Below are positions 1 through 64,000 of a stretch of DNA of 64,000 nucleotides, piece by piece. The position numbers were made by a program, and so were the translations under genes. The DNA is taken from IMG/VR virus record IMGVR_UViG_3300047576_000059. One strand, given 5' to 3'. A model generated the notes under the pieces. That model was not told where the DNA came from. It ran no database searches and was given only the letters and a program-made list of their open reading frames with translations. Source of the DNA: an uncultured virus (IMG/VR IMGVR_UViG_3300047576_000059). Lineage: Duplodnaviria; Heunggongvirae; Uroviricota; Caudoviricetes. The first letter of the stretch is position 1. Each line of letters starts with the position of its first letter.

Positions 1-25
1 AAGCAGTGGTATCAACGCAGAGTAC
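1..25 (+). other. Library adapter (SMART/template-switch or low-input amplification oligo), not biological
   Basis: Exact AAGCAGTGGTATCAACGCAGAGTAC at the start of the window; it cuts off the adjacent ORF. Confidence 0.97.
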
Positions 26-532
26 TCCACGTTTCTTCCCTTCTGGCATCAAAGCAGATGGTGTCACGACAGCGGGCGGCAATGCCCTGTACAGTTCTGG
101 ATCAAACAGGTCGAGGTCAACTTCGGCCTCATTCAGTATCTCGGTCGCCAGATTGAAATCGTCTTGCCAACGTTCCGTCTCATTGGTCAGCGACACGATA
201 CGGGTGATGCCCGCCTGAATGATCATGCTTGAGCAGGCCGTGCAGGGCTGGAATGGCCACGTATAGATCGTGCAGTCGGTCAATGGACGCTCGGCGAAGA
301 TGAGAGCGTTGCGTTCCGCATGGACTACCATCTTATACTTAATTTCGCGATTGTTTAGTCGCTCGGGACTGTCTTCGATGCCTCGTGGCAAACCGTTGAA
401 GCCAACGGATAGCACACGGTTTTTATCATCAACGATGACTGAACCTACCTTGGTCGAAGGATCGAGGCTCCACTCAGAGACAAATTTCGCGAGGCGCAGA
501 AATCTGTCATCCCATTTCGTGATATGACTCAT
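26..532 (-). CDS. dCMP deaminase (3' end truncated by the adapter)
   Basis: Manual translation MSHITKWDDRFLRLAKFVSEWSLDPSTKVGSVIV...GFNG...VVHAERNAL...QPCTACSSMIIQAGI, with HAE and PCxxC zinc-deaminase motifs. Missing from the ORF track because it has no stop in the window. Confidence 0.93.
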
Positions 533-664
533 CGTATCAACAAACTGGCGATGAGCAACGCCATTATCCCGACTGCGATCCAAATAATATCTGGAGTTGT
601 GATAAATTCTGCCATGGGTCAATGTACCTAAATGGTGAGCCGAATGTCAATATTTGTCGGTGGC

Positions 665-670
665 TAAATA
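665..670 (+). promoter_or_regulatory. T4-like late promoter core TAAATA
   Basis: TAAATA 20 nt upstream of the ATG at 691; the same motif precedes many structural genes in the window. Confidence 0.6.
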
Positions 671-690
671 AGAACTAAAGGTAGAGACTT

Positions 691-1428
691 ATGCCGAGAG
701 CGAACAATGGCCTGAAAGATTACATGAATGACCTGGAGAATGTGTCGGTACCCGAGCATCTTCCCGAGCCAGTTCCGAATGGCCTCATTCATGAGGATGT
801 CCCAGAACTTCCGAAACGGCGGGTTTTTGAACAAAATCAGCCGCAACCACTGACACTGATCTCGGAATCGCAGGAGACATTCTACAAGACGTTGCTGGAA
901 CGGCTGCAAAAACTGGAGACCGTCGCTCAACAGGTTCCGTTGCCGGTCTCGGTCATGGTCGAGACGACCGAAGCCCATGTCGAACGACTGCTCAAGCTCG
1001 AAAAGACCATGATCAGCATGATCAATGAGAGCACCGGCCTGCTGAAAACCGATTTCGTAGAAATTCATGCTTATCTGAAGGAAGAACTTGTTCGTAGCAA
1101 AGAAGAAATGACTTGCACCAGAACTGTCCTGAACGGTATAGTGGAAACGCAATATAAAATCACTGAATCACTAAGCGCAATGACATCGGCCATCATGATG
1201 TTATCAGGAAAAGTCGCGGACATCATCACCAATCAACCGACACCAGTCATCAACATTCCGGCTCCCATCGTGAACATCACGGAAAGTAGCGGAGGTCGCC
1301 GCGTCACCAAACACGTGCAGCGCGATGAAAATGGACTGATCACCAAGGTGGTGGAGGATTCCGTTCAACCGGAACCGCCGAAGATCATCAAAGAAAAAAC
1401 AGTTGGGAAGAGAATTATCAGGAAATGA
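691..1428 (+). CDS. Hypothetical coiled-coil protein, probably virion-associated
   Basis: 245-aa ORF with helical middle, PVINIPAPIVNI linker and KHVQRDENGLITKVVE near the C-terminus; ATGA overlap with the next gene. Confidence 0.75.
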   Translation: MPRANNGLKDYMNDLENVSVPEHLPEPVPNGLIHEDVPELPKRRVFEQNQPQPLTLISESQETFYKTLLERLQKLETVAQQVPLPVSVMVETTEAHVERLLKLEKTMISMINESTGLLKTDFVEIHAYLKEELVRSKEEMTCTRTVLNGIVETQYKITESLSAMTSAIMMLSGKVADIITNQPTPVINIPAPIVNITESSGGRRVTKHVQRDENGLITKVVEDSVQPEPPKIIKEKTVGKRIIRK

Positions 1429-2774
1429 CTTTTGCACTATTTGATCGGGTCAGGGAAAGTAATGTCATCACCGGAACGGGAGCGGTATCACTAGGGAATA
1501 CCGCCATCGGTTACCGTGCGTTTGCGACGATGTTCACCAACGGCCAGACGCTTTGGTACGCGCTCATTGATAACACGGCGGGTGTATGGGAGGTCGGCCT
1601 CGGCACCTGGAATACCGGCGACACTCTGTCACGAAATTATGTGCTCGCTTCGAGCAATGGCAACGCCCTCGTCAGTTTTACGGGCAACGTCTGTGATTGC
1701 TTCGTCGATTATCCCGCCAATCAGGCGATCAATTCTCCGTTCAGTACGTTCGGCGGCGGCACGGACGGTGCTCTGACCATCTCGTCGGGAACGACAACAT
1801 TAGTAAGAGACACATGTTACACGAATCTCACCATCAGTGGAAGTGCCGTTTTACAGACCAATGGCTGGCAGCTTTTTGTCAGTGGTGTTCTTGATCTTTC
1901 CGCTGCCGGTGCTGGCGCGATCACGTATCCAAATGGGTCAAACTCAGGCAGTGGCGCGACTGGTGGCGCGACTTATCAGCAATACGGCCAATCCGTTTAT
2001 GGTAGTTACGTAAGCAACTATCAGGAAACAGGCGGCAATGGCACCGCAGGCGCGGTCGGCGGTAATGGCGGTTCTTCTGTCTCGTCTTTTTGGGGAGCCG
2101 GTGGCGGCGGCGGAGCCGGAGCCAGTGGCGGAGCGAGTAGTACTCCCAATGCCGGAGGCACTGGAGGCGCGGCGCAGAGTTCCGATTCATTCGTGACCTA
2201 TAGTGGGCCATTTGGCAACACGGGCAACACCGGATATTCCGTAAATATAGTTTTTTGCGGCATCAACGGCAGCGGCGGTGGTGCTGGCGGCGGTGCCACG
2301 GGACAAGCTGGTGGTGGTGGTGGTGGTGGGGCCGCTGGTGGTGGCTGCATCGCGATCTATGCGAACATCATCAATCGCGGAACAAATTCAACAGCCGGAA
2401 TCATTACTGCACCAGGAGCAACTGGCGGTGCTGGTGCGGCTGGAGTCGGTGCCGGTGCCGGTGGAGGCGGCGGTGGAGGCGGTGGAGGCGGTGGCCTCAT
2501 CTACATCCTCGCTGGTCAATTGATGGGGTCTGCCATCACCAACGCCCTGAAATGCAACGGTGGCACGGGCGGAGCCGGTGGCAACAGTCCAAGCGGCGGC
2601 AAGGGTGGAAATGGCGGAAATGGCGGCAACAGCGGCGGCATTCAGGTCATAAATCTCTCACTTAATACTTTCACCGCAACGACCCCTAACACGGCGGGCA
2701 CAGCCGGTGGCACGACATCCAGTACCACCGGGGCCGCTGGCGGCGCGGGCGCGGCCAGTCAGCAAAATCTCTGA
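1425..2774 (+). CDS. Glycine-rich fibre/adhesin-like structural protein, paralog 1
   Basis: N-terminal DRVRE..TGTGAV.LG...WEVGLGT phage structural domain followed by long GGxGG runs; ends QNL. Confidence 0.8.
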   Translation: MTFALFDRVRESNVITGTGAVSLGNTAIGYRAFATMFTNGQTLWYALIDNTAGVWEVGLGTWNTGDTLSRNYVLASSNGNALVSFTGNVCDCFVDYPANQAINSPFSTFGGGTDGALTISSGTTTLVRDTCYTNLTISGSAVLQTNGWQLFVSGVLDLSAAGAGAITYPNGSNSGSGATGGATYQQYGQSVYGSYVSNYQETGGNGTAGAVGGNGGSSVSSFWGAGGGGGAGASGGASSTPNAGGTGGAAQSSDSFVTYSGPFGNTGNTGYSVNIVFCGINGSGGGAGGGATGQAGGGGGGGAAGGGCIAIYANIINRGTNSTAGIITAPGATGGAGAAGVGAGAGGGGGGGGGGGGLIYILAGQLMGSAITNALKCNGGTGGAGGNSPSGGKGGNGGNGGNSGGIQVINLSLNTFTATTPNTAGTAGGTTSSTTGAAGGAGAASQQNL

Positions 2775-2789
2775 GGAATCATCAAAGTA

Positions 2790-4148
2790 ATGGCTTTTCT
2801 ATTATACGATAGAGTTCGAGAAAGTAACGTAATCACGGGAACCGGCGCGGTGACACTTGGTGGCACCGTCACCAATTATCAATCGTTTGCCTCCGTGTTC
2901 GCCAACACCAATACACTTTGGTACGCGTTGGTGGACAATATAGCGAATACATTTGAAGTCGGTCTCGGCACCTGGAACAGCGGCAACACTCTGTCACGAA
3001 ATTATGTGCTGCAATCAAGTAATAGCAACAATCTCGTTAGTTTCGCTGGCAACCTTTGTGATTGCTTTTGTGATTTTCCGGCCAGCCAGGTCGCCTGCAC
3101 CCCATTCAGCATGTTTGGCGGTGGCGCGGACGGTGTCGTCACGATCTCGTCAGGCACCACGACCTTAACGCGAGATATGTGCTATTCCAATCTCATCATC
3201 AATGGTTCTGGATCGATCAATACCAATGGCTGGCGCATTTTCGTCAGTGGTATTTTCGATATTTCCGCAGCAGGCGCGGGCGCGATCACATTTCCTGGCG
3301 GTCAGAACAACGCGAGCGGGGCGACCGGCGGAGCGATCTATCTTCAGACCGGCTACACCGCGCAAGGCAGTTCGGGCAGCGCGGGATCATCGTCGGGTGG
3401 CAATGGCACCGCAGCAGCGGTCGGTGGTACCGGTGGCACGCCACTCACGGGTTATTTGCTTGGCTGTGGTGGTGGTGGTGGGTCTGGTGCGAGCGGTGGC
3501 ACAAGCGGCACGCCGCATGCCGGAGGAGCGGGAGGCGTCGGTCAGTCTCCCAACGCTTTACTTCCATTTAATTCACCCTGGGGATCATTCGGAGGCGGAC
3601 CCGTCACCCTCGGAGTCATGAACGCGGGCATGAACGGCGGTGGTGGTGGTGCCGGTGGCGGAGCCGCAGGAGAAGCGGGCGGTGGTGGTGGTGGTGGCGG
3701 TGCCGGTGGTGGATTTGTCGTGATATACGCAAACATCATCTATCGCGGAACAAATTCCACTTCTGGAATAATCACGGCACCCGGCTCTAACGGTGGTAAT
3801 GGCGCGGCGGGTGCTGGCGCAGCCGCTGGCGGCGGAGGAGGCGGCGGAGGAGGCGGTGGCGGCCTCGTTTATATTTTCGCTGGACTTCTGACAGGTTCGA
3901 CGATCACCAACGCGTTGTCAGCGAACGCTGGAACCGGTGGAAATGGCGGAAACGGCGTCGCCACGGGCGGTGTCGGAGGCAATGGCGGAACCGGCGGTGC
4001 CGCTGGTGGAATCCAAACTCTAGTCCTGTCCACGAATACATTCACGACCGCCGGAGCCACCGATACGGCTGGCACGGCGGGTAGCACGACCGCGACCGTC
4101 ACCGGAGCGGCTGGGGGTGCTGGCGCGACCGTTTCACAAAATCTCTGA
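2790..4148 (+). CDS. Glycine-rich fibre/adhesin-like structural protein, paralog 2
   Basis: Colinear with paralog 1 (DRVRESNVITGTGAV, CDCF, YANII.RGTNST, QNL end). Confidence 0.8.
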   Translation: MAFLLYDRVRESNVITGTGAVTLGGTVTNYQSFASVFANTNTLWYALVDNIANTFEVGLGTWNSGNTLSRNYVLQSSNSNNLVSFAGNLCDCFCDFPASQVACTPFSMFGGGADGVVTISSGTTTLTRDMCYSNLIINGSGSINTNGWRIFVSGIFDISAAGAGAITFPGGQNNASGATGGAIYLQTGYTAQGSSGSAGSSSGGNGTAAAVGGTGGTPLTGYLLGCGGGGGSGASGGTSGTPHAGGAGGVGQSPNALLPFNSPWGSFGGGPVTLGVMNAGMNGGGGGAGGGAAGEAGGGGGGGGAGGGFVVIYANIIYRGTNSTSGIITAPGSNGGNGAAGAGAAAGGGGGGGGGGGGLVYIFAGLLTGSTITNALSANAGTGGNGGNGVATGGVGGNGGTGGAAGGIQTLVLSTNTFTTAGATDTAGTAGSTTATVTGAAGGAGATVSQNL

Positions 4149-4150
4149 CA

Positions 4151-4156
4151 TAAATA
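4151..4156 (+). promoter_or_regulatory. Late promoter core TAAATA
   Basis: In the intergenic gap before the gene at 4190. Confidence 0.55.
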
Positions 4157-4189
4157 TTCAAGTATTAGACTGGGAATTTATTTTAACTC

Positions 4190-5563
4190 ATGGCATTCGC
4201 ACTTTTTGATCGAATTCGAGAAAGTAACGTAATCACGGGAACTGGCGCGGTGACACTCGGCGGCAGCATCGCCGGTTATCAGTTATTTTCCTCCGTGTTC
4301 GTCAACACCAACACACTTTGGTATGCACTCGTCGATAACACCGCGAACGCATGGGAGATCGGTCTCGGCACCTGGAACACCGGCAATACCTTATCACGAA
4401 ATTACGTTCTTTCATCGAGCAACAGCAATGCTCTGGTAAGTTTCACGGGCAACGCCTGCGATTGCTTCTGTGACCTTCCAGCCACGCAAATTTATACTCC
4501 ACAATGGACGCTATTCGGTAGTGGAGCGGATGGTGCTCTCACCATCTCATCGGGCACGACATATCTGACACACGACACCTGTTACACGAATCTCACCATC
4601 AATGGAACAGGGCAACTCAATACAAATTGTTTCAAGCTTTTCGTCAGCGGGGTGCTGGATATTTCAGCGGCTCCGGCAAATGCGATCATCTCGCCACCAG
4701 GATCAGTCTATAATGGCAGTGGCGCGACCGGAGGGGCTGCTTATCCGCAATATGGTAACTCACTTTATGGGTCCGCCGTTTCAACCGGTTCCTCGTCTGG
4801 GGGGAATGGAACAGCCGCAGCGGTTGGCAGTGCGGGCGGAATAGCCACACTCACTGGAGCCTCGGGATTATCGACTTACCAGGTTGCTGGTGGCGGCGGT
4901 AGTGGCGGTAGTGGCGGAGCGAGCAACACACCGCACGCCGGAGGTGCGGGAGGTGCGGGTCAGTCCAACACGAATTTCATGACATTCAACGCGCCTTTCG
5001 GCACGGCTTATTATTCTCCCATCTTCAATCCATGGGGCGGCATCAATGGCAGCGGCGGCGGTGCTGGCGGCGGTGCCACGGGTGAAGCGGGCGGCGGGGG
5101 CGGAGGTGGCGGTTCGGGTGGTTGTTATCTCACGATAAACGCAAATATCATCTATCGCGGAACGAATTCCACATCAGGGATCATCGCCGCGTTGGGCCAG
5201 GTCGGAGGCTATGGCGCGGCGGGCGTTGGCACGGGTGCTGGCGGAGGTGGTGGCGGGGGCGGCGGTGGTGGCGGCTTCATTTACATTTTAGCAGGACTTT
5301 TGACAGGATCAACGATCACCAACGCGTTGAACGCGAGCGGCGGAACCGGTGGCGCGGGCGGCAATGGCGCTACGGGTGGCATCGGCGGCAATGGCGGCAA
5401 TGGCGGCAATGGCGGCAATGGCGGTGGCATCCAGGTGATGGTCCTGAATCCAAGTTCTTTCACATCAGCAACAGTCAACACAGCCGGTACGACCGGCAGC
5501 ACGACCGTGACGGCGACCGGCGCGTATGGTGGTGCTGGCGCAACGACTCAACAGAATCTTTGA
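4190..5563 (+). CDS. Glycine-rich fibre/adhesin-like structural protein, paralog 3
   Basis: Colinear with paralogs 1 and 2. Confidence 0.8.
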   Translation: MAFALFDRIRESNVITGTGAVTLGGSIAGYQLFSSVFVNTNTLWYALVDNTANAWEIGLGTWNTGNTLSRNYVLSSSNSNALVSFTGNACDCFCDLPATQIYTPQWTLFGSGADGALTISSGTTYLTHDTCYTNLTINGTGQLNTNCFKLFVSGVLDISAAPANAIISPPGSVYNGSGATGGAAYPQYGNSLYGSAVSTGSSSGGNGTAAAVGSAGGIATLTGASGLSTYQVAGGGGSGGSGGASNTPHAGGAGGAGQSNTNFMTFNAPFGTAYYSPIFNPWGGINGSGGGAGGGATGEAGGGGGGGGSGGCYLTINANIIYRGTNSTSGIIAALGQVGGYGAAGVGTGAGGGGGGGGGGGGFIYILAGLLTGSTITNALNASGGTGGAGGNGATGGIGGNGGNGGNGGNGGGIQVMVLNPSSFTSATVNTAGTTGSTTVTATGAYGGAGATTQQNL

Positions 5564-5569
5564 TAAATA
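5564..5569 (+). promoter_or_regulatory. Late promoter core TAAATA
   Basis: Immediately after the stop of paralog 3 and before the gene at 5596. Confidence 0.55.
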
Positions 5570-5595
5570 TTGTATTCTTAAGGTTACGATAAATC

Positions 5596-6336
5596 ATGAC
5601 ATCGCCTCTTTCTGGTCCTTCTTATGGGTTCGTGTGGGATAATCTGAATAATGGACAGGTCGCTCCTGGTTCCATCTATGTCACCACATGCTCGCTGAAC
5701 ACCAGCACGACCATCTCAGCGGTGACCACGGCTGTGACAGCCACGAGAGGCGCGCTCATAACTGGTACAGGTATGGGCGTGACTAACTTCATCGCCACTG
5801 CCACGAGTGCGGCGACAACTTTGGTGATAACCAACGCGGCCACAATCACGGCGACCGAAACCATCACTGTTCAAAATTTTCCTGTTCTGATTGGTGGTGA
5901 ATGGACTGCTGCTGTGGCCGCTGGAGCGGCGCTGACATCCTCGTACTGGAACAGCACCGGAGCCGTTCGTCCAAGCGATAGCAATCAGGCTTTGTTCGCT
6001 GACATCTATTGGATAAATGGTGGCACATTTTCTACTTCAGCCACCATCAGTGTGGGTCAGGTCATCACCGGTTGGTTCCTTCGTTCATTTGATGGTGGCA
6101 ACACATTTGAATCAGCGCCAGCGACCGCCTCCCAATCCGTGGCGGCGGTTTCACGCGCGCCAGATTTCATCATTCCTTTGGATGGCGGCGCGAGCTATGC
6201 CGCTGGCGTCATGCGAGTGATGCCACAGGTAGCCCTGCCGTCTGGTTATTTCAAGACGATCATTCAAAACAATGGCACCCTCGGCCTTCCAGCAAAATCC
6301 GCCATCTTCGCCATACCAATCACACCGGCTTATTAA
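5596..6336 (+). CDS. Hypothetical Thr/Ala-rich beta-structured virion protein
   Basis: 246-aa ORF; C-terminal GWFLRSFDGGNTFE...RAPDFIIPL...QNNGT jelly-roll-like segment. Confidence 0.7.
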   Translation: MTSPLSGPSYGFVWDNLNNGQVAPGSIYVTTCSLNTSTTISAVTTAVTATRGALITGTGMGVTNFIATATSAATTLVITNAATITATETITVQNFPVLIGGEWTAAVAAGAALTSSYWNSTGAVRPSDSNQALFADIYWINGGTFSTSATISVGQVITGWFLRSFDGGNTFESAPATASQSVAAVSRAPDFIIPLDGGASYAAGVMRVMPQVALPSGYFKTIIQNNGTLGLPAKSAIFAIPITPAY

Positions 6337-6339
6337 AAT

Positions 6340-7398
6340 ATGGCAGATGTTCAAATGCCTCCCGATTTCGATTGCAATGATGTCGATCACCTCATCACGA
6401 TGGCCATGCTTTTCATCGGCATCGACGAATGGGACAAGGCGAAAGCCTTTGTGCTTCGCGCCCTTGGACTAAAACCGGATGACGCCAACTCCCATATGGC
6501 GTTGGCGCAAATTCTTCTCTCCCAGGGAGAGTTCTCGGCGGGATGGCGGGAATACGAACATCGGTTGGGACTCGAAACAACAACTCCAGTGTTCACTTCG
6601 GTCCATTGGAATGGCATGCATCTTCCGACCGGACGATTATTCCTGATCGGCGATCAAGGTTACGGCGACGTGATTCTGTTCTCCCGATATATCAAGATGG
6701 CGGCGGAACGAGTGCAGGATGTCGTTCTCGGCAGTAGTCTGGAACTGAAGATGCTGTTGAAGAATCTTCCCGAAATAGCGCAATATACTCATACTTGGAA
6801 TGACACACCTGGTCATGCGGTGTATTGCCGCCTGTCCAGTCTTCCTGGAATTTTCAACACCACGCTCGATACGATCCCGAACCATGTGCCCTATATCTGG
6901 GCCAATCCAGGCAGAGCCATGGCATGGCGAGATCGTCTTCCAAAGGGACTCAAGGTTGGACTTTGCTGGTCTGGAAGAGATGCCCTCCCAAATGGTGTCC
7001 GTCGTTCAATCTCTCTAGTTGAATTGCTGCCTGTCACCAAGATGATAGATGCCACCTTCGTCTCCTTACAGAAGCAATTACCAGAGAGCGATGCGGAGGA
7101 CATGAAGGATTCTGGCATACTTGATGTATCGAATTCGCTGACTGATTTCGCCGAAACAGCGGCCCTGATCGAAAATCTTGATCTGGTGATCACGATAGAT
7201 ACCGCCGTGGCCCATCTCGCCGGAGCGATGGGGAAGCCTGTTTGGATCATGCTCGCCAAACCGGCTTGCTGGCGATGGATGATTAACCGAGATGACAGTC
7301 CTTGGTATCCGACCGCTCGACTGTTCCGCCAAGATACACGCGACGATTGGAATCCCGTAATGGCACATGTCGGCGTGGAATTATCAAGACTGACTTAA
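6340..7398 (+). CDS. TPR + GT-B (GT9/heptosyltransferase-like) glycosyltransferase
   Basis: N-terminal TPR (RALGLKPDDANSHMALAQILL), GWREYEHR, DQGYGD, VGLCWSG, DFAETAALIENLDLVITIDTAVAHLAGAMGKP, WRW...DSPWYPTARLFRQ. Confidence 0.9.
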   Translation: MADVQMPPDFDCNDVDHLITMAMLFIGIDEWDKAKAFVLRALGLKPDDANSHMALAQILLSQGEFSAGWREYEHRLGLETTTPVFTSVHWNGMHLPTGRLFLIGDQGYGDVILFSRYIKMAAERVQDVVLGSSLELKMLLKNLPEIAQYTHTWNDTPGHAVYCRLSSLPGIFNTTLDTIPNHVPYIWANPGRAMAWRDRLPKGLKVGLCWSGRDALPNGVRRSISLVELLPVTKMIDATFVSLQKQLPESDAEDMKDSGILDVSNSLTDFAETAALIENLDLVITIDTAVAHLAGAMGKPVWIMLAKPACWRWMINRDDSPWYPTARLFRQDTRDDWNPVMAHVGVELSRLT

Positions 7399-7444
7399 TT
7401 CATCCGGTGCTGAGTAGCATCTCAGTTTGATGTTCATTTTCAAG

Positions 7445-7450
7445 TAAATA
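7445..7450 (+). promoter_or_regulatory. Late promoter core TAAATA
   Basis: Upstream of the 4075-aa gene. Confidence 0.5.
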
Positions 7451-7522
7451 CACGGAATCCTTCGCTGGAAACTTGTGTCCAAATGGATAAATCAAACAGA
7501 GGACACTATTTAAGGATGACAA

Positions 7523-10500
7523 ATGTTCAGCACTGGAAGAATTAAGAGGCCGCATCGCGGTTTATTCTTCCCCAGTGGCACGCCCATCATCGATTGGGAC
7601 AATCCGATCACGGCTGGCCTGGTTGGTTGCTATGTCGTAACTGCTGAAGGTGGCGCATTAGGCATAATCCGTTGCCTGGTCACCGACAATATCCTCACCA
7701 ATACCTATCTGCAAAGTCCTGGCACCACACTGGCATCAATTAAGTCTGGCCCCATCGGCATGCAGGCTCTGGACAACGATAGTTCAGGAAATGGAAGCGG
7801 CTTTGGTGGCCCATTGCCACCTGGTCAACAAGTCCAGAATTATTCCGTGTTGTGGGCTGGCACGATCCAGGGTCTCGGTAACAACCTCACGAACGGCTAT
7901 CCGTTCTTCTTTGGCGCTTCTTACAACAACACTGGCACAACGCTGAATGCCGCATGGGGACTGGCCAGAGGAACTGCCGCCACCAGCACCGCTTCATCGG
8001 AAACGGTCACTTTCAGCACGAACAACGCCGGGTCCTTCGAATATAATGAGCCGTTCGCTAATTCACTTGTCGGCAGTCCGAGCGCCGGAAACTACTGCTT
8101 TCTAGGCACCGCGAATGTTGTCTCTGGTGCCTTCAAGATGTGGAGCAATGGTCGCTATGTAGGTAGCGCGGCTCCAACTGCCGGAGCGATTGCTTATACG
8201 GCCACATCCGAGATCGTGGTTGGCACTTGCCCAGGACAAAACACCACCGTCCAAGCCGGTATGTGCGTCGGCATGATTTGGAACAGGGTGTTGCAGCCTG
8301 GAGAAGCAGCACTCCTCAGTTCTGATCCAGGCAATTTTCTGATCTATGACCAGGACCTCCTGCTCGGATTCGTCAAGGGCGGTCACAACATTTGGTCAGC
8401 CAGCATCACTGAGACGGGAAACGCGACAGATACCGTCAGTGATGTCGATTCTAGTCAAGAGGCGATTGTTGAAGGCGAGGTCGCGACCATCGCTTTGGTG
8501 GCCAACCTTGACTGGAACGGCAATGGAGTCAATCCAAGCAGTGCTATAAACACTACAGGGGCAACCTTGTTGGTGATGTCAATCGGCCAATATATTCCGA
8601 TCAATAACGTGGTACCGGGTCCGTTCGATTCCTATGGCAACACGTGGACCTTGGCCATTCAAACGGCCAATCCAAACAATCCATCAACTCAGAATCAAAC
8701 CGAATCGATCTACTATGTCGCGAATCCAATAGTAGGCACCGGCCATACTTTCAGTACGACATTTTCTGGTGGCCAGGCTTATCCGAGCCAACAGGTCGCG
8801 GCGTTCAGTGGCATAATCATGAGTTCGCCGCTCGATCAGACCAGCGGTGTCTATTCAGGCACAGCAAGTTTAACGACCCTCCAACCTGGTTCGTTGACGC
8901 CATCACAGGCCAGCAACAACCTTATCATCGCGAATGAGGGCAATTTCTCAGGTAGCACTGGTGCCACCGCTTCTATCGATTCAGGATTCACGATCACCAA
9001 TCAAGACCTGTCGGATTATGGCGGCTATTGCGGTTCTGGTCTCGCGTATCTCGTGCAAGCTGTCTCGGCGGCGATCAATCCGACCTGGACACTTAGTTCA
9101 GGCACAAATCAGTACGATTTCATCGCCAACATGGCGATCTTCCAAGGGACGGCGGCGGGTGGCAATTATGCCAATGATGCCTGCGACGCGACTGTAGGAT
9201 CAGGCACGATCTCTGCCGCGATCTATGAAATCGGCACCTCCCCCGTCACCGGCATTTCGACCTTGGGCTTCAGTGGTGACCCGATTTCTGGTGGTACCAC
9301 GGCACTGTCCTTCGATACGGTCAATCACACTGGCTCAACATATGTGGGGGCCGTCACCGAAAGTGGGTCGGCCAGTGATACCGTCAATTTTACATCATCG
9401 ACCTATGTTGGCGCGATCACAGAAGCCGGTTCCGCGACAGGCACGGCAAACTTCGCTGGATCGACCTATGTTGGCGCGATCTCTGAAGCAGGAAACGCAA
9501 GCGATTCCGTCAATGAGCATAATTCGACCTATGTTGGTGCGATCACAGAAACCGGTTCATCTGGCGATGTAGTCAATTTCGTTGGCTCAACGTATGTGGG
9601 AGCCATCACCGAGAGTGGGTCAGCGGCTGATGCTGTGAATTTCACGGCTTCGACATACGTTGGAGCGATCACCGAAAGTGGAGCAGCAAGCGATTCCGTC
9701 AGTGATGTCGATAGCAGTGTCGAAACCATCGCAGAAACCGGTTCCGCGACAGACACGGTGAACTTCGCTGGATCGACCTATGTTGGCGCGATCTCTGAAG
9801 CTGGAAACGCAAGCGATTCCGTCAATGAGCATAACTCGACCTATGTTGGTGCGATCACAGAGTCTGGCTCGGCGAGCGATATAGTCAATTTCGCTGGCTC
9901 AACGTATGTGGGAGCCATCACCGAGAGCGGGACCGCGACAGACACGGTGAACTTCGCTGGATCGACATATACCGGAACCATTTCTGAAATCGGTTCCGCG
10001 AGCGATATGGTAAATTTCACCGCCTCGACCTATGTTGGTGCCATTATCGAAAGTGGTTTGGCTAGTGATACCGTTAGTGATGTCGATAGCAGTCTTGAGA
10101 TCATCACGGAAAGTGGTTCCACGACAGACACGGTAAATTTCGCGGCATCGACCTATGTTGGGGCGATCCCCGAAACCGGATCGGCGTCAGATTCAGTAAA
10201 CGAAACGAACTCTACCTTCGTTGGCGCGATCTCTGAAACTGGATCGTCCAGTGATTCCGTCAGTGAAATTGACACCGAAGCAGGCATCATAACAGAATCT
10301 GGTGCCACGACAGATACGGTAAATTTTGCGGCATCGACCTATGTTGGGGCGATCACCGAAACCGGATCGTCCAGTGATACCGTCAGTGATGTCGATAGCA
10401 GTCTTGAGACCATTACGGAAAGTGGCTCCGCGACAGACACGGTCAGTGAAACCGATACCCAAACAACAAGCATAACGGAATCTGGCTCAGCCAGCGATTC

Positions 10501-13500
10501 TGTCAATTTCACTGCTTCCACTTATGTTGGAGCCATAGCCGAAAGCGGATCGGCCAGCGACACGGTCAGCGCGGTAGATATCAGCACGCAGACCATCACG
10601 GAATCCGGCTCAGCCAGTGATTCCACCAACGAGGCGAACTCTACATATGTTGGAGCCATCACGGAGACTGGTTCCGCATCAGATTCTGACAATTTCATCG
10701 CGTCGACCTATGTGGGCGCGCTCATCGAAACAGGCTCAGCCAATGATTCGGTAAATGAAACAAACTCCACATACGTTGGAGCCATCACCGAAAGCGGGTC
10801 GGCCAGCGATTCTGTCAACGAGACCAACTCAACCTATGTCGGCGCAATCAGCGAGACCGGTTCGACCAGTGACTCCGTCAATTTCATCGGCTCAACATAC
10901 ACAGGAGCAATTACCGAAAGCGGAGCGGCCAGCGATTCTATCAACGAGACCAACTCGACCTATGTAGGGGCGATCACCGAGAGCGGATCGGCCAGCGACA
11001 ATGTCACCGAAACTGATACCGCAACTCAGGACATATCTGAAACCGGTTCCGCGAATGATACGGTAAACTTCGCGGCCTCCGCCTATGTGGGAGCCATATC
11101 CGAAAACGGCACGGCGAGCGATGCCGTCAGTGATGTCGATAGCAGTCTTGAGATCATCGCGGAAAGTGGTTCGGCGAGTGATGTGGTCAACTTCGCTGGT
11201 TCAACCTACGTCGGGGCAATTTCCGAGACCGGCTCGTCATCGGATGTGGTTAATTTCATCGCCTCGACATATGTTGGAGCGATCATCGAAAGCGGCTCTG
11301 CTGCTGACACGGTCAACGAGACGGCATCGACCTATGTGGGTGCCATCAGCGAAACCAGTTCGGCGAGTGATTCCGTAAACGAGACAAATTCGACCTATGT
11401 CGGAGCGATTATCGAGTCTGTATCAGCGAGTGACTCCGTCAATGAAACTGATACCTCGACACAGATCATAACGGAAGCCGGTTCCGCGACAGACACGGTA
11501 AATTTCACAGCCTCCACTTATGTTGGCGCGATTGTCGAGAGTGGGTCCGCCTCGGACTCTGTCAATGAAACGAACTCAACCTATGTCGGAGCCATTACTG
11601 AATCGGGCACCGCGAGCGATGCGGTCAATTTCATTGGATCAACTTATGTCGGAGCGATTGTCGAGTCTGGTTCAGCAAGTGACTCTGTCAATTTCACTGC
11701 ATCGACTTATGTTGGCGCGATCACCGAAAGCGGCTCGGCGTCAGATTCGGTAAATGAAACAAACTCAACCTATGTTGGAGCGATTGCCGAAACGGGGTCA
11801 GCCGCCGATACGGTCAGTGATGTAGACTCCAGCGTCGAGACCATCACCGAGTCCGGTTCGGCGACCGATGCAACCAACTTCACGGGATCAACGTATAATA
11901 GCGCGATCATCGAAGCCGGTTCGGCGAATGACGCGGTCAATTTCACAGCATCAACCTATGTTGGGGCGATCATTGAAAATGGAACGGCCAGTGATGCTGT
12001 AAATTTCGTTGGCTCAACGTATGTGGGTGCCATCACCGAGGTCGGTTCGGCGAGTGACGCGGTCAATTTCACAGCATCAACGTACGTTGGCGCGATCAGC
12101 GAAGCCGGTTCCGCGAGCGATTCCGTAAACGAGACAAATTCAACATATGTGGGAGCCATCACCGAAACTGGTTCCGCAAGTGATGCGGCGAGCGATGTCG
12201 ATTCCAGTATCGAGGCGATCACCGAAGCCGGTTCCGCGACAGTCACGGCCAACTTCGCGGCCTCAACTTACGTGGGTTCCATCATCGAGACAGGTTCGGC
12301 AAGCGATTCTGTAAATGAAACGAACTCAACCTATGTTGGTGCCATCACTGAATCAGGCACCGCGAGCGACGCTGCCAATTACGTTGGATCAACCTATACC
12401 GGGACGATCACTGAAGCTGGAACGGCTACTGACTCAGTCAATGAACACAACTCAACCTATGTAGGGGCGATCACCGAAAGCGGATCAGCCAGTGATTCGG
12501 TCACCTGTGTCAATTCCAGTGTCGAGACGATCACGGAATCTGGTTCAGCGAGTGATGCCGTCAACTTCGTCGCTTCGACCTACGTTGGAGCCATCATTGA
12601 AACCGGCACGGCCAGTGATACGGTCAGTGAAACTGATACTGAAACACCAGCCGTAACGGAATCCGGTTCAGCGAGTGATGCGGTCAACTTCGCCGCGTCC
12701 ACTTACGTTGGAGCGATCACCGAGAGTGGATCGGCCAGTGACACCGACAGCTTCGTTGGGTCGACGCTTTATGCCGCGATTCGTGAATCCTATAACGCGG
12801 TCTCTGCCGGTTTCTCATCGTCTCCAATCAGCAGTCAGCCGGTCAGCGCGAGCGGCACCACGGCCTCGGCTTCAGATATCGCGAATTACACAGGATCGAC
12901 GTATAATTGCACCATCCTGGAAGGCAACATATCGACCACCACCATCGCGGTCGTCTCTTATGTTGACTGGAATGGCAACACCAGTAGCAGCACCACCAGC
13001 GGCGCGAAAAACACCACGGGCGCGACATTGTTGGTGATGTCGATTGGCCAGTACATCGCCATCAACGAAACGGCTCCGATTCCATCTGACTCGTATGGCA
13101 ACACCTGGACATTGGCGGTCAGATACGACAACCCGCCAAATGGAGCCACTGAAAATCAGGCGGAATACCTCTTCTATGCCGCCGATCCAATAGTCGGCAC
13201 CGGTCATACGTTCACATGCGCGATGGACCAGGGCTATGGTAGCCAACAGGTCGCGGCATTCAGTGGCATCACGGTCTCCTCACCGCTTGATCAAACGAGC
13301 GGCGTCTATTCAGGTGGACCAAGTCCATCCACCCTCCAGCCTGGCTCGCTGACGCCAACGTTGAGCAACAGCCTGATCATCGCTACCGAGGGCAACTTCG
13401 TCGGTACCGGCACTGGTGCCACGGCCTCGATCAACCTTGGCTTCACCATCACCAACCAGGACCTGTCGACCTATGGCGGCTTCTGTGGCTCGGCGCTGGC

Positions 13501-16500
13501 GTATCTCGTCCAGGCCACGGCGGCTGCCATCAATCCGACCTGGACACTCAGTTCGACAACCAACCAGGATGATTTCATCGCCAACATGGCGATCTTCAAG
13601 CCAGCGGGAAATAACGCGAGCGATACTGACAACTGGACGTATGTCGGCGGAGCGGTCATCACCGAGAGTGGCTCCGCCAGTGATTCCGTCAATTTCGCTG
13701 CCTCGACCTATGTGGGGGCTAGCACGGAATCCGGTTCCGCGAGTGATAGCGCAAACGGAGTGGACTCAAATTACCAACTCGTAGCTGAAACCGGTTCGGT
13801 CAGCGACATCGTCAACTTTGCTGCCTCGACCTACGTCGGTGCGATTTCCGAGGTCGGTTCAGCCAGCGACACCGTCAACTTTGCTGCCTCGACCTACATC
13901 GGCGCGATTGTCGAATCTGGTACAGCGAACGACACAGTCAGCGATGTCGATTCCAGTATCGAAACGATCACAGAAAACGGTTCGGCCAGCGACTCGGTCA
14001 ACGAGACCGCTTCAACCTATGTCGGAGCCATCACCGAAAATGGTTCGGCAAGTGACACGATCAGCGATGTCGATTCCAGTATCGAGACGATCACGGAAAG
14101 TGGTTCCGCGAGTGACACGGTCAATTTCGCTACCTCAACATACGTCGGCGCAATTGTCGAATCCGGCACCGCGACCGCCGCCGCCAATTTCACCGGCTCG
14201 ACGTATGTAGGAGCCATCACCGAAACCGGTTCAGCCAGCGACTCGGTCAACGAAACAAACTCAACATATGTTGGAGCGATTTCTGAAACCGGCACAGCAA
14301 GCGACGCGGTTAATTTCGCTGGTTCGACCTATGTCGGCGCGATTGTAGAATCTGGTTCCGCAAGTGACACGGTCAGCGACGTAGACTCCAGCATCGAGAC
14401 GGTCACCGAGTCTGGTTCTGCATCAGACGCGGTAAATGAAACCGCGTCAACCTATGTCGGTGCGATCACCGAAAGCGGTTCGGCGAGCGACGCGGTAAAC
14501 TTCGCTGGTTCAACGTATGTCGGAGCGATTTCTGAAACCGGCACAGCAAGCGACGTGGTAAACTTCGCGGCCTCCACCTATGTCGGCACGATCACGGAAA
14601 GCGGTTCGGCCAGCGATTCGGTCAACTTCATTGGTTCGACCTACGTTGGAGCGATTTCTGAATCTGGCACGGCAATTGACGTGGTTAGTGATGTTGATTC
14701 CAGTATCGAGACGATCACGGAAAGTGGTTCGGCCAACGATTCTGTCAATGAGACCGCATCGACCTATGTTGGGGCGATCACCGAGTCGGGCTCCGCATTA
14801 GATGCGGTAAATGAGATCAACTCGACGTACATTGGAGTGATCACCGAAAGCGGTTCAGCATCGGACACGTCCAACTTCGCTGGCTCGACGTATGTAGGAA
14901 TTATCGCCGAAACTGGTTCAGCCAGTGATTCAGCTAACGAGACAAATTCAACATACGTTGGCGCGATTGCAGAATCTGGTTCAGCCAGCGACACGGTCAA
15001 TGATGTCGATTCCAGTATCGAGACGATCACCGAGTCTGGTTCTGCAAGCGATACAACGACCGCCATCGATACGACGATTCAAACAATCACGGAATCTGGT
15101 TCGGCGAGCGACTCCGTCAACTTCACCGTTTCAACCTATGTCGGGGGCATCACTGAAAATGGTTCGGCATCAGACGCGGTCAACTTTACGTCCTCCGCCT
15201 ATGTGGGTGCCATCACCGAGTCAGGTACGGCCAGTGATTCTGTAAATGAAACGGCATCTATCTATGTTGGGGCCATTACTGAGACCGGTTCTGCATCGGA
15301 TTCCGTCAATTTCGCTGGGTCAACATATATTGGGGCGATCACGGAAAGTGGTTCCTCGACCGATACGGTCAGCGATGTCGATTCCAGTACCGAGACGATC
15401 ACAGAAAACGGTTCGGCCAGCGACTCGGTCAACGAGATAAACTCAACCTATGTTGGAGCCATCGCCGAGGTTGGTTCGGCCAGTGACTCTGTCAACTTCA
15501 TGGGTTCAACCTATGTGGGAGCCATCATCGAGTCGGGTTTGGCCACCGACTCCACGAATGAAACGGCATCGACTTATGTAGGGGCGATTTCTGAAACAGG
15601 TTCAGCATCGGATTCGGTTAATTTCTCTGGCTCGACCTATGTTGGCGCGATCATCGAAAGTGGCTCAGCGAGCGACACGGTCAGTGATGTCGATTCAAGT
15701 GTCGAGGCGATCATTGAATCCGGTTCCGCGAGCGATTCAGTCAATGAGACAGCGTCAACTTACGTGGGTGCGATCACTGAAGCAGGAAATGCAAGTGATT
15801 CTGTAAATGAAACAAACTCAACGTTTGTCGGCGCGATCACCGAGACAGGCACGGCGAGTGATGCGGTCAATTTCATTGGATCAACCTATGTTGGCGCGAT
15901 CACTGAAAGCGGTTCCGCGAGTGATTCAGTAAATGAGACAGCGTCAACCTATGTTGGCGCGATCACAGAGACCGGCTCCACATCCGACACGGTTAGCGCA
16001 ACCGATACGGGAACGCAAAATATATCTGAAACTGGTTCTGCCAGTGATTCGGACAACGAGACAGCATCAACCTATGTTGGAGCGATCACCGAGAGTGGTT
16101 CCGCGAGCGATTCAGTAAATGAAACAAACTCGACATACGTTGGTGCGATCAGCGAGTCCGGTTCGGCCAGTGATACGGTCAACTTCGCTGGTTCAACATA
16201 CGTTGGAGCGATCACCGAAAACGGCTCAGCATCGGACGCGGCCAACTTCACGACCTCGACCTATGTTGGTGCGATCATCGAGACTGGTTCGGCCAGTGAC
16301 ACGGTCAGCGTAGCGGATGTCAGCACTCAGGTCATCGTCGAATCCGGCTCAGCAAGTGACACAGTAAGCGCGGTAGATGCCAGCACTCAGGTCATCACCG
16401 AAACCGGCTCAGCGAGCGATGCCGTCAACGAGACCGCTTCAACATACGTCGGAGCCATAACGGAAACCGGATCGGCATCGGATTCGGCAAACGCGGTAGA

Positions 16501-19500
16501 TGCCAATGAGCAGGTTGTCTCCGAAACTGGTTCGGCGACCGATACAGTCGATTTCTCGGCCTCCACATATGTTGGCGCGGTCGTCGAAAACGGATCAGCC
16601 AGTGACGCGCCATCCGCTTCGAATGACACCGCGACCCAGACCATCACGGAAAGCGGCTCGGCGAGCGACACGGTCAGCGACGTAGATTCCAGTGTCGAGA
16701 CGATCACCGAGAGTGGTTCCGCTGCCGATTCCGTCAACGAGACGAACTCAACCTATGTGGGCGCGATCACCGAGAGTGGTTCCGCATCAGACGCGATCAA
16801 TTTCACCGCGTCAACCTATGTTGGAGCGATTTCTGAAACTGTTTTCGCTACTGATACAGTCAACTTCACGACCTCCGCCTATGTCGGAGCGGTCACCGAA
16901 AACGGCTCTGCCAGCGATACGGTCAACGAGACGAATTCGACCTATGTTGGAGCGCTTGTCGAATCCGGTTCGACAAGCGATACGGTCAGTGATGTCGACT
17001 CCAGCATCGAGACCATCACTGAAACAGGTTCGTCATTCGATACGGTAAACTTCGCGGCATCGACATATGTTGGCGCGATTGCTGAAATTGGTGCAGCCAG
17101 TGATTCTGTTCACGAAACGAACTCGACATTTGTCGGGGCGATCTCTGAGACCGGTTCCGCATCAGACTCGACCAATTTATCTGGTTCGACCTACGTTGGA
17201 GCAATCACCGAAAGCGGCTCCGCTGCTGATTCCGTCAACGAGACGAACTCAACCTATGTGGGCGCGATCACCGAAACTGGTGCGGCAAGTGACCTCGTAA
17301 GCGATGTCGATTCCAGTGTCGAGACCATCACGGAATCTGGATCGGCGAATGCCTCGATCAATTTCGTGGCATCAACCTATGTTGGCGCGGTCGTCGAAAG
17401 CGGCTCGGAGAGTGATTCTGTCAACGAGACAAACTCGACATTTGTCGGGGCGATCTCTGAGACCGGTTCCACATCAGACTCGACCAATTTCATCGCGTCA
17501 ACCTATGTTGGTGTGATCGCGGAAACCGCATCAGCGAGTGATTCTGTCAATGAAACGAACTCAACGTATGTTGGCGCGGTCGTCGAGAGCGGTTCGGCCA
17601 GTGACACCGTAAATGAGACGAACTCGACTTACGTTGGAGCGATTGTCGAGAACGGATCAACGACGGATACGACAGATGGCAGTGATTCTGGCGATCAGAT
17701 CGTCACAGAATCTGGTTCAGCCAGTGATACTGTCAACTTCGCTGCCTCCACCTACGTGGGCGCGATTGTCGAGAATGGTTCGGCGACCGACACGGCCAGC
17801 GAGGCGGATGTCAGCACCCAGACCATCACCGAAAGCGGATCGGCCAGCGATTCTGTCAATGAAACGAACTCAACCTACGTCGGTTCGATCTCTGAAAGTG
17901 GTTCCTCCAGTGACGCGGTAAATTTCACCGCATCAACCTATGTCGGTGCGATTTCCGAAACCGGGTCTGCGGAAGATGTAGTCAGTGATGTCGATTCCAG
18001 CATCGATACGATCACGGAAAGTGGTGTCGCCAACGCCTCGGTCAACTTCGCCGCCTCGACCTATGTTAGCACGATCACCGAAAGTGGCTCGGCGGCTGAC
18101 TCAGTAAACGAAACGAACTCAACCTATGTGGGGGCGATTTCCGAGACCGGTTCCGCGACAACCACGGCCAATTTCGCAGCCTCGACCTACGTTGGCGCGA
18201 TCACCGAAAGTGGCTTGGCCAGTGATTCTGTCAACGAGACGAACTCCACCTATGTCGGCGCGATTATCGAGTCCGGTTCGACCAGTGATACTGTCGGCGC
18301 GGCGGATGTCAGCACCCAGGCCATCACCGAAACTGGTTCCGCCAGCGATGCTGTCAATGAAACGGCCTCAATATACGCCGGAAATATCTCGGAATCTGGT
18401 TCCGCGAGCGATACGGATGATGCGACCGTCGCCAACGCCAATACCGTAACCGAAAGCGGTTCCGCGAATGATGCGGTCAATTTCGTGGCATCGATCTACG
18501 TTGGTGCCATCAGCGAAAGTGGATCAGCGGAGGACACAACGGACGGCGTTGATACTGGTCTGCAAACCGTCGCGGAAAGTGGTTCCGCTGCTGATTCCGT
18601 CAACGAGACGAACTCAACCTATGTGGGCGCAATCTCTGAGACCGGCTCCGCGAGTGATACGGTCGATTTCACGGGCTCCATCTTTGTCGGATCAATCCTG
18701 GAAGTCGGTTCAGCCAATGACCTAGTCGGCGCGAGCGCGTCAACCTATGTTGGAGCGATCACCGAAACTGGTTCCGCCAGCGATTCTGTCAATGAAACGG
18801 CCTCAATATACGTCGGAAATATCTCGGAATCTGGTTCTGCGAGCGATACGGATGATGCGACCGATGTTGGTGGTGTCACGGTCATCACCGAAACTGGTTC
18901 CACCAGTGATTCTGTCAACGAGACGAACTCCACCTATGTCGGCGCGATTACCGAAAATGGTTCGGCGAACGACTACGTTGATGAGACGGCATCGAGTTAC
19001 CTGGCGGCGATCTCCGAGGCTGGTTTGGTCAATGACACGGTGGATGAATTTGCCTCCGTCTATGTCACCTCCATCACTGAACTTGGTTCGGCGACGGACG
19101 CGACCGATGAAGTCAATTTCAGTTTCGAGTCCATCATCGAGAGTGGCTCCGCAAGTGATTTTGCTGACTTCGCCATCTCAACATATCTCGGAACGATCAC
19201 CGAGGCCGGTGCGTCGGATGACGCGGTTGATGAAACAGCATCGACCTACGTTGGCATCATCGTCGAAATCGGCGAGGCCATCGACGATATCATCGCCAGT
19301 GGTGCATTCAACGTTTCCGCTGATGAAACCGGTGCCACCAATGATGTGATTGACGCCGCCGTGATCTCTCGTTTCATCGTGGAAATCGATCCGTCTGCGC
19401 AGGATATCGTCGATGGTGTGTTGACGAGAAGATACCGGAAGAGAAGTGGTGGTGGCGCATCGTCCATCAACGCGCAACTGACGTTGGCGAAGAAAGAAGT

Positions 19501-19750
19501 CCAGACGGAGACCCTGGCTCAGTCCATGCGGAGATGGAAGGATGGTCTTGAGCCCACGGAACCAGTTTTGGTTCCTGTTGTTTCGACGCCAGTCGAAATC
19601 GAAGACTCCATCCCCGGCCTCAAGCAGGAACTTGATATTCTGATTGAGGCGCGGTCAGAGCAGAAGAGACGACTTCGACTGATCATCGAACGGGAGGACA
19701 TGGAACTGTTGGGTCTTGGCGAATCCGATGAGGATTTGCTGGGACTATGA
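7523..19750 (+). CDS. Giant (4075 aa) repetitive Ser/Thr/acidic fibre-like protein with an N-terminal LamG/concanavalin-like domain
   Basis: Uninterrupted 12.2-kb ORF. N-terminal IDWDNPITAGLVG...MIWNRVL lectin-like domain, two copies of a ~220-aa globular domain, long 20-21-aa repeat stalk, charged C-terminal tail (RRYRKRSGGG...EDLLGL). Confidence 0.88.
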   Translation: MFSTGRIKRPHRGLFFPSGTPIIDWDNPITAGLVGCYVVTAEGGALGIIRCLVTDNILTNTYLQSPGTTLASIKSGPIGMQALDNDSSGNGSGFGGPLPPGQQVQNYSVLWAGTIQGLGNNLTNGYPFFFGASYNNTGTTLNAAWGLARGTAATSTASSETVTFSTNNAGSFEYNEPFANSLVGSPSAGNYCFLGTANVVSGAFKMWSNGRYVGSAAPTAGAIAYTATSEIVVGTCPGQNTTVQAGMCVGMIWNRVLQPGEAALLSSDPGNFLIYDQDLLLGFVKGGHNIWSASITETGNATDTVSDVDSSQEAIVEGEVATIALVANLDWNGNGVNPSSAINTTGATLLVMSIGQYIPINNVVPGPFDSYGNTWTLAIQTANPNNPSTQNQTESIYYVANPIVGTGHTFSTTFSGGQAYPSQQVAAFSGIIMSSPLDQTSGVYSGTASLTTLQPGSLTPSQASNNLIIANEGNFSGSTGATASIDSGFTITNQDLSDYGGYCGSGLAYLVQAVSAAINPTWTLSSGTNQYDFIANMAIFQGTAAGGNYANDACDATVGSGTISAAIYEIGTSPVTGISTLGFSGDPISGGTTALSFDTVNHTGSTYVGAVTESGSASDTVNFTSSTYVGAITEAGSATGTANFAGSTYVGAISEAGNASDSVNEHNSTYVGAITETGSSGDVVNFVGSTYVGAITESGSAADAVNFTASTYVGAITESGAASDSVSDVDSSVETIAETGSATDTVNFAGSTYVGAISEAGNASDSVNEHNSTYVGAITESGSASDIVNFAGSTYVGAITESGTATDTVNFAGSTYTGTISEIGSASDMVNFTASTYVGAIIESGLASDTVSDVDSSLEIITESGSTTDTVNFAASTYVGAIPETGSASDSVNETNSTFVGAISETGSSSDSVSEIDTEAGIITESGATTDTVNFAASTYVGAITETGSSSDTVSDVDSSLETITESGSATDTVSETDTQTTSITESGSASDSVNFTASTYVGAIAESGSASDTVSAVDISTQTITESGSASDSTNEANSTYVGAITETGSASDSDNFIASTYVGALIETGSANDSVNETNSTYVGAITESGSASDSVNETNSTYVGAISETGSTSDSVNFIGSTYTGAITESGAASDSINETNSTYVGAITESGSASDNVTETDTATQDISETGSANDTVNFAASAYVGAISENGTASDAVSDVDSSLEIIAESGSASDVVNFAGSTYVGAISETGSSSDVVNFIASTYVGAIIESGSAADTVNETASTYVGAISETSSASDSVNETNSTYVGAIIESVSASDSVNETDTSTQIITEAGSATDTVNFTASTYVGAIVESGSASDSVNETNSTYVGAITESGTASDAVNFIGSTYVGAIVESGSASDSVNFTASTYVGAITESGSASDSVNETNSTYVGAIAETGSAADTVSDVDSSVETITESGSATDATNFTGSTYNSAIIEAGSANDAVNFTASTYVGAIIENGTASDAVNFVGSTYVGAITEVGSASDAVNFTASTYVGAISEAGSASDSVNETNSTYVGAITETGSASDAASDVDSSIEAITEAGSATVTANFAASTYVGSIIETGSASDSVNETNSTYVGAITESGTASDAANYVGSTYTGTITEAGTATDSVNEHNSTYVGAITESGSASDSVTCVNSSVETITESGSASDAVNFVASTYVGAIIETGTASDTVSETDTETPAVTESGSASDAVNFAASTYVGAITESGSASDTDSFVGSTLYAAIRESYNAVSAGFSSSPISSQPVSASGTTASASDIANYTGSTYNCTILEGNISTTTIAVVSYVDWNGNTSSSTTSGAKNTTGATLLVMSIGQYIAINETAPIPSDSYGNTWTLAVRYDNPPNGATENQAEYLFYAADPIVGTGHTFTCAMDQGYGSQQVAAFSGITVSSPLDQTSGVYSGGPSPSTLQPGSLTPTLSNSLIIATEGNFVGTGTGATASINLGFTITNQDLSTYGGFCGSALAYLVQATAAAINPTWTLSSTTNQDDFIANMAIFKPAGNNASDTDNWTYVGGAVITESGSASDSVNFAASTYVGASTESGSASDSANGVDSNYQLVAETGSVSDIVNFAASTYVGAISEVGSASDTVNFAASTYIGAIVESGTANDTVSDVDSSIETITENGSASDSVNETASTYVGAITENGSASDTISDVDSSIETITESGSASDTVNFATSTYVGAIVESGTATAAANFTGSTYVGAITETGSASDSVNETNSTYVGAISETGTASDAVNFAGSTYVGAIVESGSASDTVSDVDSSIETVTESGSASDAVNETASTYVGAITESGSASDAVNFAGSTYVGAISETGTASDVVNFAASTYVGTITESGSASDSVNFIGSTYVGAISESGTAIDVVSDVDSSIETITESGSANDSVNETASTYVGAITESGSALDAVNEINSTYIGVITESGSASDTSNFAGSTYVGIIAETGSASDSANETNSTYVGAIAESGSASDTVNDVDSSIETITESGSASDTTTAIDTTIQTITESGSASDSVNFTVSTYVGGITENGSASDAVNFTSSAYVGAITESGTASDSVNETASIYVGAITETGSASDSVNFAGSTYIGAITESGSSTDTVSDVDSSTETITENGSASDSVNEINSTYVGAIAEVGSASDSVNFMGSTYVGAIIESGLATDSTNETASTYVGAISETGSASDSVNFSGSTYVGAIIESGSASDTVSDVDSSVEAIIESGSASDSVNETASTYVGAITEAGNASDSVNETNSTFVGAITETGTASDAVNFIGSTYVGAITESGSASDSVNETASTYVGAITETGSTSDTVSATDTGTQNISETGSASDSDNETASTYVGAITESGSASDSVNETNSTYVGAISESGSASDTVNFAGSTYVGAITENGSASDAANFTTSTYVGAIIETGSASDTVSVADVSTQVIVESGSASDTVSAVDASTQVITETGSASDAVNETASTYVGAITETGSASDSANAVDANEQVVSETGSATDTVDFSASTYVGAVVENGSASDAPSASNDTATQTITESGSASDTVSDVDSSVETITESGSAADSVNETNSTYVGAITESGSASDAINFTASTYVGAISETVFATDTVNFTTSAYVGAVTENGSASDTVNETNSTYVGALVESGSTSDTVSDVDSSIETITETGSSFDTVNFAASTYVGAIAEIGAASDSVHETNSTFVGAISETGSASDSTNLSGSTYVGAITESGSAADSVNETNSTYVGAITETGAASDLVSDVDSSVETITESGSANASINFVASTYVGAVVESGSESDSVNETNSTFVGAISETGSTSDSTNFIASTYVGVIAETASASDSVNETNSTYVGAVVESGSASDTVNETNSTYVGAIVENGSTTDTTDGSDSGDQIVTESGSASDTVNFAASTYVGAIVENGSATDTASEADVSTQTITESGSASDSVNETNSTYVGSISESGSSSDAVNFTASTYVGAISETGSAEDVVSDVDSSIDTITESGVANASVNFAASTYVSTITESGSAADSVNETNSTYVGAISETGSATTTANFAASTYVGAITESGLASDSVNETNSTYVGAIIESGSTSDTVGAADVSTQAITETGSASDAVNETASIYAGNISESGSASDTDDATVANANTVTESGSANDAVNFVASIYVGAISESGSAEDTTDGVDTGLQTVAESGSAADSVNETNSTYVGAISETGSASDTVDFTGSIFVGSILEVGSANDLVGASASTYVGAITETGSASDSVNETASIYVGNISESGSASDTDDATDVGGVTVITETGSTSDSVNETNSTYVGAITENGSANDYVDETASSYLAAISEAGLVNDTVDEFASVYVTSITELGSATDATDEVNFSFESIIESGSASDFADFAISTYLGTITEAGASDDAVDETASTYVGIIVEIGEAIDDIIASGAFNVSADETGATNDVIDAAVISRFIVEIDPSAQDIVDGVLTRRYRKRSGGGASSINAQLTLAKKEVQTETLAQSMRRWKDGLEPTEPVLVPVVSTPVEIEDSIPGLKQELDILIEARSEQKRRLRLIIEREDMELLGLGESDEDLLGL
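9330..19360 (+). repeat. Coding tandem repeat array of 63/60-nt units (ITESGSASDSVNETNSTYVGA / ITESGSASDTVSDVDSSIET)
   Basis: Visible in the translation; roughly 150 degenerate units (estimated from length), interrupted at about 12940-13600; synonymous codons vary between units. Confidence 0.9.
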
Positions 19751-20341
19751 CCCAACAACTCTCAACTGTCGGTGTGGTGATCGCGTTTGCCTCATCGCTT
19801 GCATTTCACTGACGGTGGATTGGAAGGTGGACAGGATTTTGACGGCTTCCTGGATATCTCGCGGTCTCCGTTTCCGACTCAGCCGGTTTGCGATTTCATA
19901 TTCATGTACCTTCGCGAAGGCGTCGAGAACGACCCGGTGGGTCACGGCAATGTGCTGCACCGGGTTGATAATGACCTCCGCTTTTGGTGTCAACTTCAAA
20001 GCATACACACGGCAGCAAGGGACTTTTGGACGAGCGCCCTGGATGTATTCCAGTCTGATCCAGCCGCGTTCCGCCTCATGCAGCAACATGTACGAGGCTT
20101 CGGTCGTGCGCAATACGTCAGCAGAATGTCCACCCAATAGGCGCTTGGTGACATCAATGGTGCGGCGTCCGTCCGGCAATTCTTCGAGTTCTATGGCGTT
20201 ATTGCTGACCTTCGAACTAGGTTTGAAGTAAACGATGCCATCTTTCACTTTGAAGGTCAACCATGTCGCGTCATTCAGATATTCTCTTTGAGCCTGTCCG
20301 TTGAAGATGCAGCGCGCGATTCTACCGTATTTTTTAGGCAT
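19745..20341 (-). CDS. Hypothetical basic protein
   Basis: 198-aa ORF with GAGGAG SD upstream, convergent with the giant gene. Confidence 0.7.
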   Translation of the reverse strand: MPKKYGRIARCIFNGQAQREYLNDATWLTFKVKDGIVYFKPSSKVSNNAIELEELPDGRRTIDVTKRLLGGHSADVLRTTEASYMLLHEAERGWIRLEYIQGARPKVPCCRVYALKLTPKAEVIINPVQHIAVTHRVVLDAFAKVHEYEIANRLSRKRRPRDIQEAVKILSTFQSTVSEMQAMRQTRSPHRQLRVVGS

Positions 20342-20551
20342 ACGAACTCTCTCCTCGATGAGACCTCGCCTTATGGCAAACTCACCGTATGGCAGATCAC
20401 ATTAGTTGTCTGTACGGAACCTGACATGACAGTTCATTAGTTGGTCAGTCAGAACGTGTTCCAACACATGTTCTATGTAGTCAAACCGACAGAGAAGAAA
20501 AATTAAAAAACGGTAATGTATCAAATGGCATCCTTTATCCGCAAAAAGTTC

Positions 20552-20557
20552 TAAATA
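20552..20557 (+). promoter_or_regulatory. Late promoter core TAAATA
   Basis: Directly upstream of the nucleotidyltransferase start. Confidence 0.55.
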
Positions 20558-20562
20558 CCGGA

Positions 20563-21270
20563 GTGATGAAGAATGATGTTTCCCCCAAGGCTATCCTGCA
20601 ACAAGTTCAGTTTCATGACCGATTGAACCCTCGGCTATGGCGAGACATTCGGTTACGTCCCGAAGTCAGATTGAAATTGGTTGAAGCGGCCATCGCGTTT
20701 TACAAGTTCCTCGACATCGACAGGCTGATCGTGAAGGATATCATTCTCACCGGCTCGAACGCCGCGTACAACTATACCGATCTTTCCGACATCGACATCC
20801 ATTTACTGGTTGACTTCGTCCATTCAACCTGTCCAGACCTCGCCTCCAATTTCTTCGATACCAAAAAAGCCCTGTGGTCGAAAACCTATGATGTAACAGT
20901 TCGAACACATGCCATAGAGCTTTATGTGGAGGACGTGGATGACCCTGTGGCGGCCAATGGCGTCTACTCAATCCTGCATAGCCATTGGATCAGAATCCCG
21001 TCCAGGACCCCTCCTAGGATATCTGACGAGGCCATCGTCAGCAAGACCGAAGAACTCGCCAGCGAGATCGACGCCGTGTTACGCCGACCGAGCATGTCCC
21101 GCATCAATCTGATGCTCGCCAAGTTGTACGATCTTCGCCAACATGGGCTGAGCAATGGCGGCGAATTTTCCACCGAGAACAGCGCGTTCAAAGCCCTGCG
21201 GGCATTGGGCTACATCGAAAAACTGCATGATCGCCGAACCAGGATCAGAGACAGTCAATTGTCGCTCTGA
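20563..21270 (+). CDS. Pol-beta superfamily nucleotidyltransferase-like phage protein
   Basis: ILTGSNAAYNYTDLSDIDIH (GS...DxD), third acidic motif IELYVED, C-terminal GGEFSTEN..FK.LR. Confidence 0.8.
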   Translation: MMKNDVSPKAILQQVQFHDRLNPRLWRDIRLRPEVRLKLVEAAIAFYKFLDIDRLIVKDIILTGSNAAYNYTDLSDIDIHLLVDFVHSTCPDLASNFFDTKKALWSKTYDVTVRTHAIELYVEDVDDPVAANGVYSILHSHWIRIPSRTPPRISDEAIVSKTEELASEIDAVLRRPSMSRINLMLAKLYDLRQHGLSNGGEFSTENSAFKALRALGYIEKLHDRRTRIRDSQLSL

Positions 21271-21296
21271 TCAGAACACCGCATCGTACATTCGGC

Positions 21297-21674
21297 TTGA
21301 CAGCCGCTCGAATCCAGATGAGGGTTTCGCCTCGCCTGAAGGGTTGGGGCATGACCGTCACGTCGATATGGGTGTTCTACAAGAATGACCTACCGCCTGG
21401 TTTCGGTTTCGGTTTCGGATTCGAAGACCCTGAAATCGTACCAGTGATCGTCGAGTTGCTGGAATCCGGCCTCACGACCTATGACAAGAATGCGAAACCA
21501 GGTGATGTCGAGCTTTTCTTCAGCCAGCTTGACGAACTCGCGCGTATAACGAAAACCATGAAACTCAGTAGCGAGAATGTCGTCATAGCCATGCAGATCG
21601 TGCATTGGCTGGAGCAACGTGGTTACATGCGACCCGATGAATACAATGGACTGCAAATCGTTCAGCAAATCTGA
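21297..21674 (+). CDS. Hypothetical protein (start uncertain)
   Basis: ORF filling the gap in a + strand operon. Confidence 0.6.
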   Translation: MTAARIQMRVSPRLKGWGMTVTSIWVFYKNDLPPGFGFGFGFEDPEIVPVIVELLESGLTTYDKNAKPGDVELFFSQLDELARITKTMKLSSENVVIAMQIVHWLEQRGYMRPDEYNGLQIVQQI

Positions 21675-21686
21675 CCGGAGTACCCC

Positions 21687-22073
21687 ATGTCCGAGACACT
21701 GGCTCCCCCCATCCGTACCCTTTCCTTCCTGACCGAGCATGGTGACAACACCTATGGCTGGGAGGCGAAGGATGATGAGTGGGTCATCCCGATGATCCAA
21801 CGAAAAATGGACGAAGGCTATGTGTTCTGGATCGTTCAGCGCAATCCGATGCGCGAGGTGAGGCTGCGACGCCCCGAAGAATCGCTCCGCGAACGGAGCA
21901 TCATCATCAAGGATAACGACGCCAGAATTCTGTTTGAACAAGGTCGCATTGGAGTCGTCTCGCAGACGCCAGAAGAAGACGCCGCGACTTCTGAACGCTT
22001 ACGACGCGCGACATCCGCCGTCGATGCCGCTGCCAATGACACGGTCGCGCATCGTCCACCAAGGGGCGGCTGA
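21687..22073 (+). CDS. Small protein with C-terminal di-glycine (…HRPPRGG)
   Basis: 128-aa ORF with GGAG SD; stop overlaps the next start (TGATG). Confidence 0.75.
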   Translation: MSETLAPPIRTLSFLTEHGDNTYGWEAKDDEWVIPMIQRKMDEGYVFWIVQRNPMREVRLRRPEESLRERSIIIKDNDARILFEQGRIGVVSQTPEEDAATSERLRRATSAVDAAANDTVAHRPPRGG

Positions 22074-22897
22074 TGCGCCCGCCAACCCTTCTCCCCAATC
22101 TGAGCAACCCCCCACGTGTCTCGGTGAGCATCGAGACACTTGATACCTCTGCCAGTGCAACGACACGCCATCCCTATCTGACCGACACGAACACGGGCAC
22201 TCTGTGTGAGGGGCCGCTGGGGCCATGCATCGTCCTGCCGGTCGCCACTGGTTACCCATGCGAGGGACCATTCGTCGCCACGTCGATGTGCAATGGCACC
22301 GATCTGCCCAGCTTATGGTGGTGGAACAACACCATCATTTCGACCTCACCATCGACCGTCACCTATGCCTCGTGGATTTACGTGGCGGAGAATCGAACCA
22401 TCTACGCGGTGAGGAATCTATCCGTCTCCACGCCAACACAGGTGCAAGGCATCGTGTTCACGCCGCCCAAGGCGAGGGGACGAATCACGGCGGCGGAAAT
22501 TCGCGCCGGTCGTCGGGCGGTGCGCCGGTCGATTGACATCTACAGCCGATTCCGAGGACTGGAGGAATTGCGTCGGTTCATTCGCGGCGACGCCATCGTT
22601 TACGAAGGGGAACAATACAACTATCACGTCAGAAAAACCATGAAAGTCCTGCAACACACGATGAACCCCGGCTCGTATCTGCATCCTTACACGTTCTTCG
22701 CTGCCGACAAGAAAACCGACAAGGAAGTGGCGCGGGGATGCATCTCAATCGCGGGCATCCCGGTGATCGATCAACTGCTGGCGCTGTCTTTTTACATCCA
22801 GGACCCAAAGGATGAACAAGACCTGATCAGGACGGTCAACTGGACGCCGCATCTGCCGAAATCGAGAGCCCGACCGGTCATACAGGAAGCGGCCTAA
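22073..22897 (+). CDS. Hypothetical protein, coupled partner of the GG-terminated protein
   Basis: 274 aa; C-terminal GCI...PVIDQLLAL...DEQDLIRTVN. Confidence 0.7.
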   Translation: MRPPTLLPNLSNPPRVSVSIETLDTSASATTRHPYLTDTNTGTLCEGPLGPCIVLPVATGYPCEGPFVATSMCNGTDLPSLWWWNNTIISTSPSTVTYASWIYVAENRTIYAVRNLSVSTPTQVQGIVFTPPKARGRITAAEIRAGRRAVRRSIDIYSRFRGLEELRRFIRGDAIVYEGEQYNYHVRKTMKVLQHTMNPGSYLHPYTFFAADKKTDKEVARGCISIAGIPVIDQLLALSFYIQDPKDEQDLIRTVNWTPHLPKSRARPVIQEAA

Positions 22898-23178
22898 TCC
22901 TCATCCTCATCCTTGTAATCTCGGACGATCCCTGTCGTCTTAATGCTGATGTAATCGGTCGCGCGAACCGTCAGGCGCTTCAATATTGCATTTGTATCCG
23001 CCTTCAATGCGTCATAGTCGATTTTGCCCGCCGCGTTGATCAGGTTCACGCCACGGTTTGACAACATGATGTCTATGTGACGCGAATCCTTCGAGACCCA
23101 TATGTTTTCAACACACCAATGTCCCTCGATGTCGAGGATGTCACCAACCATGATGTCGCAGGCTTTGCGCAGAATCAT
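22894..23178 (-). CDS. Hypothetical protein
   Basis: 94-aa ORF with ATGA overlap to the upstream gene. Confidence 0.6.
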   Translation of the reverse strand: MILRKACDIMVGDILDIEGHWCVENIWVSKDSRHIDIMLSNRGVNLINAAGKIDYDALKADTNAILKRLTVRATDYISIKTTGIVRDYKDEDED

Positions 23179-23630
23179 GGGAGTTTGATGATCTCGAAGG
23201 GCAGTACCGCGTCTTTCATGCGGTTGATGATGGCGGTCACCTCGGCTTGATCGCCTTTTTTCATGGCGGCGTCTAAATCGGCTTGCACTTGTTCGGGGTC
23301 CAGACCGCCCGCTTTCATGCGAGCCTCGATCATTTCAGTGGTTTGTTTCAATCTTTCTAGCGGGAGAATGCCAATGCCTTCGACCATCCGTTTTACAAAC
23401 TCAGCGGGAATGCCAACGGCCTCAGAGAAACCCTCGGCCATCATTTTCCCCAACCTCTGTTGTTCCTCTGTCGGAGGCTCCGCCCTCTGTTGTTCCCTGG
23501 CCGCTTCGCGGCGGGCCGCATGATCGACAAATTCTCTCATCAAGGCAGCGGCCTCACCGGCTTCCCTGGGGAATACCATCTCTCCTTCAAGGGACCGGAT
23601 GGCGAGCGTGAAAGCGGTTCTCATGTCCAT
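23175..23630 (-). CDS. Hypothetical helical protein
   Basis: 151-aa ORF with GAGGA SD. Confidence 0.65.
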   Translation of the reverse strand: MDMRTAFTLAIRSLEGEMVFPREAGEAAALMREFVDHAARREAAREQQRAEPPTEEQQRLGKMMAEGFSEAVGIPAEFVKRMVEGIGILPLERLKQTTEMIEARMKAGGLDPEQVQADLDAAMKKGDQAEVTAIINRMKDAVLPFEIIKLP

Positions 23631-23680
23631 GGGTTTTGTCCTCTATCCCATGAATATTCTAAGCAACCGATGAGAAATCG

Positions 23681-24241
23681 TCAATTGGACTCCACGGGGT
23701 TGAGTTCGAATCTGATGGTCGCCAGACGGGACAATTCCTCGGTGGAATACAATTCCATCAGGGCCTTGGTCTCGAAGTCGACGTGAGTAATCGCCGCGTG
23801 ACGGGTTTTCTCGGCGGCATCGACGAACGCCCGCGACATCTCATGCGACCAGCTATACGGGCGCAGAGCGACGATACGTTGATCAACGGTATTGACCAGG
23901 ATGATGACGCAAAACAAACCGATGCCTTCCGGCAGATCATCACGAAGTTTCGCCAGCTTGTCATCGGTGTATTCACTGGGGAATTTGCAGGCGGTATGGA
24001 ATACGTCGCCCCAGAATTTAAGCTCATCGTCGAGATAAAACCGCAGGGTCATCCAGGCGGTGAATGCGTTGGCTCCGAAATTATGAACCACAGAGCCTTG
24101 TTGGATCGCCGCCAATTCTTCAGCGGTAGGATCAGCGATGCCAATCGTGATCGTCAACGGATTCGTGTCACCACTGATCCTCAGACCTTCATGCGCATGA
24201 TCCGGAGAACGCGCGCCGAGGGATAATATTGTCGCGCTCAT
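23681..24241 (-). CDS. Hypothetical protein
   Basis: ORF starting MSATILSLG, coupled by ATGA to the upstream gene. Confidence 0.65.
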   Translation of the reverse strand: MSATILSLGARSPDHAHEGLRISGDTNPLTITIGIADPTAEELAAIQQGSVVHNFGANAFTAWMTLRFYLDDELKFWGDVFHTACKFPSEYTDDKLAKLRDDLPEGIGLFCVIILVNTVDQRIVALRPYSWSHEMSRAFVDAAEKTRHAAITHVDFETKALMELYSTEELSRLATIRFELNPVESN

Positions 24242-24453
24242 ACCTTCACGGCCAACCAATCGCGGTGCAGTTCGGTGACATTACGCATGTCCATGCTATA
24301 TCCGGCCTGCCAGCAATAGGCGTGGAAAGAATGCTGCGAGTACGGATTGATCACGGGACTGCGATTGCCGTTGCTGACGCTCACGCGTGCGGCTCGACCC
24401 CGGCTGCGCGCCTGAATGGCGTCGGCTTCCTGGAGTGTGGTCAGTCGGTTCAT
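24238..24453 (-). CDS. Small hypothetical early protein
   Basis: 71 aa; preceded on the minus strand by TTGACA-N16-TAGAAG. Confidence 0.55.
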   Translation of the reverse strand: MNRLTTLQEADAIQARSRGRAARVSVSNGNRSPVINPYSQHSFHAYCWQAGYSMDMRNVTELHRDWLAVKV

Positions 24454-24626
24454 GATTGTTCTTCTATCTCATGCTTTGTCATTGTCAAGGTTCGGACGTA
24501 TGGAGAACCCTTTGTAGAAAATCTGTTACCATTTTGTTCATGGAGAACACAACGGGAACAGAGTCTGGTCTTGACAAAAATTCACTACTGCTCGATGAGG
24601 TCACCATCAGGAGAAGGAGAATTCAC

Positions 24627-24968
24627 ATGGCGCGAACCACCGCGAATCAGGTGCTTCTCAGCATCGCCGATATTCCCATGGCGTATGGAGCCACCGTTTT
24701 TGATGACTTATGCAAAAAACTGGGGCCAAGCAGGTGGTGGGGCATCGCACCCGAATGGCGCATAGCCGTGGCCACGATCCACATCAGAGCGGAAGCTCTG
24801 GAAGCACAGGGATTGATTCGGTCAGAATGGTCTGAACCTCTCCCAGACCGAGGCAATCGGCGGCGGAGGTACTATTTTCTCACCGAGGCCGGTGAAGCGA
24901 GAGTGGCTCAGATACGGGCCGAGCAAGCGAAGAAAACACCCGGTGTTATGGAATTTGTCGCGGCTTAG
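24627..24968 (+). CDS. PadR-family winged-helix transcriptional regulator
   Basis: AGGAG SD; YG...; LEAQGLIRSEW...RRRRYYFLTEAG PadR signature. Confidence 0.8.
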   Translation: MARTTANQVLLSIADIPMAYGATVFDDLCKKLGPSRWWGIAPEWRIAVATIHIRAEALEAQGLIRSEWSEPLPDRGNRRRRYYFLTEAGEARVAQIRAEQAKKTPGVMEFVAA

Positions 24969-25744
24969 GAGGTGATCTCAGCGAGAAGTTCGCCGTTCTT
25001 CTTCAGGTCATCCACCAAATCCGGTTCGGTGATTTTTCTCATGCCAGGGTTCGACGTGCGCTGAATGGTGGACTGCTGACCCTTTAGCGTCCACATCGCG
25101 TCCGCGATCACCCAGAACGAAACGCCTTTGTGATACTTGCCGTAGTAACTGAATTTCGCCTTGAAGGCATCGAGATCGGCGCGCAGCAACGCCGCGCTGA
25201 CCATGGCATAGGCGTATGTCCCGTCCTTGACCGCGATGAGCACCACGCCATAGGACTTCACCTTGTCTGGTTCGGATAGCTCCAGTCCCGCCACGTTATC
25301 GCGCAACGGTACCACGAAACCAACGACTTTTGAACAGCGTCTGACTTGCTCAAGAAATTTAACGCCGTGACCCTCTCCCATCATCTCATTGGTGGCAAAC
25401 CAAACATGGATCATTTCATGGATCAGGAGTCCATCCAGAACCTGCTCGGATTTCTTGAATATTGGCGAAAGATACAAGGTGATGGACTCCGGAACGACAT
25501 CCCAGTTGGCGTATTTGTCGACGCGGCCCAACCGAACCATCATGGGATTTGGCGGCGGCCTGTTCGTCAACCGCTTCTGGAAATAGACCATGCCACCGGC
25601 CCCCTTCATCTTCTTCCAGGAGATCGGGATGTCAGGCAGTATGCCATCGAACAACAGATGGTTGTAATGCGCATACTTGGTCCGAAGGTCGTAGGTATCA
25701 ACGGATTCGCACAACTTCATCCAACGTCTTATATCACGATCCAT
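24965..25744 (-). CDS. SprT-like zinc metalloprotease with N-terminal leader MDRDIRRWMKLCE
   Basis: YNHLLFDG.LP, KMKGAGG, LLIHEMIHVW, HG..F. Confidence 0.82.
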   Translation of the reverse strand: MDRDIRRWMKLCESVDTYDLRTKYAHYNHLLFDGILPDIPISWKKMKGAGGMVYFQKRLTNRPPPNPMMVRLGRVDKYANWDVVPESITLYLSPIFKKSEQVLDGLLIHEMIHVWFATNEMMGEGHGVKFLEQVRRCSKVVGFVVPLRDNVAGLELSEPDKVKSYGVVLIAVKDGTYAYAMVSAALLRADLDAFKAKFSYYGKYHKGVSFWVIADAMWTLKGQQSTIQRTSNPGMRKITEPDLVDDLKKNGELLAEITS

Positions 25745-26306
25745 CATCAACCACATCCTTGTTGCCATCGAACGTGCGCTTCGAAAGATCGATGATCTGG
25801 CGTTTGATGATCTTGATCTGAGACGCGTGGAACGGAACGATGGCGGGAAATTTGCCGATCCCTTCTTCCACCAGCATGCCGTCATAAGGCGTCTCGTGGT
25901 CAGTCCGCGTGAAATAACGGTACAACCAGTCCGCGTCCACGAACGACACGTACTGTCCGGCTGCAAGCTCGGCCAGCGATGGTTTGCCATATTTCGCGCG
26001 CAACCTGTTCATGTACGGAACAAATTGAGTGTTGTAGAAGTTGCGGGCCTCGGGGTCGTTCTTGGTGTCGAACATGTGCCTGATGTCCAGTTCGACCGTG
26101 AGCAGGTAGTTACGCATCTTCTTGGGTTTGTCGATTAACGAAATGGGCGTTTTCCCGCCACTGTAGACTTCCGCATATGCCTTGTCCTGGGTGAAGTAAT
26201 GCGGCGAGACGAAAGCCTGTGAAAATTGCTCGATCCGCGAGCCTGTGCCGTGATACGCGATGATCTTCGCCTCGCACAACATCATCCATTCCCTCAATCG
26301 GTTCAT
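25734..26306 (-). CDS. ADP-ribosyltransferase-fold protein with leader MNRLREWMMLCE
   Basis: AYHGT...YFT.DKAYAEVY...YDG...F...QIK pattern of polyvalent-protein ART domains. Confidence 0.65.
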   Translation of the reverse strand: MNRLREWMMLCEAKIIAYHGTGSRIEQFSQAFVSPHYFTQDKAYAEVYSGGKTPISLIDKPKKMRNYLLTVELDIRHMFDTKNDPEARNFYNTQFVPYMNRLRAKYGKPSLAELAAGQYVSFVDADWLYRYFTRTDHETPYDGMLVEEGIGKFPAIVPFHASQIKIIKRQIIDLSKRTFDGNKDVVDDGS

Positions 26307-26353
26307 GCGTCAACCTCACAGCCGAGTGTCATCCAGTTCCTGATCTGATTCAT
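26303..26353 (-). CDS. 16-aa mini-ORF MNQIRNWMTLGCEVDA (leader-only peptide)
   Basis: Follows a minus-strand TAAATA (26359-26364); its TGA overlaps the ATG of the ART gene; resembles the neighbouring leaders. Confidence 0.5.
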   Translation of the reverse strand: MNQIRNWMTLGCEVDA

Positions 26354-26421
26354 ACGACTATTTACATCGCCAGGGCATCCACTTAGGATACCTGACCTCG
26401 GCAGGATAATGGAGAACTGTC

Positions 26422-26808
26422 ATGAGCACCACCACATTCGAGTTCGTTGGCCCGCAGCCAAACGCCCGTCGCTCTCGACCAGTCTTATGGGTTCTGCTGG
26501 TGGTCTTCGTGCTCATCACTGTTAGGATCGCCATCTTCATCGAAGGTTTGTGGGATGATGTCGGCATCATCAAGAGGCTGACCATGAGCCCCGCCGAAAT
26601 CGCCGAAATGCAGGCCGACCGGGTGATGCTCACGCAAGTGCATTTCTTCCATCAGGTCTACGACCTGAGCGGCATCCATTATGACTACACCGTGGGCTGT
26701 CCCATCGCCTCCATGAGTACCGCCGATAGAGCCCGCTGGGTGAGTTTCGCGGCCCGCCATGGCTGGGGACCGTATCCCGCCGCTGGCGATCTTTGTGTCG
26801 ATCCCTGA
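26422..26808 (+). CDS. Hypothetical membrane-anchored protein
   Basis: GGAG SD; one hydrophobic segment VLWVLLVVFVLITVRIAIFI. Confidence 0.6.
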   Translation: MSTTTFEFVGPQPNARRSRPVLWVLLVVFVLITVRIAIFIEGLWDDVGIIKRLTMSPAEIAEMQADRVMLTQVHFFHQVYDLSGIHYDYTVGCPIASMSTADRARWVSFAARHGWGPYPAAGDLCVDP

Positions 26809-27071
26809 TGCCGATTGTCAGCGAAGCGGTGCTGGAATTCGCCAGGGATCGCTTTCGCGATCTGATGGAGAATTTGCTGGACGACCCCTCGAACCTCCTG
26901 CATCCTTTGCGTGACCTTGAGCCGGTCGAGGAACTGAAAATCTTGCGTGATCTGGCCGCTGACCTCGGGCTCGATTATGAGGCGCTGGTGGCAGAGGGAA
27001 CGCCGTACGAAATCAAGCGACTGGCCGAGATCGAAGCGGGCATCCACAAACCGGCTCCACGACAATCGTAA
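26808..27071 (+). CDS. Hypothetical protein
   Basis: TGATG-coupled ORF starting MPIVSEAVLEF. Confidence 0.6.
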   Translation: MPIVSEAVLEFARDRFRDLMENLLDDPSNLLHPLRDLEPVEELKILRDLAADLGLDYEALVAEGTPYEIKRLAEIEAGIHKPAPRQS

Positions 27072-27080
27072 GGATACGCC

Positions 27081-27398
27081 ATGGTAAGCAAGGCAGTGGA
27101 ATTCATCGCCACGCATAAATTCAGCTATCTCAAATCGGATGGCACCAAGGTAGAATGGCAGCAAGAGAACGAGAACGCGGCGACCAGCAAAGAACAAGCC
27201 GTTGGCATGATCCAACGCGCGATTGACTTCTGGGTGCCTTACATCGCGGGCCAACTCCACCGCCAGAAAAAAATTTCAATCCAAAACGCGAAGGTCATGG
27301 CGGATCAGAGCGTTCGCAAGAACATCACACTTACTCTCTCACAGACCTTTCCACGACGGTGGGGCATCACCCTCCAGGACTTGACATTCCCGACCTGA
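27081..27398 (+). CDS. Hypothetical protein
   Basis: 105 aa with AAGGA SD. Confidence 0.6.
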   Translation: MVSKAVEFIATHKFSYLKSDGTKVEWQQENENAATSKEQAVGMIQRAIDFWVPYIAGQLHRQKKISIQNAKVMADQSVRKNITLTLSQTFPRRWGITLQDLTFPT

Positions 27399-27733
27399 CC
27401 ATCCTCTGGCGTCCGGTTGGCGCACTGGAGCTTGAATTAATCAAGGCTGCCGACATGCGCGCGTTTCCACCGAGATTACCAGAACAACCGATCTTCTATC
27501 CGGTGCTCACCCAGGAGTATGCGACGAAGATCGCCCGCGACTGGAACGCGTCGCGCGGCGGCGGTTATGTCCTGCGATTCAAGGTGCGGAACGATTTTAT
27601 CGATGCTTATGAAATCCACGACGTGGGCGGGCAAGCGCATCGGGAATACTGGATACCTGCGGATGATCTGGAAGCGTTCAACGCCGCCATCATGGGCGAG
27701 ATCGAGATCGTCGCGGAGTTTAAACAGGACTGA
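27359..27733 (+). CDS. Conserved small protein, possible ART-like fold (start uncertain)
   Basis: LWRPVG..EL.LI...FPPRLPEQPIFYPVL.QEYA.KIARDWN...VGG..H.EYWIPA family pattern, recognised by eye. Confidence 0.65.
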   Translation: MGHHPPGLDIPDLTILWRPVGALELELIKAADMRAFPPRLPEQPIFYPVLTQEYATKIARDWNASRGGGYVLRFKVRNDFIDAYEIHDVGGQAHREYWIPADDLEAFNAAIMGEIEIVAEFKQD

Positions 27734-27876
27734 TGCGAAGGGTAAGCCTTCGATATTCCGAAGAGAATGCCGGTGACAAGGATACACGACATGAATATCG
27801 CGCTCCACCAGAGGAAGGTTTGTCTCGATGTACCCCACGGCCAGTAGTGGGTCGTTTTATCATTCCACCAGTTCAT
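27607..27876 (-). CDS. Possible small membrane protein
   Basis: Trp-rich N-terminus and one hydrophobic helix; overlaps the convergent gene. Confidence 0.35.
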   Translation of the reverse strand: MNWWNDKTTHYWPWGTSRQTFLWWSAIFMSCILVTGILFGISKAYPSHQSCLNSATISISPMMAALNASRSSAGIQYSRCACPPTSWIS

Positions 27877-27970
27877 CGTGCCCTCACGTAAGTGATATGA
27901 AGTGGTTGCTGATCGTGGGGGAGATTTTCATACTGGCGGCTTTGGCCGAGGCTTTTGGTCGCCCCGATTA

Positions 27971-28318
27971 TTAGCTGATCCTCGAAATCGGCGAGATGTT
28001 CGTGACACCCATGATTTTCACCAGGTCCTCGACCGTCTTGAATGCCAGCTTTTTGTCCCTCTTGCGCGCGATGCAATAGAAATTTTCGCCGCCCCCATTC
28101 GGTTGTCCAGCGATTATGAGAAACCCTTTGCCTTCGCCAAGGATTTTCATCTGTTCTGGTTCGAGATGCCGATTCACGATGAACAACAATTCCCCCCTTG
28201 GGAGATCGCGCATGGAGGCGCGCAATATGGCGAAATCCTCGGCGGAATACATCTGCGGCTTATCCATGACCCCGATTGTACGCGGGAACCAAAGCATGTT
28301 CAACGGGATTTTTGTCAT
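27971..28318 (-). CDS. Hypothetical protein
   Basis: 115-aa ORF. Confidence 0.55.
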   Translation of the reverse strand: MTKIPLNMLWFPRTIGVMDKPQMYSAEDFAILRASMRDLPRGELLFIVNRHLEPEQMKILGEGKGFLIIAGQPNGGGENFYCIARKRDKKLAFKTVEDLVKIMGVTNISPISRIS

Positions 28319-28383
28319 CCTTGACCGGACAAACGGGTCATGTCATGGTCATATCACTCGATCATCATAGGGAGTTATCCACA

Positions 28384-28851
28384 ATGCCACGCGACGTTGG
28401 TAACACGACACTCCTGTTGAAAAGTCCGTTCACTGCGTGGGACAGACTGGGGATCATTCCGGTTCCCGAAGATTTCGTCAAGCAATACAAGAAGGACTAT
28501 CGCGCCAAGCGCGGCTACAGCGTGGGCAGTCGCTGGCTGACGGTACGTTTCAATCCCAAGACCTGGGACCTCAAGACGTTCCTGCGCGAGGGTCTCCGCA
28601 ATCGTGGGGATAATAGCCATTACGTCGGCGCGTTCGTCACCGACAAAACCGCCGCGCCCAAGAAATTGGTCGCCTTGGCGTTGCACGTTCAAGAGCACTT
28701 CCCCGATGCGAAATTCGAGACCCATTGTTATCAACACGATCCGGTCCTGTATGCCACGCTCGATGGACAGAAGGGCTGTCTCGGCATCTGGGACAACGGC
28801 GAACTGATCGCCTGCGCAGCCAAAGTGAGGAGTTACAAACATGCCGCGTGA
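28384..28851 (+). CDS. Hypothetical protein, tandem paralog A
   Basis: GGGAG SD; MPRDV..TLLL.SPF.AW.RLG.IPV...ATLDGQKGCLGIWD shared with the next gene. Confidence 0.75.
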   Translation: MPRDVGNTTLLLKSPFTAWDRLGIIPVPEDFVKQYKKDYRAKRGYSVGSRWLTVRFNPKTWDLKTFLREGLRNRGDNSHYVGAFVTDKTAAPKKLVALALHVQEHFPDAKFETHCYQHDPVLYATLDGQKGCLGIWDNGELIACAAKVRSYKHAA

Positions 28852-29290
28852 TGTTGAGACGACACTGCTGCTTGACAGTCCCTTTGATGCCTGGACGAGG
28901 CTGGGCCTCATTCCGGTTTCGCCGGAGTTCGTCAAACAGCACAAAAGGGACTTTCGCGAGAAGCACTCCAGACCCGGCCACGGTGATCGGTGGCGTATAA
29001 CCAAATACAAGGGTGAGAACCTTGATCATGCTCTCGCCACCTACTCCGTGATCGTGAGAACCTTCGACAGTTTCTCGTGCAGACATGACCATGCACGGGT
29101 AGCGAACCCAGCGCCAAGGGAATTGGTCGATCTCGCGCTACGTGTCCTGGAGCAGCACCCAGAGGCGAAGTTCGATGTGGAGAGATTTCACCTCGATCCA
29201 ATCCTCAACGCCACCCTTGACGGCCAGAAGGGCTGCCTCGGCATCTGGGACATGGGTGAATTGATCGCCATCGCCACCAAGATTGTCTGA
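28841..29290 (+). CDS. Hypothetical protein, tandem paralog B
   Basis: Paralog of 28384-28851. Confidence 0.75.
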   Translation: MPRDVETTLLLDSPFDAWTRLGLIPVSPEFVKQHKRDFREKHSRPGHGDRWRITKYKGENLDHALATYSVIVRTFDSFSCRHDHARVANPAPRELVDLALRVLEQHPEAKFDVERFHLDPILNATLDGQKGCLGIWDMGELIAIATKIV

Positions 29291-29311
29291 TCGGCTATCG
29301 GGCATGGAAAC

Positions 29312-29584
29312 ATGCCCGAAGCTGCCCCTCAGATGACTCTACGACTGTTCCCAGGCTATCGCGGGGTCCATACGCGGGATGAGGCACCAGGTGCCATGCG
29401 GAACGGCACTCGCGTCTACAAGATAGCCTCCGAGCCAGGAGACAAGCATCGGGATGGCGCGTTGGCGACCGTGCTTGGTTCAATCCATGATCCCGATTTG
29501 GGCTACGGCTATTTCGTCGAATGGGATGATCTGCCCAAGCAAGCCGTCGCCATAACCGAGGGCCGGTGTCGTGCTCTTCAATGA
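29312..29584 (+). CDS. Hypothetical phage protein
   Basis: 90 aa; NGTRVYK..SEPGD.H.DG...YFVEWD. Confidence 0.6.
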   Translation: MPEAAPQMTLRLFPGYRGVHTRDEAPGAMRNGTRVYKIASEPGDKHRDGALATVLGSIHDPDLGYGYFVEWDDLPKQAVAITEGRCRALQ

Positions 29585-29802
29585 ATTGATCGCGAAGATT
29601 CCAGTTCGTATTGCGTATTCATCAGGCGAATAACCAGCTTAACCAAGGTTTCCCAGTATTCTGGTTTGATGTCCCGCGTGACATTTTTCGCGATTAACGC
29701 GGCGAACGTGCACATCAAATCAGCGAGGGTTGGCTCGTGCTTGTGAAGAACCACACTGAGGTCAGTGGTCAATAACGCGCATTTCTTTGGATCGGTTACC
29801 AT
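29578..29802 (-). CDS. Hypothetical protein
   Basis: 74-aa ORF. Confidence 0.45.
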   Translation of the reverse strand: MVTDPKKCALLTTDLSVVLHKHEPTLADLMCTFAALIAKNVTRDIKPEYWETLVKLVIRLMNTQYELESSRSIH

Positions 29803-29929
29803 CGGCCATACCTTAAAAAGTTTAAGGGTATCCAGCCATGCGGAGTTACTGGAACTCTCATCCTGACGGTATCGGGATAATAAACCCTGATGTCAAGAGG
29901 AAAACTAACGATTTTTAGTTCGCATAGAA

Positions 29930-30184
29930 CTATTTTCTGTTTTTACGCCAGATGACGAATTCGGAGAATCCCATGGTGATGAGCGGTGGCAGCAAAAAGA
30001 GAAACAAGCTCACCGCCGCGAACAGCAATATAGAGACATTGCCAAACAAACAGACAACCCCGAAGACCGGGATACCGGTTAAAACACACCATCCAATCAA
30101 GGTGCGTAGTAAAAATATCTCGATTCCTTCCTCAACGTAAACGAGACCGACGTAGTCATAGACACCAAGAACCATCCGCATCAT
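29930..30184 (-). CDS. Small membrane protein
   Basis: Two hydrophobic segments and a basic C-terminus. Confidence 0.5.
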   Translation of the reverse strand: MMRMVLGVYDYVGLVYVEEGIEIFLLRTLIGWCVLTGIPVFGVVCLFGNVSILLFAAVSLFLFLLPPLITMGFSEFVIWRKNRK

Positions 30185-30220
30185 CTGCTTCCCCTGAAGC
30201 CAAACTATCGGAGGATGATA

Positions 30221-31006
30221 CTAAGAATTCACGATCAAAGCCAGATCGGCCTTTAACTGGGCCTCACTCACACCCGCCGAATTGAGCCATTGAGCATTGA
30301 ACATCGCCGTGTTGAACACCACGATCATTTCATCGACGCTCGCCGTCAGCCATTCCTCTGTGGCCTTATACATGCCGCCCCAGGTTTCGATGTCATAAAC
30401 ATTCAGACCGGTCGTCGGATCGGGCGCGTAACCAACGATCAGAAATTCATGACCGCCGACCACGGGTCCGGTTGGATTGTTCCAAAGTTCCTGGGTCATC
30501 ACCGATTCGGTCATCGTGGCACCGGTCATCACCGCCTGAAACAGATCAATCGCCGTCCTGACCTGAACCATGTCATTGAAGTTGACCGTCACGTACGGGC
30601 CAACCTTGTTGAGCACCCGACCAATGCTGATGCCGTTCTTGGCCCAGTATTCCAGCATCCCGCCAGGACCCTGCATGACGGTGCCTTGATCCGAGCTTGG
30701 AACGGCGGCATTGAACCCAGTCACATCCGAATAGGTCTGCAAACACTGCGCGGTGGTCGCGCCAATGTTGACGCCCTTCATGTACTGGTAGTCCTTGGCG
30801 ACGAGGTGATAGGTCGCCGCCTCTACACAGCAACCGTACTGATCGTTCCCCAACATCTGAATGGTCGTGAGTTCTGAGAACCAATTGCAGGATGTTGGCG
30901 GTGGTGGCAGCACTTCCAGTGTCATGCGATCACTTAGCGCGGGGATGCGAGGATCATGTACGGCGGGAAGTTTGCCGAATTTGCGTGCTGTGCTTAATTT
31001 GTCCAT
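30221..31006 (-). CDS. Putative papain-like cysteine peptidase
   Basis: MLGNDQYGCCVEAA (candidate catalytic Cys), DQG, GGHEFLIVGY (His), TWG. Confidence 0.62.
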   Translation of the reverse strand: MDKLSTARKFGKLPAVHDPRIPALSDRMTLEVLPPPPTSCNWFSELTTIQMLGNDQYGCCVEAATYHLVAKDYQYMKGVNIGATTAQCLQTYSDVTGFNAAVPSSDQGTVMQGPGGMLEYWAKNGISIGRVLNKVGPYVTVNFNDMVQVRTAIDLFQAVMTGATMTESVMTQELWNNPTGPVVGGHEFLIVGYAPDPTTGLNVYDIETWGGMYKATEEWLTASVDEMIVVFNTAMFNAQWLNSAGVSEAQLKADLALIVNS

Positions 31007-31026
31007 TTTGAAAAATCCTAAAGTAA

Positions 31027-31527
31027 TCAGGCTATCGTAACGGGCAGGCTGGGCAATATCCCAACTTCACCGTTGGTCGCCAAGTATGTTCCAAGCGCGA
31101 GATTGAAATCGTAGATATAACTCATCAATCCTGCGGAGACCTCGATGAATAATTGAGGAGTAAATTCGATAGCGTTGTACAGGAAGGTTGGCCCACCCCC
31201 CGGAATTTTCCCAGCGGTGATGCCGGTTGAAATTCCCGTCATGTAGGCTTGCGAAATCGGATCGAGCGGATAGGTCGCGTTGAGTTGCGGCATGGTGACC
31301 GAGATCAGAGGAATACCCGCAGCCAGGACGACCGGAATGACCTGTTGCGCGAGCACGGCGTAGAGATTCACGCCAGTATCGATCTGAGTAGGAGAGTTGG
31401 CCGCCGCGAGCCATGCCAGATAGTTTGTGTCAACAGGTGACACGAAAGTGAAAGTAGCAGAACTAAAGACTTGTGCGGTGGATGCTCCGATGCACCAGTA
31501 CCAATTGGACAATGTGTAAATGGGCAT
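31027..31527 (-). CDS. Tail fibre assembly/chaperone-like protein
   Basis: Lies after the fibre genes; Y.AWLAA.N.PT pattern; TAAATA upstream (31546-31551, minus). Confidence 0.55.
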   Translation of the reverse strand: MPIYTLSNWYWCIGASTAQVFSSATFTFVSPVDTNYLAWLAAANSPTQIDTGVNLYAVLAQQVIPVVLAAGIPLISVTMPQLNATYPLDPISQAYMTGISTGITAGKIPGGGPTFLYNAIEFTPQLFIEVSAGLMSYIYDFNLALGTYLATNGEVGILPSLPVTIA

Positions 31528-31564
31528 CTCAGGAATCCTCGTTTCTATTTATCGCTCTTGGGAA

Positions 31565-33058
31565 TCACGTGTATTGGCCGCCACTGCTCGTTGCACCGGC
31601 AACGGTTCCGACGAAGTAATTGGCTCCTCCGCCATTGGTGAGAATCACGCCATTCGTGCTCGCCGAGTAACGAGTTCCGGTCGAATTGTTGCCCGTCCAC
31701 GCGAGGCCAATGGCTTCGATGACGCCGCATTCATTGACGTTGGCGGTGACACCCAACGAGACGCCGGTTCCGATGTTGATCGTTGTATTGCTGGCCGAGA
31801 TCACACCACAGGCATGCGCGTAGAAGAGCCCGTTCGCGGTGACGCCATTGGTGACTGAAATATTGGAACCGACTGCGATCTGCCCGCCCGTGGAAGAAAT
31901 CATGGCGAAATTCGTGTACAGACCAAAGGTGATGTTTTGAATGCTGATGACCGCCCCGCCACCAGTGTTTATGACGGTGCCATAATTGGTCGTGTTGGAA
32001 ACGTTCGCCGAAAGGGTGAAACCATTGAACAGCACATTCACGTTCCCGCTGGCGGCGACCGTATCATTCACCGAGGTGATGGAAATCGTGCACGAGGAGG
32101 GTGAGCCTGGATTTCCGACGATCTGGACGGTGCCAGCCCCATTCGGCATCCTTCCAAGGGCGACGGCGGAGTTATAGGTGCCATTCGCGACCTGGATGGT
32201 TACCCCATAGCTGTTGACATTGTAGGTCTGAAGCAAATATTGCCACGCCCCGTTGATCGACGCGAAGGGAGCGGCGGATGTGCCATTGCCGGTGGTGTCA
32301 TTGCCGCTGGTGGCGACATTGATCGTCAAGGGCGCGGCCAGAAACACCAGACCCGGAGAACCGGACGATATCAGTTGGAAATGCGTGCCGTCATAGATGA
32401 CGGAAATGATGGAACCCGCCGTGATGAGCCCAGGTGGAATGGCGATTGTGTTGTTGCCGGTGACTAAAGTGACCGCGCCGAAGGAATTGAGATTGAGCGT
32501 TGTCGTGCCGGTATTAGTATTAGCCACCTTCACGTTGATCGGAATGCCGAGCAATGAGGCCAATGTCCCCGGCGCGGGCGATAGCGCAGCGACCATGGTG
32601 TTGACGGTGCCACTGTCAACCGCGTACTTCTTCACATAGGACGGATAGTAGTACCAGTTGCTGCCCAGTCGGCTGGCCAGCGCGGGCAGGCCATCGTCGC
32701 TGTTGTAGGCATCCACCAGATACAACGCCGTGGCGGCGCTCGTGGGGGCTGGCAACGCGCCATCCGTGGCGACCTCGGTGATGCCGGTGCCGCGAATGTC
32801 GGAGGTGTTCCACGCGCTACCATTCCAGATTTCCAGAATGGACAGGGTCGTGTTGTACCAAAGCTGACCGACCAAAGGATTCGGTGGTGGCGTGGTGTAG
32901 GCGAAATTCTCCAGCAAATGCACCAGGTCATTCGCGATGTATCCGCCATAGACACTGAAGTTACGTCCGAGCAACGTGAGTGATGACGTATTATCAACGG
33001 TCGTGTCCGCGACCGTGGTGAGAATCGTTCCGTCAGTTAAAGTGACAATATATGGCAA
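31565..33058 (-). CDS. Baseplate-anchored fibre protein, paralog 1 (TTG start)
   Basis: N-terminal SLTLLGRNF..YG..IAND.VHLLENF...P.NPLVGQLWY baseplate domain; C-terminal beta-helix-like region. Confidence 0.75.
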   Translation of the reverse strand: MPYIVTLTDGTILTTVADTTVDNTSSLTLLGRNFSVYGGYIANDLVHLLENFAYTTPPPNPLVGQLWYNTTLSILEIWNGSAWNTSDIRGTGITEVATDGALPAPTSAATALYLVDAYNSDDGLPALASRLGSNWYYYPSYVKKYAVDSGTVNTMVAALSPAPGTLASLLGIPINVKVANTNTGTTTLNLNSFGAVTLVTGNNTIAIPPGLITAGSIISVIYDGTHFQLISSGSPGLVFLAAPLTINVATSGNDTTGNGTSAAPFASINGAWQYLLQTYNVNSYGVTIQVANGTYNSAVALGRMPNGAGTVQIVGNPGSPSSCTISITSVNDTVAASGNVNVLFNGFTLSANVSNTTNYGTVINTGGGAVISIQNITFGLYTNFAMISSTGGQIAVGSNISVTNGVTANGLFYAHACGVISASNTTINIGTGVSLGVTANVNECGVIEAIGLAWTGNNSTGTRYSASTNGVILTNGGGANYFVGTVAGATSSGGQYT

Positions 33059-33104
33059 GATAATCTCCTGGATTTATTTATCCAAGGAGCAAATCACGAT
33101 AGAG

Positions 33105-34652
33105 TCAGAAGCCAATACTCCACCAATATATGGTATTGTTGTCGACCGTTGCGATCAAGCCGATAGCGATATTACTGTTACCATCTGGCGCAGCACCCAC
33201 GTAATTGTTGGCCGTTGGAGCGGCTCCAAAGGATGCGAATGCCGCGAGATGGGCGTTCGGATAAGCATAATTGAGGCCGACCGACTGATTAGCGCCAGTG
33301 GTTGGTACGACAAGGCTTCCCCAATTGATGATCAGACCATTTGGGAAAATCTGATAGCCGTTTTGGGCTGCGCTCCAACCAAGAAAGTCGTTCAGAATGG
33401 TACCGATGGCTGGATTTCCGGTTCCAGCCGCGCCATGAGCGGCCACCAAATATCCAGTTGAGGCAGTGATATTTCCGGTATTGGCGGTTATAGCCCCCGC
33501 TGCTGTGACGGTTGAGTTCGAAACGACCGTATTACCAGCGATCTGGGCAGTCGCGGTGATGTTGGGAGCCTGAATGTAGTTGGCGAGGACATCGGCGGCG
33601 GCGACCACGTTGGTACCAGCTATGACTTCGCCTGCTGCGGAGATGTTTGAACCGGTTGAGACGATTTGTCCGGTGGCTGTTATCTGGCCAGGTACGGCAA
33701 GATTTCCATAACCGGTGATATTCCCAACATCATCTATTTGGAGAATTTGTTCCGTATACGCACTGTTAACGAGACTGAATACGCCGTTTAAAACTCGAAT
33801 GTATTTGTTCGGCGTGGTCGAGCCATTGCCAATCAGTTTGATATTGGCACCAACGTTGTTATTAACCGACGAGATTGTTAAACTTGATTCAGAACTGGTG
33901 CTCGCATCCGTTATGGTCGGTTCGCCCGTGAAATGTGGCGAATTCAGCCAGTTGGCTCCGCCAACCAATTGGAAATTGGAGCCATCATAAACGACGGTTA
34001 TCACGCTACCAGCAGATATTTCGCCCGGTGTAAGAGCCACCCCGGTTGTATTGATGAGGTTGACCGCGCCAAAAGAATTCAGATTGAGCGTTGTCGCCCC
34101 TGTATTGGTGTTCGCCACGTTTATGTTGAACGATATTCCGACCATCCACGCTAGTGAGTTTGGCGCTGGCTCGATGAACGCGCTCAGCGCGTTGGCGATG
34201 CCAACATCAAGGGCGTATTTGTCCACATAGGATGGATAGTAGTACCATGAATTGCCGAGGCGATTGGCGAGCGCGGGCAAGCCATTGTAGCTGTTGTAGG
34301 CATCGATCAGATAGACCGGAGAGGCGGCGAGACTGGCCGCTGGCAGCGCGGCATCGGTCGCGACCTCGGTGATGGCTCCCACGCCACGAATGTTTGACGT
34401 GGCCCACGCCGTGCCATTCCAGATTTCCAACTGGGCCAGGGTCGTGTTATACCAAAGCTGTCCCACCAACGGATTCGCCGGAGGGGTGGCATAGGAGAAA
34501 TTCTCCAACAGATGAACGAAATCCTCCGCGATGTAATCACCGTAACCAGCGAAATTCCGCCCGACGAGCGTGAGTGATGACGTGTTGTCAACAGTCGTGT
34601 CGGCGACCGTGGTGAGAAGCGTTCCGTTAGTTAAAGTGACTGTATATGGCAA
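33105..34652 (-). CDS. Baseplate-anchored fibre protein, paralog 2 (TTG start)
   Basis: Shares the N-terminal ~230 aa with paralog 1; C-terminal NGYQIFPNGLIINWG tail-fibre tip domain. Confidence 0.75.
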   Translation of the reverse strand: MPYTVTLTNGTLLTTVADTTVDNTSSLTLVGRNFAGYGDYIAEDFVHLLENFSYATPPANPLVGQLWYNTTLAQLEIWNGTAWATSNIRGVGAITEVATDAALPAASLAASPVYLIDAYNSYNGLPALANRLGNSWYYYPSYVDKYALDVGIANALSAFIEPAPNSLAWMVGISFNINVANTNTGATTLNLNSFGAVNLINTTGVALTPGEISAGSVITVVYDGSNFQLVGGANWLNSPHFTGEPTITDASTSSESSLTISSVNNNVGANIKLIGNGSTTPNKYIRVLNGVFSLVNSAYTEQILQIDDVGNITGYGNLAVPGQITATGQIVSTGSNISAAGEVIAGTNVVAAADVLANYIQAPNITATAQIAGNTVVSNSTVTAAGAITANTGNITASTGYLVAAHGAAGTGNPAIGTILNDFLGWSAAQNGYQIFPNGLIINWGSLVVPTTGANQSVGLNYAYPNAHLAAFASFGAAPTANNYVGAAPDGNSNIAIGLIATVDNNTIYWWSIGF

Positions 34653-34665
34653 GATAATCTCCTGT

Positions 34666-35272
34666 TCAGGCCATGATGATTCGAAGTGTGTAGATTATCT
34701 CGATTCTTCTATTGAGAGATTTCTGCACAGGATGGAAAATGACATGACACAATAAAATGGAAGTCAAACTGACTGGGTCATAGGTCGTCAGTCCAATCTC
34801 ATCGAAAATGAACGTTCCAGCCACGTCGGAAGCATCGTCAAACGCTTCTTGGCCGGATGGTTCATTGTAGTCCAGCAAGCAAGTGACCACGACATCGGAA
34901 TAAGTATTGCCCAGTGTGTGATTGACCCGGATGAAATTGTCGGTCGGATCAGTATTCAGTGGACTCAGATCATCGACGAACTGCGCGTAGGTCTGATTGT
35001 ACAAGGTCGCGTCCAGACCAACGACGTTCGGCGGCAGATACGTGATCGTGCCAACGGCGGAAACCGCTGACGCGCCATTGCCAAACACCATCTGCATGAT
35101 ATTGCCGTTCGGACGATTTGCTAAGGATAGCGCCAGAGCATACGAGAGACTTTCAAAATTGACCGCGTTGGTCGTATCAAGGAGGATTTCCCTTGCTATC
35201 AAAATCCTGAACCTTCACAAGACCAATGATTTTCGGGTACGATGCGTCGATCAGATCAGTCTTTGTTGTCAT
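34666..35272 (-). CDS. Conserved baseplate/tail structural protein (one apparent +1 indel near 35190)
   Basis: FGNG, FDEIGL, LLCHVIFHPVQKSLNRRIEIIYTLRI; the N-terminus MTTKTD...GLVKVQDFDSK joins after removing one G. Confidence 0.72.
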
Positions 35273-35289
35273 TATTCTTCTTACTTTCT

Positions 35290-35397
35290 TTATCTCTTTG
35301 ACGTAAAATCACTTTCCCCGGTATCAGGATCACGGATAATAAGATGACCGATCACGTTTACATTCGAAGGGTCAAGAAGCTCATCATTTTTACTCAT
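35290..35397 (-). CDS. Small structural protein (GHLIIRDPDTGE), probably frameshifted
   Basis: Follows TAAATA (35403-35408, minus); removing one base restores GEVILRQR. Confidence 0.45.
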   Translation of the reverse strand: MSKNDELLDPSNVNVIGHLIIRDPDTGESDFTSKR

Positions 35398-35430
35398 GAC
35401 TTTATTTATGCTCGAATTAAATCTACACTT

Positions 35431-38400
35431 TTAGTTACCGATGATCTGGTGCATTGGTTCCGCTTCACGGTCACCCGCGATCATTCCCACCGGTACCGGA
35501 AGGGTGAACTGCTCTGAGCCATTGAACACTTGAGTACCAATCGGATAGATGAACCCATTGGTCATCGCCACGGTGACGAACGCGCCAGCCGCAGCCGTCA
35601 ACACGACCAGAATGCTATCATCCACCGTGGTGGCGATGAAATCAGTATACGGAATGCCATTGACGGCCACCTCAAGCACTCCAACACCGTTCGCCGTGCT
35701 AATGGTGTAGGTCTGCGCGCTGCCGTTCGCCGTGCCACCGTTGACGCTACGCTGCTCAGCTATCGTGGTACCATGCGTGCCGCGTCGTAATCCGCTGAGC
35801 GTGGCGACGCCATCCGATGCCGCGTAGGCGAAATATTCGATCCGTTCGCCACCAATCCAGACCACGCCTGGCTGACCCACGATGGGATCGAAAAAACAAA
35901 TTTGGTTCCTGTAACTTGGGAGCCAGTTGCTTGAGGAACAACGACACCACGATTTGCGTGTCAGTCGGCGCGAGCGTGTTCACCAGTGAACCGGCCATGT
36001 ACGGCGTCTGTCGGCAATACTCGAAACTGGCGTTTGAACAATGGCAACGGCACGGTAGGCGCGTTGGTCGATAATCCGGTTTCCTGTTGACCGTTCGCCA
36101 GTAGCACCGGAGTCATGCGATAGAACGCCGGAGTATTGGTCGACACCACCCAGGACAACGATTCGCGCTCCGCCTGAGCGGTGGCGATGGTGGCGACAAT
36201 CGGTCCATTCACGGTAGGATTGAAAATGTTCATAATGGAGTCGTTGATGCCATAATCCCACGGATTACTGTTCAACAACGTCGCATCCCATCCGATGTCG
36301 GTGCCACCAATTTGGTAATTGATGTCAGGTGCCAGGGCGAGACCGTTCATCGTCACCAAAGCATAACTTTTCTCAAATGGCACGGGAACGAAATAGCATC
36401 CCACGTAGCCGGTCGGATAGGTGACGGTCTGAAGCCCCCATCGATGAGGCGTTTTCAAAGATGGTCGCCTCGATACGGTTCAGATAACTTAACGGTCGGT
36501 TGATGGTGAGGACGCCGGAACTGATCGTGTAATCCGGTGTCGTGCCAACAAACTCAAGCACGACCGCGACCTCACCCGTGAAATCTGCCTCAAGCGACAC
36601 CATTAAACTGTCGAAAAACACAAATTGTCCGGTGATGTCGGTTGGGCGGCGGCGAAGGCACGATCATCCCATAGGGATAATCGCCATAGGTTTCCAGGAT
36701 CGTCACCGGTTGGATCGATGAACCAACGGTTTGTGAAATAGAGACAGTGTACGTTCCAAGACCGCCTGTCGTGCCGGTTAGCTGCTCGACGATTGTCGTG
36801 CCAGTCGCGACACCGCTTTGTGAAAGGACACCACCATTGACGGCGAGGAAATTAGGACTTTCCAGATTCATGATGGTAAGAACCGTGCCAGCGATCCAGC
36901 CATTGAAAGGGCCAGCATTGAACGCGAATGGAACGGAGTTGCCATACAATTCGCCATTGACGTAAATCGTGACGGTGGTCGTGTTGATTGGCGGAACGGG
37001 CAGGAACATCGAAGGATTTTCAATCGTGAACGTACCATACCAGGTCATCGGCGGAGCCAGTCTTTCGCCATCGACCTCGACGATGGTTCCGGCATGTTCC
37101 GGGACAGTCTGTGAATCACGCGGACTCAAGGTCCAACTCTGAGCATAGAAATCAAGAACCTGAAGCTGGGTCATCGTGAAGTAGTTGCCCGACAAAGCTT
37201 CCCATGTGCCGCCGATCAAAACATGACCAATAGTGGTATAAGTCGAATCGGTGATGACGATGGCGGTTGAAGGAAGACTGATCCACGATCCCACCGAGGT
37301 CAGCCAGGTGCCGTCCTCCGACCTCTGTACAGCCACCGAGATGGTGGACCCCACCATGGTCATGATCACCGTGTAAAACCCGCTGGAGAGCGTTCCAAGC
37401 TCCACCACGGTGGGAATACCGCTTGGCATGACCATAAGTTGCACGAACATGTCCGTGCCATTCGACGTGATCGCCGCCTGATAGCCGTTATTCGAGCCAT
37501 TGGCCCGCCCGACCGCGTAGATGATCGAACTATTGAGCGGCACCTCGCCGTAGCTCGTCAGATTGACATTGAAAGTGACGATGTAATCCGAGATGGCGGG
37601 CACCGTGGTCGCCTGATATTCAATCGCGCCCACCGACGCGGGGACCAGGGCGTCGCTTTCGATCTCGCCATTGATCGTGCTTATCTTGGTGAAGCTCGCG
37701 CTGATGTCACTGCCGTTTGAATAGCTTTGCAGCAACGTGTTATTAGCGGCGGTGAAGCTGCAAAGGATGACCTCGGGTGGCGTGAGATAACTCAGCGTTT
37801 GGGTGACCATCGTGGTGGCGGTCGATGCGCCGCCATCATAAACGATCACCGCCACATCGGTGCCGGAACTCGGTGGCGACGCCAAGGTGACCTCACTGCC
37901 ACTCACCGTGTAGCCACTGGCCAACAGAACTCCGTCTTGCACGACCGCGACGTTGGCCGTGGTCGAAGCCATGTCCAGGGTGATTGGATTGCTTGAAAAT
38001 GACACATAGTTTCGGTCGTCGATGACTGATGTGCCACCGAAACCAAAAACATGAATTTGCACCAGGTTCACGCCAGTGATGTTGACGGTGACGGTACGAT
38101 CAAAATAATCCAGCGTGTAATCGGTTCCCAGCACGCCGCGCACGCCGTCCATGAAAACCATGACGGCGACCGATGATTGCGCTATCAGATCATAATATAG
38201 TGTCGCGGTAGCGGTCGTGTAAGCACTAACATCATAGACCTTGATGATTTGTGACGGACCACCAACGTCCTCATCAGCCGAGACGGTGATCTGTATATTA
38301 TCATCACCAATGAACGGAATCCGTTCCTCCGGATGATTGGCCGAGTAATACGGCGAACGCAAATCGAAGCCGCCCGGACGACTGGTCAACGGAGGATTGA

Positions 38401-41400
38401 TGCTGTAATCGATGGCTGGTGATGCCAACGTGGAGCCATCATAAGTCGAATCATAAATGGTGGTGACGATATCGAGCGGGTCCGTGTCGAACGGAGCCAT
38501 GTCGAACTCTGACACGGGAGCGGTGTAGTTCTGAAGCTCATAGCCATCGACCCAATCCGGCAGATCGATGGTGACATAGGTTCCCGCCCCAATGACGCCA
38601 ACGGTCGGGCCACTCAACGTCACCGTCGTGTCGTCCATCGCCAGCACCGTGGTGCCTTGAAGGATGTTGGGGCCAAGCACCGGCTGACCGACCAGGATAC
38701 CCGTGGTGTCGGAGAAGGTCAGCACGGTCGCGCCGGATGGCGCATCTGCCGTGAGGACGAAATTCAGTGATTCACTCTTCATTCCACGATCCATGAGCGC
38801 GTCAGGATCGTTCGGATTCATGTTGGCGGTCGGTGTGTAACTTTGCGCGATTCGCGATGATGCCGATGGCATGTTGATGACGGCCTCGACCACGTTGCCA
38901 GCTACGCCATCGGACATGTAAATATGGCCGCTCACGGTGGTCAAAGTGCCACTGACGCCATACTGAGTGGTTGATACGTTCACCGCGTCGGGCACGATGG
39001 CGGCGATTTGATAACTATGCGTTCCGATATTGATGGTCAGTGGCAGCGTCTCGCTGACCGGTGTCAGACCACCATAGACATATTGCAGGAAGCGAATATC
39101 ATCCACTTCGATGGTTGCACTATTAACCAGCAGAGACGTGGTGACCGTGGTGTGGACATAGACCGAGGTGAACGGACTGTCGGTGGCATCCCAGGGGCCG
39201 GAATCCCATGGCGAGGTATCCCAACTGTCATCGACATCGTAACGATCAAAGATGATCGTTATGTCGAAGCCGCGCACCAGATTCGGCGCGGACTGATAAT
39301 TGTCGTACCAATAGCTCCATGGCAGTGTCTGCAAAATGGCGATGTCGTTGACGAGATCGAGCGGGCGATACAAATTTGTTGAAGGATCAAGATAAACCGG
39401 ATTGTCGAAATCGGTGATCGTGCCACTGGCGTCATCCATGTTGAGACTGTACTGCGTGGAATATTCACGTATCTTCACATGGTAGGGTTTGACCTCGTTG
39501 ATGTAATCGATCAGATCATCCGTGGGATCGGGGATCAGATAAGGTGTCTGTTCGAGCGGTATGTTGTATCCGGCGATGGTCATGAAGGAAGTCTTGAACG
39601 CCCATGCCACGTCAGCCTGTTGCGCGTGACAGAAATTCACGATATCGAACCAGTTCTGGTTGATTTCGCTGTCCAGCAACAAGCCGCCATATCTCAGCGC
39701 CTGCGCGAGGATGTAGATTTCCCATGTGCCATCACGGTTCGCGATGTCGGTTACACTGAGCGAATTGATGCCATGAATTGGCAGCAATGGATTATAGAAA
39801 CTGCTGCTCAACGCGATGGTGCCATTTTCAAGCGCGACGGTGTTCCAGGTCGTCCCATCGAACATCGTCCAAATCCAGGAATGATCCGGCGTGCCGTCAT
39901 CACTCACCACCACGAACAGATTGTTGGGCGATGTGCCTTCAGTGCTATTGCGAGCGGCTGTTGTCGCGTAGGTGACGATGGGCGGGTTGGATGCTGAATA
40001 GCCACTGGCGTACCAGTTCACGAACGAAAAGAAATCTGTGGTCCGATAGGTTTGCACGCGCCATAAAACGAAGCCCAGAGCATTCGCCTGTGAATTGCCC
40101 GGTTCCCATTTCCAGATCGCCCAGAAGCCGCTGTTATCGGCTTCCACCAGTACCCGATCTCCGACATTGATGGTCGGGGTGGGGATGTTGACCAAAGCGT
40201 CGAGCGCCGTCTCATTGGCCACTGACCATTCATATGAGGTTCTTAGCGTGAACACGATGTCCGCGTTCTGCAAAATCGCCGACAGCCCGTCATACTTGGC
40301 CGCGATGGTTGGATTATAGTTCCAGATGCTCCAACCCTGATACGGCGACGGGTTGCCACGCCGATCAATCAACACCCGAATGATGCCGGTGGCGTTGATG
40401 AAATCCGATCTCGCGATGAGATTATTGCGTTGATCCAAACTATAAACCATGACATCCCATTCATTCGTGGGGGCTGGTTCATACGGATACGATTCATCAA
40501 TCTGGGTCCAGATCAGATTTGGATCGATGGACGTGCTGCGTTCTATCGTGCTGATATAGGTCTGACGTTGGGTGGAAATCGCGGTCTCCGCCAGAATGTT
40601 GTTGATGCTTTCAACGAAAGTCTCTCTGGCGTCCATCAGGCCGGAACGTGTACCATCGGAATCGTCCACCTGGAACATGTTTTGCAACAAACCGATACCG
40701 GTGCCACGGGTGGGAGCCAGCGATGGATCGGGCAACTTACTGAAATTGTTCAGCACGTTGAAACCCATCAGACTGTCGCGCAACTTGAACCATAACTGAT
40801 CCGGAGGCAGTGATGTCTCGTCGGTCGGACGCATCAATATCCATTCATCATGCGTGCCTGGGTTATTGCCCGTGTCCAGCGTCAATCTCACTTTCATCAC
40901 GGAATCGACATCGTTCAGAAACTGAATGACGCCACTGACGATGAGCGCGTCCGCGTTGATCGGTGACATAAAGGAGAGATCGAGACTCGATGGGTTGGTG
41001 ATGCCAGCCGCGATGGTGGTAATGTCGGTGTTGCGAAATGGCAGCATGGGAACCGTGGTCAGTCCCGATACCCAGTAGTAATAGGTGGTCGTGGTGAGAC
41101 CTGAGACCGGATCGTACGCGATTTCCTCGACCCAGTTATATCCAGCGTCGGGATCGGTTGGATCGACGATGTTAGGATTACCATTCGGTACCACGTAAAC
41201 TGTTCCTGCACCGGAATAAGACCCTGGATCATCGCTGCTTTGTGTCCATTCATAAATGTCCACCGATGTGTTGGGCGCGATCTGCGCCCAGTTATTGGCA
41301 CGATAGTAAAGCTCAGCCAAATCCCTGGTTTGAGATGCACCGATAATATCCGTGTAAGGATCAAGGAATTTCACGGTGGACAAATTCCACCATACGCGGC

Positions 41401-44400
41401 CAACCTGCTTCGCGCCCCAGGTGTCAGGAGTCGATGAGACGTAGCCACTGTTGTATCGGGCCGGATCATAATCTGTCCGGAAGTCGATGTCTCGCTCGGA
41501 AATCCCGGCGATCAGACCACTGATCGGATCGATCACGTCGACCACATTTACCAAAGGCGAATGAGCGATGATCTGTTGATTGGTGATGGTCACGTTCTCG
41601 GCGTAGATGCAGGTATCGGATATCGTTGTCGTATCCACTCGTAAGGGTTGATTTCTGATAGCGGTCCATGTATCTCCGTTCCATTGCAGAACCGCCCATT
41701 GACCATTCGAATAGTCATCGATCCATGCCATGTCGCCAATGTTGAACAGATAGGTCACGGCGTTCAGCGCCGCGACGGTCGGGAAACGTACCTCGCGAAG
41801 TATCCGCACGAATGGCGCGAGTGTGGGGGGTCGGCGTGAAATCATAACCCATCGTTCCAGGTACATTCACCTCGACGTAATTCAGCAAGATATTGACCGA
41901 GGTTATCGTGTTCACGCCCTGAAGATCGGCAGTTGACAGGCTGGTGCCATCGACCACCAACAGCGCGCCAATATCGGTTTCCGTCATATCGATGGGCAGT
42001 TGAAAGAAAATCCGACTGACATTGGGATCGATGGTCGAGTCCTCGTTTTCGGTTTCCACCATGAGAATCAGATTTGGTTGAATTTGGCCATCAGTCACGC
42101 CGGTCTCATAACTTTCCAGCACCGTGTAGGTGCCGTCTGCCCGTTCATAAATCCAGGTCAGGGTTCCAGCGAGAAACGCCGTCTCCCCATTTCCGAACAG
42201 CGTGTTGTAAAGGTCGGGGACCGTACTGATGTAAAACTGTGTGTAGGTCGCGTCGGTGAGCCGCACGGGACCGGCGATCGGATAGGACGAGTTGCCATAG
42301 CTGGTGTTCAACGGGAAGAACGCCGCCGAAGCCGGTTTATCGAACCACAGGGAATCGGACAATGGCATGATGATCCAGTCCAGTGGCGCGGACGGAGTGT
42401 TAACGAAACGAACGATTTGTGGATCATCCCTGGTATCGGTCTGGGTGATCTGAAAGGTGATGAACGGATCAATCGGTGCGCCATAGATACCAAGCAGGAA
42501 CGCCCATTCTTCGAGGAACTGAATGTCACTGTCACTCGACGCGACATTGCTCCGCATCAGTTTCTGGAACACGCCCAGCGCGCCCTTTTGCTGAATCATT
42601 CCCTGATAAAATTCAAATTGTTCCGAGTCAGCTATGACAAGATCATTCATGTATGATCTCTCCTGGAACCCGATGTTATGCCGCGCGTACGTCCACAACG
42701 TTTTTTGCGTTGCTTCCTCGATACCAAACATGTATCTCACGTCGTTGGCGGCTTTATCGAAATTCGAATTCAGGATATTGCCGTTGATGTAAAATCCTGG
42801 CGCGTCGAGACGCCCCGCCCATGCTGTGGAGCAATACGCCCAGAGCTTCAGTCGCTCCTGTCGCATGTTGAAAATTGGCAGATAAATGTCATCATCAAAA
42901 ATCGAAACATTGCTGAATACCAGCGCATGCTCGATGGATGCGATCTCAAGCCTGGTACAGAATATATCGCTGTCCATCGCGGTGACGGTGAGTTGACCGT
43001 CCAGCCGGTCGATGATCACGTTCCTTCTGTGGGATCGGGTTTCCGGCGCGATCCAGCAGGCCAAAGAAACCGGTGACGTTGTCCTCGACATTGAGAATCG
43101 TTCCAGTCGCCGTGATGAAGGTCAGGCCCTGTTGTCCTGGCGACATCGCGATGAAATTACCGGGTGCCCATTGCGTCTGCGCCCACACCAGGAATTCCCT
43201 GACCGACAGGGACCAGTCGAGGATCGTGCCGGACGCGTTGGTGTTGTTGAACACCCAGCCACGACTCACCAGCCAGCTTTGCCAGCCCAACAGGAAATTG
43301 GCGACATCCTGATAAGTGGTGAATTGCGTGCCATAAGGCACCTGTTGAACCGTGTTGAGATTTCGTCCATAAGTGATGACACTTGGCGCGCGTATCATCG
43401 AGGTCGATAAATCCGGACGCGCCATCCAGAAGTTATTCTCGAATTGCGGCCCACTGGTGTGACTCTTCGTGCACTGATACACCGAGTTCAGATAACTGGC
43501 CAGGATGCTGGTTGGATAATAAGTGTTCGGTCGCCAGGTCACGATGCTCGGCTCCGCTCGCCGTCGCCAGTGAAATCAGACCTTTGGGCCACGTTCGGGT
43601 CAGGTGGATGATCACCGTGAAATACTGATTTCGCGCGTCATAGCCAATCGCCCGCCAGCCACTACCCGTCCACTCTAGGATGACGCCGCTGTAGGACTGC
43701 TCGACATCACTGCTCAGGCGACGTATACAGCACGACGTTCACGTCTTCTGCTGGCAGCAGACCGAAATTATCCGCCGAGGATTTTGATGTTGTCGGTTGA
43801 TACGAATGTCAGCCATCTGATGGACCAGTCGCACGTCGAGCCCGCGTATCGCCGTTGCCGAATCCCGATCGAAGTGACACCACGGTGGACAACAGATAAT
43901 CAGCCATCCATTGCTGCACGCCGGTCACCACGGCGGTACTGCCACTTGGGCAACGTCTCGCCATGCACGTATTGCTGAACTGTTCAGTGGACGCTGCCAG
44001 CAGTGGGAATCTCAACCCATTGCGTGCCCACGTAGCCGATGTTCAGACTGTCCCAGCACTCTTCCATGAAACGCGCTGGTTTCATCAGGAACGACGCCAA
44101 TGGCCACGGCGTAGCGGTACGATGGCGTGTTGGTCCAGATGATATTCCACCGGACCAAGATCACCCACCTGCCATGGCCGTGCTCGCGACCGAAAGTGGC
44201 AGATGAGATGATTGACCATGCCAATGTTCGCTACGGATCGAGCAGGACGCCCGAGAATGCCATCGACCGGCAGCAGATTGCAGCAAGCCTGGTCGCGCGT
44301 ACAATGGATCGACACCCATTCTGGCGCACGCCCGCCGCGATGATTGCCGGCCTCCAGGTCGGACCACAGCGAATTGCTTGACGGAGGTGTACGGAGCCGC

Positions 44401-47040
44401 TGCCGTAAGCTGCCGACCCACCAGGTCGGCTGACCGGCGAAGCCCAGCATCTCCCATGGTCCGACTGTGCGGCGCATCCGTGCCGTAGTAAAACTGGTAT
44501 AGATACGCGCGCCAGTTGCCCGGCATGACGTGTTGCCCAGGATGTCGAGGACGCCGTTGAAATTCCAGGTGAAGGAATTGCCCGCGTCATAAGCCGACAT
44601 TGCTGCGATAATCTAAGCCATTGTTCTGCGCCCATAACTCAAACATAGGACCCATGATGGCGGTGAACTCGTAGATACGTGTAACCATTGACCGGCGTGC
44701 CGAACGTGCGATTGCCGATCCACTGATAAATATCGAATACCGGTCGCGCCTCAGTCTGAAACTGCGCCGGCAGATTCTCGATAAATCTGCGTCTCCAACG
44801 CCATCATGCACATCATCCCGCCAGTCATTGAACGCGATGGTGTCAGGCTGCCGTCATGGCCCTGAATCATCGGATCAGGCGTCGCGTAGGTCGAATCCAC
44901 CACGATCGCCAGGAACGACCGCCGGCATCATTCGCCAGCGCGGTTGGCGTCGCCGGTATGAAGTACTGGCCACCCCCAACCGGACTCAGCGCGAACGGAA
45001 AACTTAATGTTCTTGTCGCGAGTGATGTTGGCCAGCGCGGCCGTGACCCAGGTACTCAGGAGAGACGGTCGGATCAACCTGACGACAAGCGTTCCGGCGT
45101 TGTCTGATGACGGTCAGACGGCTCTGATGAATTTTGTTCCTAAATCTGTTGTATTCCTGATCCACGAAGCGAATCGCCTGTGGCATGTCAAAACTCTATG
45201 TCGGACGATACCAACATGGCTTTCAACAACGGCGCGCTGATGCTTGCAGGATGGACGTGCCGACACTCAGATCACGCGCGGTATCGCGATAGTTGTTTAC
45301 CCCCAACGTTTGGCCAACGAAACCAGTCTGATTGGCCAGCAGCGACTGAAAATGATCGATCCATGTGCTCTCTGAGATCAGCGTGACATCATCCGACGAT
45401 GGGTTGCCTTGCAGATTGGACGGAATGTTGTAAAATCCATTGGTCACGCTCTGGGTCGTGGTGCCGTCCGCCAGATACCACAGCGCCGAGAAATTCATCA
45501 CCGAGCCGGTCATTTGTTCGGTACCGACGCTCTGCGAGGTATTGATGCCATAGATGCCGACGCCGCCCGACCCGGTCAGGATAGTGGTGCCGGATGGCAC
45601 GCCCGTTCCGCTGATCGTCTGGCCGCTGAGCATGGTGCCTTCTTGCAATCCTGACACGGTGAGCGAGGTGCCGGTGATCGCCCCGGTGAATTCCGCCGTG
45701 GTTTCGGTCGCGTAATTGGCCATGCTGGTGATCGTGTTCAAACCATACTGATAGGTGACGGCGTACGCGTCGTTCTGGAATACCGGATAGCCGTTGGCGT
45801 CAAACGCAATCAGACGATCCCCCAGCAGAGGGTCCGCATACGTTCCAAGTTCATAACCAAAAATTCTGTTGCCCGCGAAATTACTTCCCGGATAGGTCAA
45901 CGGATCGTTCAGGGCGACGTTATCCAAGTCATAAAGCATGAATAATGGATCGGTGCTCTCCTGCCACACGATGCCCGGATACATCACCAGGTCACGGATG
46001 AATTCTATGATTGGCCGCTCGCCTTTGCGCGAGGTGAAATCCAGTCCCGTCCAGGCGAAGCTACTGACATGAACCCATGAATTATGATTGGACCAACCGT
46101 TCTCCTGGGTGGATGATCGATCAATCGTCACATACTGCGCTTCCAGTCCGCGCACGATGTCGGTATCCAATGTCAGTCTGATGCTCTGACCGACGCCGTC
46201 CACCATCAGCACGTTGGTGCCGCTGTAATCCCACAGGTTGTAATCCCACGGCTGCGCATCCCAGCCACCGATCAGGAACGTCGGATCGATGATTTGAATT
46301 CGCATGCTCGATGTCAGAAACTCGACACCTTCGGAATTGATGTCGGAAATATTGACCGTGGTCTGACCGTTGATGACCGATACCAGATCGGGCGTGCGAC
46401 AAACCAACACCGTGGTGCCATTCGCTGGCGCGGTGGCGCAAATCATGTTGGAGCCAGATACGCTGGCGGAGACCAGGATGTTGTTGACGAAAACCGTTGG
46501 ATTTTCATTCGCCGATGGCACTGAAAGCATGGTGACCGGCAACGCGAAACTCGTGGTCGTGCCATCGCCCGTGTAGTTACTCATTGGCACCGTGAGCACC
46601 AAGGTTGGCAGATCAGCCGACCCTGAATCATCCCCGAACCAGTAATAGTCAGTGTAATTGACGATCATGTCGATGTTGATCGGGGGAGCCCAACTATAGT
46701 ATTCGGTCTCGAACAGACGTTGATGATTGGTGACATTCGCGCCCGATGTCATCAGATAGTTGATCAGATCGGGATAGGTCAGCGTATTGGTGATCACCGA
46801 CGCGGCGTTCGTGCTGATCATTCCGGCTTCGAGTTGATAGAACGCGCGGCTCGCGGTCGGCTCGCCAATGTAGAAATCCGTGATGGGATTGTAGAATGGT
46901 GGCACCCGTCCAATATAGCCACTGATCTGGAGTGTCTCACCGGGTTGAAACACCTCGTCGATGGTCGACGAGAAAAAATTGGCCAAATCCGTGGTTTGAT
47001 TGAACAAAGGAAGTAGGGATACAAAGCGAAATTTCGCCAT
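35431..47040 (-). CDS. Giant baseplate/virion structural protein (about 3,900 aa, possibly more than one gene) fragmented by many apparent indels
   Basis: Starts MAKFRFVSLLP...GYIGR after TAAATA (47069-47074). Colinear fragments at 45223-47040, 42946-43542, 41715-43091, 36590-41866, 35961-36458 and 35431-35880 carry YYSWAP, FYQGMIQQKG, VDIYEW, KPYHVKIRE, GERIEY...LRRGT motifs and WDxxPWD repeats. Confidence 0.7.
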
Positions 47041-47129
47041 GAGGAGACCATTCTGTTGATTATGGTAGTATTTAGGTCGCTATAATATCCCAAGTTATCG
47101 ACAAGGTCGTGAGTTCACTCATAAATATT

Positions 47130-47535
47130 ATGATGGACGACACACCCGCGAAAATGTTGATACATCAGGCATATTCATTGCCTGCGATACTGGCATTGCT
47201 CGTGCGCGACGATCACACCGTGGAAATCCGCTCGTTCTATATTCAGGATCGCGGCCAGGGCGGTGGGTCCAAGGTCTCTGCGCGCCATCACCGATCTGGC
47301 GGATGACCTGGACGTGACCCTGGAAGTTTGTCCACTCTCAGCGGTCGAACATGGTTGGTGGAATAACGAGGAGGATGTCTCCGACTCGCTCAATCAGAAT
47401 GATCTCGTGGCGTGGTACATTCGCAATGGCTTTCTGCACGTCCCACATCATGATCGGTGGAGCGTGCAGAAATATGATGACTACATGGTCAGACGACCAC
47501 GATCAGATCAATCGGTCGCTCCACGAGCGTCATGA
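47130..47535 (+). CDS. GNAT-family acetyltransferase (frameshift near 47277)
   Basis: TAAATA at 47122-47127; RGQGGGS (acetyl-CoA motif A) in one frame continues as LRAITDLAD...LVAWYIRNGF...MVRRP in another. Confidence 0.65.
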
Positions 47536-47804
47536 TTGCGTAACAACTCTGGAAGCTCCATTGAATCGGTGGATACCTTGCGGGTGGGCGTTTTGGCGGC
47601 ATGATAGCCAGCGACAACGCCACGCAAGAAGATGCTGGCGACCTCGGGTAGCTTCGGACTTCAATAGGTGTCGTACAAAATCGGCTTTCCCGCCGCGATG
47701 GATAGTTCGAGCACTACCTCTGAGAAATCGTTGATGATCGCATAGCCCGTCTTGGTACTGACCATGTGTAACTGGCGAGCCTCGCCGCGAGTGATCTCTG
47801 GCAT
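47508..47804 (-). pseudogene. 98-codon hypothetical ORF with an internal TGA at 47661-47663
   Basis: GAGGA SD; MPEITRG...YDTY*SPKLPEVASIFLRG... stays open and protein-like after the stop. Confidence 0.4.
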
Positions 47805-47860
47805 TGTCTTATCCTCTTGACCATGGATGATGATACACGACGGTTAAATTTCGTGCAATC

Positions 47861-48610
47861 TCATGCGGCTCGTCCCCATGAACGGTCGATTTCCGCCTGT
47901 CGCTCCACCTTGGCCGAACGTACCTGATTTTTGTCGAACACCACGATGGTCTCCGGCGCGAAGCGATTGCCAAACAACCCACCACCCTTGTCAGCTTTCA
48001 TCCACAATCCATCATGCCCGTGCGCCTTGAGTACCTCGGTGGCCCGTTGGCGAGCGATGGCGGCGACCTTGTTGAGATAGCGAGTGCATTGAAAATTGAG
48101 TTTTTGCGAGGCGATGTCATAATGTTCTGCTGATGCGAATGGTCTGGCGCTTGTTGGGTTTGGTTCACGCTTGCTGATGTAGGAGCGATCCATCAATTTC
48201 TCATAGGCTTGCGCCAGGCGATGATCGGCATCCTTCACTTTCCGAGCGAACTCTTGATAGCTCGCGTCCCGAGAGAGGAACGCATGAAGATCGTCACGAT
48301 CATTCACGTAGAGAGGTTTCTGAATGGACAGGAAGAAGGGCATTTGCGCCTTCTTGGCGTCCCTGCCGCCAACCCCGATATCCTCGGTCGTCCTCTTGAA
48401 GAATATGCCATTCGGCATCTGCTCATCGGAAGCTCGCGCGCCCAGTCGCTCGATGTCGAAGCCATTGGCTTCGATGGATTCGACGTTATCGACGCTGGTT
48501 TGATGATACACGATGATCGGTATGCCTGCGGCGTTGACGACCTTGCTGTTACCAAACCATGATTTAAACTCAGGGTCTTCGATGCCCTCGATGATTTGAT
48601 GATACCGCAT
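47861..48610 (-). CDS. ADP-ribosyltransferase (ART-PolyVal-like) with leader MRYHQIIE
   Basis: FKSWFGNSKVV...G.P.IVYH.T, GIFF, FLSIQKPL, GHDG...ETIVVFDKNQVRS. Confidence 0.78.
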   Translation of the reverse strand: MRYHQIIEGIEDPEFKSWFGNSKVVNAAGIPIIVYHQTSVDNVESIEANGFDIERLGARASDEQMPNGIFFKRTTEDIGVGGRDAKKAQMPFFLSIQKPLYVNDRDDLHAFLSRDASYQEFARKVKDADHRLAQAYEKLMDRSYISKREPNPTSARPFASAEHYDIASQKLNFQCTRYLNKVAAIARQRATEVLKAHGHDGLWMKADKGGGLFGNRFAPETIVVFDKNQVRSAKVERQAEIDRSWGRAA

Positions 48611-48614
48611 CGAC

Positions 48615-48627
48615 TATTTAATAAATA
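48615..48627. promoter_or_regulatory. Back-to-back divergent late promoters TATTTA-A-TAAATA
   Basis: 13-bp palindrome between divergent genes starting at 48610 (-) and 48647 (+). Confidence 0.65.
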
Positions 48628-48646
48628 TCCCATTGGGGGAATTACC

Positions 48647-49444
48647 GTGCGGAACTTTATAGACATCGTGAGTGGACATCTGTTCGAGGCCAGGAAAAAA
48701 TCTCCCGAGGACAAAGGTAGCAAAACCGACACGAAAACCAAACCCACGTACGATCTCTTCCCCGATCTGGAAGCCGGTAGCAAAGGCGTGGCGAAGGCCG
48801 ATGGCCCTGCGGGTGCGCCCGCGTTGCCGGGGAAGAAAACGACCCGTAAGGTGCCTCGGACGGCTGGCGTTGACATGAACGATCCAGGAATGGCCGCTGC
48901 CATGCACGGGATACTGAACCATGGTATGGAAGACGAAATCAGCGATGAGGAAGCCAGGGCGAACAGCAACTGGGGCGACGACGTGGGCGAGCATCCGATC
49001 ATTCCAACCAACGAAAATCTACCAGCGATCATCAGCCGCGAGATTTCTCTTGACGGTGGACGCATCATTCCGGAATGGACTCAGGTGAAGGATTTGCCTG
49101 GCTACATGCTGAACGCCATTCGCGCTGTGGGTCGCGCCCTATTTCGCGAGTACACCAATACCAGGATCGAGGATATTCAGATGCTCGCCACGGTCCCTGG
49201 CATGAATTCGGAGACCGAGGTCAAGGCGATGATGGCGTGGGTCATGAAGAATGGCGTGCCTGGGCAGAAAGCCAAGATAACATTGTATGGTAAGGAGATC
49301 GAGGTCAGTCCGTGGAAGACCGACGATTTCTCGTTTCTTCTGGGTCATGATGACATGGGGTACTATGTCTACGCTTGGGTGCAGAAAAATGGCATAAGAG
49401 TTGGTGGCAACGATGATCACAAGCGGTTAGCATCACCGGAATGA
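48647..49444 (+). CDS. Hypothetical late protein with leader MRNFIDIVSGHLFE
   Basis: GTG start after a GGGGGA SD; PEWTQVKDLPGYM..AIRA.GR..F motif. Confidence 0.7.
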   Translation: MRNFIDIVSGHLFEARKKSPEDKGSKTDTKTKPTYDLFPDLEAGSKGVAKADGPAGAPALPGKKTTRKVPRTAGVDMNDPGMAAAMHGILNHGMEDEISDEEARANSNWGDDVGEHPIIPTNENLPAIISREISLDGGRIIPEWTQVKDLPGYMLNAIRAVGRALFREYTNTRIEDIQMLATVPGMNSETEVKAMMAWVMKNGVPGQKAKITLYGKEIEVSPWKTDDFSFLLGHDDMGYYVYAWVQKNGIRVGGNDDHKRLASPE

Positions 49445-51877
49445 GCATGCGTCGTCATATGATGCTGGTTGAGGCGTTGCGTCTTCAGACCGCTCATCCT
49501 CGAAAACCGCATGGAATTCCTGACGAAGACCTTCTTGCCCAAGCTCGAAGCGATGATTCATGAACCACACAGGGATCATTTGATCCGGCTTCCTGATATG
49601 ATCGCGCAACACATTCCCGCTTTTCGCGCATTTCACGATCTGTGGATAGCGCAACTCAGCAGGCCATTATATGCTCAGCCCACCAACGTGGAAAATCCAA
49701 AGGCCACCGGACCCAACGCCAAATTCAAGGCGCTGCTGCAACAGGTCGCCACCGAGTTTCTGACCTACATCGTCCAACTTGATCCCGATCCCCTGAAAAA
49801 GAACGTGCAGTGGCTGCTCACGTTGATCACACGTAAGCAACAGCCAATGCCGGTCGAAGACCTCATCTACGCAGGGGAATCGCTCACCAAATTCATGCAG
49901 ATGAAAAAAGAGCGACTAATCCCCAAAGAGAAATCCGACATCAACAAGTACAAGTCCCTGTCCGATCTGAACCATGCCCTGCGTGGCGAACAGGATAATC
50001 GACAGGCCGTGGCGACGACCAAAGACGCGGAGATGCGCGCCCAGTCCAACATCATCTATGATGGGCCGGATTACAGCGTCATCTCACCGCAGACCAAGGC
50101 GGCGGCGGGGTATTTTGGTCGGAACACCGAATGGTGCACCGCCTGGGGCTGTCCGGAAGGTCGTCATCCCACCAGAGGCGACAATTATTTCGACCAATAC
50201 AATAAGCAAGGACCGTTGTACATCATCACCGACAAATCCACTGGCGAGCTTTGGCAATTCAGTTTCGCCAGTGGTCAGTTCATGGATGTCGATGATCGAT
50301 CAGTCAACTTGGATGCGTTTTTCAAGCAACACCCGAAGGTCGAACAAGTATTCGAGAACATGGATGGTGAGCCGATAGCCACGATCTCGATGGGCGACGA
50401 TACTCGGGTGTCGGTGCCTGTCTATGCTCTCGGCAAAGGTTTCGTGATTAAAAGCAAAAAAGGACCAAGAGGTGCCATATTGCTGCAAGCGAATGTCGCG
50501 CCTGATGGCAGCCTGATGTCGGACATGACCGGATTCTGGATTCTCAATGCACAGCCGGGCCAGCCGAAAGAAATCGCCAGCCTCATGAACAAGCTTCATA
50601 TCACGGGCGACGAAGACGGAGTGGCGCAACTGGGTCTCTACTATCGCGATGGCAAATGGGGCACGCTGAGCGAGGTCGCCAAGCCATTCCTGCGAGTGGG
50701 TTATCTGGAATGGCGACAGGTGAATACCAAGCAAGGCCGTGAATTGGTGCTGGGCGTTTCACATGATGATATGCTACGCGATGTTGCCGATGATTTCGGT
50801 GAAGGACTACTGACCGGCACGCTGTTCGATGGTGCCATGGGTCTCTATCCCACCGATGCTCTCTCGTCTTACGAGAACAAAGAAGAAAACCGCACTTTTC
50901 GCAGTCGCGTGGACGAGCTTGGAGCATCATTGAGCCGTGCTGTGGCCGATATGTTGTTGAAGGAACCAGACGCGAAGAAATGGGACGATGACTCAAAGAT
51001 CAAATCATCCTCGCTGACCGATGAAGACGCCAAGCGACTGATCCTCGTCAAACCGGGATTTGGTGATCTGGTGTCAGCATACAAAATCCACGGTAACACC
51101 AAAATCGTGAAATCCATGGTCGAGGATTGGTGCGAGGGCATGGACCTGAGCATTGGCAAAGGTATGAACAAGGAGCGGGCACCTTGGATTGGTGATGATC
51201 TGATCATCGAGTGGTTTAAAGATGCTCAGGAACTCGTGGAAGAACTCGGCAATGATACCGCGAAATGGGTCAACAAACTGGTCAATGGGGAAGATAATAT
51301 TGAACATTATGACGTGACCGCCGACCATCATCAGGTCAGCGATTTGGTTGATTCATTGGAACCTGACGTGCTGACCCGACTTGGAGAATTTCTCCAGGCG
51401 GAGCACCCCGACGAAGCGGAAGAGATCGAGGATTACGATCCATCGGATGCTGGTTCGATTATGGATTTGTTCAGAGACACGAATGACAATGATCTGCAAC
51501 AGGCGGCGAATTGGGCGGTGCAGGACGGACTACAAATCGGCGCGGAGAACGAAGCATCGGAAATTTACGCGAAAACTCTGGAAAATAATGACTACGTAGT
51601 GTTCCTCGACGATAAGGGCCAGCCAGCGAACAAGATGACATACGATTCGCCTTGCTGTTTTGTCGTCCCGCTGAAGAAATTCATCGAATATGTCAAATCC
51701 GAAGGCGAGGAACAGGCGGCATACAATCTCAGCGATGGCTGGACCGAAGTATTCGATGATGCGAAAATCGACATCGATCAAGGCCGCTATGGCTTCGATG
51801 GCTATGACGATGATGCGGCGCAGGAAAGGTTCAATGACTCAGTGCATGAGTTCTTACCAGAAGACGCGACGGCATGA
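49441..51877 (+). CDS. Large WCT-motif phage protein, paralog A (apparent indel near 49485 joins the leader MSMRRHMMLVE)
   Basis: DPDP.KK..QWL, EDL, DINKYKSL, YFG.NTEWCT, GPLYII, QFMD, acidic C-terminus; ATGA overlap with the upstream gene at 49441. Confidence 0.75.
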
Positions 51878-53484
51878 CGACACGATCTTTACGTCGCTGG
51901 ATGCTGTTGTGCGAAATCGCCCAGCTTCTCGAATCACGGCTTGACGCGCTCAAAACAAAATACCTGCCGCAGTTGGTGCAGGCACTGAAATGGCTCAAGG
52001 TCCGGAATCTTCCACCAGGAATACCAGACGGCGTGCTGCATTCTGGCGTGGATGACGGGGAGGCATCACCGCTTCATTTCGTCGGTGACACGGCCCAGGA
52101 GCAAACCGCGTCGGCCATCTTCGACATGATCGCCCAGGCTGATCCCGATCCGCAAAAGAAATACACCCAATGGCTGCTCACGCTGACCCTCAAGGGTCAG
52201 ATGCCGCTTGAGGATTTGTACAAGGCGACCGAGTATCTGACCACGTTCATGCGACTAAAGGCTGCCATTCCGGTCGAGCAACGGAATATCATGGCCTACA
52301 AATCGTTGCAAGACCTGTTTGATGTCGTCAAACTCGCGATGGACGATCCAAGCCTGTTACCGGTCTCCAAGGGCGCGGGGAAACGCGACATCAAAGCCGA
52401 GATGATGAAACAGGCCCGCGTCGTGATGGACACACCAGAGTATCTGATCGTGGTGCCGCTCACCCAGGAAGCTTCCTGTTATTTTGGTGTCAACACGCAA
52501 TGGTGCACCGCTTCGACCACGTCCTCCAACTATTTTGATTCATACAACAAAGATGGTCCAATCTACATCATCCTGGAGAAGAAAACCAACACACGTTGGC
52601 AATTTCATTTCAGTAGCGCCCAGTTCATGGACGAGAACGACCGTTCGATAGATGTGACGGATTTCGCCAACAGTCATCCACAAGTCGCGATGGTGCTGGC
52701 CGAGGAAATCGTCAAGGAAAACCCAGACCAATTTTCGAAGCTGGGCGAGGACAAGTTCATCGTGAAAAAATGGACGGACGTGGACGATTGCATCGACGAC
52801 ATCGGTACCACGGATGGCAAGAGCTTTTACAAGTTCTATATCAAGGATGATAACTGGGTATACAGCGCCGATTTCTTTCCGAATTACGATGACGATAACG
52901 CGCGAGACCTGATGGCTTCACTGGAACCGGAATTGCTGACCAAACTGGGTCAATGGTTTTATGACATCCAAAAAAATCACATTGACATCACGGAGATTGT
53001 TGAGAACTACGATCCATCGAGCATCGACGACATCATTGATCTGGACAATGAGGTGGAGGATGAAGATTTCCGTCATGTCGTGCAATCGGCCATCGCGTCG
53101 GGCCTGGAAGCGGGCGCTCAGAACGCGGCTTACAAGGTCTTCGAGACCGCGATGGAACGAAGTGACTATCTGATGTTCAAGACCGAGAAAACACCGGACC
53201 TCCCCGCCATGGCGAGACCCGGCAGATATCAGCACCTCGCGAGTGACACGGAACAATGGACGGGAGAATTCCAGTTTGATACCGAGATCGCGTTCGTCAT
53301 CACCAAGGAGCAACTGGCGCACAGTCTGGATGGCTTCCTGGATAGTGACATCTCGAACATAGCGGAGAGTCTGAACGCGCAGATCGACATGCAGGAACCG
53401 CGTTATGGTTTCGATGAATGGGATCAGGGCGTCTCCAAGGAACGGTTCGCTGATGATATCAGTGAACTCATCGAAAAAGGTTAG
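51874..53484 (+). CDS. WCT-motif phage protein, paralog B, leader MTTRSLRRWMLLCE
   Basis: Same motifs as paralog A but lacks a long central insert. Confidence 0.8.
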   Translation: MTTRSLRRWMLLCEIAQLLESRLDALKTKYLPQLVQALKWLKVRNLPPGIPDGVLHSGVDDGEASPLHFVGDTAQEQTASAIFDMIAQADPDPQKKYTQWLLTLTLKGQMPLEDLYKATEYLTTFMRLKAAIPVEQRNIMAYKSLQDLFDVVKLAMDDPSLLPVSKGAGKRDIKAEMMKQARVVMDTPEYLIVVPLTQEASCYFGVNTQWCTASTTSSNYFDSYNKDGPIYIILEKKTNTRWQFHFSSAQFMDENDRSIDVTDFANSHPQVAMVLAEEIVKENPDQFSKLGEDKFIVKKWTDVDDCIDDIGTTDGKSFYKFYIKDDNWVYSADFFPNYDDDNARDLMASLEPELLTKLGQWFYDIQKNHIDITEIVENYDPSSIDDIIDLDNEVEDEDFRHVVQSAIASGLEAGAQNAAYKVFETAMERSDYLMFKTEKTPDLPAMARPGRYQHLASDTEQWTGEFQFDTEIAFVITKEQLAHSLDGFLDSDISNIAESLNAQIDMQEPRYGFDEWDQGVSKERFADDISELIEKG

Positions 53485-53514
53485 TTCGGTAAGTCATTGA
53501 TTTGACTCTTTATA

Positions 53515-53543
53515 TTGATCTCCGAACGTAACATGTGCTATTT
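53515..53543 (+). promoter_or_regulatory. Candidate sigma70-type promoter for the ncRNA
   Basis: TTGATC-N17-CTATTT just upstream of the structured region. Confidence 0.35.
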
Positions 53544-53549
53544 ATCGTG

Positions 53550-53947
53550 ATGGCTTTTCCCATGTGCCTTGTGACATGTGGTTAGATGGCTCTGGCCACT
53601 CCAGCATTGACCCTGACGCGATCAAACATGCGACTTTTCAATCTGTATCGTAATGGCTATGCCGTCTAACAGATAAACAGGGCCGATGTTATGCGGTCGT
53701 CCAAGTTGACTCAATCGGGGCTACGGAATAACTTGAGACACTTTAAACCTACTCAATGGTGTGGTCAGATCTTCGGATTAGTAAATGCCGTTGGGTAGCG
53801 CTCTGGTCTGGTGCGAAATCTCAGACAGTCTCAAGCGATAGCTCAAGTTGAAAGATTGCTTCCTATCTGTCAGTGATTTCGTTTCGCTGATTCGCCCCCT
53901 CGGTGGGTAGGTAGGAAGACGCATTAAGTCGAAGTACGTCCGATTGA
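53550..53947 (+). ncRNA. Unclassified ~400-nt highly structured RNA
   Basis: No ORF in the track; at least seven helices with G-U pairs favouring the + strand and a cUUCGg tetraloop (53771-53776); details in findings. Confidence 0.65.
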
Positions 53948-53948
53948 C

Positions 53949-55073
53949 TTAAACGAACGAAGTGATGTCCTTGAATCCAACCAGTCCGAGATAATCCTTG
54001 GTGCCAGCGACATAGTCGCCCTTCTCATAAGTCAACAGACCATAGTTGGTAAGGAACGACACCACCGGCTCGAAGGTGCTTGGATCGATGACCACGCCAG
54101 AGGATGTAAGTGGCTGATACAATCCAAGAATAGCCGCCGCGTCCGTCTCATCGCCTTTGTAGCCAATCAGCACGGGTGTGTCAGCCTTGCAATATTGGTC
54201 ACAATAGACGTTGATGCCGTTGAAGGTTCCGGTGAATTTCGTGCCACCGGTCCAGTATGGATCATCTTTCGCCGGGGTGAACCCAACCACTGATCTTAGC
54301 ACCAGCAGCGAGGAGGGACCAACGATGCACCAGTTGCCTGGACCACGCTTGGTTCTCACCGCGATATTCGCCGCCTCTGTCTCGATCATCTGACCGAAGG
54401 CTTTGTACAGGTCATAAACATAATCCGGCTGTCTTATCGTGTGATCGTAAGTGGAGACCGGTGGTTCGGCGAGACCGCGCAGCATGTGCACAAGCTCACA
54501 ATCGTATTCGGCCATGACTTCCTGCGCCAGCGCCGCCATGATCTCGGCCTCGATGTCAACGCCCATTGCCGCCTTCGCGTCCCCAGCGGCTTCGAAGGTC
54601 CATCGCGCGGACAGTTTGCGCACCTTCGCCGTCATCGGTTCTTCTTCGGTCAGAAATTGTGCCCAACCCGCAGGCGTCATCTTGCCGCGCATGATCTGCG
54701 CTTTGCTTTCCATCGTGTTCATCGGCTGCACGCCGATGATGTCGTTGGCGAGCAGGTTTGGGATCACCCGACGCATGACCGGCAGCAGCACCTTATCGAG
54801 GGCGGCGAAATTGCCAGCCGCAGAATATTTCGCGTTCTCCAACGTCATCTGATGGAAATTTTCCAGCATGGTGTCCATCAGGTTCAGCTTGGTTGGATTC
54901 TCCGAGCCATCCTTGTTGTGGGTAAGATCGGAACCTTCCAGCAACGCCTGCTTGGTTCTCGCCCACATGTCTTGTTTGTGCAGGGACGGGATCGGTTTCT
55001 CGGTGTCGGGCTTGGGCTTCTCTGTGCGTAATGTTGTCATTGTGCCAACGATGGATTTTAAAATCGGATGCAT
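53949..55073 (-). CDS. T4 gp23/gp24-family capsid protein paralog (shortened)
   Basis: LPVMRRVIPNLLANDIIGVQPM, RKLSARWTFEAA.DA, DIEAEIMAALAQE, RGPGNW, IGYKG, IDPSTFEPVVSF.T.YG. Confidence 0.88.
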   Translation of the reverse strand: MHPILKSIVGTMTTLRTEKPKPDTEKPIPSLHKQDMWARTKQALLEGSDLTHNKDGSENPTKLNLMDTMLENFHQMTLENAKYSAAGNFAALDKVLLPVMRRVIPNLLANDIIGVQPMNTMESKAQIMRGKMTPAGWAQFLTEEEPMTAKVRKLSARWTFEAAGDAKAAMGVDIEAEIMAALAQEVMAEYDCELVHMLRGLAEPPVSTYDHTIRQPDYVYDLYKAFGQMIETEAANIAVRTKRGPGNWCIVGPSSLLVLRSVVGFTPAKDDPYWTGGTKFTGTFNGINVYCDQYCKADTPVLIGYKGDETDAAAILGLYQPLTSSGVVIDPSTFEPVVSFLTNYGLLTYEKGDYVAGTKDYLGLVGFKDITSFV

Positions 55074-55328
55074 GAAATATCTTTCTGATTAAGTATGTAT
55101 AATTTATGCATAGTAGTCTGAGTTCGCATTGGATGGTATCTTTTTTGATACCATGTATCAAAATCATCCACGTTGCGAGATCGCGAAATCGTGGTATGGT
55201 TATTGCCATGGATACATCATCGTGGCTCGCACAATTATGTGGCTGACCCTCGTGGTGGGGATTGCCTCGCTGTCCGAGATCGGGCGAAGAAGGGCTATGG
55301 ATGAGGTTCGATCCAAGGAAAAATCCCC

Positions 55329-55538
55329 GTGCGTGATGACCGTGTATGGTGTCCTCCAGGCGTGGATGACCCGACCGAACGTGGTGAGATATTGCGCGAA
55401 TGGGAATTGGAGATTCCGCGAAAAACACTGTGGACAAGGTTCAAGGAGAATTTCATCGAAGGGCTGGCCAGAAGTCTTGGTTGGGGCATCGGCATCGTGA
55501 TTATCGTGCTGTTCTATCGCTGTTTCTTGGCCCAGTGA
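55329..55538 (+). CDS. Small membrane protein
   Basis: 69 aa with a C-terminal hydrophobic helix; GTGA overlap with the next ORF. Confidence 0.45.
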   Translation: MRDDRVWCPPGVDDPTERGEILREWELEIPRKTLWTRFKENFIEGLARSLGWGIGIVIIVLFYRCFLAQ

Positions 55539-55831
55539 CTCCCGCAGCCCGCGCCTCATTCAAGGTCACGGAATTAGGGGTTGACAACGACTCTGATGAG
55601 GTGAGCCTCTTCTTCACCGACGTTAAGTATGGCGATGGAAAGGTCTTGCGGGCGAAGGTTCCAAAGCGTCAATTTCAGGAAATGCTGTCGCAGATGGCTC
55701 CCGACCGACCGGCGACCATCATGTTTCATCCCGATGCCAATTCTACCCTCGGTGACATGGAATTGATGATCAGCGCCGAGGATGTCAAAACGATGAAAGA
55801 GACCCTGTCGCCACTGCTGCGCGATTCTTAG
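55535..55831 (+). CDS. Hypothetical protein
   Basis: GTG start coupled to the upstream stop; MTPAARASFKV... Confidence 0.55.
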   Translation: MTPAARASFKVTELGVDNDSDEVSLFFTDVKYGDGKVLRAKVPKRQFQEMLSQMAPDRPATIMFHPDANSTLGDMELMISAEDVKTMKETLSPLLRDS

Positions 55832-55841
55832 GAGAACGGCC

Positions 55842-56030
55842 CTGACTGATTTCAACGTGATCGACGGGATGCGCCACGCCGTCAGATGTCCCTATCTGCG
55901 GACGCCGCGCGAACCGTGCGACTGCCATCCGCTGGACGAATCCAGGGCGATGCGAGGCGCGGATGTGCTGCGCATTTTCAAGCCGCTTCCCCAGGATGAG
56001 GCCGACGCGCTGCGCGAGTACCTTCCGTAA
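55842..56030 (+). CDS. 62-aa CTG-initiated protein with an HxxxC...CxC motif
   Basis: AGGAG 7 nt before CTG; MTDFNVIDGMRHAVRCPYLRTPREPCDCHP...; fills the gap exactly. Confidence 0.5.
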   Translation: MTDFNVIDGMRHAVRCPYLRTPREPCDCHPLDESRAMRGADVLRIFKPLPQDEADALREYLP

Positions 56031-56031
56031 C

Positions 56032-59000
56032 TTACGGCAGCCTCGCGCCGCCTTTTCTGGTCACCTGATTGCGAACGCCTGGCGTGCCCACGGACAGATA
56101 GCCATCGTTCTTCTTATTTCTGAGGGTCTGGATATGACGGAACATCGCCAGGGTGATCTTGAGCGCGTCGCCCTTTCGGCGCATGGCCTCGGCCTTGGCC
56201 AATCGTTCGGCGACCGGATTGGCCTTATACTTGAACCAATAACTGTTTTCCGAGTTGAACCAGCGCGCGAAAATCTTACTGAAGTGATAATCGACCTGAC
56301 CTTTGTCTCTTCCATTTTGGTTGATCTTGCCATAGGTATCGTAGGTCACTTTCACGACATGCGGCGTAGGCATGCGGAAATGATCCAGGCTATCTGGCTT
56401 ATGATCGGCCACCCAATCCTTCATCTCGTCATCCATGCTGTCATCGATGAGAGTACTAACGTCCTTGCTACCGCTTGATAACAGGACCTGCATTACTTCG
56501 TTGCTGATCTTGTGGCCATCGCGTCTGATTTCCCCCACCATCTCCAACAGCTTATCGTATTTGTGCTCAGCGAGTTCGACCAGCCATTCATCGATCTTGT
56601 AGCTTCCGATTGTCTTGAAAAATCCCTTCGGCAACATCTGACCATTAGAACTTTCCCAGCTATGCCGATGGCCAATGACACCGTTGAGGAAGATGAGCGC
56701 CATTTTCTCTGCGGAGAAATTGTCGAAGTATGTCTTGATCACCTCTGGCTTATCGTGACCAATCGTGACCAACGTTTTGATGCCAAAATCATTCAGGTGT
56801 TGGCCGAGCAAGGCTGCTCTCTGATCATCTTCGGTGTCGGTGACCAGTTCATCCAACTGACCGTTGCGGATGATTTTATTGAAGATGGCCTCTTTGCCAG
56901 CGGCTTGCGCGGCGGCTTCGTATTTCTTGTACTGGTCCGACTCAGGATCAGTTCGTGACTGGAATACCGGATTATTCCATTTGCTTCTCTTGTCCACCAG
57001 ACCATAGCCTCTGATGTCACGGTTCATCAGGGCCTGAATGAGCCTCAGATCATCGTCGCTGAACAGCCGCTCGATGATCGGCTGTGGAATATTTGGCACC
57101 TCGACCAGCAGATCGGGAAATTCCTCGTACACGAAACTCAACAGTTCAACCGAGGGATTCTTGGTTTTCTTGAGCACGTAGCGGGTGGCCTCCTCGTTGT
57201 TGGCCTCCTTGAGCATGTTCATCAGCGTGTCTTTACCGGGCTTGAACCGTTTGAACGCCTTGACGGTGAAATCATTCTTGTAGCCTGATGGGACCCGCTT
57301 GCTCGCCCAGACATTGCGCAGCGCCTCGAACACTTTCTCCTTGTCCAGCTTGCCCTTGAGGTCGCCCCAGAGATAAGTTTCCCTATGATGATACTTGGTC
57401 GGTATGGCGGATGCCGCCATGACATCGGGAACAAGCTCTGGCGCGTTGTTGACGAGCAAACTGAAATAATCACCGCGATAAGTATTGCGGATGAGACCGA
57501 CGATGTCATTGACCCGCAGCTTGTGAAGGTTCCTGACGAATTCCTCGCTGCCGCGTGGCCCTTGATCATTGTTCCTGTACGGATTGTAATCACTCCTGTC
57601 AGTCGAACGCGCCCGCATGGCATCTTTATCGATATGACTGACCGCGACTTCGAACGCGCGACTCTTGCCGAGTTTGGTGAAGGCTTGTTGCGCGGCCACG
57701 AATTTCGGGCTCGTCGGATCAAGGTGCGCGACATCGGATGTATTGGGTTCGCGGATCACGGCTTCGACGTTCTTGAGAAAACGTTCAATCGCTTCACGCG
57801 CGTGTGCATGCTTGGCTTCGATCTGTTCCTTATCGGTCAGCTTCCTGTTGTAGTGGATTTGCTTTTTTGGCACATGAGTGGCAGTTGAGTTCTTCTTGTC
57901 CGTCACCATGCGGTAGTCTTTTTTGATCGTCGGAATGGCTTCTGGTCTCAGCGTTTCCATCACCAATGGAAAAATCTCTGGAGCGATGACCTGTACGGGT
58001 TTTAGACGGTCGCCGAAGTGTCGATTACCATCGCGGCCTGTGTTATCCTTGTCAAACAAATATTTCTGAAACTCGAAGCTTGGATTCGGTTCTTCCGCCA
58101 GGTAGAGATTGGTGAATTCATCATTATTGACCGATTCAAGCGCTCGTTCCGTGGTTGGTTGCGACAACGACGCCGGTACTTCTTTTCTGATCGCGAGGAT
58201 GAGAAACATCTTCAGCGTGACATTGCTGATCGTGTCGAGCAACTCATCCACGGTGCCCGCGTCCGGTTTGGCGTAGCCGATGATGAAATCGGTGATCTTC
58301 TTGGTCTTCTCCTTGTCGGCGTAGTAGCTGCGCCCCAGACCCTCGCAGGCGCTGATCAGGTCTTCGCCGGACATCTTGTAGCCCAGCTTGATCAGGTGCC
58401 GCATGGCTTCTTCCGGCAACCAATAGAACGCTTCGCGGATCATTTGTTGGTTGAGATCACCGAAGTCGCCATTCTGCCCGACGAACAGGAAGAACGGACC
58501 CGCCGCGCGTTGGTTTTCCGAATTGAGTTCGCGCTCGATGGCTTCCTCGCCGCCTTGCAACAGCATGTCGCTATAGATGTTCGGCATGGCCTGAGACAGC
58601 GCCGTGACGAACGCCGCGTCCTTGGGTTGCTGATGACGACCGGAGCCACTATTTGTTTCGAGGTGCTGGATGATGGCGGCGCAGACCGAGGCATCCGGTT
58701 TGGTAATGATCAACAACGGTTTATAGAGATTGGCGGCTGTTTCTGGCATGGCCTGGAACGCCTTCACCAATTGCGCGCTGGTGAATTTGTTGCCATAGTG
58801 TTCAACAACCGGGACCGCGTGTTCTGGCATGTTGGCGAACACATATTCGATCACCTTGTCGGACAATCGGGAAGTGCCGTAGAGCGAGGTGAACAATCCA
58901 AGCGACATATCCGCCTGGGCTTCTTCCTCATGCCAGGAGCGTCTTTGTCCGGTCCCTTCATAATTCTGAAGGAGCTTCTCGCCTTCCGCGTTGTCCGGAT

Positions 59001-59793
59001 CGAGGATCATGTCCTTGAACTGATCCTGCGTCATGGTGACGGACTCGTCACCATTCCAGATACGCAGCAACCCGACATTGCGATGATCGCCTTCGACCGT
59101 CACGCCGTAGTCCGCGAAGAACTCCCTCAGCATCGGCCAGTAGCGGCGCACGGGAGCGCGGTTGCCCTTCCCCTTGATCTGCGCCGTCTTTTTGTCCGAA
59201 TTCATCTGGATGGTCGCGTGAGGCTCGTTGTTGGCGTCACGCAGGCTGAAGATATGGCCTTGACCGTTGCCCACGAAACTCGCGTAGGAGCCGCCGCCCA
59301 CGCAGTGACCCATCCCCGCGCCTTCCTTGGCGAGGGCGTTCTGTCCCAACAGATCGACCATCCGGTAGCCACCTGGAAATTCCATGAGCGTTTTGACCTG
59401 TTTGGGATCGTCCGGCAGCTTCTTCGCCTGGGCGTTCATTTGCTTGACCCAGAGGTCAGCCGCCTGCACGACGTTCTGGACGCTCATGCGCTCAAGCCGG
59501 GGTATCTCCGGCTTGCTGTCGAAGAAGTCCATGATGTGTTCTAATTCGCCCTCGGTTCTGGGATTGAGGCGAATGTCGTATAAATCCTGGAACGAAAAGG
59601 CTTTCTTCTGCTTCTCGGTCGCGTTGACCGGCAGATAGGGCAGCTTGTGGAGATTTTCCTGTGATTTGGTCAGCCAGTTGGCGTAGTTCGTGCGCAGCCA
59701 TTGCTTCGCCGCGTCATTCGGCGCGCGAGCGATCCACGGGGCTAATACGACATCGACGGGCGAATGGAGCACGACTTCTAACAGACTAACCAT
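56032..59793 (-). CDS. Large protein with an N-terminal PcfJ-like domain and helical repeats; leader MVSLLE
   Basis: ALAKEGAGMGHCVGG.SY...IFSLRD..NEPHATI...QIKGKGN PcfJ-like motif; TAAATA at 59819-59824 (minus) favours the ATG at 59793. Confidence 0.78.
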   Translation of the reverse strand: MVSLLEVVLHSPVDVVLAPWIARAPNDAAKQWLRTNYANWLTKSQENLHKLPYLPVNATEKQKKAFSFQDLYDIRLNPRTEGELEHIMDFFDSKPEIPRLERMSVQNVVQAADLWVKQMNAQAKKLPDDPKQVKTLMEFPGGYRMVDLLGQNALAKEGAGMGHCVGGGSYASFVGNGQGHIFSLRDANNEPHATIQMNSDKKTAQIKGKGNRAPVRRYWPMLREFFADYGVTVEGDHRNVGLLRIWNGDESVTMTQDQFKDMILDPDNAEGEKLLQNYEGTGQRRSWHEEEAQADMSLGLFTSLYGTSRLSDKVIEYVFANMPEHAVPVVEHYGNKFTSAQLVKAFQAMPETAANLYKPLLIITKPDASVCAAIIQHLETNSGSGRHQQPKDAAFVTALSQAMPNIYSDMLLQGGEEAIERELNSENQRAAGPFFLFVGQNGDFGDLNQQMIREAFYWLPEEAMRHLIKLGYKMSGEDLISACEGLGRSYYADKEKTKKITDFIIGYAKPDAGTVDELLDTISNVTLKMFLILAIRKEVPASLSQPTTERALESVNNDEFTNLYLAEEPNPSFEFQKYLFDKDNTGRDGNRHFGDRLKPVQVIAPEIFPLVMETLRPEAIPTIKKDYRMVTDKKNSTATHVPKKQIHYNRKLTDKEQIEAKHAHAREAIERFLKNVEAVIREPNTSDVAHLDPTSPKFVAAQQAFTKLGKSRAFEVAVSHIDKDAMRARSTDRSDYNPYRNNDQGPRGSEEFVRNLHKLRVNDIVGLIRNTYRGDYFSLLVNNAPELVPDVMAASAIPTKYHHRETYLWGDLKGKLDKEKVFEALRNVWASKRVPSGYKNDFTVKAFKRFKPGKDTLMNMLKEANNEEATRYVLKKTKNPSVELLSFVYEEFPDLLVEVPNIPQPIIERLFSDDDLRLIQALMNRDIRGYGLVDKRSKWNNPVFQSRTDPESDQYKKYEAAAQAAGKEAIFNKIIRNGQLDELVTDTEDDQRAALLGQHLNDFGIKTLVTIGHDKPEVIKTYFDNFSAEKMALIFLNGVIGHRHSWESSNGQMLPKGFFKTIGSYKIDEWLVELAEHKYDKLLEMVGEIRRDGHKISNEVMQVLLSSGSKDVSTLIDDSMDDEMKDWVADHKPDSLDHFRMPTPHVVKVTYDTYGKINQNGRDKGQVDYHFSKIFARWFNSENSYWFKYKANPVAERLAKAEAMRRKGDALKITLAMFRHIQTLRNKKNDGYLSVGTPGVRNQVTRKGGARLP

Positions 59794-59831
59794 ATGGGAA
59801 TCCAAGAGTGTTTTCCCATATTTATGGAAAG

Positions 59832-60278
59832 TCAATCAGGATCGGTGCTTTCCAATCGCTCCGGTTTCGGAAACGCCGTCTCCATCCATTCGTCGCGAAA
59901 CTTGATGGCTTCCTCACGCGTGGCGAACGGCGTCACGCCATCGGGGAGGAACCGGTGGTCACTCGGATCATGCTCGAAATTGTAGGAGATTTTGATTTTG
60001 TCGGGATAACGTTTGTCCATCCAGATGGAGATGGTCTCAACGATCACTTTGACCGGTTCGCGTCCATAGGTCATCCACCAGACCCAGACCTCGGAGCCAA
60101 CCGGAAACGGAACGTGGATGCGCATCGGAGCCGGAGTTTCGTCCAGAATTTCGGCCAACTGTTCATGATGAACCGAAAACTCGGCATCATCCCCGATGTC
60201 GGTGCTGACCCGCCAATAATCGCCGTCCTGTCTCAGGAGACGCACTGGCATTAGCGCCGTGTCATTGGGTTTGAACAT
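59832..60278 (-). CDS. Hypothetical protein
   Basis: 148 aa in a minus-strand operon; F.TREEA motif. Confidence 0.6.
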   Translation of the reverse strand: MFKPNDTALMPVRLLRQDGDYWRVSTDIGDDAEFSVHHEQLAEILDETPAPMRIHVPFPVGSEVWVWWMTYGREPVKVIVETISIWMDKRYPDKIKISYNFEHDPSDHRFLPDGVTPFATREEAIKFRDEWMETAFPKPERLESTDPD

Positions 60279-60714
60279 TTTTCGCCTCTTCTACTCGTTT
60301 CGCGTCGCGTCGTTCTCGCTTCCGTTGCCTGCTGATCTCCATCCGGTTTTTCTTGCTGATCATGATACCGACGATGATGGCGGCGGCTTTCTTGTCCATG
60401 TTGCGCCGTTCACCTTCAATGATCGCCATCATCAGCAGACCGGTGCAATGCCCAAAGTAGCCTCGCAGTCTATTGCAGTCAACGCAGCACGGCCTCTTGT
60501 TGAAGCGGTCCATGTCCAGACGAGGCGAGAATCTGCCAATGGATTTCGGCAGGATGTGATCGATGGTGCGTGCCCGTCGATCTCCCGAATCATGAGAGCC
60601 TTGCATGAACGTGCCGCAGTAGTAGCAGAAATCAAGCTCCGCCCGCGAGACGGGGACACGCTCCAGATATTGACTTTTCATCGCCCAATCTGCGCTGCCG
60701 CCTCCGCGCCCCAC
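60262..60714 (-). CDS. HNH endonuclease
   Basis: CYYCG...RTIDHILPKS...CCVDCNRLRG. Confidence 0.8.
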   Translation of the reverse strand: MGRGGGSADWAMKSQYLERVPVSRAELDFCYYCGTFMQGSHDSGDRRARTIDHILPKSIGRFSPRLDMDRFNKRPCCVDCNRLRGYFGHCTGLLMMAIIEGERRNMDKKAAAIIVGIMISKKNRMEISRQRKRERRDAKRVEEAKNVQTQ

Positions 60715-60718
60715 GTTA

Positions 60719-61108
60719 TCAGTCGACGTTGTAGAAGCGCAGGATGGCGCGCACCTTGTCCTCGATTTCGCCGACCAGCGGACCCACCAGCCTCAGACAC
60801 AGGCTGTGCTGACCGTCCAACAAGGCGCGGATCGCCACCGTCGCCGAAATCGCGTCGGGATTGCGTAGAGAATTCAAGACGGTCTCGTCATGGTCTTCGG
60901 TTGGTTCATACTCGATACGGTACCAATCACCGTCGCGAGTACGATGGTCGCTGACCACGACCTTGCATCCCGCCTCCTTGTAGGCTGGTGACATGTGTCG
61001 TTCGCCGTGACGTTGCGCTTCATCGCGCGTCATCCGGTGATTCATCCATTCGTGGCCGATCTTGACGAGCAGACGTTCAGTCATTGATCCGACCACCGGT
61101 TTTGACAT
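60719..61108 (-). CDS. Hypothetical early protein
   Basis: 129-aa ORF. Confidence 0.55.
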   Translation of the reverse strand: MSKPVVGSMTERLLVKIGHEWMNHRMTRDEAQRHGERHMSPAYKEAGCKVVVSDHRTRDGDWYRIEYEPTEDHDETVLNSLRNPDAISATVAIRALLDGQHSLCLRLVGPLVGEIEDKVRAILRFYNVD

Positions 61109-61512
61109 ACTCTAGGAAACTGGTCTCGCCCGTCCACGATTTCCTCGCCGAGTCCTTCGCCTTGATCAACGTCGAACAGTTTTCGCACCTCGGCGTACCG
61201 TGGATTGTCCGAGAAGATGGCTGGTTCAGCCTCGAATTGCATGGTGCCCTGCATCACCGAGATGTGTCCGTACATGGTCAACTCGATGAAATAGAGGCGT
61301 CCATCATCGCCATCGACGATGCGCACCTGGTTCGCGTAGGTGAGCACCTTGGGGGTGGTGTGCCTGCCGGATTTCGGATCAATGGTGACCCGCGTGCCGC
61401 GCTGCTTGCCACGGGCGTTGGTCTCCACCCGAAACGTCGCCGTCGCCCGCTGCGACCCAAACGGCCAGTTGGGGATCACGGCTTCCATGCGAGGATTGCT
61501 ATAGACCGTCAT
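61081..61512 (-). CDS. Hypothetical early protein
   Basis: GGAGG SD; MTVYSNPRMEAVIPNWPFG. Confidence 0.65.
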   Translation of the reverse strand: MTVYSNPRMEAVIPNWPFGSQRATATFRVETNARGKQRGTRVTIDPKSGRHTTPKVLTYANQVRIVDGDDGRLYFIELTMYGHISVMQGTMQFEAEPAIFSDNPRYAEVRKLFDVDQGEGLGEEIVDGRDQFPRVCQNRWSDQ

Positions 61513-61513
61513 G

Positions 61514-61864
61514 TTATTCCTCCACCCTGCGGGAAACGTACCGATGCGATGGAGCCTGTGCCTGCCACTTTTGCGCGGCGGCAATCGCCCCTTCCAGGGT
61601 TCCGTCAACTTCCCGGTTCCTGGAGCTAAAGATCAGCCCGAAATTCTGCAAGCCGCTGGCGTAACGAACGCTGTAGCCATAGCTGCTCTCGACGATCTCG
61701 GCCTCGATATAACCCAGACCCGACATCCTGATCTGAAAAGCGACAAGGGTTTGGCTGTCGAAGCACCCCGGCATCTTCAGGGACGGCAGGACTTGTTCCG
61801 CCTTCAGCGTGGCGATCTTGTCCGCAACGTCCTGGCCAGCAACGAAGATACGCTTGGAAGCCAT
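61514..61864 (-). CDS. Hypothetical early protein
   Basis: 116 aa with GGAG SD, downstream of promoter copy 1. Confidence 0.65.
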   Translation of the reverse strand: MASKRIFVAGQDVADKIATLKAEQVLPSLKMPGCFDSQTLVAFQIRMSGLGYIEAEIVESSYGYSVRYASGLQNFGLIFSSRNREVDGTLEGAIAAAQKWQAQAPSHRYVSRRVEE

Positions 61865-61895
61865 TGGAATACTCCGTGGTTCGATTTGGTCACGA

Positions 61896-61923
61896 TACCA
61901 CGGATTTGAGTTCTGTCAAGAAA
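61896..61923 (-). promoter_or_regulatory. Sigma70-like early promoter, copy 1 of a 28-bp direct repeat
   Basis: Minus strand TTTCTTGACAGAACTCAAATCCGTGGTA (TTGACA-N16-TATCGT with a TG extension). Confidence 0.7.
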
Positions 61924-61924
61924 G

Positions 61925-62248
61925 TCAGAGGTCGATTCCACCTTTTTTCAAATCATGCCCCCTCGCGCTAAATTCAGCACGGACGATGGAACGAACCAAT
62001 TCCTCGACAAGCAGTTTGTCCAAGATAGTATCCAGCACGGTAATGACGTTCTCATGATCATTCATTCTGGCGATCATCTTGCCCAATCGAGATTCCATGG
62101 CGTAATGATAGCCGCATCCCATGTAGCTTTTGCCTCTCAGTGCGAACACCCGAGTCGCAAGGCGTGGCACATGTTTGTTGATCCGACGCCGCCAATCGTA
62201 ATGTTTTTTGGCTTTCTCTGGATCAATGGTCTCCGACATGTAACCCAT
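61925..62248 (-). CDS. Hypothetical early protein
   Basis: 107 aa between the two promoter copies. Confidence 0.55.
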   Translation of the reverse strand: MGYMSETIDPEKAKKHYDWRRRINKHVPRLATRVFALRGKSYMGCGYHYAMESRLGKMIARMNDHENVITVLDTILDKLLVEELVRSIVRAEFSARGHDLKKGGIDL

Positions 62249-62280
62249 CTGAGTAATGCGCTCCGTTGGTGTTTCGAAGT

Positions 62281-62308
62281 TACCACGGATTTGAGTTCTG
62301 TCAAGAAA
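62281..62308 (-). promoter_or_regulatory. Sigma70-like early promoter, copy 2
   Basis: Identical 28 bp to 61896-61923. Confidence 0.7.
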
Positions 62309-62310
62309 TC

Positions 62311-62637
62311 TCAGGCTTCGGCGACGAAGATAATTCGACCTTTGATTTCTGGCCCATCATAGAAATATTCACCGGGGTTGTGGGCTTCATAGACATCTTT
62401 TGCCAACACCATTACACGCAATACGTGCGCGTTCTCTCCCTCGACGACAGCGACATGTTGGGCGTGGCCTATCGCCCAGTTTTGGTTGCGGGTCACGTAA
62501 TCCATCGAATGAAGCATCATCTCGGTCGTCACCACGGCGCGATAGATGACGACGTATTTTTCTTTATAGCCGGTTTCCGGCAGGCATTTGCCCCTCTCAC
62601 TTCGGCGATCTTCATTGAGGATTTCGTTGATTAGCAT
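62311..62637 (-). CDS. Small ART-like fold protein with leader MLINEILNE
   Basis: VIYRAV...DYVT....A..H...VL...V.AKDV...GEYFY pattern. Confidence 0.55.
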   Translation of the reverse strand: MLINEILNEDRRSERGKCLPETGYKEKYVVIYRAVVTTEMMLHSMDYVTRNQNWAIGHAQHVAVVEGENAHVLRVMVLAKDVYEAHNPGEYFYDGPEIKGRIIFVAEA

Positions 62638-62645
62638 CGTGATAC

Positions 62646-64000
62646 TCAGTAGTTGTTGACAACTGATTTGCTGGCTCCGCTGCCACCATCGCTGATCGCG
62701 CCACTGCCATTGATGTTATTCAGGGTAATGACATAGCGGTTGCTCGCGCCGGTCGCCACCGTGACACTGCCGGTATTGAACCCCCAGACCTCCGAGGTTC
62801 CAAGAGCATTACCGATGATGCTGAAATCAGTGACGTTGGCGGATATCTGGATCGCCGAACCACTTGAACCATAAATCTGGTTCTCGGTGATGATCGTGTT
62901 GACCCCGGCGTCGATCTGAATGCCATAGGGAACATTGGCGATCTGGCAACCACGAATGGTCGCGTCACCCGAGAAACCGGTGGTCAGATTGATGCCATCG
63001 GATACCGCCTCGCAGGAATTCGCGTAGGTCAGGTTCTCGATCAACAGGCCAGCACCCGAAGTGGCTCTCAGACCAAATTCGAGATAACTGTCGCAATCGG
63101 AATCGGTGATGGTGTTCTTCTGGGGTCCGGTTCCGGCCAGTGTATTGGTCAGATAGATGCCGCCACGATAGGCACCCGACATGTCGCAATGATGGAAATA
63201 GTTGACATTCGCGCCGGTATCGAGATTGACCGCCACCGTTCCGGTGCCGCAGGCGGTTTGCCAGGTCACGCCATTATCGATGATATTGGAACCAAACTGT
63301 AATGGTGTTGGCGCGGTGCTTCCCGAAGTGCCACCCGAGACGCATTGCAGATAATAGCCGCCCGTCGAGCAAACTTGATTCTGACTATAAGAATGTGACG
63401 CGACCCAGGCTCCGGTCAGTTGTGAGGCGACGGGTGCGACATTGGTTGGCCAGACCTGATCGATCTTGACTCGCTCGAAGAAACATGCTCCGGCGTTCTG
63501 CACCACCACTGAAGCGGTGCCACTGGAGTTGTAGATTTTATCGCGGGTGAAACAATTATCCGCCGCGCCACCGTTCACCAACAGCGGAATGTAGCCACCC
63601 GTGATGTTGCAATCGGTGATTTTACTTTCGACGCATCCGTTGAATTGCACGGTTGGCATCGTGTTGATCGCGAGATGTGGATCATCGATCCACATGTTCT
63701 CAAAGGCGATGGCACCGCCAATGACTTCGAACATGCCGACGCCAGCCGTCAGCGCCTGAAGCAGAGTATTCTGCGTACTATGTCCGGCGAGCCGGAGGCC
63801 GGTGGTGTCGATGACCAGTTTTGTTCCGGTACGATAATATCCGGTTGGAAAAATCAGCGGGCTGATGCCAACTGCTGTGCAATAAGTTATCGCGTTCTGA
63901 AGCGCCGTGTAGTCATTCGTCGTACCGTCACCCTTGGCACCGAACCATTTCACAGATATTCCATCTTTGATACTAAAACGATACCAACTTCTGCTCGACG
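62646..64000 (-). CDS. Right-handed beta-helix (pectate-lyase-like) tailspike/depolymerase, 5' end outside the window
   Basis: SVKWFGAKGDGTTNDYTALQNAI...FPTGYY motif and Asn-rich beta-helix rungs; the frame is open to the window end. Confidence 0.8.
   Translation of the reverse strand, partial: SSRSWYRFSIKDGISVKWFGAKGDGTTNDYTALQNAITYCTAVGISPLIFPTGYYRTGTKLVIDTTGLRLAGHSTQNTLLQALTAGVGMFEVIGGAIAFENMWIDDPHLAINTMPTVQFNGCVESKITDCNITGGYIPLLVNGGAADNCFTRDKIYNSSGTASVVVQNAGACFFERVKIDQVWPTNVAPVASQLTGAWVASHSYSQNQVCSTGGYYLQCVSGGTSGSTAPTPLQFGSNIIDNGVTWQTACGTGTVAVNLDTGANVNYFHHCDMSGAYRGGIYLTNTLAGTGPQKNTITDSDCDSYLEFGLRATSGAGLLIENLTYANSCEAVSDGINLTTGFSGDATIRGCQIANVPYGIQIDAGVNTIITENQIYGSSGSAIQISANVTDFSIIGNALGTSEVWGFNTGSVTVATGASNRYVITLNNINGSGAISDGGSGASKSVVNNY

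Follow-up and report, generated by a model that had tools for sequence, protein, structure and literature searches.

A probable folded RNA of about 360 bases, not previously catalogued, between convergent genes of a giant peat-soil phage

The window, that is, the whole stretch of 64,000 nucleotides of phage DNA that was analysed, contains an ORF-free gap of 464 nt (53485-53948), the largest such gap in its 64 kb on a crude gene map, which lies between the end of a + strand gene run and a convergent gene of the major-capsid family. No ORF longer than 48 aa is found in the gap, none of its 5 small ORFs matches PHROGs at E<=1, and 1-nt indels distinguish strains inside it; it shows no coding signal, neither that of a protein-coding gene nor that of a pseudogene. 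The 536-aa protein encoded upstream matches phrog_17056 (3.1e-14), with no Pfam match at E<=1 and no PDB match. PcfJ clusters make up 2 of its 30 matches in the Atlas feature search (one of the two scores 0.91, with PcfJ in 26% of members), so that a PcfJ-like character is a weak lead, and its Atlas model is of low confidence (pLDDT 0.53). The 374-aa capsid-family protein on the other side is 33-41% identical to jumbo-phage capsids. Among the neighbouring genes are those for an ART-PolyVal ADP-ribosyltransferase, a SprT-like protein and PcfJ-like proteins as well as a 4075-aa ORF, a set that we take to resemble "polyvalent protein" conflict modules.

The features of the locus are listed below, with the helices of the candidate RNA as predicted on the + strand; G001 is an IMG/VR contig, the only full relative found.

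51874..53484, + strand: upstream gene, 536 aa, final gene of the + strand run and paralog of the 802-aa ORF 49469-51877
53485..53580, + strand: spacer 5' of the RNA; local hairpins at about 53486-53518 and at about 53560-53581, and CATGTG, a self-complementary motif, three times
53581..53670, + strand: domain 1, a long irregular hairpin of 90 nt closed by a 10-bp helix
53581-90 with 53661-70, + strand: domain-1 closing helix, GTTAGATGGC with GCCGTCTAAC, 10 bp, one G-U
53681..53698, + strand: inter-domain linker hairpin GGCCG(AUGUUAUG)CGGUC, the same in the window and G001
53711..53947, + strand: domain 2, multi-branch, roughly 240 nt, two three-way junctions
53711-19 with 53939-47, + strand: proposed domain-2 closing helix, TCAATCGGG with TCCGATTGA, 9 bp, one G-U
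53732..53835, + strand: P2 sub-domain, in which P2 closes a three-way junction bearing the variable arm P3 and the invariant hairpin P4
53732-39 with 53828-35, + strand: P2, CTTGAGAC with GTCTCAAG, 8 bp
53749-62 with 53785-98, + strand: P3, CTACTCAATGGTGT with ATGCCGTTGGGTAG, enclosing a C(UUCG)G hairpin at 53768-79
53806-11 with 53820-26, + strand: P4, invariant hairpin with loop UGCGAAAU
53806-10 with 53822-26, + strand: core pairing of P4, GTCTG with CAGAC
53836..53859, + strand: P5, a GCGAU...AUUGC hairpin around a UCA/UGA inner stem; a single deleted loop base is the sole difference from G001
53859..53918, + strand: P6 three-way junction, in which P6 carries P6a (53869-76 with 53884-91) and P6b (53894-98 with 53903-08)
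53859-68 with 53909-18, + strand: P6, CTTCCTATCT with AGGTAGGAAG, 10 bp, enclosing GTCAGTGA/TCGCTGAT
53906..53947, + strand: invariant 3' block GGUAGGUAGGAAGACGCAUUAAGUCGAAGUACGUCCGAUUGA, a 42-nt invariant run
53949..55073, - strand: convergent gene, Gp23-like major-capsid-family protein, 374 aa, PF07068 at 1.7e-51

Every helix named in an earlier, sequence-only reading of this DNA is present in the sequence at the positions given there, and the minimum free energy (MFE) fold contains all of the listed helices except 53711-19/53939-47. In the whole-RNA MFE folds a competing pairing, 53711-15 with 53847-51, takes its place, so that the long-range closing helix of domain 2 is a proposed one. The interior of domain 1 is predicted to consist of helices UGGCCA/UGGCUA, CAG/CUG and AUUGA/UCAAU below an apical stem CGCG/UGCG with loop AUCAAACA. 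The linker hairpin sits within a 19-nt invariant run (53681-53699). The 3' block supplies P6 and the closing helix with their 3' strands, and a single nucleotide separates its end from the opposite-strand capsid stop codon. An inter-domain pseudoknot, proposed earlier between 53635-42 and 53847-54, is not confirmed: its strands exist and are invariant in G001, but by our estimate chance alone would produce 8 bp with two G-U many times over in 360 nt.

Folding energies were compared with those of dinucleotide-shuffled sequence, and are given as z and as the count of shuffles that fold as well. Over 53485-53948 the + strand reaches -150.0 kcal/mol versus -131.3 +/- 6.6 for the shuffles (z -2.83; 0/100 as good), whereas the - strand behaves like its shuffles (z -0.17; 39/100 as good). 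For 53581-53947 the + strand z is -3.08 (1/200 as good), the MFE is -123.1 kcal/mol on the + strand versus -90.2 kcal/mol on the - strand, and G-U pairs are 17 of the 114 pairs in the + strand fold. The window allele thus folds better than shuffled sequence on the + strand only, and here the proposal of a multi-domain structured RNA on that strand stands; the G001 copy, which is weak overall (z -0.43), tells against it. When the + strand structure was imposed on the - strand, the computed energy was lower than the MFE of that strand, an impossible value, and the evaluation was discarded as unreliable for non-standard pairs.

Known RNA families do not account for the element. Rfam 15 gives no match at the gathering threshold across the whole 64-kb window, in a test that included GOLLD (RF01998), ROOL (RF03087), the group I intron (RF00028) and group II intron models, RNase P, tmRNA, HEARO, OLE and the small self-cleaving ribozymes. 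At E<=10 on 53400-54050, the only matches are chance ones, to the Afu_294 snoRNA (14.3 bits, E 4.2) and to mir-277 (12.7 bits, E 7.5), far short of their thresholds of 43 bits. The failure to see tmRNA, RNase P, group I intron or HEARO hallmarks by eye is thus borne out by the lack of any Rfam match to them at E<=10, and ARAGORN finds no tRNA or tmRNA gene in the window. The earlier suggestion of a possibly new class of phage ncRNA keeps its first half, the lack of an Rfam family; its second half is narrowed by the occurrence of the RNA in one phage lineage only, namely the window, one IMG/VR contig and peat strain variants. A homologue search of INPHARED, IMG/VR, JGI and GTDB returned the one full relative and nothing further, with 0 homologues from INPHARED by blastn and from the GTDB genome scans, and G001 alone from the IMG/VR motif scans. 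Two loci from an 18-mer scan of JGI metagenomes (L010 and L011) share the 18-mer alone and were set aside as chance matches. No match was found by blastn and nhmmer at 80 jumbo-phage capsid loci, and in Phosso and PA5oct only about 100-120 nt follow the capsid genes, leaving no equivalent gap. Erwinia phage Hallingskeid has a strongly folding gap (19188-19518) that is a repeated element common to RaK2-like phages. The RNA seems not to work as an antisense guide, because the 64-kb window, the part of the genome searched, holds no complementary target (blastn-short; best 12-16 nt, all E>=1).

The three metatranscriptome runs examined had been chosen for words from 53300-54100, so that their coverage is biased, and were used as contigs, which give no strand, ends or level. 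Contigs from two of the three runs (X8 and X14) cover 53584-53881 and 53906-54060. A transcript had been postulated in the sequence-only reading, and RNA-library contigs do contain the RNA region, with no strand assignable from them. None of the three runs covers 52800-53583 or 54325-54700 (contigs, biased sample), which is at most a weak hint, and contigs of a DNA run (X1) cover the whole examined region. The TTGATC-N17-CTATTT promoter suggested upstream is not recovered, as a sigma-70 scan finds 0 sites in 53300-54200; jumbo phages may use their own promoters, outside the reach of such a scan. A k-mer enrichment search for promoter motifs found none, and CATGTG shows no enrichment, with 12 copies in the window against 13 expected. 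The spacer 53485-53580, which is 100% identical in G001, may contain the upstream transcript's end, the start signals of the RNA, or both. In both X1 (DNA) and X8 (RNA), one strain matches the window at 100% identity over 53584-53715 and is unlike it just upstream, and another X1 contig departs from the window after 53942; with departures near both ends, the RNA behaves as a bounded module.

These observations bear on a reading in which the element would act in cis as a 3' end module, forming the untranslated tail of the + operon 48596-53484. Such a module would shield the mRNA against 3' exonucleases, keep read-through out of the convergent capsid gene, or do both, as a large insulator and not as a free RNA. 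The RNA does follow directly upon the last + strand gene, on the same strand and exactly between the convergent genes, and no separate promoter was recognised in the sigma-70 scan; a second + strand-biased structured gap across the capsid gene (55074-55399, z -2.9 to -3.3) would moreover fit + transcription through the whole region. Nevertheless, we consider this explanation unlikely. An intrinsic terminator scan of 53300-54200 yields 0 sites on both strands, a stabiliser would not need two three-way junctions with invariant loops, and in another strain the module starts sharply at 53584 and not at the gene end. The RNA runs, weak and biased sample as they are, point the same way, with contigs on the upstream side (52800-53583) in 0 of 3 and on the RNA in 2 of 3.

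Comparison with G001 provides a view of how the RNA varies between close relatives. The two are 99.0% identical over 36.2 kb, with 362 differing columns; the stretch 43531-45247 accounts for 272 of these and the RNA for about 56, leaving about 34 in about 34 kb. Outside these two hot spots the genomes are 99.9% identical, whereas the RNA is only 88% identical. The differences are patchy, with invariant runs of 47, 42 and 36 nt between 15%-divergent patches; under random placement, a third-longest run of at least 36 nt has P 0.0007 with 45 positions taken as independent, and 0.024 with 33 grouped events. The invariant parts are the junction strands, the P4 loop, the domain-1 apical loop, the P5 hairpin apart from its one loop base and the 3' block, and the parts replaced or re-registered between strains are P3, P6a, P6b and the domain-1 interior. 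In P2, exactly one base pair is absent from G001, with one nucleotide lost per strand (53735-37 and 53830-32), a loss that a third strain shares. The P3 arm differs in length and sequence among the three strains, and in G001 its proximal stem (CUCAAUGG with CCGUUGGG) is broken through loss of the 3' partner. Domain 1 keeps its nesting in G001; there, a G-C pair of the apical stem has turned into C-G, an internal loop carries an insertion, and one AUUGA/UCAAU pair is lost to a G>U change. The topology of the P6 junction is identical in both folds: P6a has 8 bp in each, built from different sequence in a different register, a C-G pair of P6b becomes A-U, and in P6 itself one C-G becomes U-G and one U-G becomes C-G.

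The folding statistics of the two alleles are uneven. Domain 1 has z -3.86 in the window (0/500 shuffles as good) and -1.84 in G001 (31/500), domain 2 has -2.74 (1/200) and -1.74 (8/200), the P3 arm -5.22 and -0.59, and the P6 domain -5.34 (0/500) and -3.54 (3/500). For the whole RNA, 64 of 200 shuffles fold as well as G001, and its 465-nt version has z -1.33 (8/100). An RNAalifold consensus of the two sequences has 7 pairs with only one partner changed, still G-U compatible when read on the + strand, and 1 pair with both partners changed; 252 of 500 shuffles equal that single pair, so formal covariation on two sequences is uninformative. A single-sequence covariance model scores the G001 P6 domain at 31.8 bits (E 2.5e-6), with a chance match at 13669-13725 (E 0.074); its alignment was not used for pair counts, as it aligned shared UCGUUUC letters and not the re-formed P6a. 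The other hot spot (43531-45247) is 5 times longer than the RNA, its longest invariant run is 34 nt, its differences fall at codon positions 64/70/62 with 74 indel columns, and it looks like decaying non-coding DNA, with no structure, no Rfam match and no complementarity to the RNA. Hot-spot status may accordingly mean low constraint, not selection.

The same comparison must be weighed against the possibility that there is no RNA function at all, and that the gap is spacer DNA tolerated at a recombination hot spot, its helices part chance and part leftovers, with the RNA reads arising from read-through. The shuffle-like whole fold of the G001 allele (z -0.43), the decaying, non-coding-like aspect of the only other hot spot, the confinement of homologues to one lineage and the impossibility of covariation statistics with two sequences would all be expected under this explanation. 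We give it a minor share of the probability, however, because mere spacer does not readily explain good folding on the + strand only (z -2.8 to -3.1 vs -0.17), the exact deletion of a P2 base pair, the re-formation of the P6 junction from different sequence, long invariant runs amid 15%-divergent patches, or a divergent strain that is 100% identical over 53584-53715 with an upstream flank unlike that of the window.

It is highly improbable that the functional transcript is the - strand, running from 53949 to about 53584 as the 3' UTR of the capsid-paralog mRNA. Contigs of the RNA runs do extend across the capsid stop codon (X8, 53906-54036; X14, 53910-54060), the capsid 3' part is covered as well, and no terminator stands right after that stop. 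The - strand nonetheless folds like shuffles, its MFE over 53581-53947 is 33 kcal/mol weaker, the 17 G-U of the 114 + strand pairs become C-A mismatches on it, and the one-sided changes in P6 (C-G to U-G, U-G to C-G) keep pairing on the + strand only. A catalytic or mobile RNA, that is, an ORF-less self-splicing, self-cleaving or selfish element moving as a bounded module, is more improbable still: its edges are sharp (about 53584 and 53942), other strains show it beside unlike flanks, and its multi-junction architecture and invariant junction strands would fit, but no Rfam ribozyme or intron model matches at E<=10, the intergenic position leaves nothing to splice, no terminal inverted repeats or target-site duplication can be read by eye, the window has no reverse transcriptase or homing endonuclease, and the unlike upstream flank looks, again by eye, like a diverged homologue of the window's flank and not a new site.

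Among known systems, the closest likeness is to GOLLD and ROOL, which are large, multi-junction, ORF-free phage RNAs whose function is not known. ROOL is about 580 nt and GOLLD about 800 nt long; the peat RNA is shorter, about 360 nt, and differs also in matching no Rfam model at gathering score or at E<=10. According to the account in PMC7567579, large ornate RNAs such as these are present in many phage genomes and often lie near tRNA genes, whereas the window has no tRNA genes; in that account a Lactobacillus prophage builds up a GOLLD RNA as it grows lytically, yet does not need it to produce phage. Self-assembly into multimers is described for GOLLD and ROOL in a preprint (bioRxiv 10.1101/2024.12.08.627333). 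The orphan transcript of the lytic vibriophage ICP1, as described in PMC7567579, is likewise non-coding and encoded in an ORF-free gap (about 800 nt, between gp139 and gp140) of a phage without tRNA genes; phage, host and size are different, and the ICP1 RNA is the most abundant transcript of its phage by RNA-seq (PMC7567579), as against unstranded metatranscriptome contigs here. A bidirectional intrinsic terminator would share the position between + strand and - strand genes, but consists of a single GC hairpin and U tract, whereas the peat element has 360 nt of nested helices and junctions and the terminator scan gave 0 sites.

Taken together, we conclude that a folded RNA of about 360 bases, not catalogued before, is probably encoded in the gap, and on balance we lean towards a real orphan structured phage RNA. 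With somewhat less assurance, a little short of even, we propose that 53581/53584-53947 is the gene for a + strand structured ncRNA of about 360 nt that would work as a folded scaffold or decoy particle in this giant (jumbo-type) peat-soil phage. We envision that the RNA folds into two domains, the 90-nt irregular hairpin and the roughly 240-nt multi-branch domain with its two three-way junctions, and would act as a folded particle. Its invariant loops and junctions may present the surface on which it binds a protein partner or makes RNA-RNA contacts, in which case the RNA would be a scaffold or decoy; a hunt through the window for such a partner gave no reverse transcriptase, nuclease or RNA-binding family. 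Arm alleles would be shuffled among related phages via recombination within the conserved blocks. A bolder version, which we regard as improbable, would make it a new class of large phage RNA in phage-host conflict, in which a conserved core carries strain-swapped surface arms as a decoy or scaffold under diversifying selection. The arms would be swapped by recombination between co-circulating strains, as are tail-fibre or anti-defence protein alleles, and the RNA would be encoded among virion-delivered "polyvalent" effector genes.

Large structured RNAs, such as GOLLD, ROOL and the ICP1 transcript, are a recurring and unexplained feature of phage genomes. If the peat RNA were not real, the locus would be spacer at a recombination hot spot, of little interest. 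If it is real, it would add a smaller, unrelated RNA family from an uncultured soil jumbo phage, one with an unusual population signature, since the RNA is one of only two differing loci in genomes that are otherwise 99.9% identical and its fold is partly kept while the sequence is replaced. Arms-race diversification of phage RNAs, as is familiar for phage proteins, would then become directly testable, with the peat metagenomes and metatranscriptomes, which hold many alleles, as the material for such a test.

The 464-nt gap at 53485-53948, the largest in the window on a crude gene map, holds no ORF in the gene track, as the sequence-only reading had noted, and none above 48 aa; its five small ORFs match no PHROG. 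Its + strand folds better than dinucleotide shuffles (-150.0 against -131.3 +/- 6.6 kcal/mol; z -2.83; 0/100 as good), bearing out the folding seen by eye, and the - strand shows no such excess (z -0.17, 39/100 as good). For the candidate RNA at 53581-53947, the minimum free energy is -123.1 kcal/mol on the + strand versus -90.2 kcal/mol on the - strand; the + strand fold has 114 pairs, 17 of them G-U. Individual parts of the window's copy score lower still: z is -3.86 for domain 1, -5.22 for the P3 arm and -5.34 for the P6 junction. All helices listed from the sequence were found where they had been placed, and the minimum-free-energy folds recover every one except the long-range helix proposed to close domain 2 (53711-53719 with 53939-53947). 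The proposed pseudoknot (53635-53642 with 53847-53854) can form, but by our estimate does not rise above chance.

Features of the window discussed here
53581-53670, +, domain 1 of the candidate RNA
53711-53947, +, domain 2, with P2 (53732-53739/53828-53835), the P3 arm (53749-53762/53785-53798), hairpins P4 (53806-53811/53820-53826) and P5 (53836-53859), the P6 three-way junction (53859-53918, hairpins P6a and P6b) and the 3' block (53906-53947)
51874-53484, +, upstream gene left of the RNA; phrog_17056; paralog of its 802-aa neighbour
53949-55073, -, Gp23-family capsid protein (paralog) right of the RNA; PF07068, 1.7e-51
43531-45247, second hot spot of divergence, between ORFs that are fragments of a giant phrog_10938 gene
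47861-48610, -, ART-PolyVal ADP-ribosyltransferase
24965-25990, -, SprT-like protein
56032-59835, -, 1267-aa PcfJ-like protein
7523-19750, +, 4075-aa ORF
2-622, -, cytidine/dCMP deaminase

As a within-genome control, nine further gaps, each some 200 nt long or more, were folded against shuffles, and a comparable + strand bias appeared in one of them, at 55074-55399. This 326-nt gap on the far side of the capsid paralog outfolds its shuffles, more strongly on the + strand (z -3.28 on +, -2.11 on -, with a 60-shuffle script; -113.1 kcal/mol, z -2.90, 1/100 as good, with the fold tool). It has no meaningful match in Rfam, and its sequence is identical in G001, the IMG/VR contig carrying the one full relative, so it yields no comparative evidence; it may serve the + strand gene at 55400-55831 as a structured leader, or belong to the same + strand RNA system. 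For the 199-nt gap at 24766-24964 the excess over shuffles is moderate and two-stranded (z -2.57 and -2.04), and this gap may be a bidirectional terminator region. The remaining control gaps were unremarkable.

The lack of known-family hallmarks noted by eye held when Rfam 15 was searched at gathering score, with no match in the whole 64-kb window; at E<=10, 53400-54050 gave two chance matches, to a fungal snoRNA and a microRNA, and ARAGORN found no tRNA or tmRNA in the window. On these grounds GOLLD, ROOL, group I and II introns, RNase P, tmRNA, HEARO and small self-cleaving ribozymes are ruled out as their models define them. G001 (66.5 kb) was the one full homologue obtained: IMG/VR scans with the invariant motifs found nothing beyond it, and GTDB scans, INPHARED blastn and 80 jumbo-phage capsid loci returned no homologue of the RNA. 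Two loci from a JGI metagenome scan were set aside, having only the 18-mer in common with it.

The + strand-specific multi-domain fold is that of one allele, the window's; the second allele, in G001, keeps the structure in part. P2 lacks exactly one base pair in G001 and in a third strain (runs X14, RNA, and X1, DNA), through one nucleotide per strand at mutually pairing positions. The P6 three-way junction is retained in G001 despite a mostly rewritten interior (z -3.54, 3/500 shuffles as good): the two copies each form P6a as an 8-bp hairpin, with differing sequence and register, a C-G pair of P6b becomes A-U, and elsewhere in P6 C-G becomes U-G and U-G becomes C-G, changes that keep pairing on the + strand only. 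The nesting of domain 1 is shared; its apical stem shows a G-C pair flipped to C-G, and a G>U change in G001 breaks one pair of its AUUGA/UCAAU helix. The proximal stem of the P3 arm has no 3' partner in G001, where the arm folds like shuffles (z -0.59), as does the whole RNA (z -0.43, 64/200 as good; z -1.33 for the 465-nt version). The RNAalifold consensus has 104 pairs, of which 95 are invariant, seven change on one side, one changes on both and one is a paired deletion. Support from covariation is anecdotal, not statistical, because the shuffle control is uninformative with two sequences: 252 of 500 shuffles match the single two-sided pair.

Over 27766-64000 the window is 99.0% identical to G001. 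Of 362 differing columns, 272 lie in 43531-45247, about 56 in 53597-53905 and about 34 over the remaining ~34 kb, so that the RNA, itself 88% identical, is one of two hot spots between genomes otherwise 99.9% identical. Its differences are patchy, leaving invariant runs of 47, 42 and 36 nt; under random placement, a third-longest run of at least 36 nt has p 0.0007 if the 45 differing positions are independent and p 0.024 if they are grouped as 33 events. The second hot spot is five times longer than the RNA's, and its longest invariant run is 34 nt. It differs by ~15%, with 198 substitutions unbiased among codon positions (64/70/62) and 74 indel columns, and shows no Rfam match or folding signal. 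The flanking ORFs, successive fragments of phrog_10938, cover profile positions 18-220, 885-946, 1259-1383, 1380-1703 and 1825-2159 across 36590-47040. The second hot spot evolves like non-coding DNA and looks like the decaying or replaced middle of a fragmented giant gene; hot-spot status may then merely mark sites that tolerate imported divergent sequence. Mainly for this reason we retain, as an unlikely alternative, that the tract is spacer without function, lying at a recombination hot spot.

The stretch occurs in sequencing runs of 20 studies, all on peat or permafrost communities, and 6 of the 20 rows are metatranscriptomes. Contigs from three of these and one DNA run, picked by words from 53300-54100, were compared with 52800-54700. 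Run X8 covers 53584-53715, 53738-53865 and 53906-54036, X14 covers 53664-53881, 53910-54060 and 54126-54324, and X17 covers 53970-54215; no contig of the three RNA runs covers 52800-53583, and cover by the DNA run is complete. This pattern fits transcription of the RNA and also of the capsid gene's 3' portion, in contigs that give no strand, ends or level. The promoter proposed earlier (TTGATC-N17-CTATTT) found no support in a promoter scan, and a search around the RNA revealed no terminator. Directly upstream, 53531-53581 holds three copies of the self-complementary [A/C]CATGTG[C/G] within 51 nt, two of which pair into a local hairpin; the CATGTG motif is not enriched window-wide (12 observed, 13 expected). 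That the tract acts in cis on the + strand operon, stabilising its 3' end or insulating it, we regard as improbable. A 3' UTR of the capsid mRNA would place the function on the - strand, the one that folds no better than shuffles, and is very doubtful; a catalytic or mobile RNA is doubtful to a slightly greater degree.

The X8 contigs include a G001-type allele, and X14 contributes a third allele, rich in P3 indels. A 4.3-kb X1 contig equals the window from 53584 to 53661 and an X8 contig from 53584 to 53715; both are unlike it directly upstream, where, judged by eye, their letters resemble a homologue of the window's spacer that has diverged. A further X1 contig departs from the window past 53942. 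Since strain contigs join and leave the window at 53584 and 53942, the RNA behaves as a module with sharp boundaries; its parts are met as different alleles in varied combinations with varied flanks, which points to recombination within its conserved blocks.

The window is a portion of a jumbo-type phage genome of peat origin. The capsid paralog's nearest named relatives are capsids of the 280-490-kb phages Phosso, Atu_ph07, PA5oct and RaK2-like phages (33-41% identity); with one protein at 78% identity, on a 1.8-kb contig, and the next best at 48%, it is nearly without close kin. The upstream gene and its 802-aa paralog match nothing in Pfam or PDB searches and offer a weak PcfJ-like lead only. 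The ART-PolyVal, SprT-like, PcfJ-like, 4075-aa and deaminase genes together resemble the conflict modules of the 'polyvalent protein' type that phages and conjugative elements carry, and the window also encodes parts of one giant virion protein, phrog_10938. Three ORFs of 449, 452 and 457 aa at 1425-5563 (+) match no Pfam or PHROG family; their like size and tandem order suggest paralogs.

The RNA is present in RNA libraries, has no coding capacity and has no antisense target in the 64 kb of the window. The structured-RNA reading is supported in part, by the + strand-specific fold and by presence in RNA libraries. We consider it probable that the tract functions, in one way or another, as a structured + strand RNA. 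More tentatively, at somewhat under even odds, it would be a free-standing or processed RNA whose functional surface, meeting a protein partner or making RNA-RNA contacts, is built from invariant loops and junctions, namely the P4 loop, the domain-1 apical loop, P5 and the 3' block, the outer arms being free, or driven, to vary.

Among known RNAs it comes closest to the large structured orphan RNAs that phages carry. GOLLD and ROOL occur in many phage genomes, often close to tRNAs; one GOLLD is induced during lytic growth yet dispensable, and ICP1 makes an abundant ~800-nt transcript (PMC7567579). The candidate RNA belongs to neither GOLLD nor ROOL, as neither family model matched it; it is smaller than those RNAs and lies near no tRNA gene. 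In Erwinia phage Hallingskeid (PQ464590.1), two ORF-free gaps outfold their shuffles by a wide margin: 19188-19518 (z -5.2/-6.1 on the two strands), which occurs at three places in the record and is partly common to RaK2-like Klebsiella, Salmonella and Escherichia phages, and 81752-82075 (z -3.2/-4.3).

Taken together, a new family of structured phage RNA, known so far from one peat-phage lineage, is plausible, and its interesting feature is the allele-shuffling signature.
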